Below, piece by piece: positions 1-64,000 of a stretch of 64,000 bases of DNA (its first letter is position 1; the number at the start of each line of letters is the position of its first letter). A program made the translations under genes and the position numbers. Origin of the DNA: Candidatus Marinacidobacterales bacterium (GTDB taxonomy: Bacteria; Acidobacteriota; Vicinamibacteria; Marinacidobacterales; SMYC01); the NCBI GenBank assembly GCA_965247365.1, contig CBDFHB010000002.1, positions 2,002,567-2,066,566 of the forward strand. Reading direction: 5' to 3'. The notes beneath the pieces were generated by a model. That model was not told the origin of the DNA, ran no database searches, and saw only the letters and a list, made by a program, of their open reading frames with translations.

Positions 1-774
1 TGGAAGAACATCAGCAGCAATCTCCCCCGGCATCACCCGGTCTACGTACTCCACGAGGATCCGAAGAACCCCCATCTTCTACTCGTCGGCACCGAGTTCG
101 CAATCTTCTACTCGATTAATGGTGGCGAGTCCTGGACGAGGTTCAACAACAACCTGCCCACGGTGGCGATCCACGATCTGGTCATTCACCCTCGCGAGAA
201 CGACCTCATCGCTGGAACCCACGGTCGCGGGATCTGGGTCCTGGATGACATCTCGGCCCTTCAACGGGCGACGCCGGAGGTGCTGTCTTCGGAAGCGCAT
301 CTGTTCGACGTCCGCCGCGTGACCCAGTGGCTCGGGGTCGAGCCCCAGGGCAGGGGTGGCTCCCTGGCCTTCCGCGGAGAAAACCCCACCAAGAACGCTG
401 TCATTCAGTACTACATGGGTTCCGGAGCCGAGGGTGACGTTACGTTCGAGGTCGCCGGAGTCGCCGGAGAAAGAAAACGCACGTTAACCGTCTCCGCCGA
501 GCCCGGCATCAGCCGGCTCGAATGGGACCTGCGCTACGACCCGACGCCCGAGCAGGTGCGCGCATTCGAGGAGGGAATGGAGCGGGCTCGTCGTCGGGGT
601 TCCGGCGGCGGATCCGGCGGGCAGGAGGCGCAAGGCGATCGGGTCGAGCCGGGCCAATACGCGGTGACGATGACCGTCAAGGGCAAGCGATACACCAAGC
701 CGATCACGGTGCGCGCGGATCCCATGCTGACGGCGGTGACGTCGATGAGCCCGTCGGATGGCGGTTTGCGCTAG
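1..774 (+). CDS. C-terminal part (5'-partial) of a sortilin/Vps10-type BNR-repeat glycosyl-hydrolase-like protein; GC-rich paralog of 6689..9916
   Basis: Frame 1 is open from position 1 into the listed ORF 163..774. The C-terminus (WVLDDISALQ...HLFDVRRV) is co-linear with the end of the 1075-aa protein at 6689..9916 (LWILDDLTPLHQL...HLFKPRDAYRL). Confidence 0.6.
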   Translation, partial: WKNISSNLPRHHPVYVLHEDPKNPHLLLVGTEFAIFYSINGGESWTRFNNNLPTVAIHDLVIHPRENDLIAGTHGRGIWVLDDISALQRATPEVLSSEAHLFDVRRVTQWLGVEPQGRGGSLAFRGENPTKNAVIQYYMGSGAEGDVTFEVAGVAGERKRTLTVSAEPGISRLEWDLRYDPTPEQVRAFEEGMERARRRGSGGGSGGQEAQGDRVEPGQYAVTMTVKGKRYTKPITVRADPMLTAVTSMSPSDGGLR

Positions 775-847
775 TCACTTCGGAGGGCGGCAGCGGCTGA
801 AACCGGTGGCGGGTCCGGCGTAGCCACTGGCGGAGGCGGTCAAGCAG

Positions 848-1831
848 CTAGTGCGTTAGACGCTTCACGTTCGAGCCGTCCGCATCCATCACGTAAATGA
901 TCTGCGTGCCCTCGGCCATGCCCGCGGGCACGTCGACGTAGACGATCTTCGAACCGTCGGGCGAGAGCCTCGGGTCGATCACTGCACCGGTCGTCGTCCG
1001 CGTCAAACGCTTCTGGTCGGACCCGTCGGCGTTCATCATATAGATCTCAGTCTGGCCGTCGCGCCACGACATGAAGGCAATCTTCTTGCTGTCCGGCGAC
1101 CACGAGGGATACATGCCGTTATCGGGGTCGGTGGTCAGCTCGGCGAGTCCAGTGCCGTCCAGGTTCATCACGTTGACGTCCCGGCCGACGTGAAACGCGA
1201 GCCGAGTGCCATCGGGTGAGAATCGCGGAAACCAGTTCGACCCGGAATCGGTCAGGCGCTCGAGGTTCGATCCGTCGGCGTCGACCGCGTAGATCTCGAA
1301 CCCTCCGTCTCGATCGGACATGAAGGCGATGCGGGAACCGTCGGGCGACCAGGACGCGGAGACGTCGCGAGCGGGGTCGTTCGTCAGCCGCCTGGGATCG
1401 GAGCCGTCGGCGTTCATGACGTAGATATCGAAGTTGCCGTCGCGGTCGGTGTCGAAAGCGATCTTGCTTCCGTCGGGGGAGAACGTCGGATAGCCCTCGT
1501 CCGCTGGGTGGTTGGTCAGCCGCGTCGGATCCGAGCCATCGGCGTTTACCAGGTAGATCTCGCCGTTACCGTCCCGGTCCGAGTAGAAGACGATCTTCGA
1601 CCCGTCGGGGGACCAGGAGGGAGTACCGCTACGAACGACCCGATCGGAGCGAGATGCGTCGGGCACCGCTCGACCGTTCCAGTAAGCGAGTGCGGCAAGG
1701 CCTGCAACGCCGATCAGAGCCACCACGAGCAGCCGGCTTGTGAGCAAGCGCCTCCGGCGGTTGAGACAACAGTGCTTGAACTTCCTGCCGCTGCCACATG
1801 GGCAGGGCTCGTTGCGTCCGACATGGGCCAT
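848..1831 (-). CDS. Membrane-anchored TolB-like PD40 beta-propeller protein with an N-terminal SEC-C zinc-binding motif
   Basis: N-terminus reads [15 protein letters not shown] (SEC-C motif), followed by a hydrophobic TM segment and about seven repeats of [16 protein letters not shown] (PD40/TolB-type). Confidence 0.7.
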
Positions 1832-1939
1832 AGGGCTGCTGACAGTCTAGTCCCGGACGCGGAAGCTGGCCAAGCTCGATCCAGCGAGACCACCGTCGCG
1901 TTACTGACCCGTCAATAGACAAACCGACACTACGCCCGT

Positions 1940-2740
1940 ATGATGCCTTGGCGTGTAGCGCGAGCGGGGTTGGCCATGATATCTAGCGCAGCTCTTTCCA
2001 CGGCGTTGATGCTTCTCTCCGGGCTGGGCGCGGAGGAAGTGGAGCCGCTAAATGTCTATCTGTTTGCTAGGACTGTGGGAGAGCCCCTGTCTAGTTCCGA
2101 AAAAAAGGCCCGTGAGAAAGAGCTGAAGGCCAAGAGGGACGAAGCCAAGGACGCCCGCAAAGCATTAGATAAGAAACTCAAGGCCCTGTACGGCAAGGAC
2201 CGTTACGACTGGCCCGAGGAGGACCAAGAGGAGTACCGCCTAACTAAGGAGGCGGAGACGATGAGCCGCTTCGAGTATGACTACCTTAAGGACGGGGATG
2301 TCGCCAATGGGAATTGGCATTACCTGCACGCCTCGGTCGATGACATAACGCAAGCCATTGAAGGTAAGGGTGGCCGTAGGAAGAGAAAGTGGATCTCTCT
2401 CGTGCGCAACCGGGAGCAAGCTCATCTACTAGTCGAAGTTTGGGATCGCCGACACTCCTCTTCTTACGATCACTTCATCGCCGTGAGGATTGTGCCTGCT
2501 GAGACTCTCATTTCCAATCAACTTGGCGAGATCCGTCTCAAAGACAGTTCGTCGTGGCGGCTCCCCAGGGAGGTGGTGCATGCGTTCCGTGAACAGGAGC
2601 CATTTTGGATCATGGAGTGCAAGTACGGAAGCGACAAAATAACTGCCTGGGAGTACACAGCAGGGGCTGTGGCAGATACGATAAACGCGTTCATCAAGGA
2701 CAATCGGGCCGTCCGCATGGGAAAAGCTCCGGCCCAGTGA
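1940..2740 (+). CDS. Hypothetical secreted protein (signal peptide, K/E-rich coiled-coil segment, C-terminal globular domain)
   Basis: Complete 266-aa ORF with a hydrophobic N-terminus. Composition is slightly below the surrounding GC. No recognisable family. Confidence 0.45.
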   Translation: MMPWRVARAGLAMISSAALSTALMLLSGLGAEEVEPLNVYLFARTVGEPLSSSEKKAREKELKAKRDEAKDARKALDKKLKALYGKDRYDWPEEDQEEYRLTKEAETMSRFEYDYLKDGDVANGNWHYLHASVDDITQAIEGKGGRRKRKWISLVRNREQAHLLVEVWDRRHSSSYDHFIAVRIVPAETLISNQLGEIRLKDSSSWRLPREVVHAFREQEPFWIMECKYGSDKITAWEYTAGAVADTINAFIKDNRAVRMGKAPAQ

Positions 2741-3186
2741 CGGTGAGGTTCGTTCGTGCAAATCAGGCCTTGAACGGAACCCTCGGCAGCCCCCCCCCGA
2801 ACCCTTCTAACCTTTGTCGGCTTTGAGGAGCTTCGTCCTGCTCATGCTGAGGTATGGGCAAGCCCTCGAACGTCGCTTAGACGGCGACTGAGAGCTTCGT
2901 TTTATCGCAGCGAAAGATTCGAAGCCGCGCCCGGCTCGGGTCCGACCCGGCGCGAGAGCCCGTTTCCCATGTAAGACGAAATCCGGGGTGGAAAACCTCC
3001 CTGCCAACGCCGAAAATTCTCCCGCCGATTCCGTGCAATGAAAAGGGTGGTCACTTGCCCCTCGACTAGACTCGGTTTCGACCGCGAGAGACGAACATCC
3101 ATAAGTTCATGGGCGCGATTCTGCTCCATGGCTTTCGCCTGGCAAGCGCGAACGTATAGGATGCACAGATTGTCAGGAGGCTCCCA

Positions 3187-4547
<1,361 letters not shown>

Positions 4548-4551
<4 letters not shown>

Positions 4552-5816
4552 AGGCCCTTTGCTTGTTGCTGTTGTCGGCTTCCGCCGCGTCTGCTCAAAC
4601 CATTGCCATCGTCGGAGGTACGGTCCATACCGTCGACGGCGAGGTCATCGAGAACGGCATCGTTCTCATCGAGGACGAGCGCATCCAAAACGTCGGCCGT
4701 TCCCTCTCGATCCCGTCGAACGCCAGGCGGCTCGATGCCGATGGAAAAATCGTGACGCCGGGGCTCATCGACATCGGGACTTCTGTCGGCCTCATCGAGG
4801 TCCTAAGCCTTGCCGACACCCGCGACGCGAGCCTCGACAACGCAGACCCTTTCCGGCCCTCCTTTCGGGTGACCGACGGACTCAACCCGTACTCCATCGT
4901 CATTCCTGTCACGCGGCTCGGTGGCGTCACGACCGTGGCGAGCCTGCCCTCGGGAGGCATTCTCGCGGGGCAAGCGGCCGTCATCGACCTCACAGGATGG
5001 CGCGCCGCCGACATGATCGTGCGCGAACCGGCGGCGCTGGTCGGCGCGTTCAATCCCGCGGCCGCGGAAACGGTGGGAGGGGCCCGAGGTGCTCTTGGGC
5101 TTCGCCTGCGTGAAGCTCTCGACGACGCCCGTTTCTATGGCGAGAACGAGGAGGCGTTCGCCTCGGCCGCGCTCCGCGAGCTTTCGATGTCGAGGCTCGA
5201 CCTCGAGGCGCTGAAAAACGCTATGAGCACCGTGCTGCCCTTCGTCGTCCGCGCCTCTAGCACCGCGGATATCGATGCAGCGATGGCTCTCGCCGGCGAG
5301 TATGACCTCGATCTCGTCGTTCTCGGTGGCGAAGAGGCGTGGCGACGAAGCGGCGATCTCGCCGCGTCGGAAACGCCGGTGATCGTCAAAGCCTACGCGA
5401 ACGTTCCGGTGCAGTTCGATCGTCTCGGAACGCGTTTCGACAACGCCGCCCTCCTCGCAAGGGCAGGTGTACGCGTCGTGCTCTCCACGCTCGACACGCA
5501 CAATGCAAGAAATCTCCGTTTCGAGGCAGGGCAGGCCGTCCGCCACGGGATGAAGTGGGAGGAGGCGCTTCGCGCTGTGACGTTGACCCCTGCGGAAGTC
5601 ATGGGCATCGCGGACACGCACGGGTCACTCGAGACGGGCAAAACGGCGAACGTCGTCGTGTGGTCAGGCGATCCCTTCGAGCCCGCCTCCGCGGCGGAGC
5701 ACGTCTTCATCCGGGGCCGCGAGATCGAGCACGACTCCCGACAGATTCGACTGCTCGAGCGCTACAAGAACCTCGACGGCCGACCCGTGCAATACCTGGG
5801 AAACCCAACACCCTGA
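4548..5816 (+). CDS. Secreted amidohydrolase family protein (second gene of the pair)
   Basis: Start overlaps the upstream stop (ATGA). Has a signal peptide and the motif TPGLIDIGTSVGL. Same fold family as the upstream gene but divergent. Confidence 0.7.
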
Positions 5817-6025
5817 GAAAAGCAAAAGGCTAGGAAATTTCATACCTGTCCGGCCCCGGTCCGCACGAAAATTTGCCTCACTGGAAGGGGCCGTGCAGAC
5901 TGATTGAATCCTGGCAGACCGAGTTCCGCACTTCACCACTGCTTGCCGTTTCCATAACGAATCTAGTACGTGTGACCCACCTCAACCACCAGCGAATTGG
6001 GGACCTAACGCCGATTCAACAAGGC

Positions 6026-6550
6026 CTACAAGCTCCTGGATACGGCGAGCCTTCGATGGAGGCGCATCAACGCACCGGAGCTCGTCGCTCGAGCAAGTAG
6101 ACGATAGCGGCCTGTTGCTCGCGCTCGATCCAACCAGCGATGGCGACGACCAACAATGTCAAGGGCTGGATCGGCGTGCTCATGACCGAAGATTCTAGCT
6201 TGCATTGGCGAACCAAGCGTTGACAAGTCTATTCGAAACGTCCCGGCGCAAGCGGGTCTTGACTTCGTTTGCTTTTTTGGACACGACGGGTTTCGAATTG
6301 ACTGTCCACGGTTCCCGGTGTTACCACTCGTTTGGCCAAAACCGAAATCCAGCACCTTTACATGACCGCCGACCGTTAGCATGATGTTGGGCGGTTTCAA
6401 GTCTCGATGAACGATGTGCTCCCGATGAGCCGTGTCGAGTGCCTCGGCGATCTCCGAGGCGATGCGCTGCACGGCGACGAGCGACAAAGCCTCCGGCTTC
6501 AAGCGGTCGCCGAGCGTCTCACCTCCGATATACTCCATGGCTTGATCCAC
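6026..6550 (-). pseudogene. Ser/Thr protein kinase remnant (catalytic-loop fragment only)
   Basis: Contains HRDLKPPNIML (catalytic loop) and KVLDFG (DFG motif). The N-lobe is absent (stop immediately upstream). The sequence after DFG is nonsense in this frame, while an alternate frame gives LAKRVVTPGT... then a stop. Confidence 0.55.
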
Positions 6551-6688
6551 GCTCTCAAGTGTTGGGCAGGCTCAATACATAGTGTCTATCCGATATATTC
6601 TAGTGATGAGCCCAGCTAATCCAAAAGATTATATGCGGGTATTTAGAGAGCAGAGCGTAAGCCTTGGAAATGATAAAAGGAGGTAAAG

Positions 6689-9600
6689 ATGATTAGATTT
6701 AAGACATTCCCAAAATCAACTCTCTTATTCACTCTCTTTCTTGCACCATTGTTAGTGATAGCGATAGCTGAGCCAGTAACCACTTATGCGAACAATAATG
6801 ATAAGAGCAGTAATATTGTTTATGATCCCGATCTATATGCTGCAATGAAATATCGCTTAATCGGGCCCCACCGAGGCGGGCGAGTTACCGCAGTGGAAGG
6901 GATTCCGGACAAGCCTTTCACCTTTCTTATGGGAACAGTAGGCGGCGGTGTCTGGAAGACCACCGATGCCGGTGAAACCTGGAAAAATATTTCAGACGGG
7001 TACTTCAATGTGGGTTCTATAGGCGCGGTTACTGTCGCTCCATCCGACCACAATGTTATTTACGTTGGCGCTGGTTCTGCAGGTGTTCGCGGTTGTGTCT
7101 CTGTTGGCGACGGTGTCTACAAGTCGACTGATGGAGGCAGAACATGGAAACATACCGGTCTTCCTGAAGCCGGGCAGGTTAATGTGATCAGGGTTCACCC
7201 CAAAAATCCAGACTTGGTTTATGTAACAGCGTTGGGGCACATATTTGGACCAAATGAGGAACGCGGCATATATCGTTCAAAGGATGGAGGTCAAACGTGG
7301 GAGAAGGTGCTGTACCTGAGTGAGAAGACAGGAGCCATAGACCTGGTGATGAGCCCGGATAATCCACGAGAGCTATATGCGGCTATGTGGAGGGCAGAGC
7401 GGAAGCCATGGACCATGATCAGTGGAGGTAATGAAGGAGGAATATACAAAACAACCGATGGAGGAGATACATGGACCAGGTTGACAAATGGTATTCCGGA
7501 ATATCCTATTGGAAGAATAGGCCTGGCTATTTCCAAGGCGAATCCAGACCGTTTGTACGCACTTATCGAAGCTACAGGATGGAAAACAGGTCTTTATCGT
7601 TCTGAGGACAGGGGGAAGGAGTTTAATCTCATTAATCCGGATAAGAATTTAATGGCTCGCCCCTGGTATTACACGCATGTTGATGCTGACCCCCAGAACG
7701 CAGAGATTGTTTGGGTAAATAATGAACGTCTTTCAAAATCAATTGATGGAGGTAAGACTTTTAAGAGGGTAGCAACGCCACATGGGGACAATCACGATAT
7801 GTGGATAAACCCGGACAATCCGGATTTGATGATCCAGTCAAATGACGGTGGAGCTAATATTACGCTCAATGGAGGGGAAACATGGAGCACACAGTATAAC
7901 CAGCCAACTGCCGAGCTCTACACAGTGGAGGTAGACAACCAATTTCCTTACAGGGTTTACGCGCCTCAGCAGGACAACTCCACCATAAGTATTCCAAGCC
8001 GCGTTACTGGTAGGCCTCTTACACCCACTCAACTATGGTATGGAGTTGCTGGTGGCGAGTCAGGGCCTATTGCTGTTGATCCGGGAGATCCAAACATGAT
8101 CTATGGAGGAAAGTTTGGCAGAATCAGTCGACTTAATCTTAAAACCGGTCAGGAACGGGAAATCGCGGTATATCCGGAGGGTCTGCAATCCATGCCTAAC
8201 GCAGAGATTAAGTACCGCTTCCAGTGGGAATCCCAGATTTTAGTCTCCCCGCATAATCCGAACGTTATCTACCATCCATCTCACGTGGTACACAAGACGA
8301 CCGACCAAGGTCAGAGCTGGGAAGTTATAAGTTCTGACTTAACAAACTTCGAAAAACACAGAAATCTCCATTTGGATTTGCCCGGGGGGCCGATCACCCA
8401 TGATGCGACCGGAATAGAGATCTATGGAACTATTTTTGCTTTTGCAGAATCTCCACTTACCGAAGGCGAATTATGGGCTGGCAGCGATGATGGCTTGATT
8501 AATATCTCTCAAGATGGAGGCAAAACCTGGAACAATGTTACACCTAAAGGACTGGAGTTGCATAGCAAAGTCAAAGAAATTGCCTTGTCGAATCATCAAC
8601 CTGGCCGCGCTTTCGTAGCCGTAAACCGTTACCGTATGGATGACTTTAATCCTTACATTTACCGTACGCACGATTATGGAAATTCCTGGAAGCTATTAAC
8701 CAATGGAATTCCTGCAGGTCATCCACTCCGGTCCATAGCGGAAGATCCTGACCGCGAGGGATTAATATATGCCGGTACAGAGTTTGGGTTGTTTGTCTCG
8801 TTTGATAATGGTGACCACTGGCAATCATTTCAGCTCAACTTGCCAATAAGTCCTGTTATGGATTTGCAGGTGCATGAAAAGGATCTGGTTGTAGCAACGC
8901 AGGGCCGATCATTATGGATATTAGATGATTTGACCCCTCTCCACCAGCTAACAGACGAAGTGGCAAATGCAGATATCCATCTCTTTAAGCCTCGCGATGC
9001 CTATCGGCTGAGATTGAATCTTGGCCGGGCTGCAGCATCGCGTTCGCCTGAGAACCCGCCAAATGGAGCCATGATCTTCTATTCTTTCAAAGATGTGCCC
9101 AAAGATGTAGTTACCCTTGAAGTTCTGGATTCGAGTGGCAAAATTGTAAAATCGTTTTCCAGCAAAGACAAAAATGTTTTGCCTGTAAACAAGGGAATGA
9201 ACCGGTTCGTTTGGAATCTTAGATATCCGGGTCCGTATGTTACAAAAGGTGTAGATGAAGGCCGCAGCAGACCTATTCGAGGTTACCTGGGAGAAATCTC
9301 CGCCGCACCTGGGACATACAAGGTGAGACTTACGGTCGGCGAATGGAGCCACACGCAATCCCTTGAGGTTAAAAGAGATCCGCGTCTAGAAACAACTCAA
9401 GCAGAGTTACAGGAACAGTTCGATCTTATGGTTAAGGTGAGAGATAAAATAACTGAAACCCAGAAGAGCGTCACAAAGATCATGTCAGTGCGCGAACAGA
9501 TAAACAATAAAGCTGAACGCGCAGCGAAGCCTGATCTAAAGCAGCTTGCGGAAGCTATCAGTAAGAAGCTTTCAATAGTCGAAAGGAAACTCTGCATAAC

Positions 9601-9916
9601 AGAGCACGGTTCAGACGAAGCTTTCTATGCAGGGATGACCCAAAGATTAGCTGTTTTGTACTCGGTTATCGGAGCGTCGGATCATAAGCCTATAGATTCA
9701 GCCTATGAAAGATTTGAAGATTTGAAGAAAGTTTTGTCTGCATATTTGGAGCAACTTAAGGAAATCTTCGAGGTCGACGTCAAAACATTTAATGATAGAC
9801 TTCTGGAAAGTGGGATAGAACCAATTGGAACAGCCAACGGTCGGAAGCTGTCTCGCCCAGGGGAGGCTGGTACCCCCCTTCAAATACGCTATCTGCGAAA
9901 CGAAGCCAACGCCTGA
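6689..9916 (+). CDS. Sortilin/Vps10-domain BNR-repeat glycosyl-hydrolase-like protein (1075 aa), compositionally foreign
   Basis: Repeated S-x-D-G-G-x-T-W BNR/Asp-box motifs (TTDAGETW, STDGGRTW, SKDGGQTW, TTDGGDTW, SIDGGKTF, SQDGGKTW). Signal peptide present. RBS AAAGGAGG. GC is far below the flanks. Confidence 0.8.
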   Translation: MIRFKTFPKSTLLFTLFLAPLLVIAIAEPVTTYANNNDKSSNIVYDPDLYAAMKYRLIGPHRGGRVTAVEGIPDKPFTFLMGTVGGGVWKTTDAGETWKNISDGYFNVGSIGAVTVAPSDHNVIYVGAGSAGVRGCVSVGDGVYKSTDGGRTWKHTGLPEAGQVNVIRVHPKNPDLVYVTALGHIFGPNEERGIYRSKDGGQTWEKVLYLSEKTGAIDLVMSPDNPRELYAAMWRAERKPWTMISGGNEGGIYKTTDGGDTWTRLTNGIPEYPIGRIGLAISKANPDRLYALIEATGWKTGLYRSEDRGKEFNLINPDKNLMARPWYYTHVDADPQNAEIVWVNNERLSKSIDGGKTFKRVATPHGDNHDMWINPDNPDLMIQSNDGGANITLNGGETWSTQYNQPTAELYTVEVDNQFPYRVYAPQQDNSTISIPSRVTGRPLTPTQLWYGVAGGESGPIAVDPGDPNMIYGGKFGRISRLNLKTGQEREIAVYPEGLQSMPNAEIKYRFQWESQILVSPHNPNVIYHPSHVVHKTTDQGQSWEVISSDLTNFEKHRNLHLDLPGGPITHDATGIEIYGTIFAFAESPLTEGELWAGSDDGLINISQDGGKTWNNVTPKGLELHSKVKEIALSNHQPGRAFVAVNRYRMDDFNPYIYRTHDYGNSWKLLTNGIPAGHPLRSIAEDPDREGLIYAGTEFGLFVSFDNGDHWQSFQLNLPISPVMDLQVHEKDLVVATQGRSLWILDDLTPLHQLTDEVANADIHLFKPRDAYRLRLNLGRAAASRSPENPPNGAMIFYSFKDVPKDVVTLEVLDSSGKIVKSFSSKDKNVLPVNKGMNRFVWNLRYPGPYVTKGVDEGRSRPIRGYLGEISAAPGTYKVRLTVGEWSHTQSLEVKRDPRLETTQAELQEQFDLMVKVRDKITETQKSVTKIMSVREQINNKAERAAKPDLKQLAEAISKKLSIVERKLCITEHGSDEAFYAGMTQRLAVLYSVIGASDHKPIDSAYERFEDLKKVLSAYLEQLKEIFEVDVKTFNDRLLESGIEPIGTANGRKLSRPGEAGTPLQIRYLRNEANA

Positions 9917-9919
9917 ACG

Positions 9920-9946
9920 AAAGGGGCTACGATCTAGCCCTCCTAG
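9920..9946 (+). terminator. Putative intrinsic terminator after the BNR gene
   Basis: Perfect 8-bp stem aggggcta / tagcccct with a 4-nt loop, immediately 3' of the stop, followed by a T-containing tract. Confidence 0.35.
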
Positions 9947-10273
9947 CGTTTATGTTGGCATCATCGGCCGGCGGTACCAGAGCCGTCTGCAGTAAGAAAC
10001 CTGGTATCACGACAAAAATCCAATCTTGTCCAGCCAATTGGTCCTGGGGTGACGTGCGAACGGCTGAGATGGTTCCAACTTGGTTCCAAACCAGCGTGCC
10101 CTACGGTGCCCTAAGAGTCTTATCTCGCGCCGTCTTCCTTTGTTTAGGTGCTCTTAGGTTACGGTGGGTCTTCCTGGTTCGTAAGGGTGCAAATTCGTAA
10201 TCAGCAGGCCGGCGGTTCAAATCCGCCCGCCGGCGGAACATGTCAACAACATTGAGACACTCGCGAGCTGCAT

Positions 10274-11407
10274 TTAGTGAGCCTCGATTAACTTTCGGCG
10301 ACTGGTGATGTCCGCGTGGTCGACGTCTGCTTCGCTCGCGATCTCGTTGGGTGAAGCAGAAAAAGGGGGTACCCCAGGTATGGACGACGCCGAGAGAATG
10401 GCTCCTGCGGCATCCTGGAGCGTCGTTTTCTGCGGCGGCGGGTTGATCCAGGCCTGAGGAGGCAAAACGGGAGGTTGTGGCGTTCCGCGAACGAAGCGCT
10501 CGGGATGAGCACGCTGAGCCTCGAGAAGGATCTGGCGCCGAGCGGTGGTGAGTTGTTCGGCGCGACCGTAGTGAACGTCGGCCGGTGTCATAAGGCCGAC
10601 CCCCGAGTGCCGGTGGTCATTGTTGTAGTAGTCGAAGAAACCGCGGCAGAACAGCCGGCTGTCTTGGATGGAACCAAAACGGCTGGGGAACTGAGGGCAA
10701 TACTTGAGCGTTTTGAACTGAGACTCGGAGTAGGGATTGTCGTTCGAGACGTAGGGTCTGGAGTGGGTCTTGGTCACGCCGAGGTCTGCCAAGAGCAAAG
10801 CCACGGACTTGCTTCGCATCGAGCTGCCACGATCCGCGTGCATGGTGAGCTGGTCTGGTTCAATGTTTTGCTTGCGACAGCTCTCGGCGATGAGGCGTTT
10901 CGCGAGCTCGGCGCTTTCTCGGTGAGCCAGCATCCAGCCAACCACGTAGCGGGAGAAGATGTCGAGGATGACGTAGAGATAGTAGTAGGTCCACTTGACG
11001 GGGCCACGAAGCTTCGTGATATCCCACGACCAAACCTCGTTGGGCGCCTCGGCCAACAGCTCCGGCTTGGCGTAATTCGGATGGCGCAGTTGGTTCCGGC
11101 GCTCTCGGACCTCGCCGTACTTTTCCAAAATCCGATACATCGTGCGAATCGAGCAGAGGTAGATTCCCTCGTCCAGAAGCGTGGCCCACACCTGCGCGGG
11201 CGCCTTGTCGACGAAACGCTCACAGTGCAAGGCTCCGAGGACCTTCTCGCACTCGGTCTCGTCGAGGGCTCGGTGCGGCCGAGGACGACGCTTCGGTTTG
11301 GGCGTCACCAGCTGGCGCCTGCGATACAACGTGGAACGAGCCACACTCAGAGCCTCGCAGGCTTCCGCCGTCTGCCCAATCTGTCCCGCCAGCTCCTCGG
11401 CCGCCAC
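10274..11407 (-). CDS. IS transposase OrfB (DDE integrase-core/rve domain), 377 aa
   Basis: WSWDITKL...YLYVILDIFSRYVVGW...HADRGS...YNNDHRHSGVG are typical rve-domain DDE motifs. Protein is identical in all three copies. Confidence 0.8.
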   Translation of the reverse strand: MAAEELAGQIGQTAEACEALSVARSTLYRRRQLVTPKPKRRPRPHRALDETECEKVLGALHCERFVDKAPAQVWATLLDEGIYLCSIRTMYRILEKYGEVRERRNQLRHPNYAKPELLAEAPNEVWSWDITKLRGPVKWTYYYLYVILDIFSRYVVGWMLAHRESAELAKRLIAESCRKQNIEPDQLTMHADRGSSMRSKSVALLLADLGVTKTHSRPYVSNDNPYSESQFKTLKYCPQFPSRFGSIQDSRLFCRGFFDYYNNDHRHSGVGLMTPADVHYGRAEQLTTARRQILLEAQRAHPERFVRGTPQPPVLPPQAWINPPPQKTTLQDAAGAILSASSIPGVPPFSASPNEIASEADVDHADITSRRKLIEAH

Positions 11408-11409
11408 AA

Positions 11410-11877
11410 TCAGTCGTTCTCGTCGCTGTCGAGCGGATTCAGGGGGATCCCCAGCAGTTCGGAGGCTTTTTTTTGGATCTCCAACATCGTCTCCACTCGA
11501 GCCAGGCGACGTTGGAGCCGGGCGTTCTCGCGCTCGAGCTCCTTGACCCGTGGATCCTCTGCCTTCGCCTTCCGGCCTCGCTTTCTCGACGTCAACCCCG
11601 CCTTCGCGATCTCGTCACGTTGGCGGCGCCAACTCGATAGCTGCGACGAGTACAGGCCCTCTCGACGCAGAAGTGCCGCAATATCCCCGACACCCTTGCA
11701 GGCGTCGGCCTCGCGCACTAGCCGCAGCTTGTACTCCGCGGTAAAGCGTCGACGCTTCGCTTGCTCACTCACTTCCGTTTCCGGGACCCCCGCCGCATCG
11801 CGGCCGGCGGGATCTCCAGTCGCCCTACGGGCTCCTTCCGTTCCCGCCGGGGTCATTCTCTCAATCAATGAACTCAT
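11410..11877 (-). CDS. IS transposase OrfA (HTH transposase_8-like plus coiled coil), 155 aa
   Basis: RRRFTAEYKLRLVREA...GDIAALLRREGLYSSQLSSWRRQ HTH, followed by a leucine-zipper-like C-terminus. Lies 2 nt upstream of OrfB without overlap. Confidence 0.75.
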   Translation of the reverse strand: MSSLIERMTPAGTEGARRATGDPAGRDAAGVPETEVSEQAKRRRFTAEYKLRLVREADACKGVGDIAALLRREGLYSSQLSSWRRQRDEIAKAGLTSRKRGRKAKAEDPRVKELERENARLQRRLARVETMLEIQKKASELLGIPLNPLDSDEND

Positions 11878-11947
11878 TGATGATCCTCCTCCGCCCTACA
11901 CACTAATTTCAAGGGGCGAAGTGTCTCAAGGATGTTGGCACAGAGGG

Positions 11948-12141
11948 GCTTCGCTTGCTCACTCACTTCCGTTTCCGGGACCCCCGCCGCATCGCGGCCG
12001 GCGGGATCTCCAGTCGCCCTACGGGCTCCTTCCGTTCCCGCCGGGGTCATTCTCTCAATCAATGAACTCATTGATGATCCTCCTCCGCCCTACACACTAA
12101 TTTCAAGGGGCGAAGTGTCTCAAGGATGTTGGCACAGAGGG
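11948..12141 (-). mobile_element. Partial head-to-tail copy of the same IS (left end plus first ~41 codons of orfA, 194 bp) abutting copy 1
   Basis: The sequence from IRL through ...GAGCAAGCGAAGC is immediately followed by a fresh IRL (CCCTCTGTG...). This produces the short ORF 11874..12071. Confidence 0.7.
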
Positions 12142-12730
12142 CGGCTCCATTTAAATCAATTAGTTACAGAGAATCAGATATCAGCGAGATCGCCAATAGG
12201 GGACAATTAGGGGACGATTTCGCTAAATGTCAGGCACCGCTCAAAAGCGGGTGGTTGTTTCAAACGGTTTCACGCCGTTTCGTCCTAGCGAATAAGCTCA
12301 TTTTACGAAACGAACCCAATCTTGCTCTGCCAGGGTACTTGCCCAGCACACGCGATTATTTTCGATAAGTATCGTTCCCTCCGGCTGTGCTCGCGCGCCA
12401 AAGATGAGAGCCCCCGTTGCGCTACACGGTTCATAGGGCAACGATTTACGGATTTGATTCAGATGGTTTCGGAGCCGCCGATCGACAGGCCTGATGTGCT
12501 TCACGACGATGAGGGCGTTCTTCCAGTCGAACATTCTGGCCAGCGCCGCCATCATGAATCGCGTTGCGTTATCGGTACGGCGTGGCGTTTGCTCACGCTC
12601 GACGAAGAAGGTGAGCTGCATCGCTGGTGTTGTTTGGCTTAAGATACACTCTCCCGCCGGAAGCGCCACTTCCGTTTGGCCTTTGAGCGCTCCTGAACAA
12701 CGCTCGCGCGGGAGCCGAGGGTGAGGACGA

Positions 12731-13801
12731 ATGACGCTACGACAGCTCGGTTACTGGGTTCGCAAGGCGAAGGTGCAGCTCAAGGGTTGGTCCCCGGATA
12801 GAGATCGCGAATATCACGACTCGATATTTGCGGAAGCGCATCACGACCCTTTCAGTGATTCCTATCCCGGTCACATCACTATCCGCCGCTTTGCCGACCT
12901 CGTGTCCCCTCATCTGTCTGGCGCACATCATGTCCTGGATCTCGGGTGCGGTACGGGTGAGATCACCTGCCAGCTGGGCCGGTTCCACTCGGGCGTGAGC
13001 TTCGAAGGTATCGACCACAGTGAAGCGGGCATCGAGCGGGCAAGGGCCAACGCCGAGCGACTCGAGCTTTCGAACGTTTCCTTTCGGAAGGCCGACGTGG
13101 AGCATTTCGAGCCCGACCGCTCCGTCGATGTGCTGATGATGCTGGACGCGTTTCATCACCTCGTCGATCCGAAGCGATTTGTCGAGCGCCTGGGCGCGTT
13201 CACGAAAGCCTTTCTTCTGATCGAGCCTCGGGGCGACTGGAAGGGGACCTGGAACCGAGAGGTCGATTTCGACTGGTTGGTCCATGATCTGGAGAAGATT
13301 CGGGCCCGCATCGCTTACGCGACGGGAGAGTCGGAGTTGATGAAGCCCACCCTCCTGCCCAAAGGGGAGGAACAAGGAGAGCCCGTCGAGCATCGTTACA
13401 CGGTAGAGGACTTTCGACGGTTTTTCCGGGGCTACGGCCTTCAGATTCGAGGCACGATCGCCGGTATCGAGAGCTACCCTCCGAGCCCGGAGCTCGAGAG
13501 CCCCAGCCGTGAGCGGTTCGGACGGCTCGGCTACGAGCTCTATTCCGAAGTCGATGAGATGCTACGCGCGCGGAACCTCGATCTCTTAGCCAAACACCTG
13601 GTCATTCATGCCGAGCGGGGAGCTGCGGATTCTCTTCGCGCTCCGGCGGAAAAGCCGGAGGACGTGCCGTGGACGACACCCATCCAAGGGCCGTACGATG
13701 TGCTGTGGCTGAGCTACGACGGGACCGAACGAGGCTCCGGTAAGTCAAGAGTTCTTAGCTCAGGTGCGGCTGCGAAACACCAGCTCGCGCTCCTGGTCTA
13801 G
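12731..13801 (+). CDS. Class I SAM-dependent methyltransferase
   Basis: VLDLGCGTGE (motif I), ...FRKADVEHF..., DVLMMLDAFHHL. Corresponds to the Methyltransf_11/12-like fold. Confidence 0.75.
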   Translation: MTLRQLGYWVRKAKVQLKGWSPDRDREYHDSIFAEAHHDPFSDSYPGHITIRRFADLVSPHLSGAHHVLDLGCGTGEITCQLGRFHSGVSFEGIDHSEAGIERARANAERLELSNVSFRKADVEHFEPDRSVDVLMMLDAFHHLVDPKRFVERLGAFTKAFLLIEPRGDWKGTWNREVDFDWLVHDLEKIRARIAYATGESELMKPTLLPKGEEQGEPVEHRYTVEDFRRFFRGYGLQIRGTIAGIESYPPSPELESPSRERFGRLGYELYSEVDEMLRARNLDLLAKHLVIHAERGAADSLRAPAEKPEDVPWTTPIQGPYDVLWLSYDGTERGSGKSRVLSSGAAAKHQLALLV

Positions 13802-14497
13802 TGACGACCCCGAACGACCCGATTATCTCAGCTACCATTGGCTCGATCGACGGGGTGGCATCGTCGAGTTCGATGGACCGAGAACCGCGATACGCGTCCG
13901 GCCCGGTGAGGAAGTAGACGTCAGCCTCCATGCGAAGACGCTCGCCCAACCAGGTCGATACGTATTGGCGCTCGATCTCGTCCAGGAATCCAGAACCTGG
14001 TTCAGCAAGGCCGGCAGTCCCTGCCTGCGCGTCCCGTTCTTCGCTCGGAAACCGCGATAGCCCGCGCCGGCCCTCGTGGAGTCGCGGCGCGGGCGTTCGT
14101 GCACTAGGGCGATTCCGTGAGCTTTAGATCGTGACCGTGTTTTCGCGCGATCGCACCACATCGATGCGGACATGGGCGCGTTGCTACGCTTGGCCGTCGA
14201 CGCGGTGGACGGACGCGCGGCGGCTCATCCGAGATTGCCCAAGGCGACGGAGCCAACACCGAAGGCGTTACCAACGCGCTCGAGACTGCGATGAAGCTAC
14301 TCGTGTCGTAGCGCTTCGACCGCTTGGACACGAATCGCCCGTCGCGCCGCTTCTCGCCTCGGACGGGGCCGGGGCAGAGGTGCGGATCAACGAGGGGGCA
14401 CACCGGGGGCACAAAGTCACAGATGACCGACGATTATCGTAAAAAGAGCCGACTCCCGGAACAAGAATACGCGCGTCCGAATGAAAGGAGCTTTTCA

Positions 14498-14725
14498 ATG
14501 CCCGAGTATCCGCGAGTGACTATTCAGATTGCTGACAAACCCGACGAGCTTACTCTTACCCCCGGTCCAGTCCGTTCCGTGAAGTTCGACTTTCCGGATG
14601 GTCATTCCTTCACCGTCGAGTGTGAGTTTGAGGGGGATCTCCCGACCCTGGTCATTTCAGCCAACCGAAAGCTAGAGGAACCCAACAGGGGGCCTTTTGT
14701 TGTTGTGGTCAGGCCTGACAAGTAA
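14498..14725 (+). CDS. Small hypothetical protein (75 aa)
   Basis: ATG is preceded by GAAAGGAG. Same frame as the downstream GAF-Lon ORF but separated from it by TAA. Confidence 0.4.
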   Translation: MPEYPRVTIQIADKPDELTLTPGPVRSVKFDFPDGHSFTVECEFEGDLPTLVISANRKLEEPNRGPFVVVVRPDK

Positions 14726-14758
14726 GAGAGGCCCGCCCCCTCACTCGTACCCGTCACC

Positions 14759-16330
14759 ATGCATGGGATTCTGGAGGCAATGGCCCTCATCATTGAGGAC
14801 GAGCGTCCTGGCATGAAGTGCTCGGTGCTGCTCCTGGACGATGCAGGCCGTCGCGTCAGCGTGGGCGCGGGTCCGAGCTTGCCGGACGAATACAATAGCG
14901 CCGTCGAAGGTCTGTTGATCGGGCGTGGCGTGGGATCGTGTGGCACCGCTGCCTACTGGAATGAGCGTGTCATCGTGGAGGACATCCATCGGGGAAGTTC
15001 ATCCGGCGGAGGAGGTCCTGGAAGCGGGGTCGGAACGGAGGGGGTCGAACGAACCGGTCCAACCGCCAAGGCAAACGAGCATCGAACTGAGGGACATGAA
15101 CTCTACCGCTCGGCCAGTCCAGCATCATCCGCTTGCAGAAACGACTTCAAATCCGCCATCGATGAGAAGGTGTCTCGAATCGTGGGTGATGGGCGCGCAG
15201 CCGATGGTCGTAGCTCCGACGAACTCGGTGGGTTCTCGTCCGCGATGCTCGAGATCCTCGACCCGCAGCAAAACGACACGTTTCGTGACAACTACCTCGA
15301 TTTGCCGTTCGATCTATCGAGCGTTTTCTTCATTACGACCGCGAACACCCTCGATACTATTCCGCGCCCGCTCCTCGACCGCATGGAGGTGTTGTCGCTC
15401 ACCGGCTACAGCGAGGAAGAAAAACTAGGTATCGCCAAGAAGTATTTGTTGCCTCGCCAGCTCGAGGAGAGCGGCGTCACCGCGGAGCAGTGCGAGCTTC
15501 CCGATGACACGCTGTTACGGCTGATTCGTCGCTATACGCGTGAAGCCGGGCTCCGCCAACTCGAGCGCATCATCGGCCGGGTCGTACGCAAAGTTGCGGT
15601 CGGTTTCGCTGAGGGGAAAACAGATCCGGTCACGGTCACGCCCGACGACCTGGTCGACATGCTCGGACCAGAAACGTTTCACATCGAGAAGGCGCGCGAC
15701 GAGATGCCGGCTGGCGTCGCAGCCGGTCTCGCGTGGACGCCCGCCGGCGGTGACGTGCTCTACATCGAATCGGCGCTCCTTCCGGGAGGGAGCGGGCTGA
15801 CGATGACGGGGCAGCTCGGAAGTGTCATGCAAGAATCCGCCCGCGCCGCACAGAGCTATCTTTGGTCGCACGCGGAAGAGTTCGAGATCGATCCGGAGCG
15901 CTTCAAGAACACCGGTGTTCACCTTCACGTTCCCGCAGGAGCGATACCCAAAGACGGGCCGTCCGCCGGCATCACCATGGCGACCGCGCTCGCTTCTCTC
16001 TACTGCGGAAAGGCGGTGCGATTGGATACCGCCATGACGGGGGAGATCACCATCACCGGTCTCGTGCTCCCGATCGGGGGAGTGAAGGAGAAAGTCCTCG
16101 CGGCCCGCCGGGCGGAGTTCAAGCGCATCATTCTGCCGCGGCAGAACGAGGCGAATCTACACGACCTGCCCGATGACGTGCGCGCGGAGACGGAGTTTAT
16201 CTTCGTCGACCACGTCGACGAAGTTCTCCGTGCGGCGATTCCCGACCTAATAAGCCGTCCTAGCGAAGCTGCGCCCAGGTTAAGGCACGATTCGGCTTAC
16301 CGTGCAGAAACCGAGCCTTTTCTGGAGTAG
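14759..16330 (+). CDS. Chimeric GAF-domain / Lon-protease C-terminal protein (lacks the Lon N-domain and Walker A)
   Basis: N-terminus CSVLLLDDAGRRVSVGAG...GLLIGRGVGSCGTAAYWNERVIVEDI is GAF-like. From about aa 175, LEILDPQQNDTFRDNYLDLPFDLSSVFFITTANTLDTIPRPLLDRMEV...DGPSAGITMATALASL...GEITITGLVLPIGGVKEK is co-linear with the Lon AAA+ sensor region and the S16 protease domain (Ser-Lys dyad region). Confidence 0.7.
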   Translation: MHGILEAMALIIEDERPGMKCSVLLLDDAGRRVSVGAGPSLPDEYNSAVEGLLIGRGVGSCGTAAYWNERVIVEDIHRGSSSGGGGPGSGVGTEGVERTGPTAKANEHRTEGHELYRSASPASSACRNDFKSAIDEKVSRIVGDGRAADGRSSDELGGFSSAMLEILDPQQNDTFRDNYLDLPFDLSSVFFITTANTLDTIPRPLLDRMEVLSLTGYSEEEKLGIAKKYLLPRQLEESGVTAEQCELPDDTLLRLIRRYTREAGLRQLERIIGRVVRKVAVGFAEGKTDPVTVTPDDLVDMLGPETFHIEKARDEMPAGVAAGLAWTPAGGDVLYIESALLPGGSGLTMTGQLGSVMQESARAAQSYLWSHAEEFEIDPERFKNTGVHLHVPAGAIPKDGPSAGITMATALASLYCGKAVRLDTAMTGEITITGLVLPIGGVKEKVLAARRAEFKRIILPRQNEANLHDLPDDVRAETEFIFVDHVDEVLRAAIPDLISRPSEAAPRLRHDSAYRAETEPFLE

Positions 16331-17381
16331 GTGTGCTCTCAGAACCTGCTGACTATCTATCATCCGCCGGCCTAGAACTCTCTTTTCATGAATGCGTTCC
16401 AGGAAGCGGTCACCAGTCGGTCGCATCAAAACTGGTGCGAATCGCTGGGAGATTGCCAGTGGCCATGTTGGGGCTTCTGACGACCTAACGTGGCAAACTC
16501 GGCCTGCGGAAGAACCGGATGCCCTGGGAAACCAAAACCTTCACGCGCGAAGAACTGTATCAGTTGGTATGGGGGCGACCCGTCCAGCACGTGGCCGAGA
16601 GCATCGACGTCTCGGATGTGGCCCTTGGAAAAACGTGTCGGCGGCTCGGTATCCCAGTCCAGCCACAGCTCTCTCTCGATCGTCAAACTCCTCGAGAGCA
16701 GTTACCGCTCGCATCCATCATTCCTCGGCTTCATCCACGCGCCCCAATGCGGCCACCGTTTGTCCTAGTGCGAAACGATCCGCTGCCGCGTGGGAACCAG
16801 CAGGCAACTCGTCGCGAATCCGCAATCTCTGCCTGAAGCACTTCTCGGCCTGGTCGTAGTCCTTACGCCCTTGGGCGATATGTCCGGAAGTGCTGAGGAG
16901 ATTTGCGATCATATGGGGCTCGCGTGAAGCGGGGCATCTTGCAGTGACCTCAAAACATCGAGTAACGCGAATCAGTCAATCCGGTCGTCGCGTGCTGGCC
17001 TCTCCCGTGGAGCTCGAGACGATGCCAACGCATGTGACCCACGGAGTTGGGCGGGGACCGACGCCAACCTTCTTGCCGACCCCCGCCCTCCTTGCTCACA
17101 CTAGATATATACGACTTCCCGAGTCGAATTTTCTCCCCGAGAGAAGAAAGCTCAACGGCGCAGCCACCTGGAAGCGGGGTCAGTCCACAAGCGTCGTCGC
17201 TTCGTCGGCTCGATCGGTGAATACTGTGCCGAGGCTTTCGGAGTGGATAGGAAAGTACATGCGCACCGTACAACCCGCGGAACTCGGCCCACCGTTGGTC
17301 ACCGTGCCACCATGCCGGCGCACGATTCGCGACGACCACGGCGAGGCCAAGCCCCCCTCTTTCCTGGACAAGGCGCGTCCG

Positions 17382-17837
17382 CTACCAGGTCTTCTTAACC
17401 CATCCGCGATGGTTCAGAAAGAGGATGTGCTCGTGCGAGCGAATCAACTTGCCAACAAGTGCTGCGGTCAAGTCGACCTTCAAATGCCCCAAGGCGAACG
17501 CGCGCAATTTCCTCAACGCGTTGGACATGAGTATTCCTCCAAGGGCCTCGCGATCCATGGCATATCGCAAGATCAGCCCACGCGGAAAGGAGGCCAAGGA
17601 ACCCTTCCAGACGCTTACCTTGAACAGCACATGTTGCTGCGGATGCTCCTCCGTCTCGAACTTTCTGAACATCTGGATTCGCTCGAATCCCCGGACCTTC
17701 AGCGGCTCCCAGCTCTGCTCGGAGTCTGTCAGGCGAACGATGGGAGCGTTCGCGTCTTGGTCGAAAGCCAGGACGGCGGCGGCCTCCACGACGTCCATTG
17801 TCTTGAGGAAGGGATCAGTGTCGGGCACCGCCACCAC
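17382..17837 (-). CDS. Hypothetical protein (possibly a gene remnant) in an ORF-poor 2.3-kb stretch
   Basis: 151-aa ORF with plausible residue composition. No family recognised. Neighbouring ORFs look like noise. Confidence 0.25.
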   Translation of the reverse strand: MVAVPDTDPFLKTMDVVEAAAVLAFDQDANAPIVRLTDSEQSWEPLKVRGFERIQMFRKFETEEHPQQHVLFKVSVWKGSLASFPRGLILRYAMDREALGGILMSNALRKLRAFALGHLKVDLTAALVGKLIRSHEHILFLNHRGWVKKTW

Positions 17838-18696
17838 AACACCTCCAAGCCGCGACGTCCCCGCGTCGTGGGCGGCGGAGTGAGGGGACGAAACCTACCT
17901 CTCACCCCGCCGCCCATACAACAGGGTGGACTAATCCTTAGAATGCAACGGTCGTGCCATTCGTTCTGCAAGCAGGGGGCCGGGACAGTGGGATCACCGG
18001 AGCCGCTTTTCGTTCAAGAACTTCGACCGTATTCAGAGCACAGAAAACGTCGGCGCACATCGCACTGCGAGTGTCGCAACTGCGGTATCGGTCCCGCAGT
18101 CCCGTGGGCTGCTCCCCATACGGATTTCAACTCGAAACGGCGACTCGCAACGTGATCCGTCTGGCGCGCTGGGAGACAGGTGCCCGCATCTCTGTCGGCT
18201 ACCGGCTGAGCCCCGAGGCCCGGGGCCTGCGGGAGTAGCCGGCAGGCGAAGCTCAGTCAGACCGACTATCTCGAAGAAGCTGATTCTCGCGGATTCGGGA
18301 AAGAGGAAGCAAACGAAAGACGGGATGACGAAGTGTAGAAAAAAAATGGGGCGGCTTTGAAAGGCTTCGCAGCCGCCCCGAGGTGTCAACGACTCACGCC
18401 GTTACACGTGAATCGGGGTCCTGCGACCGTTGATCCTTTCGAGCGATTCGGCGCACTTAGGGCGCACGAATGGCGGCTTGCGGTAGTGGTCTAGTTTGAT
18501 TTATTCGGTTCCCAAAAGTGCCCCTTGCCCCCGAGCCCCCATTCCTTGATTTCCGTCCACTTTGCTCCGCCGCTATCGGTGCGATGCGAACAGAACCTCG
18601 CTAAACCGAATTTCCAGCGACAACTCGCTAGTTTCCCAATGGTGGCACGAGGTTTGCTTAATCTTCAGAACACAGATCCCAACTCGGGAGGTGCCC

Positions 18697-19731
18697 ATGG
18701 ACTCAACAGTGGAGAAGCAGGCAAGCGATTCTCTTTTCGTACTCGCGACGGAGAGCCAGGTTTACGCGTTCGACCTGGTCTATACCTTTCGTATCGCCCT
18801 CGGTAGACACGAATCGAACGACCTCATGCTCGAATCCCGTACCGTGTCCAACTACCATGCCGAGATCATGAACGAGAACCTGCAGTTGACCCTCCGCGAT
18901 CTCGGAAGCACCAACGGGACTTTCCTCAACGAGGTGCGGATTGACGAGCAGCGCGTGACGACCGGCGATCGCATCCGCATCGGTAGCCATGTGCTGATCG
19001 TGCAGAGGCGAGCTCCCGTCAGCAAGTACGAAAGGCTCTTGCGCATGCCGCGCGATCCGGACGTCTTCGGACCCGGAACGACGGGCTGCATCGTGCCCGT
19101 TCCAACCGCAGCCATCGACAACCAGAAGACCCTTAGACTCGGGGACCCGCATGATTTGCCTCTCTCGGACCTCCTGAAAGTACTCACTGTCAACAACACC
19201 CATTCCGTGCTGTTGACGCTGACGCAAAAGGACGAGCAAGCACGCGTATGGGTCCGAAAGGGCCGCATCGTGCACGCGGAGTACGGAGGCGTGACGGGCG
19301 CGAAGGCGCTCTACCGGCTTTTTGGCTGGCAAAACGCCTCCTACGAGGTCGACGAGCTCTCCGAGGATCGCTCGACGCATCGTAGTATCGAGTTACCCGT
19401 GGATAACTTGATCGTCGAAGGAATGAAGCACGCCCGCGAAATCGGGATGCTTCTCACTATGCTTCCGCCGCTGGATGCGTCATTGCAGTTGGCCGCTGGA
19501 TGCGTCATTGCAGTTGAAGGAGGATTGCACGTTGCCGCCGAGCGCCTATACGCCCGCGGAGCTCCAGATCTACCAGGCGGTCATTCGCCACGAGACCGCC
19601 GCACGGGTACTCGAGACGTCGCCCATGATGGATACGACGGTGCTGCGCCTCATCGATGCGCTCGTGCGCAAAGGGGTTTTCCACGTTGCGCGAGACGCGG
19701 ACGGCAGGATGGAAGGAACGTTCGTCCATAA
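18697..19731 (+). pseudogene. FHA-domain plus DUF4388-domain protein, frameshifted by a 25-bp tandem duplication
   Basis: ATG is preceded by GGGAGG. FHA motif GRHESNDLMLESRTVSNYHAEI...LRDLGSTNGTFLN. DUF4388-like LSDLLKVLTVNNTHSVLLTL...GRIVHAEYGGVTGAKALYRLFGW. The C-terminus continues in the other frame (19475..19747) after the duplicated 25-mer. Confidence 0.6.
19468..19517 (+). repeat. 25-bp perfect tandem duplication (CCGCTGGATGCGTCATTGCAGTTGG twice, last base differs)
   Basis: Two units are read directly from the sequence. Removing one unit restores a single ORF. Confidence 0.8.
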
Positions 19732-19902
19732 CAAGCCGCCCGCCTGATTCCGTCTGAAAGCAACCGCTAACTCGAAAGGAGGGACATCATGGAGTGTCCC
19801 CAGTGTGGTCACCAGCAACCGGATGGCCTGGACGAGTGCTAGGCGTGCTCGGTGATCATCTCCAAGTTCCTGGACACCCAGGACCCGCTGTGCCACGGCT
19901 GT

Positions 19903-20628
19903 CTATCCGAACTTCCCTTCCAGCTTGGGGTAGCAGCCCCGAAGACGCGAAAGACTGCTATTGGGACATTCGGGGAAGGAGAACGACAAGCTATGATTCT
20001 CCAGCATGTAGCGGACCGCCTTGCCGAAGTCGCTTCGCGGCAGTCCCCGCTGGGTCAGTGCCCATTCGCGGATCGAGCTCAAGATCGGCCGCGAACGTTC
20101 TTTGCGTAGACGAAGCCTCAGCTTCTGAGCCTCTTCATCGCCGGGAAACGGGCCTGGAACCAGACGCTCGACCTCGTAAAGCTCTCCGATCAGGCGAAGC
20201 ACTTCGGAGCAAGCCTGCGGGTAGTGCTCGCTGGCTTCATCGAACTTCCGTTTGACGTGCGCCCAGCAATGGGCGAGTCGAATCTCGGGGCCCGCACGGG
20301 CGAGCACTTCATAAACGGCGTAACCATCAACAACCGCGATGCCGCGATAGTTTCCCAAAACCTTCCGGCCATCCTCCGTCGATTTCGTCGGCAGCATCCG
20401 GTAGTACGCAATGTCGGGACTCGACACCCCCCAAACCGTGCCCGCCGATTTCTTCTTCGAGCCCATCAACGGCCACCGGGGTTTCGTCCGCGTGGATGGC
20501 GGGCGATTCCAGCACCTTCTTTCCCAGGGCGTCGTACACGGGTACAGACTTGTCACGACGGGGTGCGGCGAGTACTTACTGAACAGATGCAGCCTTTTGG
20601 CCACAGGCGTGCAGGTTTTTCGCCACAC
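19903..20628 (-). pseudogene. IS66-family transposase (TnpC) remnant, N-terminally truncated and frameshifted
   Basis: KKKSAGTVWGV...GIAVVDGYAVYEVL...RLAHCWAHVKRKFDEA is the IS66 TnpC core. The LHADETPV motif lies in a different frame (ORF 20327..20539). No zinc-finger N-terminus is present. Confidence 0.6.
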
Positions 20629-20753
20629 TTATCCGCACAACTCCCCTTGTAACTGCATTGCCGATGATTCCTTAAAGCACCCATTCATCACGGACTTGGA
20701 GCGAATCACCTGCGGGGGGGTCCTTTTGGTACGAATCCTGCTGCAACAGTGGA

Positions 20754-21155
20754 GTGCAAGCCATCCCCACCGGCGTGCGGGAGGGTTCGACAGTGGCGGA
20801 AAAGGTTTTTTCTCCTAGTCGCAAAGCCCAACGCTTCGCGCCCGACCAGCCTGTGACGGTGGCGATCTTGGATCAGGGCGTGCCCATGGCCTACGGTGTT
20901 GTGTTGGACATCTCCGAGAGCGGCACGTGCGTTCAAACGAACGTCGTGCCCAAACGTCAGAGCTTCGACGTGACACTGAGCTTCTACAATGGGGAGTACG
21001 TACGGGCGACCGGACGGGTCGTTTGGAGCGAGCCAAAAGGCGCCTTGGCTTCCGTGGGTATCGAGTTCACGGCGCTCCCTGATTCGGTCTCGCGAGAGCC
21101 TAAGAGCCGAGCTCAAGTCGACCGGTTTCGGTACGACCTGAGCTTAGAACGGTGA
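20754..21155 (+). CDS. PilZ-domain protein
   Basis: RKAQRFAPDQPV (RxxxR) and DISESGTCV (D-x-S-x-G-G-like) motifs with the expected spacing. Confidence 0.55.
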   Translation: MQAIPTGVREGSTVAEKVFSPSRKAQRFAPDQPVTVAILDQGVPMAYGVVLDISESGTCVQTNVVPKRQSFDVTLSFYNGEYVRATGRVVWSEPKGALASVGIEFTALPDSVSREPKSRAQVDRFRYDLSLER

Positions 21156-21466
21156 GGGGGGGGCGTCCTGCGACTCGCCAGAAAGTGACGGCATGGGAAT
21201 CAAGGACGTAGAAGCCACGCAGTTGCGCCGGCGATGGGGGGACAGAGCGTGCGAGCACCCGACCCTTGAGAGGGAATACCGACACCTCGTTCCAACGGGT
21301 GACTATGCTTGTTCAACCTGCGGCACGGCGCTGGTCGTCTCCGATCGGGACACCTCGATCCGACAGACCCGAGTCGGAACGGCAATGTTCTTCCCTGACG
21401 ACACCGAAACGCCTGGATAGGGGGGCCGCAATGCCCCCGCCAGCGTTTTGCCTCGAAGGGAATTCC

Positions 21467-21730
21467 TCATCCCGTGTTGCGTTCTTCGAGGTGGCGCACG
21501 AGATGCTTCTCGATGATGTCGGTCAAAGAGAGCCATGGGTCCCAGTCGTTGTCTCCGAAACGATCGCAAGCACGTCGCAACGTTTCGACGGCCTGTTCTC
21601 GCTCGGACTGAAGCCGCTCTGAAGAATAGTCGCGATACCCGAGTTCTAAGAGGCAGAGATTCAAAATGCGGGAAATCCCAGCCCGACGACCATTCGCGTA
21701 AGCCTTGTCGGAATCATCACTCACCGCCAT
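21467..21730 (-). CDS. Small hypothetical protein
   Basis: Internal Met MAVSDDSDK... of ORF 21467..21796. No family recognised. Confidence 0.3.
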   Translation of the reverse strand: MAVSDDSDKAYANGRRAGISRILNLCLLELGYRDYSSERLQSEREQAVETLRRACDRFGDNDWDPWLSLTDIIEKHLVRHLEERNTG

Positions 21731-21997
21731 ACCCCCTCCCCGCTCCCACAAACCCTGGGAGAGGATATTCGGAGTGCTGACAGTTTGCAATGACACGCAT
21801 GACGGTCCCAGAGCGAGCGTTCAAATCCCGGATTGGGTTGACCGGGTCGTCTCGGTACCACTGAAATTGCCTACACCAGCGACAGGTTGCCCCTGTAGTG
21901 GCGGACGCTGTACTCGGCCATCGCTATATCGTTCGTTGCGGTCCCCTGGCCCGTCAGCTTAGAGGTCTGAGACGATGTCAGCCATGCCGGTATTCGT

Positions 21998-22026
21998 GAT
22001 AGGGGGTCGCGAGGCCCCCACCAGCC
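21998..22026. repeat. GC-rich hairpin element GATAGGGGGTCGCGAGGCCCCCACCAGCC (copy 1), terminator-like, 3' of the interrupted OMP gene
   Basis: Palindromic GGGGG..CCCCC core. A near-identical 27-mer occurs at 24848..24874. Confidence 0.5.
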
Positions 22027-22298
22027 TTACCTTGCGGCTAGGTCGCCATGCAGAACCCCGCAAGCTCTTCTTCAATCCTCTAGAAACGTACCCCCGCTAG
22101 GACCGACCACAGCCAGCCGGCGTCACTCTCGAGGATTGTCTGACCCATGAATTCCACGGTGAACTGTCGATTCAACTCGACACCGCCCATGATCTGAACC
22201 CCAGGGTCCTTGAACCATTCGCTTTCGGCCCTCTGTGCCAACATCCTTGAGACACTTCGCCCCTTGAAATTAGTGTGTAGGGCGGAGGAGGATCATCA

Positions 22299-22766
22299 AT
22301 GAGTTCATTGATTGAGAGAATGACCCCGGCGGGAACGGAAGGAGCCCGTAGGGCGACTGGAGATCCCGCCGGCCGCGATGCGGCGGGGGTCCCGGAAACG
22401 GAAGTGAGTGAGCAAGCGAAGCGTCGACGCTTTACCGCGGAGTACAAGCTGCGGCTAGTGCGCGAGGCCGACGCCTGCAAGGGTGTCGGGGATATTGCGG
22501 CACTTCTGCGTCGAGAGGGCCTGTACTCGTCGCAGCTATCGAGTTGGCGCCGCCAACGTGACGAGATCGCGAAGGCGGGGTTGACGTCGAGAAAGCGAGG
22601 CCGGAAGGCGAAGGCAGAGGATCCACGGGTCAAGGAGCTCGAGCGCGAGAACGCCCGGCTCCAACGTCGCCTGGCTCGAGTGGAGACGATGTTGGAGATC
22701 CAAAAAAAAGCCTCCGAACTGCTGGGGATCCCCCTGAATCCGCTCGACAGCGACGAGAACGACTGA
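22299..22766 (+). CDS. IS transposase OrfA (copy 2)
   Basis: Identical protein to 11410..11877. Confidence 0.75.
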   Translation: MSSLIERMTPAGTEGARRATGDPAGRDAAGVPETEVSEQAKRRRFTAEYKLRLVREADACKGVGDIAALLRREGLYSSQLSSWRRQRDEIAKAGLTSRKRGRKAKAEDPRVKELERENARLQRRLARVETMLEIQKKASELLGIPLNPLDSDEND

Positions 22767-22768
22767 TT

Positions 22769-23902
22769 GTGGCGGCCGAGGAGCTGGCGGGACAGATTGG
22801 GCAGACGGCGGAAGCCTGCGAGGCTCTGAGTGTGGCTCGTTCCACGTTGTATCGCAGGCGCCAGCTGGTGACGCCCAAACCGAAGCGTCGTCCTCGGCCG
22901 CACCGAGCCCTCGACGAGACCGAGTGCGAGAAGGTCCTCGGAGCCTTGCACTGTGAGCGTTTCGTCGACAAGGCGCCCGCGCAGGTGTGGGCCACGCTTC
23001 TGGACGAGGGAATCTACCTCTGCTCGATTCGCACGATGTATCGGATTTTGGAAAAGTACGGCGAGGTCCGAGAGCGCCGGAACCAACTGCGCCATCCGAA
23101 TTACGCCAAGCCGGAGCTGTTGGCCGAGGCGCCCAACGAGGTTTGGTCGTGGGATATCACGAAGCTTCGTGGCCCCGTCAAGTGGACCTACTACTATCTC
23201 TACGTCATCCTCGACATCTTCTCCCGCTACGTGGTTGGCTGGATGCTGGCTCACCGAGAAAGCGCCGAGCTCGCGAAACGCCTCATCGCCGAGAGCTGTC
23301 GCAAGCAAAACATTGAACCAGACCAGCTCACCATGCACGCGGATCGTGGCAGCTCGATGCGAAGCAAGTCCGTGGCTTTGCTCTTGGCAGACCTCGGCGT
23401 GACCAAGACCCACTCCAGACCCTACGTCTCGAACGACAATCCCTACTCCGAGTCTCAGTTCAAAACGCTCAAGTATTGCCCTCAGTTCCCCAGCCGTTTT
23501 GGTTCCATCCAAGACAGCCGGCTGTTCTGCCGCGGTTTCTTCGACTACTACAACAATGACCACCGGCACTCGGGGGTCGGCCTTATGACACCGGCCGACG
23601 TTCACTACGGTCGCGCCGAACAACTCACCACCGCTCGGCGCCAGATCCTTCTCGAGGCTCAGCGTGCTCATCCCGAGCGCTTCGTTCGCGGAACGCCACA
23701 ACCTCCCGTTTTGCCTCCTCAGGCCTGGATCAACCCGCCGCCGCAGAAAACGACGCTCCAGGATGCCGCAGGAGCCATTCTCTCGGCGTCGTCCATACCT
23801 GGGGTACCCCCTTTTTCTGCTTCACCCAACGAGATCGCGAGCGAAGCAGACGTCGACCACGCGGACATCACCAGTCGCCGAAAGTTAATCGAGGCTCACT
23901 AA
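22769..23902 (+). CDS. IS transposase OrfB, DDE/rve (copy 2)
   Basis: Identical protein to 10274..11407. Confidence 0.8.
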   Translation: MAAEELAGQIGQTAEACEALSVARSTLYRRRQLVTPKPKRRPRPHRALDETECEKVLGALHCERFVDKAPAQVWATLLDEGIYLCSIRTMYRILEKYGEVRERRNQLRHPNYAKPELLAEAPNEVWSWDITKLRGPVKWTYYYLYVILDIFSRYVVGWMLAHRESAELAKRLIAESCRKQNIEPDQLTMHADRGSSMRSKSVALLLADLGVTKTHSRPYVSNDNPYSESQFKTLKYCPQFPSRFGSIQDSRLFCRGFFDYYNNDHRHSGVGLMTPADVHYGRAEQLTTARRQILLEAQRAHPERFVRGTPQPPVLPPQAWINPPPQKTTLQDAAGAILSASSIPGVPPFSASPNEIASEADVDHADITSRRKLIEAH

Positions 23903-24552
23903 ATGCAGCTCGCGAGTGTCTCAATGTTGTTGACATGTTCCGCGGACTCTCCAAATGCGCTGAGCTTCACATAGTTGGACAGGAGCCCGACACCACCGCC
24001 CACGTACGGGCGAATCTTTTCTTGCTCTGACTTCCATTTGACGTTTACGAAAACATTCGCCGGAACGGTTTTGAAATTGATGTCGCCTTCCGTTCTGCTA
24101 CGGTAGGCGCCTTGAAACTCCAACCCGATAAAGCCTTGGGGGCCGAATGCGCCCCAATCGCTTCCCACCGAGGCGAACCAGCGATCTGTAAATCCTCCAA
24201 GATCACTGTTCAAGTTGATGCCGAGCTTCAAGAAAGCATCCCCGGCCAGGAGAGCTGGCGGTGCAGACAGGAACGCGGCCGTCAAGATGATGGCGATTGT
24301 CCAGCGTGTCATTTTCTTGTCCCTTTCGTGCTCGACGAAGAGCGAGCTTCTAGCGATGCGAAACCGCCGAAAAGTGTCGGCCCTCACGCTTCTTCGTCTA
24401 AGGTAGTGTGCTGATAAAGAACATTGTCGCACAAATTTTTGAACCTGTCTCGTCAGTTGGTAGTGGTTTTAGTCTGATTAGACCACCCGTTTTTTCTCCT
24501 CGGCCGGGCCTTGATTTCCATAGATTTGACCCCCATCATTGAAATACAGGAA

Positions 24553-24852
24553 ATGGCTCTGATCTCGTGCAACGCGTGCCACCGCAAGAACAGGATCCCT
24601 GAGCATCCAAAAGGGACTGCCGTCTGTGGATCATGCGGAGCTAGGCTTCCCAATCAACTGCAAAGGGCTGCCGGTACGCTAGGGCTCGGTGTCGCCGCAG
24701 CATGGGCCTTCCCAGTCGCGTGCGTTGCCCCAATGGGGGCCCTCTCAATTGGAATGCTCGCGAGCATTCTACTGCTTTTCAAGGCCTCTACATGGGGGAC
24801 CACTAAACCCAAGAGGGACGCGAGCGGGACGAATATCGGGACGGTTGGATAG
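24553..24852 (+). CDS. Small membrane protein with an N-terminal zinc-ribbon (CxxC...CxxC) and two TM helices
   Basis: MALISCNACHRKNRIPEHPKGTAVCGSCGARL then hydrophobic segments. Followed by hairpin copy 2. Confidence 0.4.
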   Translation: MALISCNACHRKNRIPEHPKGTAVCGSCGARLPNQLQRAAGTLGLGVAAAWAFPVACVAPMGALSIGMLASILLLFKASTWGTTKPKRDASGTNIGTVG

Positions 24853-24874
24853 GGGGCCGCGAGGCCCCGCCAGC
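24848..24874. repeat. GC-rich hairpin element copy 2 (GATAGGGGGCCGCGAGGCCCCGCCAGC)
   Basis: 25 of 27 positions match 21998..22026. Lies immediately 3' of a + strand gene. Confidence 0.5.
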
Positions 24875-25206
24875 TTCAAACCTCATTGATATGAATATCG
24901 ATTTCCGCCTCGAGAATCTTGCCGAGAGTTGTCGTGATTTCGAACTCGAGGCGATGTATCTCACTATCTGCCCCGCCTTTAATCTTCTGAATCGCTTTCG
25001 TGCCGGGTAAGACCCCAGCCGTGCCGGCGACGAGTGAAAGCCGACCGCCAAGAGCGGGGTCAAGCCTCGCGCAAGGCTGGCACGCCTAGCGAGTTCACTT
25101 GGTGCGCCATTGCGTGCGTTCTCGCAGGATGGTAGCCTCGAATAGCTGCAGATTGTCAAGCTAGTCGAGTCGCGCAATAGCCACTCGAGAAACATGGGGG
25201 TCGACC

Positions 25207-25808
25207 ATGAAAAGGCTGGTACTGCTTTTGGCTCTCTTGATTTCCGCCTCTGCGTTTGGTCAGTCTCTCACCGAACTCGCGAAGAAGGAGAAGGAGCGGC
25301 GTAAGACCAACAACAAGGAAGCTGTCGTTGAGGTGAACCAGAGCGACGTCGCGGTAGATGAGACTCCGGTGTCGATCGCGGAAGGCGACGATGTAGAGAC
25401 GACAGGCGGAGAAACGACGACCACGAAAGACAAGCCGGAGGCAGAAGCAACATCGACCGGGGATGAGTGGTCCACAATCTTTAAAGGGTTCCAGGCACGA
25501 TACCGGGGGAAGCTAAGGCTGAGCACGACGAAGACGTCGCGACCGTCGAGCAGGTGAAAGCGCAGTGCTCTTACAACCACATCGGCGAGCCGACCGTCCG
25601 CGATAAGGAAAAAGGCGTCCGGCAAGAGGGGTTGCCCGTCGGCCTCATCATGGGCGGTACGATGCAATACGGCTCTTGTGACACCATAGATTACGACCTG
25701 AAAGCCGCAAAAGAGAAGCGTGCCGACAAGCTTCAAGCGATCCAGCAGGAGTGCTACAGCGAAGCGAAGGCCCGGGGCGTTTCGCTCCGTGAAGCGTATC
25801 TGCAATAA
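25207..25808 (+). CDS. Secreted acidic T/E-rich protein; two ORFs (25207..25557 and 25554..25808) that merge across a G5 tract
   Basis: Signal peptide MKRLVLLLALLISASAFG. Shifting the frame by one base at CCGGGGGA (25505..25509) gives a continuous ~200-aa protein (...FQARYRGEAKAEHDEDVATVEQVKAQCSYNHIG...). Confidence 0.45.
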
Positions 25809-25958
25809 ACTTCTGGCCTAGTCCCAAAGGGCAGCGCAACAGGTCGGGTAAGACCCGAGCCGGGCGGGGCTCCCTGCGGGTGGTCGCGCTTCCAACTGAA
25901 AGCGCCATCGCCGTTCACGTGGTGGCGGCACGAGCGCCACGGTCGTTCACCCAGACGC

Positions 25959-26702
25959 CTAGCCGGGAGCGGAACGTTTTTTCGCTTCGAGGAAGGCGTT
26001 CCTGTAGATGAACAACAACATCTTGCGGGATTCCGTGAATTCGGTCCGCTCCAAACGCTTGATAGCTTCTTGGGCTAGTGGGGTTGGCGAGTCGTTCTCG
26101 CGAAACACCTCTTCTGCCGTTTCCAGGATGTCTTTCAGCGATACTGTTTCAGCGAAGTTCCCAAACTCCGACTCCCGCCCGGCGATAGCGGCTTTGCGTG
26201 CCCGCCCGGCCTGGCGGGAATAGTGCATCACCATGGTCAATGGTTGTGCGAAGCCAAGCCGCTTAAGTTCCTTCCGCACGGCCTGGCCAACGGTGAAGAA
26301 CTTCGCTCCCGGTTTCGCTACCACCTCGATTTCTTGCTTGAGCAGTGTGTACCAGCGGGCATACCTTGCGGGTCGGTCGACGTTGGCGAGCTCGACGGTC
26401 ATGGCCCCTTTCGATACGTCCGTGAGGTGATAGGTCTGACCAGGACCACACGGATGGCGTCGGGCGGCGGCGTGCAAGATGAAGTCCTCCAGGGAGTAGC
26501 TGAAGTTCCGAAAACCCTCAGCGATACGTTTGCGGGCAGCTTCCGGTGTCTTGGCCCACTGACCCCGCGATGGTTCCATGCAGATGAGTACGTAATCAGC
26601 CGGTCCCTTGGGCCGGAAGTTGGGCAGGAACACGTCGCCGTCGCGGTCGGCAAGCTCCCGGGCTTGCTGTTCAAGGAGGCGCATGTAGGTGTCGACGTCC
26701 AT
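25959..26702 (-). CDS. Hypothetical protein (247 aa), no family recognised
   Basis: Complete ORF with good residue composition. Region is GC-typical. Confidence 0.45.
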   Translation of the reverse strand: MDVDTYMRLLEQQARELADRDGDVFLPNFRPKGPADYVLICMEPSRGQWAKTPEAARKRIAEGFRNFSYSLEDFILHAAARRHPCGPGQTYHLTDVSKGAMTVELANVDRPARYARWYTLLKQEIEVVAKPGAKFFTVGQAVRKELKRLGFAQPLTMVMHYSRQAGRARKAAIAGRESEFGNFAETVSLKDILETAEEVFRENDSPTPLAQEAIKRLERTEFTESRKMLLFIYRNAFLEAKKRSAPG

Positions 26703-26929
26703 TCTAGGTGCGTGGGGTCAGCGCTTCTGCCTAGTGCACGCTGACGATCGGGCCTTGTTGCGCAAGGTTCCCGCAGACTTGAACGGTTCGTGAAGGCCAC
26801 CGAAGGAGTCCCAATAGTCTCTCACCATGGGGATCTCGTGCTTGCTCATAATAGCCGTTCCCAGAGCTTGTTAGGTGTTGCGTGGAATCTACCACGGGCT
26901 ATTTGTAAGGAACACTTCTTTCTGGCCTA

Positions 26930-27490
26930 ATGGTCGCCGAGGCTCACGTGATCGCTAGGCTCGTTTTCTGCACAACGGCGGTCCTTACGGTTGCCACCTC
27001 GGTCCCCGCTCAGACCTTCCAGGCCAAGGTCGTCGGGATCTCCGATGGCGACACTATTAAGGTCTACGACATTAAGGTCTACGACGGCCAGACGCAGACC
27101 CGAATCCGCCTCGAAGGGATCGACTGCCCGGAGAGCGGGGCGGACTTCTCCAATCGAGCCAAGCAGCTCACATCCGATCTCGTCTTCGGCAAGCGGGTCC
27201 GCATCGAGGGCAAGGAGCGGGATCAGTACGGACGCCTAGTCGCTCGAGTCTTTGTTGGCGACATAGACCTCTCTCTCGCCCTGGTCGAAGCTGGACTTGC
27301 CTGGCACTACAAGCAGTATTCGGACGACGCGGTCCTCGCGGCTGCGGAGGTCGTCGCCAGGACAAAGAAACTCAGCATGTTCAGCGGGGCGAGACGCCCC
27401 TTCACGGGGCTGAATGCCGTGCTCCGGACCCCAACCGACGAGAGGCCGGTCACGCTCGACTCACGACGATCCAGCTCTACCTTTATATAG
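26930..27490 (+). CDS. Secreted thermonuclease (staphylococcal-nuclease-like, SNase fold)
   Basis: GISDGDTIKVYD...RIRLEGIDCPES...GKRVRIEGKERDQYGRLVARVFVGDIDLSLALVEAGLAWHYKQY matches SNase Ca-site and catalytic residues. Contains an in-frame 15-bp tandem duplication (27056..27085, IKVYD x2). Confidence 0.75.
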   Translation: MVAEAHVIARLVFCTTAVLTVATSVPAQTFQAKVVGISDGDTIKVYDIKVYDGQTQTRIRLEGIDCPESGADFSNRAKQLTSDLVFGKRVRIEGKERDQYGRLVARVFVGDIDLSLALVEAGLAWHYKQYSDDAVLAAAEVVARTKKLSMFSGARRPFTGLNAVLRTPTDERPVTLDSRRSSSTFI

Positions 27491-27752
27491 ACGAAAAAGC
27501 GGACAGTAGACCTCCCTCCAATGCGGCATTCAAAATGAAGATTGCCGATTTGACCGCCTGCCTGCAAAGGATATATACACCTGGGCATGTTTGCGGGAGG
27601 AATCTCGCGGCCAATCAATTTACCTGAAGACGTCGCGGATTCCGGGGGAAGGGAGTAGCTGGTCTGCGCCGAGTTGCTCTCGGTCTGCCCCTCGTTCACG
27701 AGGCGCTCCGACAAACGTGGCACACCCACCTGCCACCGGGAAGGAAAATCGC

Positions 27753-27871
27753 ATGCTGACTCAACATCTCATCAGGAATCTCGTCTCGGTCGGGCTAACT
27801 GTAGCCCTTTCCACTTTACTGGCTGCCCCAGCAAGTGCGGATACACCATGTCCAACGCTTCTATTCGATCT
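27753..27871 (+). pseudogene. 5' fragment of a secreted-protein gene truncated by the IS256-like element
   Basis: MLTQHLIRNLVSVGLTVALSTLLAAPASADTPCPTLLFDL, then the ORF reads into the IS256-like end (SRFPWK). Confidence 0.4.
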
Positions 27872-28167
27872 GTCCCGCTTCCCGTGGAAATAAGAATGGC
27901 GTAACCTCCGGTTAACCAAAACCAAACCGCGCCTGGAAAGGCGAGGAGGAGGATTACGCCATGAAGAAGCCTACCACCATATCGAACGAGTCAGTAAGCG
28001 AGTACCGGGAGTTCGTCCAGCTTCGGCTGCGCAAGCGGGTGCTGGAGGCGATCGAGGTCGTGCTCGAGGAGGAAGTGGAGCAAGCGCTGGGGTGTCGTAG
28101 CTACGAGCGTGCGGAAGGACGTCGTGGTTATCGCAACGGGGCCGAGACCCGTCGCGTGACGACGGCC
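27872..28167 (+). mobile_element. IS256-family element, 5' fragment (left IR plus first ~69 codons of the transposase), cut by IS3-like copy 3
   Basis: GTCCCGCTTCCCGTGGAAATAAGAATGGCG... and MKKPTTISNESVSEYREFVQLRLRKRVLEAIEVV...ETRRVTTA are co-linear with the intact copy at 32819..34174 (same left end, about 97% aa identity). Confidence 0.7.
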
Positions 28168-28237
28168 CCCTCTGTGCCAACATCCTTGAGACACTTCGCC
28201 CCTTGAAATTAGTGTGTAGGGCGGAGGAGGATCATCA

Positions 28238-28705
28238 ATGAGTTCATTGATTGAGAGAATGACCCCGGCGGGAACGGAAGGAGCCCGCAGGGCGACTGGA
28301 GATCCCGCCGGCCGCGATGCGGCGGGGGTCCCGGAAACGGAAGTGAGTGAGCAAGCGAAGCGTCGACGCTTTACCGCGGAGTACAAGCTGCGGCTAGTGC
28401 GCGAGGCCGACGCCTGCAAGGGTGTCGGGGATATTGCGGCACTTCTGCGTCGAGAGGGCCTGTACTCGTCGCAGCTATCGAGTTGGCGCCGCCAACGTGA
28501 CGAGATCGCGAAGGCGGGGTTGACGTCGAGAAAGCGAGGCCGGAAGGCGAAGGCAGAGGATCCACGGGTCAAGGAGCTCGAGCGCGAGAACGCCCGGCTC
28601 CAACGTCGCCTGGCTCGAGTGGAGACGATGTTGGAGATCCAAAAAAAAGCCTCCGAACTGCTGGGGATCCCCCTGAATCCGCTCGACAGCGACGAGAACG
28701 ACTGA
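28238..28705 (+). CDS. IS transposase OrfA (copy 3)
   Basis: Identical protein to the other copies. Confidence 0.75.
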   Translation: MSSLIERMTPAGTEGARRATGDPAGRDAAGVPETEVSEQAKRRRFTAEYKLRLVREADACKGVGDIAALLRREGLYSSQLSSWRRQRDEIAKAGLTSRKRGRKAKAEDPRVKELERENARLQRRLARVETMLEIQKKASELLGIPLNPLDSDEND

Positions 28706-28707
28706 TT

Positions 28708-29841
28708 GTGGCGGCCGAGGAGCTGGCGGGACAGATTGGGCAGACGGCGGAAGCCTGCGAGGCTCTGAGTGTGGCTCGTTCCACGTTGTATCGCAGGCGC
28801 CAGCTGGTGACGCCCAAACCGAAGCGTCGTCCTCGGCCGCACCGAGCCCTCGACGAGACCGAGTGCGAGAAGGTCCTCGGAGCCTTGCACTGTGAGCGTT
28901 TCGTCGACAAGGCGCCCGCGCAGGTGTGGGCCACGCTTCTGGACGAGGGAATCTACCTCTGCTCGATTCGCACGATGTATCGGATTTTGGAAAAGTACGG
29001 CGAGGTCCGAGAGCGCCGGAACCAACTGCGCCATCCGAATTACGCCAAGCCGGAGCTGTTGGCCGAGGCGCCCAACGAGGTTTGGTCGTGGGATATCACG
29101 AAGCTTCGTGGCCCCGTCAAGTGGACCTACTACTATCTCTACGTCATCCTCGACATCTTCTCCCGCTACGTGGTTGGCTGGATGCTGGCTCACCGAGAAA
29201 GCGCCGAGCTCGCGAAACGCCTCATCGCCGAGAGCTGTCGCAAGCAAAACATTGAACCAGACCAGCTCACCATGCACGCGGATCGTGGCAGCTCGATGCG
29301 AAGCAAGTCCGTGGCTTTGCTCTTGGCAGACCTCGGCGTGACCAAGACCCACTCCAGACCCTACGTCTCGAACGACAATCCCTACTCCGAGTCTCAGTTC
29401 AAAACGCTCAAGTATTGCCCTCAGTTCCCCAGCCGTTTTGGTTCCATCCAAGACAGCCGGCTGTTCTGCCGCGGTTTCTTCGACTACTACAACAATGACC
29501 ACCGGCACTCGGGGGTCGGCCTTATGACACCGGCCGACGTTCACTACGGTCGCGCCGAACAACTCACCACCGCTCGGCGCCAGATCCTTCTCGAGGCTCA
29601 GCGTGCTCATCCCGAGCGCTTCGTTCGCGGAACGCCACAACCTCCCGTTTTGCCTCCTCAGGCCTGGATCAACCCGCCGCCGCAGAAAACGACGCTCCAG
29701 GATGCCGCAGGAGCCATTCTCTCGGCGTCGTCCATACCTGGGGTACCCCCTTTTTCTGCTTCACCCAACGAGATCGCGAGCGAAGCAGACGTCGACCACG
29801 CGGACATCACCAGTCGCCGAAAGTTAATCGAGGCTCACTAA
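28708..29841 (+). CDS. IS transposase OrfB, DDE/rve (copy 3)
   Basis: Identical protein to the other copies. Confidence 0.8.
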   Translation: MAAEELAGQIGQTAEACEALSVARSTLYRRRQLVTPKPKRRPRPHRALDETECEKVLGALHCERFVDKAPAQVWATLLDEGIYLCSIRTMYRILEKYGEVRERRNQLRHPNYAKPELLAEAPNEVWSWDITKLRGPVKWTYYYLYVILDIFSRYVVGWMLAHRESAELAKRLIAESCRKQNIEPDQLTMHADRGSSMRSKSVALLLADLGVTKTHSRPYVSNDNPYSESQFKTLKYCPQFPSRFGSIQDSRLFCRGFFDYYNNDHRHSGVGLMTPADVHYGRAEQLTTARRQILLEAQRAHPERFVRGTPQPPVLPPQAWINPPPQKTTLQDAAGAILSASSIPGVPPFSASPNEIASEADVDHADITSRRKLIEAH

Positions 29842-29882
29842 ATGCAGCTCGCGAGTGTCTCAATGTTGTTGACATGTTCCGC

Positions 29883-30100
29883 AATCCGACGGTTTCCGCG
29901 CCGTCCCTCCAGTGGAGGAAGCGCTCTCCAATCCGTGGGGGCTTCCAGAGACGCTCTTCGAACTCGGGTTCGACGGTGGCAATGACTCCGCACCGCTTCG
30001 CCTCTACCGTTCTCCCTTCATCGTGAAGCGCGCAGAGCCACTTCAAGGTGGGCATCCGTAGCTCGCTGCGCTTCACCAAGAGCTTCGAGAAGTGTGTCAT
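29883..30100 (-). pseudogene. Hypothetical gene truncated at its 3' side by IS copy 3
   Basis: MTHFSKLLVKRSELRMPTLKWLCALHDEGRTVEAKRCGVIATVEPEFEERLWKPPRIGERFLHWRDGAETVG, then the reading frame runs into the IS end. Confidence 0.3.
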
Positions 30101-30503
30101 CAGGAAGACGCTTGGCGGTTCCACTTCGCCGTCAGAGGTAGATCGCCCCTCGAAGTTAGGAGGCGAACGTCCGCACTCGCACGTCCACCACAATGCGCAT
30201 TCGAGGAAGTTCCGAGACTTTCTTGACCAAGGTTGGCGCGGGGGGTCCTATGATCGCGAGCCAAAGGGGCTGGCTGCCGAGCTCGTTGGCAACGTAGGTG
30301 GCGACGACGACGCTGAAGGTTTCGAGGGCCGAGGAGAGAAGCACCGCCGGTTGCCTCAAGACTTGGGAAGAAGATTGGCTTCGCCACACCTCCCGATTTC
30401 TGCCGCGTGTTTCGACTGCGCGCTGGGAGATTCGGGACTGCCCCTGACACACCCCGCGAGGGCGTCGAATGTGTGTAAGTGATTAGAAGAGAGAGTATTA
30501 GAA

Positions 30504-30657
30504 GTTCCAAAGTAGTTGGAACTAGGTTGGAACTAAACGTCGACGCTGGCACTACTCGGCCGCAAGTTCCACGATGGTTCCAGCGTAGTTCCAAGCTGTT
30601 GGAACCGGGTAATGCGCTGAAAACAACGGCTCTAGCTCTCATTAGTTCCAAGTTCCC
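30504..30657. repeat. Iteron/operator-like cluster of about nine GTTCCAA / TTGGAAC heptamers, including two 4-nt-spaced palindromes
   Basis: AGTTCCAAagtaGTTGGAACT, taGGTTGGAAC, aaGTTCCAC, GGTTCCAG, GTTCCAAgctgTTGGAAC, GTTCCAAGTTCCC. Located just 3' of the RepA-like gene. Confidence 0.55.
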
Positions 30658-30664
30658 TCCCTTG

Positions 30665-31756
30665 CTATGGCCAGCGGAGGTACCTCCGCTTTCCTTTCTG
30701 ACCTTTCACCGTGATGACCCCGATCCGCTCAGCTTTTTCTAGGATTCGATGGAGAGAGGTTCTAGGGATGTCACGTTTCATTGCCTCCTCCCAAGTGAAG
30801 GGCTCGCCGAACGGCAGCTTGTCGAAATGCTTCTTCTCGGCAGGGGAAAAGGCTTTCGTGGCCAGGTCGGTGTTTGACGTGCGAACCCAGTGAGTTGGCG
30901 CGTGTTCGCCATCGATGGTGATGATGTTCTGGTCGAGGATGAGGGGTCCGAGTTCGGACTCGCCACGCCGAAAGCCCGCCAGAACGACGTACCCCTCCTC
31001 CTGCGACAAACCGAGTCGAACGTCAGTGTTGGAAATCCATGCGACTGAGCCCAGCACGTTGAAGAACCACGCCTTAGGATCCTTCAGAAGGCTGGGTCGT
31101 GGCTTCTTGCTGTCCGGCTTGCGGAGGTGGTGCGTGAACAAGATCGCCGGATACGGTTTCGTTCGGCGCAAGTGAGAAATGGTTTTGAGGAAGTCTCGCG
31201 TGCGCCACTCTTTCGCCGCTTCGAATGGTATTAGCTGAAGCGCCGTGTCGATTATGATCAGTCCGTAGTCACCTCCCGTGCTGAGGTTCGTCAACCATTT
31301 CAATCTTTCAGATTCACTCTCCGCGAGAACGCTTTCGAGCTCTTGGCTATTCCGATCCTTAGGATTCCCTCTAACGAACAAATCGATGTTGGGGCTCGCA
31401 TCGACTCCAAGGTGTTCAGATTGACGTCGAATCATCTTGTGACAGCGCTCTGCTCCAGACTCGAGGTCGATGATCAACACACGGGCCTCCTTGGTCTCGA
31501 ATCTCAAGAACTCCGTCCCCGAGGCGACCGAGAGCGCCGTTTGCGCGACCAAGGGTGTCTTCCCTACGTTCGGGTCGCTCGCCAAAATCGCAATTTCCCC
31601 TTTGTCCAAGATGTGGCATATCAGCGGAACTCTGGGCGGGGGACGGTTCTTGAGCGTTTCGCTGAGTGGGATTGGGCGGTTCTGCTTTCTCACTGGATCC
31701 TCCGCCACCCGCCTCGCCAGGACCCCCGGGGATTGGTCACGGTCCTCCAGACCCAC
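30665..31756 (-). CDS. RepA-like RecA-family AAA ATPase (AAA_25-like, mobile-element replication/primase-associated helicase type) with a C-terminal winged-helix
   Basis: Walker A ILASDPNVGKTPL, Walker B GLIIIDT. C-terminal SLHRILEKAERIGVITVKGQKGKRRY resembles a wHTH. Confidence 0.6.
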   Translation of the reverse strand: MGLEDRDQSPGVLARRVAEDPVRKQNRPIPLSETLKNRPPPRVPLICHILDKGEIAILASDPNVGKTPLVAQTALSVASGTEFLRFETKEARVLIIDLESGAERCHKMIRRQSEHLGVDASPNIDLFVRGNPKDRNSQELESVLAESESERLKWLTNLSTGGDYGLIIIDTALQLIPFEAAKEWRTRDFLKTISHLRRTKPYPAILFTHHLRKPDSKKPRPSLLKDPKAWFFNVLGSVAWISNTDVRLGLSQEEGYVVLAGFRRGESELGPLILDQNIITIDGEHAPTHWVRTSNTDLATKAFSPAEKKHFDKLPFGEPFTWEEAMKRDIPRTSLHRILEKAERIGVITVKGQKGKRRYLRWP

Positions 31757-31929
31757 TTCGCCTCTCCTTATTAATGGCCAGTCGGCCGGCGACCGCGGCT
31801 CTCGCGCACGGCACTATCCCGGGACGGATGTTCTTCTCTCGAACCCGAGAAACATCGAGGAAGAAGGAATCGTCCCAAGCAGGTTTGCCACATCGCCGCG
31901 GTTTGAAAGCTAGCGTTGTGCTCAAGCAA

Positions 31930-32130
31930 TTAGGCGTCCCGCGAGTTGTCGAGGAACGGCTTCGCCGATGAGCCAATTCCCGCGGCGCGCGAGCTCATCC
32001 ACTTCTCGACGTCGCTCTCAAGCCACGCTACCGCCGCGCGACCGATACGGCGTCGCTCAGGGAAGAGGCCGTCTCGCTCCAAACGCCAGGTCGTTACGCG
32101 CGAGAGACCTGTTTTTCTTATTACTTCGTT
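31930..32130 (-). CDS. AlpA-family HTH DNA-binding protein (phage/ICE regulator or excisionase-like), copy 2; start uncertain
   Basis: C-terminal ...EVIRKTGLSRVTTWRLERDGLFPERRRIGRAAVAWLESDVEKWM within ORF 31930..32301. No canonical ATG; a non-ATG start is likely. Confidence 0.4.
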   Translation of the reverse strand, partial: NEVIRKTGLSRVTTWRLERDGLFPERRRIGRAAVAWLESDVEKWMSSRAAGIGSSAKPFLDNSRDA

Positions 32131-32185
32131 AGATTTTGTTGCCTGCCCGGTCCTTCGCGCCGGAAGCGGGGCTTTTTTTACGAGT

Positions 32186-32401
32186 TCACACCTCCTCACG
32201 TGTGCTCCTCCTCCAGCCACCGTCGTGCGCCTTTCCGCCGCTTTTCGTCCACTCCTCCAGCTCTTCCTTCGAGAAGCGAATCCGACGTCCCAGGCGAACA
32301 CTCGGGATCAAGTTTTCCCGCGCCATTGCGTATATGTGCTGCTCAGTGGTCCTGAACAGCTGCGCGACTTCCTGAACCGTTAGGAACTCATTTTCGGACA
32401 T
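32186..32401 (-). CDS. AlpA/excisionase-family HTH DNA-binding protein, copy 1
   Basis: LTVQEVAQLFRTTEQHIYAMARENLIPSVRLGRRIRFSKEELEEW is an HTH_17/AlpA-type motif. Confidence 0.55.
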   Translation of the reverse strand: MSENEFLTVQEVAQLFRTTEQHIYAMARENLIPSVRLGRRIRFSKEELEEWTKSGGKAHDGGWRRSTREEV

Positions 32402-32485
32402 ACTGAGAGCTTCTCAACTCGCTGAGCTCAGAAAAAGGGCGGTTTCGCGACCCCTTGCGAAGTCGCCGTTTAGGAACGACGGGAA

Positions 32486-32752
32486 CTAGAGATTTGTCGG
32501 TCTCCGCCGTCGTCCCTTTTTTGACGGTGGGTCTGGGAGGTTCAAGAGTTCACGCGCGCTCTTCACCGCGTCTTCCACAGTTTTTCTCTTCGGGACTGAG
32601 TCAGGATATGCTGGACGAGTCCCTCCAAAGTACTGGAGTGCGATATCAGAAGTGCTAGTTCCGAGTTGGTGGAGTACCAACCACTCGAGGTCGCGAAATT
32701 TCATTCGAGTCGGAGCCTTCTTCCATCCCCGGCTCTGGGCCAGCTCGAGCAT
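32486..32752 (-). CDS. Small hypothetical protein, possible HTH regulator
   Basis: 88-aa ORF upstream of the AlpA genes on the same strand. Weak LuxR/sigma-region-4-like segment LEWLVLHQLGTSTSDIAL. Confidence 0.25.
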   Translation of the reverse strand: MLELAQSRGWKKAPTRMKFRDLEWLVLHQLGTSTSDIALQYFGGTRPAYPDSVPKRKTVEDAVKSARELLNLPDPPSKKGRRRRPTNL

Positions 32753-32818
32753 TTCCGAACGGTGACGTTTGAGGGCGCGTTGGAACCCGGACGTTATCCT
32801 GTCCTTCGCAGCGGATGT

Positions 32819-34174
32819 GTCCCGAGGTCCGTGGAAAAAGAACAGCGCACCTCCACTCCGTCATCAGGGTATCAGATCAGGCGGCAACCTCCGCGTGTTC
32901 GAGAACCTCGCTCAGACGTTGGTAGCCGTCGATGCGTCGTAGTTGAATCTGTCCAGAGGCGATAAGCCCAAACAGCAAAGCGACCGCGGACTCCTCGCTG
33001 GAGAACGACGCTTGGGTTTTCGTCCGGCGTCGAAACTCGCGGTTGAGATTCTCCAGAGCATTGGTCGTGCGAATCGATTTCCACATGGCACGAGGGAATT
33101 CGTAGAAGGTCAGCAGCTGATTACCGGCCTCCTCTAGGCTTCGGACGACGGCCGGCGCGAGAGGCGTCCACTTGGCGACGAGCTCGTCATAGGCTTTGCG
33201 AGCATCGATACCGTTCTTGGCGTAGACGATCCGGTTGTAGTCACGCCGGAGCTCACGGCGTGCGTGCGCCGGGCAATGTTCGAGCAAGTTGGCGCGCTTG
33301 TGCTCGGTACATCGCTGCAACCGGCACCCCGGCCACTTCTCGAGCGCTTTCGTCAGCCCCTTGTGGCCGTCGCTGATCACTAGCTTGGGAGCCCGGAGTC
33401 CTCGAGCCTGGAGTCCCTCCAGCACGGAGCCCCAATGCGTCGAGGCTTCGCTCACCGCCAGACGCAATGACAACAGACGTTTCTGCCCGTCTGGCGCGAC
33501 CCCGAGCGCGGCCAGTACGGGTACGCTGATCACACGCTTCGCCATTCGCACTTTCAGGTGGAAGCCGTCCAGGTAAACGATCGCGTAGACCTCCTCGCTG
33601 AGATCACGGTTCTGCCATTCTTCGAAGCGCTCCTTCAGCCGGCTAACCACGCGAGACACCGCGCTCTTCGATAGGTGCTCCTCACCGAGCAGTGGTTTCA
33701 GCGCTTTGCGGATCCGGCGGCTATTCGCGCCCGACAAGTACGTCCCCAAGATCGCTTCGTCGACCTCACGAGTCCGGCGCGCGTACCGGGGCAACAGCTC
33801 GCTCCTGAACTCTGTCGTCTCTCCCGTTTCCTCGTCTCGCACGCGGGCTCGTGGCACCCGGAGCTCGCGAGTTCCCACCGCCGTCGTCACGCGACGGGTT
33901 TCGGCTCCGTTGCGATATCCACGGCGGTCTTCCGCACGCTCGTAGCTACGACACCCCAGCGCTTGGTCGACTTCTTCCTCGAGCACGACCTCGATCGCCT
34001 CCAGTACCCGCTTACGCAGACGAAGTTGGACGAACTCCCGGTACTCGCTTACAGACTCCTTCGATATGGTGGTAGGCTTCTTCATGGCGTAATCCTCCTC
34101 CTCGCCTTTCCAGGCGCGGTTTGGTTTTGCTTAACCGGAGGTTACGCCATTCTTATTTCCACGGGAAGCGGGAC
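32819..34174 (-). mobile_element. Intact IS256-family insertion sequence (~1356 bp)
   Basis: Terminal inverted repeats GTCCCGAGGTCCGTGGAAAAAGAAC (32819..) and GTCCCGCTTCCCGTGGAAATAAGAAT (reverse complement at 34174). Encodes the full 402-aa transposase. Confidence 0.75.
32877..34085 (-). CDS. IS256-family (mutator-type) transposase
   Basis: 402 aa. VYLDGFHLKV..., SDGHKGL..., CTEHKRANLL... are IS256 DDE-region signatures. Confidence 0.8.
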   Translation of the reverse strand: MKKPTTISKESVSEYREFVQLRLRKRVLEAIEVVLEEEVDQALGCRSYERAEDRRGYRNGAETRRVTTAVGTRELRVPRARVRDEETGETTEFRSELLPRYARRTREVDEAILGTYLSGANSRRIRKALKPLLGEEHLSKSAVSRVVSRLKERFEEWQNRDLSEEVYAIVYLDGFHLKVRMAKRVISVPVLAALGVAPDGQKRLLSLRLAVSEASTHWGSVLEGLQARGLRAPKLVISDGHKGLTKALEKWPGCRLQRCTEHKRANLLEHCPAHARRELRRDYNRIVYAKNGIDARKAYDELVAKWTPLAPAVVRSLEEAGNQLLTFYEFPRAMWKSIRTTNALENLNREFRRRTKTQASFSSEESAVALLFGLIASGQIQLRRIDGYQRLSEVLEHAEVAA

Positions 34175-35020
34175 GGATCCCTGATTCTCGTGAACCCAGA
34201 TACGGTGATTCGGTGGCACCGGGCTGGCTTTCGGGCGTTCTGGCGTTGGAAGTCACGGTCGCGAGGCCGACCGACAACCAGTACGGAAATTCGCGACCTG
34301 GTTCGTCGGATGGCCAGGGAGAACGAATTGTGGGGCGCTCCTCGGATCCACGCCGAGCTCTTGAAGCTGGGATTTATCGTGTCTGAGCGCACGGTATCCC
34401 GTTACATGCCAAAACGGCTATCCGAACCTGACGCGATCGAACGTTGGAAGACCTTCCTGCGCAATCATCGAGAGCTCATCGCAGCCATGGATTTCTTCAC
34501 CGTGCCTACCGTCACCTTCGATGTACTCTATGTGCTTTTTGTCATTCATCACGCCAGGCGCCTTATCCTCCACTTCAACGTCACGACGAATCCCGGCGCG
34601 GACTGGGTGATGCAACAGCTACGGGAAGCCTTTCCTTACGACACCGCTCCCCGTTTCCTAATCTTCGACCGCGACGCGAAGTTCTCCCGCGCGGTGGTAG
34701 CAACCATCACAGCCGTGGGTACCGAACCGTCACAAAGTGCCTTCCGCAGTCCATGGCAGAACGGAGTCGCGGAGCGATGGGTCGGCTCGGTCCGCCGCGA
34801 GCTCCTCGAGCATGTCGTCATTCCGAACGAGCGCCATCTGCTTCGACTTCTACGTGATTACGTAAGTTACTACCACGCGGATCGAACGCACCTTGGGCTC
34901 GGAAAGGATACTCCCTCGAGCCGTGTGGCGACTCCCAAGCCGTGTAACCGAACGACAGTCGGTTCATTGCCTCGGGTTGGTGGACTTCATCACCGCTACG
35001 AGTGGCGAGCGGCAGCCTGA
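34175..35020 (+). pseudogene. IS481-like (integrase-core/rve) transposase gene, 5'-truncated by the IS256 insertion
   Basis: The listed ORF 34121..35020 begins inside the IS256 end. Host part begins ...LVNPDTVIRWHRAGF..., then the rve core (DFFTVPT...FLIFDRDAKF...HADRTHLGLG). No N-terminal HTH. Confidence 0.6.
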
Positions 35021-35121
35021 TTACCCGAACAAAAAATCACGCGTTGGAAAAGCTCCCTGACCGATCGCAACAAGCTTCCGTCACATAGGTCTAATGCGCC
35101 GGCCTCGGCGGTCGCCACGAT

Positions 35122-35385
35122 TTGCTGCTTGGCGAACCGGCTTCAAACGATGTGAACGGCTGTTGCCCATTCACCCCGAAGTGTGAGCGTTGCGGGCATG
35201 AGGCCGCTGAAAACTTCGGAAGCTCCTTTAACGGAGAGCAAATTTGTCAGGTCTGTCGCTATGAAGAAGAACACCATCCGCTTTTCGAAGAAGCGCGACG
35301 ACGCGAAATCGAAGAGTTGAATCGCGGGAATTTCGACTTCGAGGGGATCGGCCTCCCTCCCGAGCTTCGGGTGAAGGACGACTAG
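35122..35385 (+). CDS. Small Cys-rich (zinc-ribbon-like) hypothetical protein
   Basis: CCPFTPKCERCGHEA...CQVCRYEEE gives two CxxC pairs. Confidence 0.35.
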   Translation: MLLGEPASNDVNGCCPFTPKCERCGHEAAENFGSSFNGEQICQVCRYEEEHHPLFEEARRREIEELNRGNFDFEGIGLPPELRVKDD

Positions 35386-35871
35386 GGACGTGTTGATGAA
35401 GACGGATCGGGTTGGAGCGGCCCTTCGGACTATCTCGAGCGGCTCGATGGTCTTCTGGTCGTTCGCGGACAGGACGCAGAACACGTAGGCATCCGATTGC
35501 CGCCGCTGGGTCGTCTCAAACTCATCGCTCCCGGCCTGTGGTTCGCCAAAAGTGGATCGACGCCGATCCTGGGGCTCGACCACAAGCCATCCCTGGCAGC
35601 CGCAACGATTAGAACAACCGTTGCGAGAAGATATGCCCGTTTCGACAGCGTCACATCACCTCGCGCCGAAGTCGCACTACGGACTCACGCCGCCCGCTCG
35701 CTCAAAACCGAGACGCCCATTCTTGGGCTCATAGTACCAGCTTCTCGGTCTGGCGGCCTTTACGCCGAAGGGTCTGAGCCGTCTGACTTTGCCCGTCTTG
35801 CTGGGGGTTGTGGTCGGTTCTGGTCGCTTCCGCCTTCGCGGAGGCTCATAAGGGAAAGGAAACAAACCAAA

Positions 35872-35956
35872 ACCGACCAGAAGCGACCAGCAGAGACCAC
35901 GTGCGCAAGCCCTGAAAATCCTTGCGTCGCCAATTCAATTCTGGCCGCCGGCACCA
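35872..35956 (+). repeat. Interspersed repeat family copy A (~85 bp), ending in a tRNA-like T-arm plus ACCA
   Basis: ...CGACCAGCAGAGACCACGTGCGCAAGCCCTGAAAATCCTTGCGTCGCCAATTCAATTCTGGCCGCCGGCACCA. Copy B at 41601..41685 is ~85% identical. Confidence 0.5.
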
Positions 35957-36160
35957 CCAAGATCCAACCCGGCTCAACACTTTCCAAGCGTTGGCGTTTT
36001 TCGGTCCGGACACGAAACGTCGGTTCACTTTGCCCCTTCGTCAGTCGGCACTGAGACGGCGCTGACGGCACCTAGGATAAGGTGTCTGAGTCCAGGGAGG
36101 CACGCCATTCTCGACGTAGGAATCATCCTTGCGTATTTCGCCATTATCCTGGGGATAGGT

Positions 36161-37663
36161 TTGTTCTCTCGGGTGTCCAAGGACGTGACCGCCGAGGAAT
36201 ACTTCCTCAGTTCGCGTTCTCTGCGGTGGCCGACCATCGCAATGTCGACCATCGCAACCAACATTCAGGCCGGCCATTTCATGGGCATGGCGGGCAGCGC
36301 GTATATCTACGGCCTGGCCCAAGCCAATCTCGAAATCAATGCGATCTTTGGCATCGTCATCTGCGTCTTCTTCTTTGTGCCTCTTTTCATCCGAATGCGG
36401 GCGGTCACCATAACTCAGTTCTTTGAGAGCAAGTTCGGGCCGGGTGTGGCCCTGGCCTACTCAACTCTCATGATCGCTCTGTATGGCATCCTCATGCTCG
36501 GCGGTGCTCTCTACTGGGCGGCTTACGCGGTCGAGACGTTGTTCGTCGGTCAGGTAGGTGTGCTTGGCGGCGACGTGCGCCTACGGCTGTTGATCATCAT
36601 CATCGCCCTCGGGATGTTTTCGGCGTTTTATACATATCTCGGGGGTTTGACCGCAGTCGTTCGCACGGATGTAGCGCAGCTGGTGCTGCTCCTTGTGGGA
36701 GGCGTCATCACCGTGGTCCTGGCAATCCAGCACCTCGGCGGTTGGGATCAACTCTGGGAGAAGACGCCCGATCTCATGCACCTGCATTTACCCGCGAACC
36801 ACGACACATTGCCTTGGACCGCCATCATTGGCATGAACCTGCTCAACCTCAACTACTGGGGGGCCAATCAGGTGATCCTGCAGCGCGCCCTGGCGGCGAA
36901 GGACAAGCGGCATGCGCAGCTAGGGCTTCTCGTCGGTGGGGTCATGAAATATGTCATGGCCATCATCGTGATCGTTCCTGGGATTGCACTAGCGGGCATG
37001 CTGCTGGATCAACCCCTGAAAGATCCCGATGCGGCCTATGCAACTCTGGTCAACATGTTGCTCCCTCCGGGTCTCCGAGGCTTGATCCTATGCGGCCTGT
37101 TCGCATCCCTGATGAGCACCGTCGACTCCATTTTTAACTCCATTTCGACCATGTGGTCCATCGATATTTATAAACGTCATCTGCGTCCCGATGCGTCTGA
37201 CGCCGATATCGTTCGCGCGGGCAAACGGGCCATCATTGCCACGCTGATCACGGGGGTGGGCTTCGCCTTTGTCATGGTGCTGGTCAAATACAGCAATCCC
37301 GACACAGCATTCACCCACTGGTTCAACCAAGCGACGTACTTCATCAAGAATGGGTTCGTGCTGCTGATTCTCTCCGCCGCATTCCTCTACCAACCGAGTC
37401 GACGTCTGGTATTGGCCGGTTTGCTGGCCTCTGTACCCCTGACAGCGCTGTTCACCTGGGGCTTCGCAGACATGAACTACTTCGTTAGCTCTGGCTGGGT
37501 TATTCTTCTGAGCTTCGGCGTTGTCGCGTTGCCTGCCGCGATTGCCTCGCGCGGCAAGCGCTTGGTACCCGAGGGCCTGATCGACCTGTCCGACCGCACC
37601 GTGAACCGCTTTGGAGCGATTCTATTGGGGTCCTTGGTACTCGTACACATCGTTCTGTCGTAA
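36161..37663 (+). CDS. Sodium:solute symporter (SSS family) transporter; true start probably ~50-75 nt upstream (non-ATG)
   Basis: Multi-TM. ...EEYFLSSRSLRWPTIAMSTIATNIQAGHFMGMAG is the SSS N-terminal signature. The frame stays open upstream through AILDVGIILAYFAIILGIG, which belongs to TM1. Confidence 0.75.
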   Translation: MFSRVSKDVTAEEYFLSSRSLRWPTIAMSTIATNIQAGHFMGMAGSAYIYGLAQANLEINAIFGIVICVFFFVPLFIRMRAVTITQFFESKFGPGVALAYSTLMIALYGILMLGGALYWAAYAVETLFVGQVGVLGGDVRLRLLIIIIALGMFSAFYTYLGGLTAVVRTDVAQLVLLLVGGVITVVLAIQHLGGWDQLWEKTPDLMHLHLPANHDTLPWTAIIGMNLLNLNYWGANQVILQRALAAKDKRHAQLGLLVGGVMKYVMAIIVIVPGIALAGMLLDQPLKDPDAAYATLVNMLLPPGLRGLILCGLFASLMSTVDSIFNSISTMWSIDIYKRHLRPDASDADIVRAGKRAIIATLITGVGFAFVMVLVKYSNPDTAFTHWFNQATYFIKNGFVLLILSAAFLYQPSRRLVLAGLLASVPLTALFTWGFADMNYFVSSGWVILLSFGVVALPAAIASRGKRLVPEGLIDLSDRTVNRFGAILLGSLVLVHIVLS

Positions 37664-37796
37664 TCACTCCCCTTGACAGAGATAGGAGATAGAGATTCCT
37701 CTCACGGGTGGTGCGGGCGGCGGTGCAGGCGATGTGGGAAAACCGGGGCGATTCAGGCTAATCACTGGTATTGGCCTCTTCCGGTGCCTGCACCGA

Positions 37797-39308
37797 CTAA
37801 TAAGGATTCGACGGCATCATGTCCCACGCCTCAAGTTTAGGAATCTTCACAGAACCGCCTTTTGAAAAAACAACTACATTGACACTGTCTTTCCTCGTGG
37901 GATAAATACGACGTATCACAGCCTGGCGATTGTTTGCAAAAACTTCCACAACGGATTTATCCACAAACACTCTCAGCCTCAGTGTCTCACGCCGCTTGAG
38001 TTCCAGCGGGCCTGCCTCGACGGACTTCGGACCCTCGCCAAGACTGGACTTCTTGGTATCGATCTTGAGCTTCATATCGTTCGTATCGAAATAGACAAGC
38101 GTCTCTTCCTGGCCATCAGGCGAAGCAGACACCTTGACTCCGAACTGCTGCGCACCTTCGGGCACCATCTCTATCGAAATCTCAATGCTGTTACCGCGAA
38201 TATCGTTTAATGGCAACTCGGAATCGGCTTTGACAGTAAGATTCTTCATCTTTTTCGGATTGTATCGCAGCATTTTGAGTTCTTCAGGCGGAGACATCCG
38301 AAGGGTGTCGTCTTTTGCTAGCCAAAGCACCCGCGGCAGACTCATGGTTCCCCGCCAGCCGCTTTCGATGTGTATTTCCTTGCTTCTGGTGTCGCGTATC
38401 CAGGCAAACATAATCCGGCGGCCCTTGTCGTCCAGCAAACTCTCGGGAGAGAAAAACGCATTGTCAACCCAGCTCATTTGCTCGTGGAATTCAGGATAGA
38501 ACTGCTCGTTCTTCCATTCGCCTAGGTAATAACGAACGCCAAGCCTGTGACTGATACCCAGAAGCATGTGCTTATTGCCTAGCTTGAAAAAATCGGCGCA
38601 GGATACGTCTTCGTCAATGCTCACATCGCCGACAGTGTGTGCAAATAAGTCACCAACATACTTCCACGGTCCTTCCAGGCTTTTGGACTTGACGATTGCG
38701 GGCCTTTTCCCGCCGAAGATAGCGTAGTAGGTGTCCCCCTCAAGCCAGCCGTAAGGATCCCATGAACCGTACTTGCCATGATGAGGGTCGCCCTGGGCGG
38801 TTTTCGGAGTAATGGGGTTTGAATCTAGCTTCTTCCAGGTGTCCAGATTGTCATCTAGCGCAACTGCCATAGCATTGCCTGACATAGCATTGCCCTGTTG
38901 AGCGAAGTCTCGGTCCAAATTCGTCTCGTGGTAGCACATGGTCGGCACGCCGTCTTTATTGAGAAAACAGTTTCCGCTGAACATACCAGTCACCAGTCCC
39001 GTCGGGTGATGACGCCAGTGCATCAGGTCTATACTCGAAGCATGTCCCCAGTTGTGACCCCGGTAGTCCTGGAAAATATAGAAAATATGGTATCTGCCTT
39101 TCCAGAAGATTGCGCCGTTAGGATCAAAAGGCGAAGCTCGCCCCTCGAGTATGGCGAAATGATACCCTGGCCGATGCGGATCAACGAGCAGCTTCTCCCT
39201 TAGAGCACGCACTTGCTCATTGAGACTCTCCTGCGCCGCCAACGGGCGAGAAGCGGCGGCCAAGCCCGCGGCACTGGATGCCAGGAACGCTCTTCGGTCG
39301 AGTTTCAT
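37797..39308 (-). CDS. Tat-secreted glycoside hydrolase family 32-like (beta-fructofuranosidase/levanase-like)
   Basis: Tat motif RRAFLASSAAGLAAA. HFAIL...FDPNGAIFWKGRYHIFY...WGHASSIDLMHW parallels the GH32 WMNDPNG / YHLFYQ / WGHA blocks. Later FSG..., RDP-like and EC-like segments are also present. Confidence 0.65.
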   Translation of the reverse strand: MKLDRRAFLASSAAGLAAASRPLAAQESLNEQVRALREKLLVDPHRPGYHFAILEGRASPFDPNGAIFWKGRYHIFYIFQDYRGHNWGHASSIDLMHWRHHPTGLVTGMFSGNCFLNKDGVPTMCYHETNLDRDFAQQGNAMSGNAMAVALDDNLDTWKKLDSNPITPKTAQGDPHHGKYGSWDPYGWLEGDTYYAIFGGKRPAIVKSKSLEGPWKYVGDLFAHTVGDVSIDEDVSCADFFKLGNKHMLLGISHRLGVRYYLGEWKNEQFYPEFHEQMSWVDNAFFSPESLLDDKGRRIMFAWIRDTRSKEIHIESGWRGTMSLPRVLWLAKDDTLRMSPPEELKMLRYNPKKMKNLTVKADSELPLNDIRGNSIEISIEMVPEGAQQFGVKVSASPDGQEETLVYFDTNDMKLKIDTKKSSLGEGPKSVEAGPLELKRRETLRLRVFVDKSVVEVFANNRQAVIRRIYPTRKDSVNVVVFSKGGSVKIPKLEAWDMMPSNPY

Positions 39309-39521
39309 GATCTTGCCTCCAAAGACTTCACCATTCTAAGCGCACGCTGCCCGGATAGGTACTCGCCTACCCCGTCGCGGAGACGAAATCCGTGGCGCGT
39401 GAAAAACTGTTGCGCCCTCGAGTTCCCTTCGGCGACCACGAGCCACACTTCGCGCGCCGGTGTCTAGCTTAAGAAGAGCCAAACCCACCAAACCTTCCTA
39501 GAGAGTTCTTGGCACCTTCTT

Positions 39522-39740
39522 TTGAGGCGCTACAGGGAGGTAGCCCAACTTATGAAGAAGACAGAACGACAGCGACTGGCGAATTGGCGGGTGAACATCA
39601 TTCGCTACGCAGCCGAAACAACTCAGAATGTCTCAAGAACCTGTAGATATTTCGGGATCTCGCGGAAGACTTTCTACAAATGGCTTTCTGGGTACGAGGC
39701 CCATGGTGAGGCTCGCCTCAAAAACGCAGGCCTGCGCTGA
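39522..39740 (+). pseudogene. Orphan N-terminal HTH fragment of an IS481/IS3-type transposase
   Basis: TCRYFGISRKTFYKWLSGYEAHGEARLKN is a typical transposase HTH. The ORF stops after 72 aa and overlaps the convergent OMP gene. Confidence 0.4.
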
Positions 39741-40320
39741 AGGTGAGCTTCAGGTTGCCTCCCCAGAAGGCGTCCTCGGCGACCGCCTCGCGATCTCGAG
39801 TCATCGCGGGGCCGGGATAGCGTAGCAGCAGGCTGGACACGTCGATCCGCACGAGCGTTCGCTCCGTCGGATAGAGCTCGACCCCACCTCCGAGATCCAG
39901 CGCCAGCACGGTTTCGCCCCTCGCGAGGACGCAGTTGAGCGGCGGAGGAAAGATCGCGATACAGGCAATCGGCTCGGGGGCACTCGAGAAACGGACGAAG
40001 CCCGGACGGGCCTTCCCAAAGACCGAAAAGCGGTCGTAGCGAGGACCGATCTTGACCCCGAAAAGGCCCTCGAGGCGAGACTCCGTAACGGGAACCCCCT
40101 CGGGAATGTTGGATGGATAGAAGCTCATCTCGGCTTCAATCGCAAAGAGCGGCGTGGCCTGGAAGCCGATTCGCCCTCCGAAGCCGAGATCGGTGGAGTC
40201 GAGCTCGTGTTGGAACGTCGTTGCGAGAATCGCCGCGACGTCGAGGCGGTTTTCCTGGGAACGGACCTCGCTCGCGAAAAGAAACAGTAGGCCTGCGACA
40301 ACCGTGATGATGTTTTTCAT
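39718..40320 (-). CDS. Outer-membrane beta-barrel protein (OMP_b-brl family)
   Basis: Signal peptide MKNIITVVAGLLFLFASEVRSQ, alternating hydrophobic strands, C-terminal ...LKLTFSAGLRF. Confidence 0.6.
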   Translation of the reverse strand: MKNIITVVAGLLFLFASEVRSQENRLDVAAILATTFQHELDSTDLGFGGRIGFQATPLFAIEAEMSFYPSNIPEGVPVTESRLEGLFGVKIGPRYDRFSVFGKARPGFVRFSSAPEPIACIAIFPPPLNCVLARGETVLALDLGGGVELYPTERTLVRIDVSSLLLRYPGPAMTRDREAVAEDAFWGGNLKLTFSAGLRF

Positions 40321-40730
40321 GGTGGTAGCTCCAACGGTTGCTTACATTCTAGACATTCGGAGCTGATCGAGCAAGACGTCGTGTCGTTAGCGAGAACTGC
40401 GAATTCAATCCAGCGATATCACCGGACGGATTTTTCGTGATGCCGACGCGCTGCAGTGCGGAGGACACGAACAGGCGAGCCTTGAGGCATGTCTTGAAAT
40501 TGACTAACTTTTCTCCTGGCAGTATTCTTGCCCGGTGAAGACGGGTTTCTGCACGATCTGTCGGTCTGCAAAATGACAGGACTCTACAGACAAGAATGAG
40601 AGAACCTAACGGAAATCTTGGTACGGTATTGGCTTCTGGGCCATTTCGCCGTGGCTTGGAGGTGCGCTTCCAGCGCGCTCATGCGGGCGCGCGGAATCTC
40701 CAGCGGGCGGAGCTGTGGCGTTCTGTGCGG

Positions 40731-41600
40731 ATGAAGGCGGTGGGCCTAGCCGTCGCGGGTCTTTCCCTCGTGCTTCTGCAGGGCTGTGGGGGGGGGACCA
40801 CTGCGCGCACCGGAGAGCCCGGCGAGACCACAACTTCGGCGAACGCCGCGTCGGGAACAACCGCCCCGACGACTCCGGCACCGGGTGCTGAGCTGACTAT
40901 CATCATCGATGCAAGCGCACCAGCAGCGTGGGTGGAGGAGTTCAACGGTGTGATGGAAAACTTGAAGCCCCTGCTAGCCCCAAGTCGTCCGAAGCCTCTG
41001 ACGATCCGAGCTTGGCTCGACACGGTTGCGCCTCCAGCAGGTTTCCAGAACGGGCAGTATCTAACAAGCAAAGATGGCGAGTTGGTTCTCGCACTAGAGA
41101 TCAGTTCGTTTGAAATTGAGCATCAGCATGATCACCGCCTGTCAGTTATAGCCCACGAATATTTCCACTGGTATCAGCACTCGCTTCACTCAGGGGATGG
41201 GTTTAGCTTCGAGTGTAAATGGATGATCGAAGGAGCGGCCGCGGCATTTGAATCGATGTACCTTGCTCAATATAACGATATCAATACTTACTTTGAGGAT
41301 GCTCAGCTGCAACATATTCCGTCTGGAGATCCCAACCCTGCTGAGTATGAACTTTACAGCACCTCGGAGACGAATTACGGATATTCGGTATACATGATGC
41401 TCATTCTTGCCCAACACACCTCATTTCAGAAAATCTTTGTAGATTTCTGGGAACAGACGCCTCAAAGTGCGAATTGGAAGAATATATTCTCGGACACCTT
41501 CGGCATGTCTGTCGATGCCTTTTACGACATTGTGAGAACAAAGCCAGACAAGAGTAGTCTTATTCCCTCTCAAGGCACACTGCTCACCGTTCAGTTCTGA
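40731..41600 (+). CDS. Lipoprotein with an HExxH zinc-metallopeptidase motif
   Basis: Lipobox LVLLQGC. T/A/P-rich linker. VIAHEYFHWYQH (HExxH) plus a downstream Glu. Confidence 0.5.
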   Translation: MKAVGLAVAGLSLVLLQGCGGGTTARTGEPGETTTSANAASGTTAPTTPAPGAELTIIIDASAPAAWVEEFNGVMENLKPLLAPSRPKPLTIRAWLDTVAPPAGFQNGQYLTSKDGELVLALEISSFEIEHQHDHRLSVIAHEYFHWYQHSLHSGDGFSFECKWMIEGAAAAFESMYLAQYNDINTYFEDAQLQHIPSGDPNPAEYELYSTSETNYGYSVYMMLILAQHTSFQKIFVDFWEQTPQSANWKNIFSDTFGMSVDAFYDIVRTKPDKSSLIPSQGTLLTVQF

Positions 41601-41685
41601 CCGACCAAAATCGACCAGCAGCGACCACATGCGCGAGCCCTGAAAATCCTTGCGTCGCCAGTTCAATTCTGGCCTCTGGCACCAC
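41601..41685 (+). repeat. Interspersed repeat family copy B (perfect T-arm GCCAG-TTCAATT-CTGGC, then CTCTGGC-A-CCA)
   Basis: Shares ...CCGACCA..CGACCAGCAGCGACCAC.TGCGCGAGCCCTGAAAATCCTTGCGTCGCCAGTTCAATTCTGGCC with copy A. Confidence 0.5.
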
Positions 41686-41801
41686 ATTAGATGCGGCGAC
41701 TGCATGGCCGACTGTTTTCTGCGCTGTTTTACCTGCGTGCGATCATCGGGCGGCGCTGGACCACCATCGACAATTCGTCCTGCGGGCTTTACGATGGTTT
41801 T

Positions 41802-42362
41802 ATGGTTCAACGAGGTACATGGCTCGGGTTGACCGTCTTGCTGGCGATCGCTCTGTGCGATGACGCGCCGGGCTACGCGAAAGCAGCGCAGGAACCGGAG
41901 TCCGAAGCCGCCATGTCCGAAGACGTGCGACGAATGCACGAACGTTTGATTGCCTTGAGCAAGGGCGAGGGCTCAACGTCGGGTCTCCGCATCGAGTTCA
42001 TGGATGGGAGCGGGATGTCTTCGCACCGCAGTTTCAATCTCGAGGCGGGTAGGCTCGTCAGCAAAGAGTGGAAATCTCCCGGCTCCCCGATGATTCACCG
42101 TGAAGGGAATGTGACGGACTCGAGAGTTTCCGAGCTGCTCCAACAGCTGATTGCAAAGCAATACTGGACCTTTCAGGGCACCCGATTCATCCCGGACGCC
42201 CCGATGTTCCTGTTCCGTTTCTACTACGGGGACTTGAAGCATGTAGACTTTCGGTGTGGCGCTGAGGAGGTTCGAGAATCTGAGGCGCGTAGCGCGATCC
42301 GCAGCCTGTTCCTGAAATTTGTTTCCGAAACCAAGATGAAGACCGTTCCGGCTAAGTCGTAG
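41802..42362 (+). CDS. Hypothetical secreted protein
   Basis: Internal Met MVQRGTWLGLTVLLAIALC (signal peptide) of ORF 41691..42362. Confidence 0.4.
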   Translation: MVQRGTWLGLTVLLAIALCDDAPGYAKAAQEPESEAAMSEDVRRMHERLIALSKGEGSTSGLRIEFMDGSGMSSHRSFNLEAGRLVSKEWKSPGSPMIHREGNVTDSRVSELLQQLIAKQYWTFQGTRFIPDAPMFLFRFYYGDLKHVDFRCGAEEVRESEARSAIRSLFLKFVSETKMKTVPAKS

Positions 42363-42379
42363 TCTGGATACCTTGCCCG

Positions 42380-42420
42380 TCCGCGAGCCCTGAAAATCCT
42401 CAGTCCGCGATTCGCCCTGC
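42380..42420 (+). repeat. Interspersed repeat family, degenerate partial copy C
   Basis: GCGAGCCCTGAAAATCCT is shared with copies A and B, then diverges. Confidence 0.35.
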
Positions 42421-42464
42421 CCACGATCGACAAGATACAGTGCGTTCAAGCAAGGGGGACGGTC

Positions 42465-42833
42465 ATGCAACTTGGCGCATTTTCGATCAGCTTGGCGGTC
42501 AAGGACCTCCAGACTTCGCAGGCCTTTTACGAGAAGCTTGGTTTCGAAGTCTTCAGCGGTGATGCCTCGACGAACTACCTCATCTTGGAGAACGGCGAGA
42601 CAACAGTCGGACTCTTCCAAGGGATGTTCGACAAGAACATCCTGACCTTCAATCCGGGCTGGGATCAGCATGCCCGGAAGCTCGACAGTTTCACGGATGT
42701 GCGTGAGCTTCAACGCCAACTCCAGGAGCAAGGCGTGGATCAAAGGTAGATGCTGACGAGAGCACTGAGGGCCCGGCGAGCTTCATCGTCGAAGACCCGG
42801 ACGGAAATCCCATCCTCGTCGATCAGCACGTCT
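42465..42833 (+). CDS. VOC/glyoxalase-family protein with an apparent 1-nt frameshift at an A3 run (42742..42744)
   Basis: ORF 42465..42749 ([24 protein letters not shown]...). The next frame continues ...[29 protein letters not shown], the usual VOC C-terminus. Confidence 0.5.
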
Positions 42834-43044
42834 GACTGGACACAGGTCGAGCGTCTTGGTCCATCTCAGCTGAAAACACTGCTCTAGGGCTGCATCTCGG
42901 ACTTGCGACAGTGCGAGCTTGCAACTTGCGGCTCCAGCAGGCATCCTATTTCCTAATCGGTTAACAACAGATCGTTCGTCTTGGCCCTTGACGCCAGTGC
43001 AAGGGTCTTCACCTTTTTTGTGGAGCGTGGAGCACGATTCCCGA

Positions 43045-43512
43045 ATGGACTCCCCTTATCGCATTCCGACGCGCCCGGTGAGCGCGAAGCTCGTCGTGGA
43101 GGGTGGACGCCACGAGTCGGTATTTTTCTATCTGTCGACGGTGTCCGAGACCCACGCGGGCGCCGAAACGGTAGAAGAAGCGTTGAACCGCCGGCGAGAG
43201 TTCGTTCCTGTCGGCCTGGCCGAAGGTGGAAAGAATCTGTTGATACGCCGACGCGCCATCGAGAGGGTGACGGTGGCGAGCAGCGAGCCGGACCTGTTCG
43301 AGCTCTCTGAGCTCGCCCCTTGCGTCGATCTCGTTCACCTGGAGCTCAGAGGCGGCGAGATCATCGAAGGTACCCTCGCGACTATCCTGCCTGCGGAGCA
43401 CCCGAGGCTGTCCGACTACTTCAACCTGGAACACGCCCTGTTTGTTCCCATCGCCGTCGACGATGCCGTCACCTTTGTGAACCGTGACTTCATCTCGATC
43501 GTACGGCTGTAG
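43045..43512 (+). CDS. Hypothetical protein immediately upstream of the PilT-like gene
   Basis: Internal Met MDSPYRIPTRPV... of ORF 42919..43512. No family recognised. Confidence 0.35.
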   Translation: MDSPYRIPTRPVSAKLVVEGGRHESVFFYLSTVSETHAGAETVEEALNRRREFVPVGLAEGGKNLLIRRRAIERVTVASSEPDLFELSELAPCVDLVHLELRGGEIIEGTLATILPAEHPRLSDYFNLEHALFVPIAVDDAVTFVNRDFISIVRL

Positions 43513-43529
43513 ATTCTGGAGGATTCGAC

Positions 43530-45088
43530 GTGATGCGAATGGAGCCTCTTCTGGACGCGCTCCGACAATCGGGTGGGGAGGTAATGAAGCTCGAGCCGGG
43601 CGAGAAGATCTACGTGCTCAAGTCTGGAAGCCGCCTCGACGTGGGGCGCGAGCCTCTCTCCCATGCGACGTTACTCCAGATAGTGACCGAGACCCTGAAT
43701 CCGCTCGGGCTCTCCGGCCTCGGCGAGCAGTCGCGCACCATCGCGCGCCGTCACCACGAGGACGACTTCGAGCTCGAGTTCGGAAAGACGAACGGATCCA
43801 TCAGCATCTCGATTCGTCGAAAGAATCCGTCGCTGGGCGAGCCCGTCGCCGCCGCATCTTTCTCCAGCGCACCGACGCCCACCGAACCCACGCCGCCATC
43901 GCCCACGCCGCCATCGCCCATGCCGCCATCGCCCATGCCGCCCAGCGCCGCTCTTCGACCGAGCGTTAGCCTTGCTTCGGCGGCCGGCAGCGCCGAGATG
44001 GACGAGCTGCTGCGGTTGATGGTGTCGGAGGAGGCCTCGGACCTGCATTTGAGCGCCGACGCCTATCCGGTGTTGAGGGTCCACGGAGAGATCCGATTCC
44101 TCGAGGAGCGCGGCGCGATGGCGTCGGAGGATATTCGACGACTGGTCTACGGGATCCTTGAAGAGGACGTGCGTCAGGCGTTCGAAGCGAAGCGGGACGC
44201 GGACTGTGCCTACGAGATTCCAGGCCTGTCCCGATTTCGCGTAAACGTGTTCGAAGACCGCAAAGGAGTCGGAGCCGTCATCCGCCAGATCCCAGTAGAA
44301 ATCCTCAGCGCGGAGCAGCTCGGGCTACCCCCTTCCGTGCTCGACTCTGTTTTCTTACGAAGGGGCTGGTCCTCGTTACCGGTCCGACGGGCTCGGGCAA
44401 ATCGACGACCCTGGCCGCGATGGTCGACCACATCAACAAGAATCGCAGTGACCACATGATCACCATCGAGGATCCGATTGAGTTCGTTCACGAGAACCAG
44501 CAATGTCTCATCAACCAGAGGCAGGTCGGCGATCATACCGAGAGCTTCAAGGCGGCCCTTCGCGCCGCGCTTGGTGAAGACCCCGATGTGGTCTTGGTTG
44601 GTGAAATGCGCGATCTGGAGACGATTGCCATCGCGATCGAGACGGCGGAGACGGGTCACCTCGTTTTCGGAACGCTGCACACGACCACGGCGATGGCCAC
44701 CATCGACCGCATCATCGATCAGTTTCCGCCGGACCAGCAGGCGCAGATTCGGGTCATGCTCTCCGACTCACTCAAAGGGGTGGTCGCGCAGGTTCTCTGC
44801 AAGAAGAAAGGCGGCGGGCGCGTGGCGGCGCTCGAGGTTCTTCTGGGAAACTCGGCTTTGGCGAGCCTGATCCGCGAAGGCAAGACCTTTCAGATCCCGT
44901 CGGTGATGCAAACGTCCAAACGGCAGGGCATGTTTACCATGAACGACAGTCTCCTGAGACTCGTGAAAGAAAACCTCGTCGAGCCGAAGGAGGCGTGGAT
45001 GAAGGCGGTGGACAAGAGCGGGCTTTTGGGCCTGTACCGAAGTGGCGGGATCCCCGTGGACTTCACTGGGGGAGACGGCGGGAAGTGA
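43530..45088 (+). CDS. pilT: PilT/PilU-like type IV pilus retraction ATPase with a ~140-aa N-terminal extension and Pro-rich linker; frameshifted near 44354-44360
   Basis: ASDLHLSADAYPVLRVHGEI...FRVNVFEDRKGVGAVIRQIP matches the PilT N-domain. After a 1-nt shift: KGLVLVTGPTGSGKSTTLAAM (Walker A), ...DPDVVLVGEMRDLETI (Walker B), ...GHLVFGTLHT (His box). ORFs 43530..44459 and 44420..45088. Confidence 0.7.
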
Positions 45089-45432
45089 GTTGATTCGCTG
45101 ATGAGGTCGCCAATCTAGGATTGGCATTCGGGAGGTTGCGACTTCCAGAATCTCCGCGCTTTACGAAGGGCTGCCAGGGTCCTTGCAGGGCCCACTTCTT
45201 TTGCACCGTGCCGACCGTCACCGTCGAGAGAAGCCGCCAGGCACACTCCGAGCTTTCTACGATGGGCCGGGAGGTGGCGGCGAAGCCCGCGCGGCGAGTG
45301 ATCCTCGGGGCTGGAACGACTTGGACATTGAATATCGGAGACCTCCACAACACGCTACTTGACCCATTTTCAGCCCATGAGGAGACAGGCCGATTCTTCG
45401 TGACTCAGAAAAGCCTTACTAAGAGGTGTTAG

Positions 45433-45473
45433 TGGTGCCGGGGGCCAGAATTGAACTCGCAACGCAAGGATTT
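45433..45473 (-). repeat. Interspersed repeat family copy D (inverted orientation, 3' T-arm/ACCA part)
   Basis: The reverse complement reads AAATCCTTGCGTTGCGAGTTCAATTCTGGCCCCCGGCACCA. Confidence 0.45.
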
Positions 45474-45539
45474 GCTGCTCTGTCCCAGCCGGGGACGTGC
45501 TCCGAGGACGAAGGCAAGCCTTTGCTTCTCACGTGCCGA

Positions 45540-45797
45540 GATTCAGTGTCGATTAGATGCTCTCGAGAACGTCGGGAAACTTCACCGTTTGGCAGTTCTA
45601 GCTAAACTATTGATAAGAAAAGATTAACGCACTATCAGGCGAGCTCGGCGTAAGGTTATCCGACAGTTTCCGCTCGGTCACATTCGTCAGGAACCGAGTA
45701 ACTCATTGACATAAAAGGTTTAACGTCTCTTGGCACCTCTCTTGCTTGACTGCATCGTGGTATCAAACGTGAACGACATTACCTCGGGAGAACAACG
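45540..45797 (+). promoter_or_regulatory. AT-rich intergenic region upstream of the PEP-CTERM gene (probable promoter/regulatory region)
   Basis: GC drops sharply. Contains TTGACA-like (cattgacataaaag) and TATCAAAC-like elements. RBS GGGAGAACAACGATG. Confidence 0.3.
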
Positions 45798-46409
45798 ATG
45801 AAACTCATCCGGCTACTTGCAGTTGTCGTGTTTGCGACGATGGTTGCTGGGACGGGAAGCGCCGCGTTCATTGACCTGACCGCACTCGATGTCGCGTGCT
45901 CGGACGGGCAAGCCAACATAATCGTGGTCGAAGACGTCACAGGAAACAACGGGGGCGCGACGGATTGCTGGGGTGCGTTCGACGGAAACGACCCTGGCCC
46001 AAACGGTGGATTCAATATCACCATGAACAATGAGGAAATGACGTTCAACTACCTGGCGAAAAAGGACATTGACAACGGGATGCTCGACGATCCGGAGGGG
46101 ATCAATCTCGTCGTCGGCGGCACCCCTGGCATAGCGGGAACGTGGGAGTTCACTGAGGGTGCCTTGAGCACCGATTTCTTGATCGTCCTGAAAGCGGCCA
46201 ACTCGCCGGGATATGGCGTCTGGCTTTTCTCCGGCCCTGACAATGCCTCCTACAACGGTAGGTGGTCTGCGGCGTGGGAGCAAGACCTTTCCCACCTTGC
46301 GATCTACGACAAGGAGTCCAACGGCAACGGCAACGGCCTGCCGGAGCCGAGCTCCATTGCCCTCATTGGCCTTGGGTTGCTCGCGCTTGCTAGACTCCGC
46401 CGCCGCTAA
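45798..46409 (+). CDS. PEP-CTERM sorting-domain protein (exosortase substrate)
   Basis: Signal peptide. C-terminus ends LPEPSSIALIGLGLLALARLRRR, which is PEP, then a TM helix, then an Arg cluster. Confidence 0.75.
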   Translation: MKLIRLLAVVVFATMVAGTGSAAFIDLTALDVACSDGQANIIVVEDVTGNNGGATDCWGAFDGNDPGPNGGFNITMNNEEMTFNYLAKKDIDNGMLDDPEGINLVVGGTPGIAGTWEFTEGALSTDFLIVLKAANSPGYGVWLFSGPDNASYNGRWSAAWEQDLSHLAIYDKESNGNGNGLPEPSSIALIGLGLLALARLRRR

Positions 46410-46866
46410 ATCGAGTCGACGGCACACGAACTACGACGCGCTAGGCAGGCGCAAAGCTCACGCGATCTGACCCACATCGCCCCTTCCATCTCAGCTGAAA
46501 ACACTGCTCTACGGCTGCATCTCCGGCTATCGCCAATCTAGGGTCCACATTCGGGAGGTTGCGACTTCGACCCGAGCTCGCTGAGAGCAGCTGTTTCAAA
46601 TCGAACCAACTGTTCCGAAAGTGAACTGAGTTGGTGGGCGACCTGCGAACGAAAAAAAAGAAGCGAGACTGGATTCACCCAACCAATGGAACAGGATGTT
46701 CCAGAATCCAGCCTCGCCACTTTACCGGAGACCGATCTGATACGGGCTCCCCCTCGGACTGTCCCGTATCGGAACGATTGCGACCCCAAATGGAGTCTAA
46801 TCGAGTAACCTTGCAAACGGAGTGCCAACGCCGGGTCGGCAAGACTCGTATAATGGGGACTGAATC

Positions 46867-47433
46867 ATGGATCACCTCTTGAGCGTCGGGCTTGGGCTGG
46901 GGCTCGCGGCAGCTTGCGGCTTCCGCGTCTTCGTGCCTCTGCTGGTTATGAGCGCCGCCTCTTACTCCGGACACCTCGAGCTCGGCACGAGCTTCGAATG
47001 GGTCGGTTCGTTCCCGGCTCTCATCGCCTTCGCTTCCGCGACCGCGGTAGAGATCGCGGCCTACTACATTCCGTGGGTGGACAACCTATTGGACTCGGTG
47101 TCTGGGCCCCTCGCGATCGTGGCCGGTACAATTGTGACCGCGTCATCTCTCGTCGACGTGGACCCCTTTCTGAAATGGAGCCTCGCGATCATCGGCGGGG
47201 GTGGGCTTGCGGGCCTCGTGAAAGGCTCGACGACGCTCGCGCGCGGCGCTTCGACGCTTGCAACGGGTGGCCTGGCGAATCCGCTGGTCTCCACGGTGGA
47301 AGTGGGAACTTCGATCGTCCTGTCGGTCCTCGCGGTGCTCCTACCGCTTGTCGCGCTCGTCGCAGTCGTGATCCTCAGCTTCTTTGCCTGGCGAATGGTT
47401 TTGCGCTGGAGGAATCGTCGTACACAACCCTAG
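46867..47433 (+). CDS. DUF4126-family integral membrane protein
   Basis: MDHLLSVGLGLGLAAACGFRVFVPLLV... is the characteristic DUF4126 N-terminus. Four to five TM helices. Confidence 0.6.
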   Translation: MDHLLSVGLGLGLAAACGFRVFVPLLVMSAASYSGHLELGTSFEWVGSFPALIAFASATAVEIAAYYIPWVDNLLDSVSGPLAIVAGTIVTASSLVDVDPFLKWSLAIIGGGGLAGLVKGSTTLARGASTLATGGLANPLVSTVEVGTSIVLSVLAVLLPLVALVAVVILSFFAWRMVLRWRNRRTQP

Positions 47434-47702
47434 GGGCGCTTCACGTAGTCGTGAAGCTTGGCCTCGATCGCGCTGCACGGCACGAAGAACGGCTTGTCGG
47501 TGACTTCGAGCAGGATGGCGCTTCCCGAGATCTGATAGTACCCCTTGAAGTCTCCCACCGGAGTCGGGAGGTGAAAGGTCCCGTCCGATGCCGAGCCGAC
47601 GAACGAGCCTCCCGCTCCGTCAACGCGCGCACGAATCCGCGAAACGAGCGTCTCACTCGAGACGTTGAAGTCGAACTCGAAGCGGCAAATCGACAAAATC
47701 AA
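47430..47702 (-). CDS. Small hypothetical protein
   Basis: 90-aa ORF convergent with DUF4126 (4-nt overlap). Confidence 0.3.
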   Translation of the reverse strand: MILSICRFEFDFNVSSETLVSRIRARVDGAGGSFVGSASDGTFHLPTPVGDFKGYYQISGSAILLEVTDKPFFVPCSAIEAKLHDYVKRP

Positions 47703-47741
47703 TAGAGGCTTCGCCCGGAAAGGCGATCGCTCATCGGGACT

Positions 47742-47957
47742 TCAGCTCTTCCGTCCCTTCTTGGGTTTCTCCGCTTCCGCGAGAAGCTTGGCGATGTCCG
47801 CGGCTGGCATCGTTCGAGAACCGACTTCGCTGATCAGCTCCTCGTCCGAGAGCGTCGACAGGCGAAGCTGGCGTTTCTCCAGGAGCTGGATCATGCGGCG
47901 TAGGCGGCGCTTGATTCGATCCAGCTCGCGCTCGATGTCTTTGAGCTCATCCAGCAT
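47742..47957 (-). CDS. Small coiled-coil hypothetical protein
   Basis: 71 aa with a charged heptad pattern (LDELKDIERELDRIKRRLRRMIQLLEKRQ). Confidence 0.3.
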   Translation of the reverse strand: MLDELKDIERELDRIKRRLRRMIQLLEKRQLRLSTLSDEELISEVGSRTMPAADIAKLLAEAEKPKKGRKS

Positions 47958-48059
47958 TGCAGTTTGATCCCAGCCTCAAGATGCAAGAGAAAACGACCGC
48001 GTCATTCTACCGTCATACTTCCTTCGAGACCACATCGTATTGAACTCGATGGCGCGGGC

Positions 48060-49912
48060 GTGCAGAATCAGTCGGTGCAGAGTGGGGGACCCGAAACCGT
48101 TCGAACTCCAGAGGACGTCCTCCGGGCGGTGTTCGGCTATCGGTCGTTTCGCGGCCAGCAAGCGAGCGTCATCGAGCACGTGCTGCGCGGCGCGGACGCT
48201 CTCGTGCTGATGCCAACGGGCGGCGGCAAGAGCCTCTGTTATCAGATCCCGGCCATCCTACGAGACGGAGTAGGTATCGTCGTCTCGCCCCTCATCTCTC
48301 TGATGCAGGACCAGACCAATGCGCTTCGGGAAGCAGGAGTAGAGGTTGCCTTCGTGAACTCTACGCTCTCCCCGCGGGACGCCTTCCGCATCGAAGACGA
48401 GATGGTCGCGGGTCACTACGACGTCGTCTACGTGGCTCCCGAGCGGCTCACGACCGAGCGATTTCTGGAGCGGCTCGACGGGACGAAGTTGGCACTCTTC
48501 GCCATCGACGAGGCGCACTGCGTCAGTCAGTGGGGACACGACTTCCGTCCCGAGTATCGAAAGCTCGACGTGCTCTACGAGCGTTTCAAAGGGGTGCCGC
48601 GAATCGCCCTTACCGCGACCGCGGACGAACCGACTCGGAGGGAGATTCTCGAGCACCTCCACCTAGCCGCATCGGGCATGTTCGTGTCCGGCTTCGACCG
48701 CCCGAACATCCGCTACGAGGTCGTCCCGAAGGCGAGTGCCCGGCAACAGCTCTTTCGCTTCCTGCAGTCTCGACACGTCGGCGAGAGCGGCATCGTCTAT
48801 TGCATGAGCCGCAAGAAAGTCGAACAGACCGCGGCCTGGCTCGAGGGGCAGGGGATTCGGGCGCTCGCCTACCACGCAGGTCTCGACAAATCCGTCCGTC
48901 GAGAACGCCAGGAGCGATTCGCCAAGGAAGAGGCCGTCGTGATCGTCGCGACCATCGCTTTCGGGATGGGCATCGACAAGCCGGATGTACGCTTCGTCGC
49001 TCACCTGGATCTCCCGAAGAGTCTCGAGGCTTACTACCAGGAGACGGGCCGTGCGGGCCGGGACGGCCTGCCCGCGGACGCATGGATGTGCTACGGGTTC
49101 GGCGATGTCGTTTTGATCCGACAGTTGATGGAGCGCTCTGAGGCTTCCCTGGAGCGAAAGCGCGTCGAGCAACTCAAGCTAAACACGCTTCTCGGTTATT
49201 GCGAGAGTGCCTCGTGTCGGCGGGCCGTCCTCCTGAGGCACTTCGGAGAGGCCCATGGGGGAGACTGCCGCAATTGCGACAATTGCCTGAATCCGGTCGA
49301 AACCTACGATGGGACGACCGAAGCGCAGAAGGCGCTCTCGAATGTGTACCGCACTGGTCAGCGCTTCGGTGCGGCCTATCTGACGGCCGTGCTGCTCGGA
49401 GAGGATGACGCGCGCATTCGTCGAAGCGGCCACGACAATTTATCGACTTACGGCATCGGCTCAGAGCTCGACAAAAGTGGCTGGATGAGCGTTTATCGGC
49501 AGCTCATCGCGGCGGGGATGCTGAGCGTCGAGCCTCAGCATGGAGGACTCAGTCTATCGGAAACCGCCTGGCCGGTCATGAAGGGCAAGGCCCCGGTCAC
49601 CTTGCGACAGGATTCTCGGGTCCGAAGAGTCAAGGGACCAAAGCCAAGGCCGGACCGCGGGACCGCGCTCGCGGAAACGTTGAGCTCGTCCATCGAACGC
49701 GAGACCTTCGAAGCGCTACGCAACAAGCGGCTCGAGCTCGCTCGCGCGAAAACCTCCCCCCTTACGTCATCTTCCATGACAAAACGCTCATGGAGATGGC
49801 TAGAGAGAGGCCGGAATCCCTGGAGGCGATGTCGGCGATTTCCGGGGTGGGGCAAGCGAAGCTCGAGGCTTATGGCGAGCTGTTTCTGGCCGTGCTGCGC
49901 GGAGAGGCTTGA
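48060..49912 (+). CDS. recQ: ATP-dependent DNA helicase RecQ; C-terminal HRDC region is read through a frameshift at a C6 tract (49756..49761)
   Basis: LVLMPTGGGKSLCYQ (motif I), DEAHCVSQWGHDFR (II), TATA (III), zinc-binding CxxC..CDNC, RQC. After the frame change: ...ENLPPYVIFHDKTLMEMARERPESLEAMSAISGVGQAKLEAYGELFLAVLRGEA*, an HRDC domain. Probable GTG start at 48060. Confidence 0.8.
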
Positions 49913-49940
49913 GACCTGTTGCCCCGAGAAACCCTCCCGA

Positions 49941-50552
49941 TCAAGATCGCTTTCGAAGGACCCACGTCGTCATACAACGTTGGTCCTGAACGACGGTCGT
50001 CTTTAGCGGGTCGAGAAGGTCGGCGCCGAGGGACGCCGTTGCCTCCATCAACATCGGCTCGTCGACGAGGTAGCGCTCGCTTCCATCCGGCAGGCGGAAG
50101 CGTCGACCCTCGAGGCGCTGCATCCGATCCTCCATCCCGATCGTCGAGGCAAGCCGGCAAAAGAAGAGCCCCCTCGGCCGCAGGACTCTCCATGCTCCTC
50201 GCAGCATGGCCCAAAACTGCTCGTCGTCGCGGGCGAAGTGCAGGACCGCACTGCTGACGAGCACGTCGACCGAGGCCTCCGCAAAGGACATGGACTCGAT
50301 GTCCTCGAGGCGGAAGTTCTCCTCCGGTAGGCGTGGACCGAGACGGGCCGCGAGCGAGCGGACGGACGCTACGGCCTCGGGATTTTGGTCGACCGCGAAG
50401 ACGTCGTGGCCGGCACGAAGGAAATATTCGAGATTGCGTCCGGCGCCCGAGCCCGCGTCGAGCACACTCATGTCCGACGTGATCCGGCCCCGAAGGATCT
50501 GGTCGAGCAGGTAAATGTCGATCCGGCCGAGAAGCGAGGCTAGGTCCTGCAT
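49941..50552 (-). CDS. Class I SAM-dependent methyltransferase
   Basis: VLDAGSGAGRN (motif I), DVFAVDQNPEAV, VDVLVSSAVLHF. Confidence 0.7.
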   Translation of the reverse strand: MQDLASLLGRIDIYLLDQILRGRITSDMSVLDAGSGAGRNLEYFLRAGHDVFAVDQNPEAVASVRSLAARLGPRLPEENFRLEDIESMSFAEASVDVLVSSAVLHFARDDEQFWAMLRGAWRVLRPRGLFFCRLASTIGMEDRMQRLEGRRFRLPDGSERYLVDEPMLMEATASLGADLLDPLKTTVVQDQRCMTTWVLRKRS

Positions 50553-50616
50553 AGAGAGGTAGTTTCGAGATGCGACGCATCGATGTCAACCGATCGAGCC
50601 GTGAGTAGAATGTACG

Positions 50617-52017
50617 ATGCTCCGTAGAGACGCTTCGGCCCTGGGGTTGGTCCTGCTCGTCTACGGGCTCGTCTTGTCGTGCTCCTTCCTCGAGGCGGAT
50701 GAGGACCTGTGGGGCCGCATGGCGATGGGCCGTCTCATCGTCTCTGGGAGAGAGATTCCTCGCCAGGACGTCTTCGCTTACGTTCCGACGAAGCCCCTCT
50801 GGATCGATCACGAGTGGCTTGCGGGCCTCGTCTTCTTCGGGGTCTACGAACATCTGGGCGGCGGGGGTCTCGTCCTGCTTCGATCGCTTCTCGGTCTCGC
50901 TGCCTTGGGCTTCGCCTACGCGGCGGGACGCCTCGTGGGTGGGGCGCCTCTCGCGGTGGGGGGAGTCGCGCTCGCGGTGTCGCCACTCCTGCTCCAGGGG
51001 TTCAACACGGTCATTCGCGCCCAGGCCTTCTCCTTCGTGTTTTTCGCACTGTTTCTCGCCGTGCTCGAGAGCGGGAAAGGACGCTTGCTCGCGCTGCTCG
51101 TCGTTGCGAGCGCGCTCTGGGGGAATCTGCACGGCGGAGTCGTGACCGGAGTTCTCCTTCTGTCCGTTTACATGGTCCGCGATAGGAGGCTCGTCATCGT
51201 TCTACCACTCGGTCTGCTCGCGACCCTCGTAAATCCCTACGGGCTCGCCTATTGGAGCTATTTGGCGGAGGCTCTCACCATGCCCCGGCCCGAGATCGTC
51301 GAATGGCGTTCGGTGAATCTCTCGGGTCTCGAGGACCTTCACCTGAAGCTCGTGACGGGTCTCGTCGTCCTCGTCGCCGGTTTCGGGCGCTCGGTGGACC
51401 TTCGTCGACTCCTCGTCCTCGGGGGCACGCTGGCCGCGAGCCTGCTCCACGTTCGCTTCGCCCCCTTTCTCGCCATCGCCTGTATCGTCCTTATTCCTGG
51501 CCCCCTTCGCGCGGCTTTCGAGTGGGGTGCTCGGCACCTCCCGCAACGTTTCCTGCCCAGCCTCGTGCCGCTCACGGCCATGTTGTCGCTCCAGGCACTC
51601 TGTTTGCTCGGGTTTGCCGCCTCCTGGCAGAGGAGGGATCGCCCACTGACGATGGCGATTAGAGAGACTCGCTATCCCGTCCTTGCGGTCGAAGAGCTCG
51701 CTCGCCTGGGAGCGAGCGGCCGTTTGGCCGTGTTCTTCAATTGGGGCGAGTTTGCCCTCTATCACCTCTATCCTCGCCTCCGGGTCTCGATAGATGGACG
51801 CTACGAGACCGTCTATACGGATGATGTGGCGCGAGCGAATTGGGACTTTACCTTCGGGCGAGAGGGCGCCGCGCGGCTTCTCGACCTCTACGGCGCCGAC
51901 TTCGCCCTCTATCCCGGAGACAGCGGTGCTGCTCGCTGGCTGGCCCGCGAGCCATCCTGGGAGCTTGTTTCCGCGGACGACCTCGCGGCGCTCTACCAGC
52001 GACTCCCTACCCGTTGA
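50617..52017 (+). CDS. Large polytopic membrane protein with a C-terminal soluble domain (possible GT-C-type glycosyltransferase or polymerase)
   Basis: About 10 predicted TM helices, then a ~150-aa hydrophilic tail. No diagnostic motif recognised. Confidence 0.5.
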   Translation: MLRRDASALGLVLLVYGLVLSCSFLEADEDLWGRMAMGRLIVSGREIPRQDVFAYVPTKPLWIDHEWLAGLVFFGVYEHLGGGGLVLLRSLLGLAALGFAYAAGRLVGGAPLAVGGVALAVSPLLLQGFNTVIRAQAFSFVFFALFLAVLESGKGRLLALLVVASALWGNLHGGVVTGVLLLSVYMVRDRRLVIVLPLGLLATLVNPYGLAYWSYLAEALTMPRPEIVEWRSVNLSGLEDLHLKLVTGLVVLVAGFGRSVDLRRLLVLGGTLAASLLHVRFAPFLAIACIVLIPGPLRAAFEWGARHLPQRFLPSLVPLTAMLSLQALCLLGFAASWQRRDRPLTMAIRETRYPVLAVEELARLGASGRLAVFFNWGEFALYHLYPRLRVSIDGRYETVYTDDVARANWDFTFGREGAARLLDLYGADFALYPGDSGAARWLAREPSWELVSADDLAALYQRLPTR

Positions 52018-52084
52018 CAGGGCGGAAGTTGGTCCGCTACCATGCTTGAGTTCGCTCCTCGGCATCCAACTGAGAATGAAAACT

Positions 52085-52294
52085 CCGATACCGATCGGTC
52101 GGTTTCGCTCTAGGCTCGCGTCGGGCCTGTCCCCGCGCTCGGCCGAGGGCGAGCGTGGTCAAGCGCTTCTCGAGACCGTGATGTCCGTGGGTTTCCTCGT
52201 CGCTATCGCGATCGTCATCAACGAGATGCTGCCGCCGGTCGTTGTCGAGGCCTTCGAGAAAATTGCTCGAGCCCTTTCCTCGGTAGGTCCCTGA
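52085..52294 (+). CDS. Flp/TadE-like prepilin (70 aa)
   Basis: Leader then ERGQALLETVMSVGFLVAIAIVI; this is a G/xxxxE(T) processing-site-like motif plus a hydrophobic helix. Confidence 0.45.
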   Translation, partial: PIPIGRFRSRLASGLSPRSAEGERGQALLETVMSVGFLVAIAIVINEMLPPVVVEAFEKIARALSSVGP

Positions 52295-52299
52295 ACCTC

Positions 52300-52482
52300 A
52301 TGCGGTGGAAACCCTTAAGAGACGAGCGGGGCGTGACGACCATCGAGTACATGATGGTCGTTGGGTTCATGTCTTCCATTTCCATTTTCGCCGCGATCTG
52401 GCTCATCGGGGTTCTTCGCAACATGGTGGCCATTCTCGCGATAAAAATTTCCATTTACCTGACTGGGTTTCCAAGTTCCTAG
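52300..52482 (+). CDS. flp: Flp-family type IVb pilin
   Basis: MRWKPLRDERGVTTIEYMMVVGFMSSISIFAAI matches the Flp G/xTxIEY motif. Confidence 0.7.
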   Translation: MRWKPLRDERGVTTIEYMMVVGFMSSISIFAAIWLIGVLRNMVAILAIKISIYLTGFPSS

Positions 52483-52498
52483 CCTAGGAGGTCTTCTC

Positions 52499-52759
52499 AT
52501 GCTGGATCGGATTCTGCCGCGTTTTTCGTCCTGGACTCGTCTGAGCTTCATCCGCGCGGAATCGGGGTGGAGACGCGTCGAAGGCAAGCTCCGTGACGAG
52601 CGTGGTGCGATAACCATCGAGTACATCCTGATCATCGCCCTCATCGCCATCATCATTATTACGGTCTTCACGGTCCTCCTGTGGCCGTTCCTGAAGGATG
52701 CCGTTGCGAACCTGGTCGACAGAATCACCAACGCCATCAACGGCGGCAATATCAGCTAG
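52499..52759 (+). CDS. flp: Flp-family pilin paralog (long leader; start uncertain)
   Basis: ...LRDERGAITIEYILIIALIAIIIITVF. Confidence 0.6.
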   Translation: MLDRILPRFSSWTRLSFIRAESGWRRVEGKLRDERGAITIEYILIIALIAIIIITVFTVLLWPFLKDAVANLVDRITNAINGGNIS

Positions 52760-53190
52760 TGCCTAGACGGCCTCGGCGCAACGACCAAAGGGGCGTAAGC
52801 GCCCTGGAGCTGATGATGACGATGTCTTTCGTCTTCTTCCTGCTCTTTGCGATGGTGCACATTTCCTTGATTTGCAGCACGAAGCTTCTGACCAACTATG
52901 CCGCCTGGATCGCGGCCCGAGTGTGGGCGGTCAACGAGGACGACGGGGTCGGCAAAGCTCAGCAAGCCGGTGTGGCGATTCTCGAGATCATGCAATTCGG
53001 TCCCGTGAGCTCGAGCTTCATCGACGTTCAGGAAGGAAACGAGGGCGTCGAAGTGAACTACGAGACGACGCTCGGGGTTCCTTTTCTCTTGACGAACAAC
53101 CAGGCGGGGCACGTGACGACGAGAGGCTGGGGGGCCGTTCCCCGCGACCCGAGGGGCTTCGACGAGCAAGGAGACAATCGAGAGCGATGA
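52760..53190 (+). CDS. TadE-like pseudopilin
   Basis: GTG start immediately after the flp stop. QRGVSALELMMTMSFVFFLLFAMV is a TadE N-terminal motif. Confidence 0.55.
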
Positions 53191-54134
53191 ACGCTGGGAC
53201 GGAGACTCGATGGCCTGCGCGGTTTCGCGACGAGTCGGGACAGACGACGTTTTTCGTCCTCTGCAGCTTCTTCACATTCTTCATGTTCTTCGCTCTCGTG
53301 GCGAACGTGGGCCAGGCGGTGAACCGCCGCGTGCTGCTCCAGATGGTGGCGGATACAGGAGCCTTTTCCGGAGCTTCGGCCCAGGCCTCCGCCATGAACA
53401 CGATCTCGGAGTTCAATCAGATCATCGATACCTCTTGGGACGTAACCCAGGGGCTCATGCTGTACTTCACCTTCCAGTTCTGCGGCGTGGACGACGCGAT
53501 CACGGGCATCTATCGCGTGATCGAAACCGTCATGTCGGTCATGATTCGCGTAACGAACCACGGCGGCGCGGTCTGGGCGATCATGGAAGCGGAAATGGTC
53601 ACGCGCCAGAACATCAGCCATCTGTTTCGCGATGGGTCGGTGCACACGCCGCTGCAGTCGATTCCCTCGTTGCTCTCGAGCCCCGGCTCGGCGGCGATGG
53701 GTGGCTCCCACGTCGCCAATTTGCTCGAGGCTTGGCCGGCCCTCACGAGCCTCTCGCTCGTGCGACTGGAACAGGACTCGGTTACGAAGAACTGGATTTG
53801 CTATACGCCGCCGTACAGTCTGAGCTCCAAATCGGGCTCGTTCAACCTTCCATGGGAGAAATCCGACGACGATGAGGTGACCCGCTTTTATTGGTGGGTC
53901 ACGGCCGACCCGGTGGATGCGCTCGTCCTGGCGAAACGACCCTGGTTTCCCTTCGGTTTTCCTCAAGTGCCGGAAATGCACGCGGTCGCTCTTGCCAAAC
54001 CGGTAGGGGGTGAGATCGAACCGGACGGCCGAGGCGACGAGTACGTCGCGAAGATGATCCCGCTGTCCATCATCGACGCGACGTTTCTCAACCTTGGCGG
54101 CGACTTGCCGAGCCTGACGGAGGTCCTGCATTGA
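53187..54134 (+). CDS. TadG/Tad-like pilus-assembly protein
   Basis: ESGQTTFFVLCSFFTFFMFFALVANVGQAVNRRVLLQMVAD resembles the Tad N-terminal motif (pfam13400-like). ATG overlaps the upstream stop. Confidence 0.55.
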   Translation: MNAGTETRWPARFRDESGQTTFFVLCSFFTFFMFFALVANVGQAVNRRVLLQMVADTGAFSGASAQASAMNTISEFNQIIDTSWDVTQGLMLYFTFQFCGVDDAITGIYRVIETVMSVMIRVTNHGGAVWAIMEAEMVTRQNISHLFRDGSVHTPLQSIPSLLSSPGSAAMGGSHVANLLEAWPALTSLSLVRLEQDSVTKNWICYTPPYSLSSKSGSFNLPWEKSDDDEVTRFYWWVTADPVDALVLAKRPWFPFGFPQVPEMHAVALAKPVGGEIEPDGRGDEYVAKMIPLSIIDATFLNLGGDLPSLTEVLH

Positions 54135-54910
54135 GATTCCCGAAGGGCGAAGGCGGACAGGCGTTCATCGAGACGCTCCTGATGATTTGGCTTCTCACGC
54201 TCTTGCTCTCGGCCATCATTCAAGTTTTTCTCATCCACAATTACACATTCCAAATGGCGAACAACGCCTACTACAGCCTGTTCAAGGACAAGGCCTACGG
54301 GGAGTACAACACGCCCAGCAAGGCGTTCTCGGGCTTTCCCAACTGGACGCCGACGAGGAAGCCTCTCCGCACGGTCAAGGCCTTGCAGCAGGCGGGGGGA
54401 AAGGTTCACGTGATCGCGGGCCACGACGTCAATTGGAGTGAAGACGATCGGGCGGCGGTCCCGATGATGCCGTTCTACGAAGAGCCCATCAAGGAGCAGC
54501 TCCAGAACTTCGGTGTCACTCGCGCTCCCGTGCGACTCAAGATTGGCAACCCCTCAGACGGCCAGAACTATCTAGAAATGAAGTTTCTCCACATGTCGAT
54601 GGGGACGGAAGGCGGGTTTGCGGCCTTCTTCGAGATGATCGGATCGATCATTTCAATCTCGGGAGAGCTCGGCGAGAACTATACCGACTTCACTGGCGGC
54701 TATTCGGACGGCGACCTGGACGACATGTTCGGCGACTACGAGGGTGCCGACGACGATCTCGATAATCAGGATGGAGACAGCGGACAGAAGGCCAAGAATC
54801 AGTGGGACAACGAGCACGGTGACTTCAATCACGACGGCTACGGCGACGCCTGCGAGGCCCTCCAAGGCAATAACGATCCTGGCTGTCGTACCAATCGACC
54901 CTGGGAATAA
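54131..54910 (+). CDS. TadE-like pseudopilin with an acidic Asp/Gly-rich C-terminal tail
   Basis: GQAFIETLLMIWLLTLLLSAIIQV N-terminus. C-terminal DGDLDDMFGDYEGADDDLDNQDGDSG. Confidence 0.5.
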   Translation: MRFPKGEGGQAFIETLLMIWLLTLLLSAIIQVFLIHNYTFQMANNAYYSLFKDKAYGEYNTPSKAFSGFPNWTPTRKPLRTVKALQQAGGKVHVIAGHDVNWSEDDRAAVPMMPFYEEPIKEQLQNFGVTRAPVRLKIGNPSDGQNYLEMKFLHMSMGTEGGFAAFFEMIGSIISISGELGENYTDFTGGYSDGDLDDMFGDYEGADDDLDNQDGDSGQKAKNQWDNEHGDFNHDGYGDACEALQGNNDPGCRTNRPWE

Positions 54911-54919
54911 GGAGCGTTC

Positions 54920-55741
54920 ATGAAGGGCAAGCCTGCCATCATCATCTCGATATTGTTCGGCATTCTGGCTTGGGTGTTCGTCTGGCTCTATTTGACGACT
55001 CGCGAGGCGGAGCTGCTTCAGATTGCCGACTCGCGACCGGTCGTCGTGGCGGCGACGGACATTCTTCCGGGAACGGCCATCGAAGAGAACATGATTGCGG
55101 AGACGCAAGTGCCCCTGAAATTCCTTCAGCCGAGCGCCTTTGGTTCGATTCGGGATGCCGTGGGGCAGGTTCCCGCCGTGCCCATTCAGGAAGGCAGCCA
55201 GCTTGTGGGGACGTCGATGACGGGCGTCGGCCGCTCTCTCTCAACCAAAATTCCGAGAGGCCAGCGCGCGGTCTCGATCGCGATAACCGACGTCACCGGT
55301 GTGGCGAGCTTGATCCGCCCGAGCAACTACGTCGATATCCTGGCAACTTTGAAGCTCGGAAGCGGTCTCGGTTCCTCCGACCAGCGAACGATAGTCGCGA
55401 CGCTGTTTCAAAACGTGCTCGTGCTCGCGGTCGGCAGCGATACGGGCGAGATCGCGCAGCGGGCCGAGGCCGATGGCGACACCCTCGCGGCGCTTTCGGG
55501 GCAGAACCGGGATCAGCGTTTCAGCACCGTGACGGTCGCACTTACGCCGAAACAGGTCCAGGACCTCGTCCTGGCGCAGGAAGTGGGCGACCTTTCCTTT
55601 TCGCTCCGCTCCTTCCGCGAGGGGGAGGCACCGCTCGACATACCTCGCTCGAATCCGAGCGGCTCATTCGGGATCGCCGACACCGAGCTCGTCCCGCGCC
55701 GGGCTCCCTCGTGGCAAGAGATTCGCGGGAACGTTCGTTGA
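54920..55741 (+). CDS. cpaB: Flp pilus assembly protein CpaB/RcpC (SAF domain)
   Basis: N-terminal TM helix, then a SAF-like region (VVVAATDILPGTAIEENMI). Confidence 0.7.
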   Translation: MKGKPAIIISILFGILAWVFVWLYLTTREAELLQIADSRPVVVAATDILPGTAIEENMIAETQVPLKFLQPSAFGSIRDAVGQVPAVPIQEGSQLVGTSMTGVGRSLSTKIPRGQRAVSIAITDVTGVASLIRPSNYVDILATLKLGSGLGSSDQRTIVATLFQNVLVLAVGSDTGEIAQRAEADGDTLAALSGQNRDQRFSTVTVALTPKQVQDLVLAQEVGDLSFSLRSFREGEAPLDIPRSNPSGSFGIADTELVPRRAPSWQEIRGNVR

Positions 55742-55761
55742 ACAATTCAAGGAGAGCGACG

Positions 55762-57051
55762 ATGACAAGGACGATGTTCCGAAGCAGTCTTCCCGCCTTG
55801 GGCCTCGGTCTGCTATGGGCCTCGCTGGGCCTCGCACAGCAACCCCAACCTGCGGCGGAAGTGGTGACGGTAGGCGGGCAGACGTTGATTCGTGTGGACT
55901 TCTCGATTGGGCGCACGGCTCTCGGCAACGACAACGTGGCGGACTTTCGCGTACTCGACAGCCGTCGGGAAGTGCTCGTTCTCGGCCGCACCCCGGGAGA
56001 GACGACACTGACACTCTGGGATCAAGACGGTAACCTGCGGCGTGAGATCACCCTCCGCGTGCGTCCCTCCTCCGGTACGGCCAAGCAGATCATCGACGAG
56101 CTCGAGCAGCTCATCGGCGGCATCGAGGGTATCGAGTATCGGGAGGTGGGTGGCACCGTCTGGCTGGAAGGTGAGGTGCTCACCGAGCGGGACATGGCTC
56201 GCATCGAGCGCGTGCTCGAAAGCTACCCCGAGGTCCGGAGCCTGGTGGAGCTCTCGCCCATGACTCAGGTGATGATGGACCGGGCCGAGGCCGACTCCAT
56301 CAAGACCGTCCAATTGGACGTTACGATCATGGAAGTCGACAAGAGCTTGATGAGGAATCTGGGCGTTCGCTGGTCGAGCTCCATCTCGCTGAGCTCCAGT
56401 CTGCCGTTCGAGGGGGGCAGCGGTGGCAGCTTCGGCCCGATAACCGGCGTCATCGACAATCTCCTTCCGAGCATCGACATGCTGACGAGCTCCGGCCAGG
56501 CGCGGGTGCTCGCTCGACCGACCCTCATCACCAGGAGCGGACAGAAGGCGGAGCTTTTCGTGGGAGGCGAGATCCCCATTCCCGTCGCCCAGGGCAGCGG
56601 GGCGGTGAGCGTCGAGTACAAGGAGTACGGAGTCAAGCTCGAGTTCGAGCCGCACGTGGACACACAAGACAATATCGATACGACGATCTTCGTCGAAATG
56701 AGCAATCTGGGAGGCCCCTCTCCCGGTGGCAACGCGCCCGGGCTCATCACCAATCGGGTGATGACCAACGTCTTTGTCAAGCAGGGGCAGAGCATCACCC
56801 TCGGCGGACTCGTGAAGTCAGAGGACGCAGAGAACGTCGACAAGGTCCCGGGACTCGGCAGTATTCCCGTACTCGGGAACCTCTTCAAGTCGAAGGGCTA
56901 CATGCGGAACCAGACCGAGATGGTCATTTTCGCGACGCCGACCATCGTCTCCGCCGACGAAGCGGGGCGGGAATTGCGCGAGTACGTCACCGCCGAGTTC
57001 GAGGAATTCGAGGAGATCGACACCCACAAGGTGAAGAAAAAAAAGCCGTGA
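55762..57051 (+). CDS. cpaC: Flp pilus secretin CpaC/RcpA
   Basis: RBS AAGGAGAG. Signal peptide. Secretin core ...ARPTLITRSGQKAELFVGGEIPIP...VPGLGSIPVLGNLFKS. Confidence 0.8.
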   Translation: MTRTMFRSSLPALGLGLLWASLGLAQQPQPAAEVVTVGGQTLIRVDFSIGRTALGNDNVADFRVLDSRREVLVLGRTPGETTLTLWDQDGNLRREITLRVRPSSGTAKQIIDELEQLIGGIEGIEYREVGGTVWLEGEVLTERDMARIERVLESYPEVRSLVELSPMTQVMMDRAEADSIKTVQLDVTIMEVDKSLMRNLGVRWSSSISLSSSLPFEGGSGGSFGPITGVIDNLLPSIDMLTSSGQARVLARPTLITRSGQKAELFVGGEIPIPVAQGSGAVSVEYKEYGVKLEFEPHVDTQDNIDTTIFVEMSNLGGPSPGGNAPGLITNRVMTNVFVKQGQSITLGGLVKSEDAENVDKVPGLGSIPVLGNLFKSKGYMRNQTEMVIFATPTIVSADEAGRELREYVTAEFEEFEEIDTHKVKKKKP

Positions 57052-57064
57052 GGTATCGGGGCTG

Positions 57065-59197
57065 ATGGCAGGCAAGGCGATTAGCGTCTTCTCCGTCAAA
57101 GGGGGAGGGGGCGCGAGCCTGCTCGCCGCGAACCTCGCGGTATCGCTCAAACGGGAGACCCGAGGGACGGTCGCTCTCGTCGACTTGGCTCACCCGGTTC
57201 CGGGAACGGTCGCGCTCTATTTGGGCCTTTCCGATCCGAAGGCAGTGGCGGATGTCGTGTCGCTTTTGGATCGACTTCAGCCGGCGCTTCTGAAGGGCTA
57301 TCTCACGACCCACTCGTCGGGGGTCACCGTCGTGCCGGCGGCCAACGACGCGCTCCAGGAAAAGGTGCTCTCTCGCGACAAGCTAGAGCGTTTCGTCGAG
57401 CTGCTTCTGCGCGCCTACGACTACGTGGTCGTCGATCTCGGGTCCATCGTTTCCGCCGATTCGATACCGATCCTGGATCTGAGCGCTGCCGTTTGCGTCG
57501 TGGTGACGCCGGAGGTGGCCTCGGTGACCCAGGCGCGGCGCGCGATCGAGTATCTCCAGTCCTACCACTTCTCCCGCGACATGATGCGCCTCGTGCTCAA
57601 TCGTTACGGGACGCGCATGGCCTTTCCGCCGGAGACCATCGAGGAGAGCACCGGTCTTGCGATCGCCCTCTACTTGCCGGAGGACGTCGACTTGGTGGAG
57701 CAGTCCATCTCGGATGCCGAGCCCTTCGTTTCGAGCTCGCCCCGGCATCCGGTGAGCAAAGCCCTCGATGGCTTCACGCAGCAGCTCGTCGCGGACTTCG
57801 GTCAGGGTGGCCTCGATTTCATGGGCAGCGCACGGCGGGCCCGAGGCGAGGCCGGTCGTCGATCCGGCCTTCCTACCGAGCCCGAGGTTCTGGCTCCTCC
57901 GGACGAGCGGGACGAGATCCGGGATATCAAGATTCGCATTCACCGTCGCTTGATCGACGAGATCGATTTCAAGAAAGCCGACCTCGAGCTGGCCAAGGAT
58001 CCGAAGAAGAAGTCGAAGCTTCGTGGCAAGACCGAAGTCAAGATCGTCAGCCTGCTGGACGAGGAGGCAAAGGGACTCTCGGACCGTACGGTCAGGAAGC
58101 AGCTGGTAAAGGAGATTCTCGACGAGGCGCTCGGCCTCGGCCCACTGGAGGAGCTCCTGCGCGATCCGGACGTCAGCGAGATCATGGTCAACGGAATCGA
58201 TCAGGTCTACATGGAGCGCGGCGGGAAGATCGTCCTCACCGACCACAGGTTTCTGACCGAGGATCAGCTTCGAGCCATCATCGAGCGCATCGTGGCGCCA
58301 CTGGGGCGTCGCATCGACGAGAAGTCACCGATGGTGGACGCGCGCCTCGAGGACGGCTCGCGCGTCAATGCCATCATCCGTCCGCTCGCCATCGACGGTC
58401 CCAGCGTGACGATACGCAAGTTCTCCAAGACGCCGCTAACCGTCGCGGACCTGATTCGCTTTGGCGCCTTTACGCCTCAGATGGCTCAGTTTTTCGAGGC
58501 TTCTGTTCTCGCGCGCCAGAACGTCGTGATCTCCGGGGGCACCGGCTCGGGAAAGACGACGTTTCTGAACGTATTGTCTTCATTCATCCCCGCCGACGAG
58601 CGGATCGTGACGATCGAGGACTCCGCTGAGCTTCAGCTTCCACAAGAGCACGTCGTGCGCCTCGAGTCGCGCCCTCCCAATATCGAGGGTGAGGGGGCGG
58701 TGACGATCCGCGATCTCGTGCGAAACTCCCTCCGGATGCGGCCCGATCGCATCGTCGTGGGCGAGTGTCGCGCCGGAGAAGCGCTCGACATGCTTCAGGC
58801 GATGAACACGGGCCACGACGGGTCTCTGACGACCGTGCACGCGAATACGCCGCGGGACGCCCTGTCTCGTCTGGAGACGATGAGCTTGATGGCAGGGCTC
58901 GACTTGCCATCGCGCGCGATTCGCGAGCAGATAGGCTCGGCGGTCGACCTCGTGTTTCAGCAAACTCGGCTCTCCGACGGAAGCCGGCGCGTCACTCACG
59001 TGTCGGAGGTGACAGGACGGGAAGGGGACGTCTTCACGATGGCCGACATTTTCCTCTTCAAGCAGACGGGTTTGACGCCGGAGAACAAGGTGCTCGGGCA
59101 GTTCGTACCGACGGGGATGATTCCGAAGTTCATCGAAACTCTACAGCGTCGCGGTATCAAGGTGCCGCGTGAGATCTTCCTTCACCAGACGGCGTGA
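57065..59197 (+). CDS. cpaE-cpaF: Single 710-aa ORF combining TadZ/CpaE-like (ParA/MinD-type, aa 1-~260) and TadA/CpaF secretion ATPase (aa ~285-710)
   Basis: N-terminus [18 protein letters not shown] (deviant Walker A), ...DYVVVDLG. C-terminus [19 protein letters not shown]...[14 protein letters not shown] (Walker A)...[33 protein letters not shown]. About 30-aa R/G-rich junction. Confidence 0.7.
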
Positions 59198-59203
59198 GGT
59201 AGC

Positions 59204-60062
59204 GATGTCGGCGATTCTGAAACTCGTCGTTCCCATCATGGTGGCGGCCGCCGCGGCCTTCATCACCTGGAGCATTCTGCAACCGCTCTCGGAGTGGTGG
59301 GACCGCTACTTGACGAAGTGGAGCCGTTGGATGCAGCTCGAGCTCGAGGCGATGCATCGGGAAGTGCCGCGCCACCGTTGTCGTCAGATCCTCGCCTATA
59401 CCGTTCTCTTTATGGCGGTGCTCGGGTTTCTCGTCAATTACAGCCCGTTCTTGGCGCTCGTTTTCGCCGGGCTAGGGCTCCTCGTCCCGCGGTGGGGCAT
59501 CGGATTTCTGAGGAGCCGCCGGCTCGCGAGGCTCAACGCTCAGCTCGGAGAAGCGCTCACCCTAGTCTCTAACTCTCTGCGCTCCGGGCTTAGCCTCCAA
59601 CAGGGCGTCGAGCTGGTCGTGGAAGAAATGGAAGCACCGATCTCGGAGGAGTTCGCGACGGTCGTGAAGGAGACGAAGCTCGGATTGCCGCTCGACGACG
59701 CGCTCCAGAACCTCGCCGATCGTGTTCCGACGCCGGATCTGGATATGGTGGTGACCGCCATCATCACGATTCGGGAGACGGGCGCGAATCTCGCCGAGGT
59801 TTTCGACGTCATCGCCCATACGGTGCGCGAGAGGAAGAAAGTCGAAGGCAAGGTCCAGGCGATGACTGCCGAGGGGATGACGCAGGGTGTGATGATGTGC
59901 GGCGTTCCGCCGGTGTTGATCGTTACGTTCTTCTTCCTAGACCCGACGCTCGTCGAGCCCCTGTTCAACTCCATTCTCGGAATCCTGATGCTGATGATCA
60001 TCGCGGGGATGGACGCGATGGGTATGTGGATGATCCTCAAAGTGGTGAAAATCGATGTCTGA
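59204..60062 (+). CDS. tadB: TadB (T2SS-F family inner-membrane platform protein)
   Basis: T2SSF-domain pattern (LSNSLRSGLSLQQGVELVVEE...) with three to four TM helices. Confidence 0.7.
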
Positions 60063-60285
60063 GGCGGGCACCGAGCGGGTCCGGGAGGCGGGCGCCGTTC
60101 TCGTCGAGTACGTCATGCTGCTCGGCTTCGTCACCGCACTGGTCCTTTTTCTCATGAAGCTCCTCTATCCGAATGCGAATACGAACTTCGAGACCCTCAT
60201 CAACCAGTGGGGCGACAAGATCGCGACCGAGATCGCGGGAGACAAGATCTCGGAAGACAACGAGGACGCCTGGGGCATGGACTGA
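60055..60285 (+). CDS. Flp-like small pilin-type protein sitting between tadB and tadC
   Basis: EAGAVLVEYVMLLGFVTALVLFLM, a G/AxxxEY-like motif plus a hydrophobic helix. 76 aa. Confidence 0.45.
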   Translation: MSEAGTERVREAGAVLVEYVMLLGFVTALVLFLMKLLYPNANTNFETLINQWGDKIATEIAGDKISEDNEDAWGMD

Positions 60286-60293
60286 ACGACGTC

Positions 60294-61187
60294 ATGCAAC
60301 TATCGACTCTACTTTTGTTTCTGGCATACGGGACGATTTTCCTCTCGGCGACCATGATGGTCTACCTCTTGTTGCCGGACTTTCGCGCCCGCGCCGCGAT
60401 GGCGCGCCTCGGAGCGGCCGAGGGGAAGGACCCGCTCGAATCGCCTCTTCTCCAGATCATGCACCCGTTGCTCCGGGCGATAGCGCCTTTCGTGTCTCAC
60501 TACGAGCTCTCGAGCTATCGGGCGTCGAAGGAGAAGCAGATCTCGGCCGCGGGGATGCGGGATGGGCTTTCGACGGACGAGTTTCTCGCCTGGAAGATCG
60601 CCTTCGCCGTCATCGGGCCGCTCGTGATGTCGGTGATCTTCCAGTTCGCCCGTCACCCGATCATGATCGCCCTCCTGGCCATCGTTTTCTCCTTTCTTCC
60701 GGACTTCCTTCTGCGGGACATGGTGACCAAACGTCAGCGAGCGATTGTGAGGGCGCTTCCGTTCTCCGTGGATCTTCTGACGCTCGTCGTCGAAGCGGGG
60801 CTCGATTTTTCGCAGGGACTGCAACGGGTTGTCGAGCGCGGCCCCCAGGGACCGCTCAGCGACGAGCTCTCGTTGATGATGAGGGAGATTCGGTTGGGAA
60901 CGACACGCTCGGCGGCTTTGCGAAGTCTCGCGGATCGATGCGGTGTCCCCGAAGTCTCCAGTTTCACCGCGGTTCTGATCCAGGCGGACCGTCTCGGCGC
61001 ATCGATCGGCTCCGTACTCCGATCTCAGGCAGATGTCATGCGCACCGAGAGATTCCAACGCGCGGAAAAGGCGGGCGCTCGCGCCTCGAGTCTCATGTTG
61101 ATGCCCCTGGTCATCTTCATTCTGCCAGCGGCGCTACTCGTCATCGTAGGTCCGGTGCTGCTCCGCTTCATCTACGGAATCGGCTAG
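60294..61187 (+). CDS. tadC: TadC (T2SS-F family)
   Basis: T2SSF domain (VDLLTLVVEAGLDFSQGLQRV...) with TM helices. Confidence 0.7.
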   Translation: MQLSTLLLFLAYGTIFLSATMMVYLLLPDFRARAAMARLGAAEGKDPLESPLLQIMHPLLRAIAPFVSHYELSSYRASKEKQISAAGMRDGLSTDEFLAWKIAFAVIGPLVMSVIFQFARHPIMIALLAIVFSFLPDFLLRDMVTKRQRAIVRALPFSVDLLTLVVEAGLDFSQGLQRVVERGPQGPLSDELSLMMREIRLGTTRSAALRSLADRCGVPEVSSFTAVLIQADRLGASIGSVLRSQADVMRTERFQRAEKAGARASSLMLMPLVIFILPAALLVIVGPVLLRFIYGIG

Positions 61188-61200
61188 CAAAGAAAAACCC

Positions 61201-63051
61201 TTGAAACGACTCATCATCAAACACGGCGAGCGAGTCATTCGACACGAGCTTTCCGACCAGTCCGTGACCATCGGACGGGACCCGAGTTGCGACCTCTTTT
61301 TCAGCGACTCCCGACTCTCACGGCGGCATGCCCTCATCGAGCCCGGGGAGGGGGGAATGCGTTTCATCGATTTGGGAAGCCGCAACGGGAGCTTCGTCGA
61401 GTCGAAGAGGGTCGAGGAGTACAAATTGGTGCCGGGGTCCGAAGTCCGCTTCGGAGGTCTCCTACTGTCCTATGAGGATGACTCGCCACCGCCACCGCCC
61501 GCAGTGGAGCCGGACGACACGGCGACGATCCTATTGACTGCGCCTCCGAAACCATCCCCGGATGACTCGGCGACGATCATGCTGAAAGCGACTCCCGGGT
61601 CGCTGCCGCTCCAGACGCCCGAAGAGCCCGATGCGCCCGAAAAAGACGACGCGACGGTCATGCTTCCGGCACAGCTCGGCAAGCCGGCAACGGTCGCCGA
61701 GGCTGCACAAGACGACAAGACGATGATGCTCGTGCCGAAGCCCGAGACCAAGACGCCCGATGATACGGGAACGCTGTTGATGAAGCCGGAAGCCCCGGCT
61801 GCCGCCAGGGGCTCGTCGGACACGAGGATTCTCACGCCGCAAGATTTCGCGCCGCCGTCTCCGGAACGGCTACCAGCCGAGCCGCCACCGATCCCCGACG
61901 AGGACGTGGATGGCGGCGCCGCGGGATGGACGAGCTCTCTATCGTGGTCTGCGAAGTTTCTCCTGATCACCTCGAGCCTTGCGCTGCTCGTCTACTTCAT
62001 GTTGGCGATGCCCCTGGTGAGGACTCTGGGCAACGCCCTTCGGGAGGAGTCGCTTCGCCGCGGGCGCGTCATTCTCGAGCTCTTGACGGAAGCGAACGGA
62101 AGCATCGTCGGAGAGGGACGCTTGCGCGACCTCACTGTCGAGGGAGTGTTGCGTGAGGAGCGGGTAAAGGAAGCCATCTTGATCGACTTGGAGGGGAACG
62201 TACTGGCCCCCTCGAATCGGACCGACGAAGTTCTCGACTCGATCGAGGGCATCGGAGCGCCCATTGACGACATCCGTACGTTTTATCTCGGACGCCGCGG
62301 ATCCGATTACGTCCTCGTACAACCCCTCCTGCACCGGAGCCGACGTGTTGGAGTTGCGGTCGTCGTCTACGAAGTGGCGACCGCTTCGGCGAGTTGGGCG
62401 ACGGCGGTATTGTCTCTCGCGTTCGTCGTTCTGCTTCTCGGAATCGCCACGGCGCTCGTGGTGGGCCGGCGCATGACCCTCGAGCCACTTTCGAGCCTTC
62501 GGGACGACGTCGAAGCGATCGTCAAAGGCGACGCGGATTATCTGCCGGCACGGCAGGCCTTCACCGAGCTCTCGGAGGTGGCGAGGAGCGTCAATCGGCT
62601 CGTGGCACGCTCGTTCGAGCTCGCCGCTCAGCGGCCGGCTACCGCACCGCCTTCGAGACCGTCGCCTACCAAGTCGAGGTCTCGGGAGCCCTCGGTGCAG
62701 CCCATCGCCGGCGCTCCTGCCTCCGTATCCGGGGATCGAGTCGCTTCCGAGTCGATTCCGGATGCTCGTCAGCAAGCGGGGTCGGCCGAAGGCGCGCGGT
62801 TCTGGGTCGACGAGAATTTCGTCGTGATCCGTGCCGAAGACGAGGCCGCGGGGCTGGTCGGTGCGTCGGCTTCCGCGATGGAGGGTAGCCACCTGATCGA
62901 AGCGGTCGCGGACCAGAAGCTTCTAGAGGTCATTCTCGATGCCATCAATGCGCTCGGAGACGCCGCCACGGCGGACGCCGAGACCGAGCACGTGAAGGTC
63001 ACGGCGGCGAGGGAGCAGGATGCGATCGTTGTCGGGCTGCGGAAGCTGTGA
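61201..63051 (+). CDS. FHA-domain membrane protein with five DDxT(I/V/M)(M/L)L repeat modules and a periplasmic/HAMP-like C-terminal region
   Basis: FHA motif SVTIGRDPSCDLFFSDSRLSRRHALIE...FIDLGSRNGSFV. Repeats DDTATILL, DDSATIML, DDATVML, DDKTMML, DDTGTLLM. TM helix LLITSSLALLVYFMLAMPLV. A second TM helix lies near aa 400. Confidence 0.65.
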   Translation: MKRLIIKHGERVIRHELSDQSVTIGRDPSCDLFFSDSRLSRRHALIEPGEGGMRFIDLGSRNGSFVESKRVEEYKLVPGSEVRFGGLLLSYEDDSPPPPPAVEPDDTATILLTAPPKPSPDDSATIMLKATPGSLPLQTPEEPDAPEKDDATVMLPAQLGKPATVAEAAQDDKTMMLVPKPETKTPDDTGTLLMKPEAPAAARGSSDTRILTPQDFAPPSPERLPAEPPPIPDEDVDGGAAGWTSSLSWSAKFLLITSSLALLVYFMLAMPLVRTLGNALREESLRRGRVILELLTEANGSIVGEGRLRDLTVEGVLREERVKEAILIDLEGNVLAPSNRTDEVLDSIEGIGAPIDDIRTFYLGRRGSDYVLVQPLLHRSRRVGVAVVVYEVATASASWATAVLSLAFVVLLLGIATALVVGRRMTLEPLSSLRDDVEAIVKGDADYLPARQAFTELSEVARSVNRLVARSFELAAQRPATAPPSRPSPTKSRSREPSVQPIAGAPASVSGDRVASESIPDARQQAGSAEGARFWVDENFVVIRAEDEAAGLVGASASAMEGSHLIEAVADQKLLEVILDAINALGDAATADAETEHVKVTAAREQDAIVVGLRKL

Positions 63052-63121
63052 TAAATTTTAACTTTAGAGCACTGTCGCTCCACCCCCCTCAATAAATTCG
63101 GGCCTCGAGCCCCAAGAGCCC

Positions 63122-64000
63122 ATGAAGCCCAAGACGAAGGACAGGACAGTTCGGGCGTTGGATGTACCGCGGCTCGTGGTGCAGCTTCCCGACGGCAAGG
63201 AAATCCACCATCACGTAGTCGGAAGCGAGCTCACGATCGGTCGGGACGCGACGAACCGCATCTCAATTCCCGATCACTTCGTGAGCAAGTTTCACGCCAA
63301 GCTTCTCGTCTCCCAAACGAGCATGACGCTAGTGGATCTCGAAAGCGCCAACAAGACCTATGTGAATGGACGCCAGATCCAGGAGTCCCCCGTGCGTTTC
63401 GGGGACGAGCTACGCTTCGCGGGCGTGACCTGCCGTCTCGATGCCCCGGCGATCCAAGAGAAGAAACCAGCTGAAGCCGCGGCGGTCACGCCCTCTCCGC
63501 CGCCTGCCGCCAAAGGGCCGCCGCCTGCCGCCAAGGTGCCGCCCGTTTCGCCGAGGCCACAACGGCAGCCGTCGGCCCCAAAGCCCAAGACCCCCGTAGC
63601 CGCGGGGCAGGCCCGCTCGACTCCGCCCAAAGTGGAAGCCGATCCCATGCGACGCTTGTTCGTTGTCGGAGGGCTCCTGATCGCGATATCCCTCGTGCTC
63701 GCGATCTTCTTGCGGATTTTGCTCGTTCCTTCCGAGACGACGGAGGAGGGGGGCGGAGAGTCGAGCACGAGCGCATCGGCACCGGTGGTGAGCCCGCCGT
63801 CTGCGCCCATCGCTCGTGAAGCCCCCGTGCCTGCGCCGGCGACAACCTCCTCAGTCGCGTCCGTTCAGAGCGCGGATGGGCGGGACGGCGAGTTCTACTT
63901 CGACGAGGCGCTCGCTCATCTCGACACCGGACGCCTCAAGGAGGCGCAAAGGAGCTTCGAGAGGGTACTGGAGCTCGACCCCGATCACGCGCGCGCGCGT
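63122..64000 (+). CDS. Second FHA-domain membrane protein (3'-partial, runs off the window end) with a P/A-rich linker, TM helix and TPR-like C-terminus
   Basis: Not in the supplied ORF track (no stop before the window end). ELTIGRDATNRISIPDHFVSKFHAKLL...LVDLESANKTYVNG is FHA. TM helix LFVVGGLLIAISLVLAIFL. C-terminus ...EAQRSFERVLELDPDHA (TPR). Confidence 0.6.
   Translation, partial: MKPKTKDRTVRALDVPRLVVQLPDGKEIHHHVVGSELTIGRDATNRISIPDHFVSKFHAKLLVSQTSMTLVDLESANKTYVNGRQIQESPVRFGDELRFAGVTCRLDAPAIQEKKPAEAAAVTPSPPPAAKGPPPAAKVPPVSPRPQRQPSAPKPKTPVAAGQARSTPPKVEADPMRRLFVVGGLLIAISLVLAIFLRILLVPSETTEEGGGESSTSASAPVVSPPSAPIAREAPVPAPATTSSVASVQSADGRDGEFYFDEALAHLDTGRLKEAQRSFERVLELDPDHARAR

Follow-up and report, generated by a model that had tools for sequence, protein, structure and literature searches.

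Gene content of the locus

The window, meaning the whole 64,000-nucleotide stretch of DNA analyzed here, has as its closest genome a "Candidatus Marinacidobacterales" MAG (92% identity). Toward its end, Tad machinery is followed on the same strand by two genes coding for FHA proteins, the first of which carries an array of threonine motifs and is called here the motif protein (Table 1). All the components that define a Tad/Flp locus were found in one cluster, namely, a secretin, a CpaF/TadA ATPase, TadB, TadC, and a Flp pilin, with a TadA-family match (TIGR03819; E value of 2.4e-100) below the cutoff of that model. An earlier sequence-only reading had set the motif protein beside a pilus machine, and this placement agrees with the upstream Tad genes, whose order is common to the related loci L003, L004, L008, and L009; Flp_Fap and RcpC were found in L003 and L004.

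The gene that follows codes for an FHA-TM-TPR protein with orthologs in L003, L004, and L008 to L011. A second FHA gene lies directly 3' of the motif-protein gene in every locus examined, and in the Tad-linked clade two FHA proteins follow, first FHA-TPR and then FHA-FHA-TPR, with three FHA domains between them. The FHA domain of the partner is 55 to 58% identical between Tad-linked and kinase-linked contexts, compared with just 29 to 37% for the motif protein between the Tad-linked and paralogous clades. These data support the view of the motif protein and the adjacent FHA protein as partners.

TABLE 1 Features of the Tad operon and the motif-protein gene, with positions counted from the first nucleotide of the window
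Feature	Coordinates	Strand	Residues and properties	Evidence
Truncated kinase fragment	6026-6550	-		
Tad machinery, upstream and in the same orientation	54970..61187	+		Pfam
Secretin	54970-57051	+	693 aa with T2SS-T3SS_pil_N domain	Pfam Secretin
ParA/TadZ-like-CpaF fusion ATPase	57065-59197	+	N terminus ParA/MinD-like	Pfam T2SSE
TadB	59169-60062	+		Pfam T2SSF
Flp-like ORF	60055-60285	+	76 aa	
TadC	60207-61187	+		Pfam T2SSF
Motif-protein gene (whole)	61201..63051	+	FHA, predicted disordered Thr-motif linker, TM1, periplasmic sensor, TM2, HAMP-like segment, second disordered linker, PAS-like CTD	
FHA domain	61201..61479	+	aa 1-93	Pfam PF00498, invariant columns, AF2, Foldseek
Cytoplasmic linker	61480..61941	+	aa 94-247; Pro/Ala/Asp rich, bears the motif array	AF2 disorder, composition
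Motif 1, DDTATILL	61513..61536	+	aa 105, Thr109; lineage-specific extra copy	
Motif 2, DDSATIML	61561..61584	+	aa 121, Thr125; Thr in 47/48 homologs, +3 L/V/F	
Motif 3, DDATVML	61645..61665	+	aa 149, Thr152; Thr in 50/50, +3 Leu in 46/50	
Motif 4, DDKTMML	61711..61731	+	aa 171, Thr174; lineage-specific extra copy	
Motif 5, DDTGTLLM	61759..61782	+	aa 187, Thr191; Thr in 48/48, +3 L/F/M/I	
Motif 6, SDTRIL	61816..61833	+	aa 206, Thr208; degenerate	
TM1	61951..62025	+	About aa 251-275	Alignment, AF2
Periplasmic alpha/beta sensor	62026..62385	+	About aa 276-395; PDC/Cache-like by shape	AF2 pLDDT 92-97
TM2 and HAMP-like helical segment	62386..62628	+	TM2 about aa 396-423; HAMP-like to about aa 476	AF2, homolog matches
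C-terminal PAS-like alpha/beta domain	62779..63048	+	aa 527-616; beyond the second disordered linker	AF2 pLDDT 93-97
FHA-TM-TPR partner gene	63122..64000	+	Runs past the window end	Pfam FHA (E 1.2e-14) and TPR

Domain architecture of the motif protein

The motif protein has 616 aa and a TTG start codon, in agreement with the N termini of homologs, which read MKRL(V/I)IK; we know of no description of its family. The bounds of the linker were set by alignment-based and HMM-based mapping. A conserved S-W stands before TM1 and a conserved P-L-V-R-T-L-G motif after it, and for the periplasmic sensor domain Foldseek ranks the WalK model 9a5d first. In the HAMP-like region, AF2 places helices at residues 396 to 441 and 455 to 476, which like the WalK match would fit a HAMP segment; a local Pfam scan of the protein gave no HAMP match, precomputed PF26769 HAMP_PhoQ matches on homologs are mostly faint or weak (the match on P0068 is unmarked), and NCBIfam showed weak similarity with chemoreceptors and kinases in their HAMP regions. 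Neither HisKA nor HATPase_c was found in the protein with Pfam and NCBIfam; it ends in a 90-aa PAS-like domain, which domain mapping of the extended family restricts to the Tad-linked clade. Beyond the FHA domain and the linker, the protein looks like a WalK-type sensor kinase reduced to its input half, with the kinase missing. The architecture beyond the FHA domain, the motifs, and a TM helix (periplasmic sensor, TM2, HAMP-like and PAS-like parts) was absent from the sequence-only reading.

The N-terminal FHA domain matches PF00498 over residues 22 to 85 (E value of 2.6e-17, 63.4 bits against a cutoff of 20.7), and the Pfam model Yop-YscD_cpl matches it as well. Its phosphate-binding residues G25, R26, S40, R41, H43, S60, and N62 (plus G63) are invariant in 50 aligned homologs, which share 37 to 83% identity; they correspond to the G-R of the beta3-4 loop, the S-x-x-H of beta4-5, and the S/T-x-N-G of beta6-7 by which FHA domains bind pThr. 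AF2 models the fold with a pLDDT above 94, consistent with an eleven-strand beta-sandwich, and the Foldseek neighbors include GarA, OdhI, and FhaA at TM scores of 0.8 to 0.9, with GarA/OdhI as the closest FHA structures (30 to 32% identity) and both FHA-1 and FHA-2 of Rv1747 also among the matches. Judged by residue conservation, this is a canonical FHA domain that should be competent to bind pThr. FHA domains recognize pThr, not pSer.

The threonine motif array

The five motifs described by the sequence-only reading lie where it had located them, all between the FHA domain and TM1. Their spacing, given there as an even 18 to 22 aa, is only roughly regular (16, 28, 22, and 16 aa from start to start), and a sixth, degenerate motif, SDTRIL, had been overlooked. 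In this last motif the Thr is invariant in the 50 homologs, Asp is found at -1 in 43 of them, and +3 is L, F, V, I, or M, while +1 and +2 are nonhydrophobic. The only family-wide threonines are Thr125, Thr152, Thr191, and Thr208, as Thr109 and Thr174 are lineage specific: motif 1 is a local DNA duplicate of motif 2 (79% identity over 38 nt), and the columns of motif 4 are filled in just 8 of the 50 aligned homologs. The consensus of the array is [DE]-[DE]-x(0-2)-T-[VIM]-[LVMI]-[LFV]. Most of residues 105 to 240 have an AF2 pLDDT below 50, so the linker is predicted to be disordered.

The earlier statement that the repeat is not a named domain holds, as neither the whole protein nor the linker alone gave a match for the repeat region in Pfam, NCBIfam, or the PDB sequences. 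The sole PDB sequence matches had E values of about 0.6 and are not meaningful, and an explanation by a known domain was dropped. We also considered an analogy with the TonB box, whose pattern is D-T-h-V-V-T-A, and rejected it because the array is on the cytoplasmic side of TM1 and adjoins the FHA domain.

A Pro/Asp/Thr-rich linker of biased composition, in which recent local duplication accounts for two of the five copies, might be suspected of generating such a repeat as a functionless compositional or low-complexity accident, an explanation to which we attach next to no probability. When the 158-aa linker was shuffled 100,000 times, at least four matches to DD.{0,2}T[ILVM]{3} were obtained in none of the shuffles (the maximum, three, was reached twice), and a looser motif gave at least three occurrences within 200 aa in a single one of 4,338 ORF segments from 74 unrelated FHA loci. 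The motif also recurs across 127 relatives, independent tandem expansions included. In the 50 homologs, conservation within the linker peaks at the four family-wide motif threonines, and these sites hold Thr in 195 of 196 cases and Ser in none; +3 is L, V, F, I, or M with 2 exceptions among the 196 (L, V, F, or I with a handful of exceptions), and acidic residues dominate -1 to -4. The motifs are under purifying selection within an otherwise fast-evolving linker. Shuffles, homolog conservation, the family scan, and the FHA-locus background refute the accident: the motifs are not due to chance.

Copy number across the family ranges from 0 to 11 and rises through tandem duplication, including independent expansions in relatives. 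About a third of the CTD-bearing relatives (32/96) have a short linker with zero motifs, and the array is therefore not essential to the core function of the family. A scan of the other operon proteins found no motif, the array being confined to this protein. Neither is it a general trait of FHA proteins, an option that we discarded as FHA-ABC, FHA-ExoP, and the other FHA matches (P0072 to P0083) lack it. Matching the number of motifs to the number of FHA domains was likewise given up: the kinase-linked clade has two FHA domains but 4 to 11 motifs, and motif number (0 to 11) showed no correspondence with the FHA domains per locus.

Kinase and phosphatase linkage

In the paralogous clade, which carries up to 8 to 11 motifs, the motif protein of L005, L012, and L089 belongs to a conserved cluster, apparently an operon, that also codes for a PP2C phosphatase and a Hanks kinase; L013 retains the Hanks kinase. 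Searches of the 64-kb window by regular expression and by tblastn with a related kinase and a related PP2C found no intact kinase and no PP2C, although a truncated kinase fragment is present (Table 1). Neither a kinase nor a PP2C was found within 10 kb of the Tad-linked orthologs in L003, L004, L008, and L009.

Possible function of the array

We think it probable that the motifs form a multivalent array of candidate pThr sites read by FHA domains. Ligands of FHA domains are known to follow a pT+3 rule (PMC5549992), and the tail of Bdellovibrio DgcB (NLEK-pT-SIV) has a Glu at -2 and hydrophobic residues at +2/+3, a pattern common to the OdhI tail (PMC6733907); by sequence, the motif resembles these ligands, which have been validated structurally for the FHA domains closest in structure. 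It also resembles the site preference reported for PknA-dependent phosphorylation in Mycobacterium tuberculosis, with acidic residues at -1 and -3 to -6, Leu/Val at +3, and Lys/Arg at +4 (PMC7164672). All the sequence-level predictions that we examined for the pThr/FHA idea held. The proposal, already made in the sequence-only reading, is thus partly supported: threonine-only sites, a hydrophobic +3, upstream acids, predicted disorder, the FHA residues, and gene linkage speak for it, and phosphorylation, FHA binding, and the oligomerization suggested to follow from them keep the standing of predictions. Taken together, this looks like a familiar FHA phospho-signaling logic in an undescribed protein family.

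The choice of threonine speaks against a second, rather unlikely explanation, namely, that the motifs are phosphorylation-independent docking strands, in which D-x-T-h-h-h would be added as a beta-strand to a partner (for instance, the ATPases, a TPR protein of the cytoplasm, or one face of an FHA domain) with no need for a kinase, Thr being kept for strand capping or hydrogen bonding. Among 127 FHA+sensor proteins, 268 isolated acid-preceded hydrophobic triplets are preceded by Thr in 250 cases and by Ser in none, in linkers with 7.6% Thr and 7.2% Ser, and strand propensity alone hardly explains this retention of Thr. The strongly hydrophobic three-residue core of motifs 1 to 5 does suit a strand, but motif 6 keeps just the Thr, the acid at -1, and the hydrophobic +3, which points to the FHA pT-x-x-hydrophobic rule and not to a general hydrophobic strand. 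Tad operons without a kinase would agree with phosphate-free docking, as would the FHA domain of Myxococcus GltG, for which phospho-independent binding to six sites of GltI is predicted (PMC11761067) and which is the top NCBIfam similarity of both FHA proteins, far below threshold. On the other side, the residues by which FHA domains canonically hold the phosphate do not vary among the homologs, and the paralog is embedded in a PP2C/kinase cluster. The full-length AF2 model has no motif in contact with the FHA pocket, so phosphate-free docking is absent from it; for pThr docking the same outcome is uninformative, because no phosphate was modeled. Three hydrophobic residues after the Thr are more than FHA binding requires, however, which leaves room for another or an additional partner.

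A third explanation, somewhat less likely than docking strands, is that the threonines are kinase substrates whose phosphates no FHA domain reads, and that multisite phosphorylation would instead act on the disordered tail, changing its charge or compaction, and by this route alter the sensor/HAMP protein in its conformation or its accessibility to partners. The variable copy number (0 to 11) resembles a rheostat-like multisite phosphorylation. Kinases in general accept Ser as well, and yet Ser is never seen at these sites; moreover, practically all members combine the array with an FHA domain in one chain, and a second FHA protein is always adjacent. While the upstream acids and the Leu/Val at +3 fit the reported preference of Hanks kinases (PMC7164672), a hydrophobic +3 is also the classical determinant of FHA specificity (PMC5549992; PMC6733907).

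If the motifs are pThr docking sites, the gene product is probably an inner-membrane signaling adaptor of an acidobacterial Tad-type pilus operon. The motif threonines would be substrates of a Hanks-type Ser/Thr kinase whose gene lies elsewhere in the genome, a PP2C phosphatase would reset them, and each pThr would dock an FHA domain, whose specificity pocket would take up the hydrophobic +3. The candidate readers are the FHA domain of the protein itself and the three on the two downstream membrane-anchored FHA-TPR proteins. Next to the two ATPases and the TadB/TadC platform, array and four membrane-tethered readers would then form a cluster switched by phosphorylation, which could govern when or where the pilus machine assembles, and through the sensor/HAMP-like/PAS-like half this hub probably receives a signal from the envelope. 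A stronger form of the model, in which four to six pThr sites recruit four FHA domains (its own, one on FHA-TPR, and two on FHA-FHA-TPR) into a condensate-like cluster that licenses the two-ATPase Tad machine to assemble or fire, with copy number tuning the valency, is offered tentatively, and we are inclined to doubt it. Should this form be true, the SCD-FHA logic of Rv1747 and Chk2/Rad53 would have a bacterial counterpart applied to a pilus nanomachine, and the unexplained excess of FHA proteins around Tad-like (Kil-type) systems would gain a concrete role.

FHA and TPR proteins accumulate around Tad-like machines such as those of Myxococcus (Kil) and Bdellovibrio. For the ligand of their FHA domains the locus supplies an explicit candidate, a stereotyped, threonine-only, repeat-expandable array carried by the FHA protein that comes first in the module, and the paralogous system keeps the same protein pair beside a kinase and a phosphatase. 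A vague idea of pilus phospho-signaling can thereby be turned into directly testable peptides, point mutants, and domain pairs. The array is also a further bacterial case in which a disordered region carries short linear motifs in multivalent form, with a valency that evolves by tandem duplication. Even if the docking idea were wrong, it would still be a strongly conserved, unannotated linear motif needing explanation.

Comparison with known systems

One of the closest parallels is Rv1747, whose intrinsically disordered linker carries T152 and T210, has PknF as its kinase, and undergoes FHA-driven oligomerization and phase separation (PMC8339232). Both are membrane proteins with a cytoplasmic FHA domain, a disordered linker of about 100 to 150 aa, and several Thr acceptor sites, and for both an FHA:pThr self-association with clustering at the membrane may be considered, which for the window protein is a proposal only (PMC8339232). 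Rv1747 has two FHA domains flanking the linker and two dissimilar sites, in contrast with one FHA domain per chain and four to six stereotyped copies in the window protein, and its output is an ABC transporter instead of a sensor/HAMP/PAS module in a Tad operon without ABC domains. The cognate kinase in the operon, a trait of the Rv1747 type, is absent from the Tad-linked clade and present in the paralogous clade.

With GarA/OdhI and DgcB, the window protein shares a Thr in its own tail, an acid at -2, and hydrophobic residues at +2/+3 (LEK-pT-SIV in DgcB), a pattern repeated in DDK-T-MML and DDA-T-VML; in self-recognizing FHA proteins, the phosphorylated tail Thr binds the FHA pocket (PMC6733907). 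Those proteins have a single site N-terminal to the FHA domain and act as soluble intramolecular or dimer switches, whereas the window protein, a membrane sensor, has its repeated sites on the C-terminal side of the FHA domain. The single N-terminal ETTS site that precedes the FHA domain in GarA/OdhI is absent from the window protein, and its NCBIfam OdhI score (44.6 bits) stays well under the cutoff of 200.

The Kil system of Myxococcus and the Tad neighborhood of Bdellovibrio are Tad-type loci enriched in FHA/TPR proteins, for which a contact- or phospho-signaling cascade has been proposed (PMC8460266; bioRxiv 10.64898/2026.07.08.737194). The Kil ATPase is fused to an N-terminal FHA domain, unlike the ParA/TadZ-like fusion in the window, and the Kil secretin is short and lacks N0, unlike the 693-aa secretin with its T2SS-T3SS_pil_N domain. 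The portions of these two sources consulted make no mention of a Thr-motif array or an FHA-HAMP sensor.

GltG, from the Agl-Glt gliding machine of Myxococcus, is similar in being a membrane-anchored cytoplasmic FHA protein of an envelope-spanning machine. Its model NF033760 reaches an E value of about 4e-15 and 55.4 bits against a cutoff of 650, and the window protein is therefore not GltG. The GltI scaffold is predicted to offer several FHA sites (PMC11761067), and these are folded TPR surfaces with predicted phosphate-free binding, as opposed to disordered Thr motifs. We know of no predatory lifestyle for the source acidobacterium, unlike the hosts of the Kil and Bdellovibrio systems.

Last, the Fha protein of the T6SS binds the pThr of TssL or is itself phosphorylated (PMC3953482). 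NCBIfam scores were below the cutoffs for both TagH (TIGR03354, 33.5 against 120) and SctD (TIGR02500, 21.7 against 86), and these FHA components differ from the window protein in machine, architecture, and the repeated-site array; what T6SS Fha/TagH-PpkA-PppA and T3SS SctD/YscD have in common with it is an FHA domain that tethers or activates, or in the window protein may do so, an inner-membrane nanomachine of the secretion or pilus type.

Motif array and domain architecture

The motif gene follows directly on the Tad genes and codes for an FHA protein whose TTG start is backed by a consensus N-terminus, MKRL(V/I)IK, in 49 homologues. The only Pfam domain in this protein is the FHA domain (aa 22 to 85, E 2.6e-17), and Pfam and NCBIfam scans found neither HisKA nor HATPase_c in it. 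The sequence-only reading had proposed five tandem threonine motifs behind this domain as candidate phosphothreonine (pThr) sites for FHA domains. All five are present at exactly the positions given, and to these we add a sixth, degenerate copy (SDTRIL) that had not been listed. The spacing, described as even, is only roughly periodic, with start-to-start distances of 16, 28, 22, 16, and 19 aa. Motif 1 is a local DNA duplicate of motif 2 (79% identity over 38 nt). A chance origin of the array is excluded: when the 158-aa linker was shuffled 100,000 times, no shuffle had at least four matches to DD.{0,2}T[ILVM]{3}, and in 74 unrelated FHA-containing loci only 1 of 4,338 ORF segments had three loose matches within 200 aa.

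An AlphaFold2 model built from an alignment of 50 homologues (mean pLDDT, 75) places every motif in a predicted disordered segment, which is cytoplasmic by predicted topology. The best Foldseek match in the PDB was a WalK sensor-kinase model spanning the TM-sensor-TM-HAMP-PAS part. FHA matches rank after it, the closest being GarA and OdhI (30 to 32% identity, TM 0.8 to 0.9), followed by FhaA, Rv1747 FHA-1/2, and Bdellovibrio DgcB. We call the segment after TM2 HAMP-like because the label is based on precomputed PF26769 matches on homologues, mostly weak, and on predicted helices.

Features of the window, the motif protein, and related loci
Feature	Position	Strand	Remarks
Truncated Hanks kinase fragment	6026-6550	-	
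Sortilin/BNR-repeat protein	6689-9916	+	1,075 aa
IS3-type copy	10233-11947	-	1,715 bp
IS3-type copy	22229-23943	+	1,715 bp
IS3-type copy	28168-29882	+	1,715 bp
ORF in Tad cluster	50617-52017	+	466 aa
ORF in Tad cluster	54131-54910	+	259 aa
Secretin	54970-57051		upstream Tad set
ParA/TadZ-like-CpaF fusion ATPase	57065-59197	+	710 aa
TadB	59169-60062		upstream Tad set
Flp-like ORF	60055-60285	+	76 aa, between tadB and tadC
TadC	60207-61187		upstream Tad set
Motif gene	61201-63051	+	616 aa
FHA-TM-TPR gene	from 63122		directly after motif gene, runs off window
FHA sandwich	aa 1-93		AF2, confident, pLDDT above 94
Disordered segment	about aa 100-245		AF2, mostly pLDDT below 50
TM1	from aa 249		AF2, long helix
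Periplasmic alpha/beta domain	about aa 280-391		AF2, confident
TM2 and helical HAMP-like segment	aa 396-476		AF2
Second disordered stretch	aa 478-526		AF2
PAS-like alpha/beta domain	aa 532-615		AF2, confident
Motif 1 (Thr109)	aa 105		DDTATILL
Motif 2 (Thr125)	aa 121		DDSATIML; alignment column Thr 47/48; +3 L26, V19, F2
Motif 3 (Thr152)	aa 149		DDATVML; Thr 50/50; +3 L46, I3
Motif 4 (Thr174)	aa 171		DDKTMML
Motif 5 (Thr191)	aa 187		DDTGTLLM; Thr 48/48; +3 L23, F21, M3, I1
Motif 6 (Thr208)	aa 206		SDTRIL, degenerate; Thr 50/50; +3 L32, F11, V3, I3, M1
Expanded arrays (up to 8-11 copies)	P0118 aa 1-324; P0106 aa 92-339; P0092 aa 92-374		
Operon continuation in orthologous loci	L003 10879-17932; L004 11773-17836		also L008, L009
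Paralogue cluster	L005 997-14744; L089 463-14980		

Conservation and threonine specificity

A word-indexed search gave 71 family members, the only taxon-named one being from Acidobacteriota, and a scan of GTDB species genomes gave six loci, all Acidobacteriota, the best of them in a "Candidatus Marinacidobacterales" MAG (92% identity). In the 50-sequence alignment the linker is highly variable and gap-rich except for four standout positions that are under selection: Thr152 and Thr208 are invariant, and Thr125 and Thr191 are kept in at least 94% of the sequences. Ser does not occur at any of the four, and Asp and Glu predominate at -1 to -4. Thr109 and Thr174 are extra copies confined to lineages.

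An exhaustive profile search retrieved 772 proteins (E <= 1e-30), and mapping of HMMs for the FHA, sensor, and C-terminal domains on all retrieved sequences identified FHA, linker, and sensor together in 127 proteins, which contain 0 to 11 motifs. Motif and spacer are expanded in tandem in some of these proteins, for example as units of 24 to 26 aa in P0106 and P0118 and as eight copies in P0092; these expansions are independent, and array valency evolves rapidly through duplication. Within the 127 linkers, where Thr (7.6%) and Ser (7.2%) are equally common, isolated acid-preceded hydrophobic triplets follow Thr in 250 of 268 cases and Ser in none. Acid-preceded hydrophobic runs of at least four residues number only seven in these linkers, so Thr is not merely one beta-branched or hydrophobic option.

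This specificity bears on the main alternative, that the motifs are docking strands bound without phosphorylation. For GltG, binding of the FHA domain to several sites on GltI without phosphate has been predicted (PMC11761067), and the top NCBIfam match is to GltG as well, far below threshold, but docking would hardly explain the strict requirement for Thr or motif 6, which retains nothing but Thr, Asp at -1, and a hydrophobic +3, with mostly Ala/Arg at +1 and +2.

The repeat matched no Pfam model, NCBIfam model, or PDB sequence, in line with the sequence-only reading, which did not recognize it as a named domain. The array was not found in the other FHA architectures retrieved during the searches, nor is the motif present in the other operon proteins.

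Tad operon context

The linkage to the Tad genes is kept in five orthologous loci with the same gene order: L003 (82% identity), L004 (44%), L008, L009, and L011. According to these loci, the operon continues beyond the window with the FHA-TM-TPR gene, an FHA-FHA-TM-TPR gene, a second T2SSE ATPase whose N-terminal domain is MshEN (a c-di-GMP-binding type of domain), and a large TPR protein, so that we are dealing with a two-ATPase Tad system in which a single motif array is accompanied by four FHA domains, all cytoplasmic and membrane-tethered. P0106, a less closely related protein that has the C-terminal domain, contains six copies of DGDATILL, with TadC and two FHA proteins on its flanks.

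In the Tad ATPase, an N-terminal ParA/MinD (TadZ/CpaE-like) domain is fused to CpaF/TadA, usually encoded by separate genes; the fusion is kept in L003, L004, and L009. The system is not strictly of the Kil type, as the ATPase is TadZ-fused and not FHA-fused. The 76-aa ORF overlaps the tadC start and codes for a hydrophobic helix along with a processing motif, G/AVLVEY, that resembles the one of Flp pilins; the ORF has no Pfam match, and counterparts of 71 to 76 aa are kept in L003 and L004. Two other ORFs inside the Tad cluster (466 and 259 aa) have no Pfam match either, the latter with an equal-sized counterpart in L004 (2923-3702).

Paralogous clade and kinases

A second clade, without the C-terminal domain and with 29 to 37% identity to the window protein, is not Tad linked. 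Its cluster, conserved in L005, L012, and L089, codes for a RodZ-like protein, DnaJ/TPR, PP2C phosphatase, Hanks kinase (PEGA-fused in L089), TPR, PEGA/PDZ/TPR, the motif protein, a small FHA protein, YqeY, LdcA, and Mpl. L013 has a matching arrangement including the kinase, with no PP2C match within the stretch fetched, and the shorter contigs L006 and L007 have a matching core. The gene content suggests a module in which Ser/Thr phosphorylation is tied to peptidoglycan recycling and cell shape. Orthologous to the small FHA protein is the FHA domain in the gene downstream of the motif gene (55 to 58% identity), so the pair of motif-bearing FHA sensor and second FHA protein is conserved in two contexts, one of which includes a kinase and a phosphatase. 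That linkage is also hard to reconcile with phosphorylation-independent docking. A further possibility is multisite phosphorylation with phosphates that FHA domains do not read, but this would leave the constant FHA fusion, the FHA neighbor, and the exclusion of Ser unexplained.

No PP2C is encoded in the 64-kb window, and no kinase lies within 10 kb of the Tad-linked orthologues. The only kinase sequence in the window is the truncated Hanks fragment, spanning positions 77 to 151 of the 263 in the Pkinase profile, with HRDLKPPN and DFG, after which the sequence degenerates. The sequence-only reading named a genome without any Ser/Thr kinase as a refutation of its proposal; against that case stand MAGs assigned to the same candidate order (L012 and L013), which encode the PP2C/kinase cluster beside the paralogue.

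The fragment abuts a low-GC island (0.47 to 0.50 versus about 0.60) that carries the Sortilin/BNR-repeat protein, and it looks like a kinase gene broken by an acquired segment. The three IS3-type copies, with HTH_Tnp_1 and rve integrase ORFs, are 99.9 to 100% identical, which points to recent transposition in this genome region.

Proposed mechanism and relation to known systems

The conserved core, acid(s)-x-Thr-x-x-hydrophobic, lies in the predicted disordered cytoplasmic tail. FHA domains require pThr. Their ligand specificity is determined by the +3 residue (PMC5549992, PMC6733907); the DgcB tail reads LEK-pT-SIV, and the OdhI tail shares Glu at -2 and hydrophobic residues at +2/+3 (PMC6733907). 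A Hanks-kinase preference measured in M. tuberculosis is for sites with Leu/Val at +3, Lys/Arg at +4, and acidic residues at -1 and at -3 to -6 (PMC7164672). The motif core agrees with the general FHA ligand rule, with the DgcB and OdhI tails, which are bound by the FHA domains closest in structure, and with this kinase preference. FHA competence is seen in the pocket residues of the motif protein, which are invariant in the 50 sequences; by inspection, the G-R, S-x-x-H, and S-x-N motifs are also present in the other three FHA domains of the operon.

The best-supported model is a multivalent pThr array read by FHA domains. The motif threonines would be phosphorylated, the operon FHA domains would read them in cis or trans, and the resulting clustering beside the Tad platform, for which Rv1747 (PMC8339232) and the T6SS Fha-TssL interaction are analogues, could then affect the pilus. 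We consider the motifs almost certainly functional linear motifs and lean towards their being pThr/FHA sites, while oligomerization controlling the Tad machine is a tentative and rather doubtful outcome.

By analogy, the logic would be of the familiar kind, an FHA domain plus a phospho-acceptor tail, as in GarA/OdhI, DgcB, Rv1747, and Chk2/Rad53; the motif protein falls outside these families because it lacks their defining features. Full-text literature searches found no account of an FHA-HAMP family or of the Thr motif. What is new is the stereotyped, repeat-expandable array of Thr motifs, its host architecture, in which FHA is combined with a TM-sensor-HAMP-PAS module that has no kinase, and the constant pairing with another FHA protein both in Tad operons and in the PP2C/kinase cluster.
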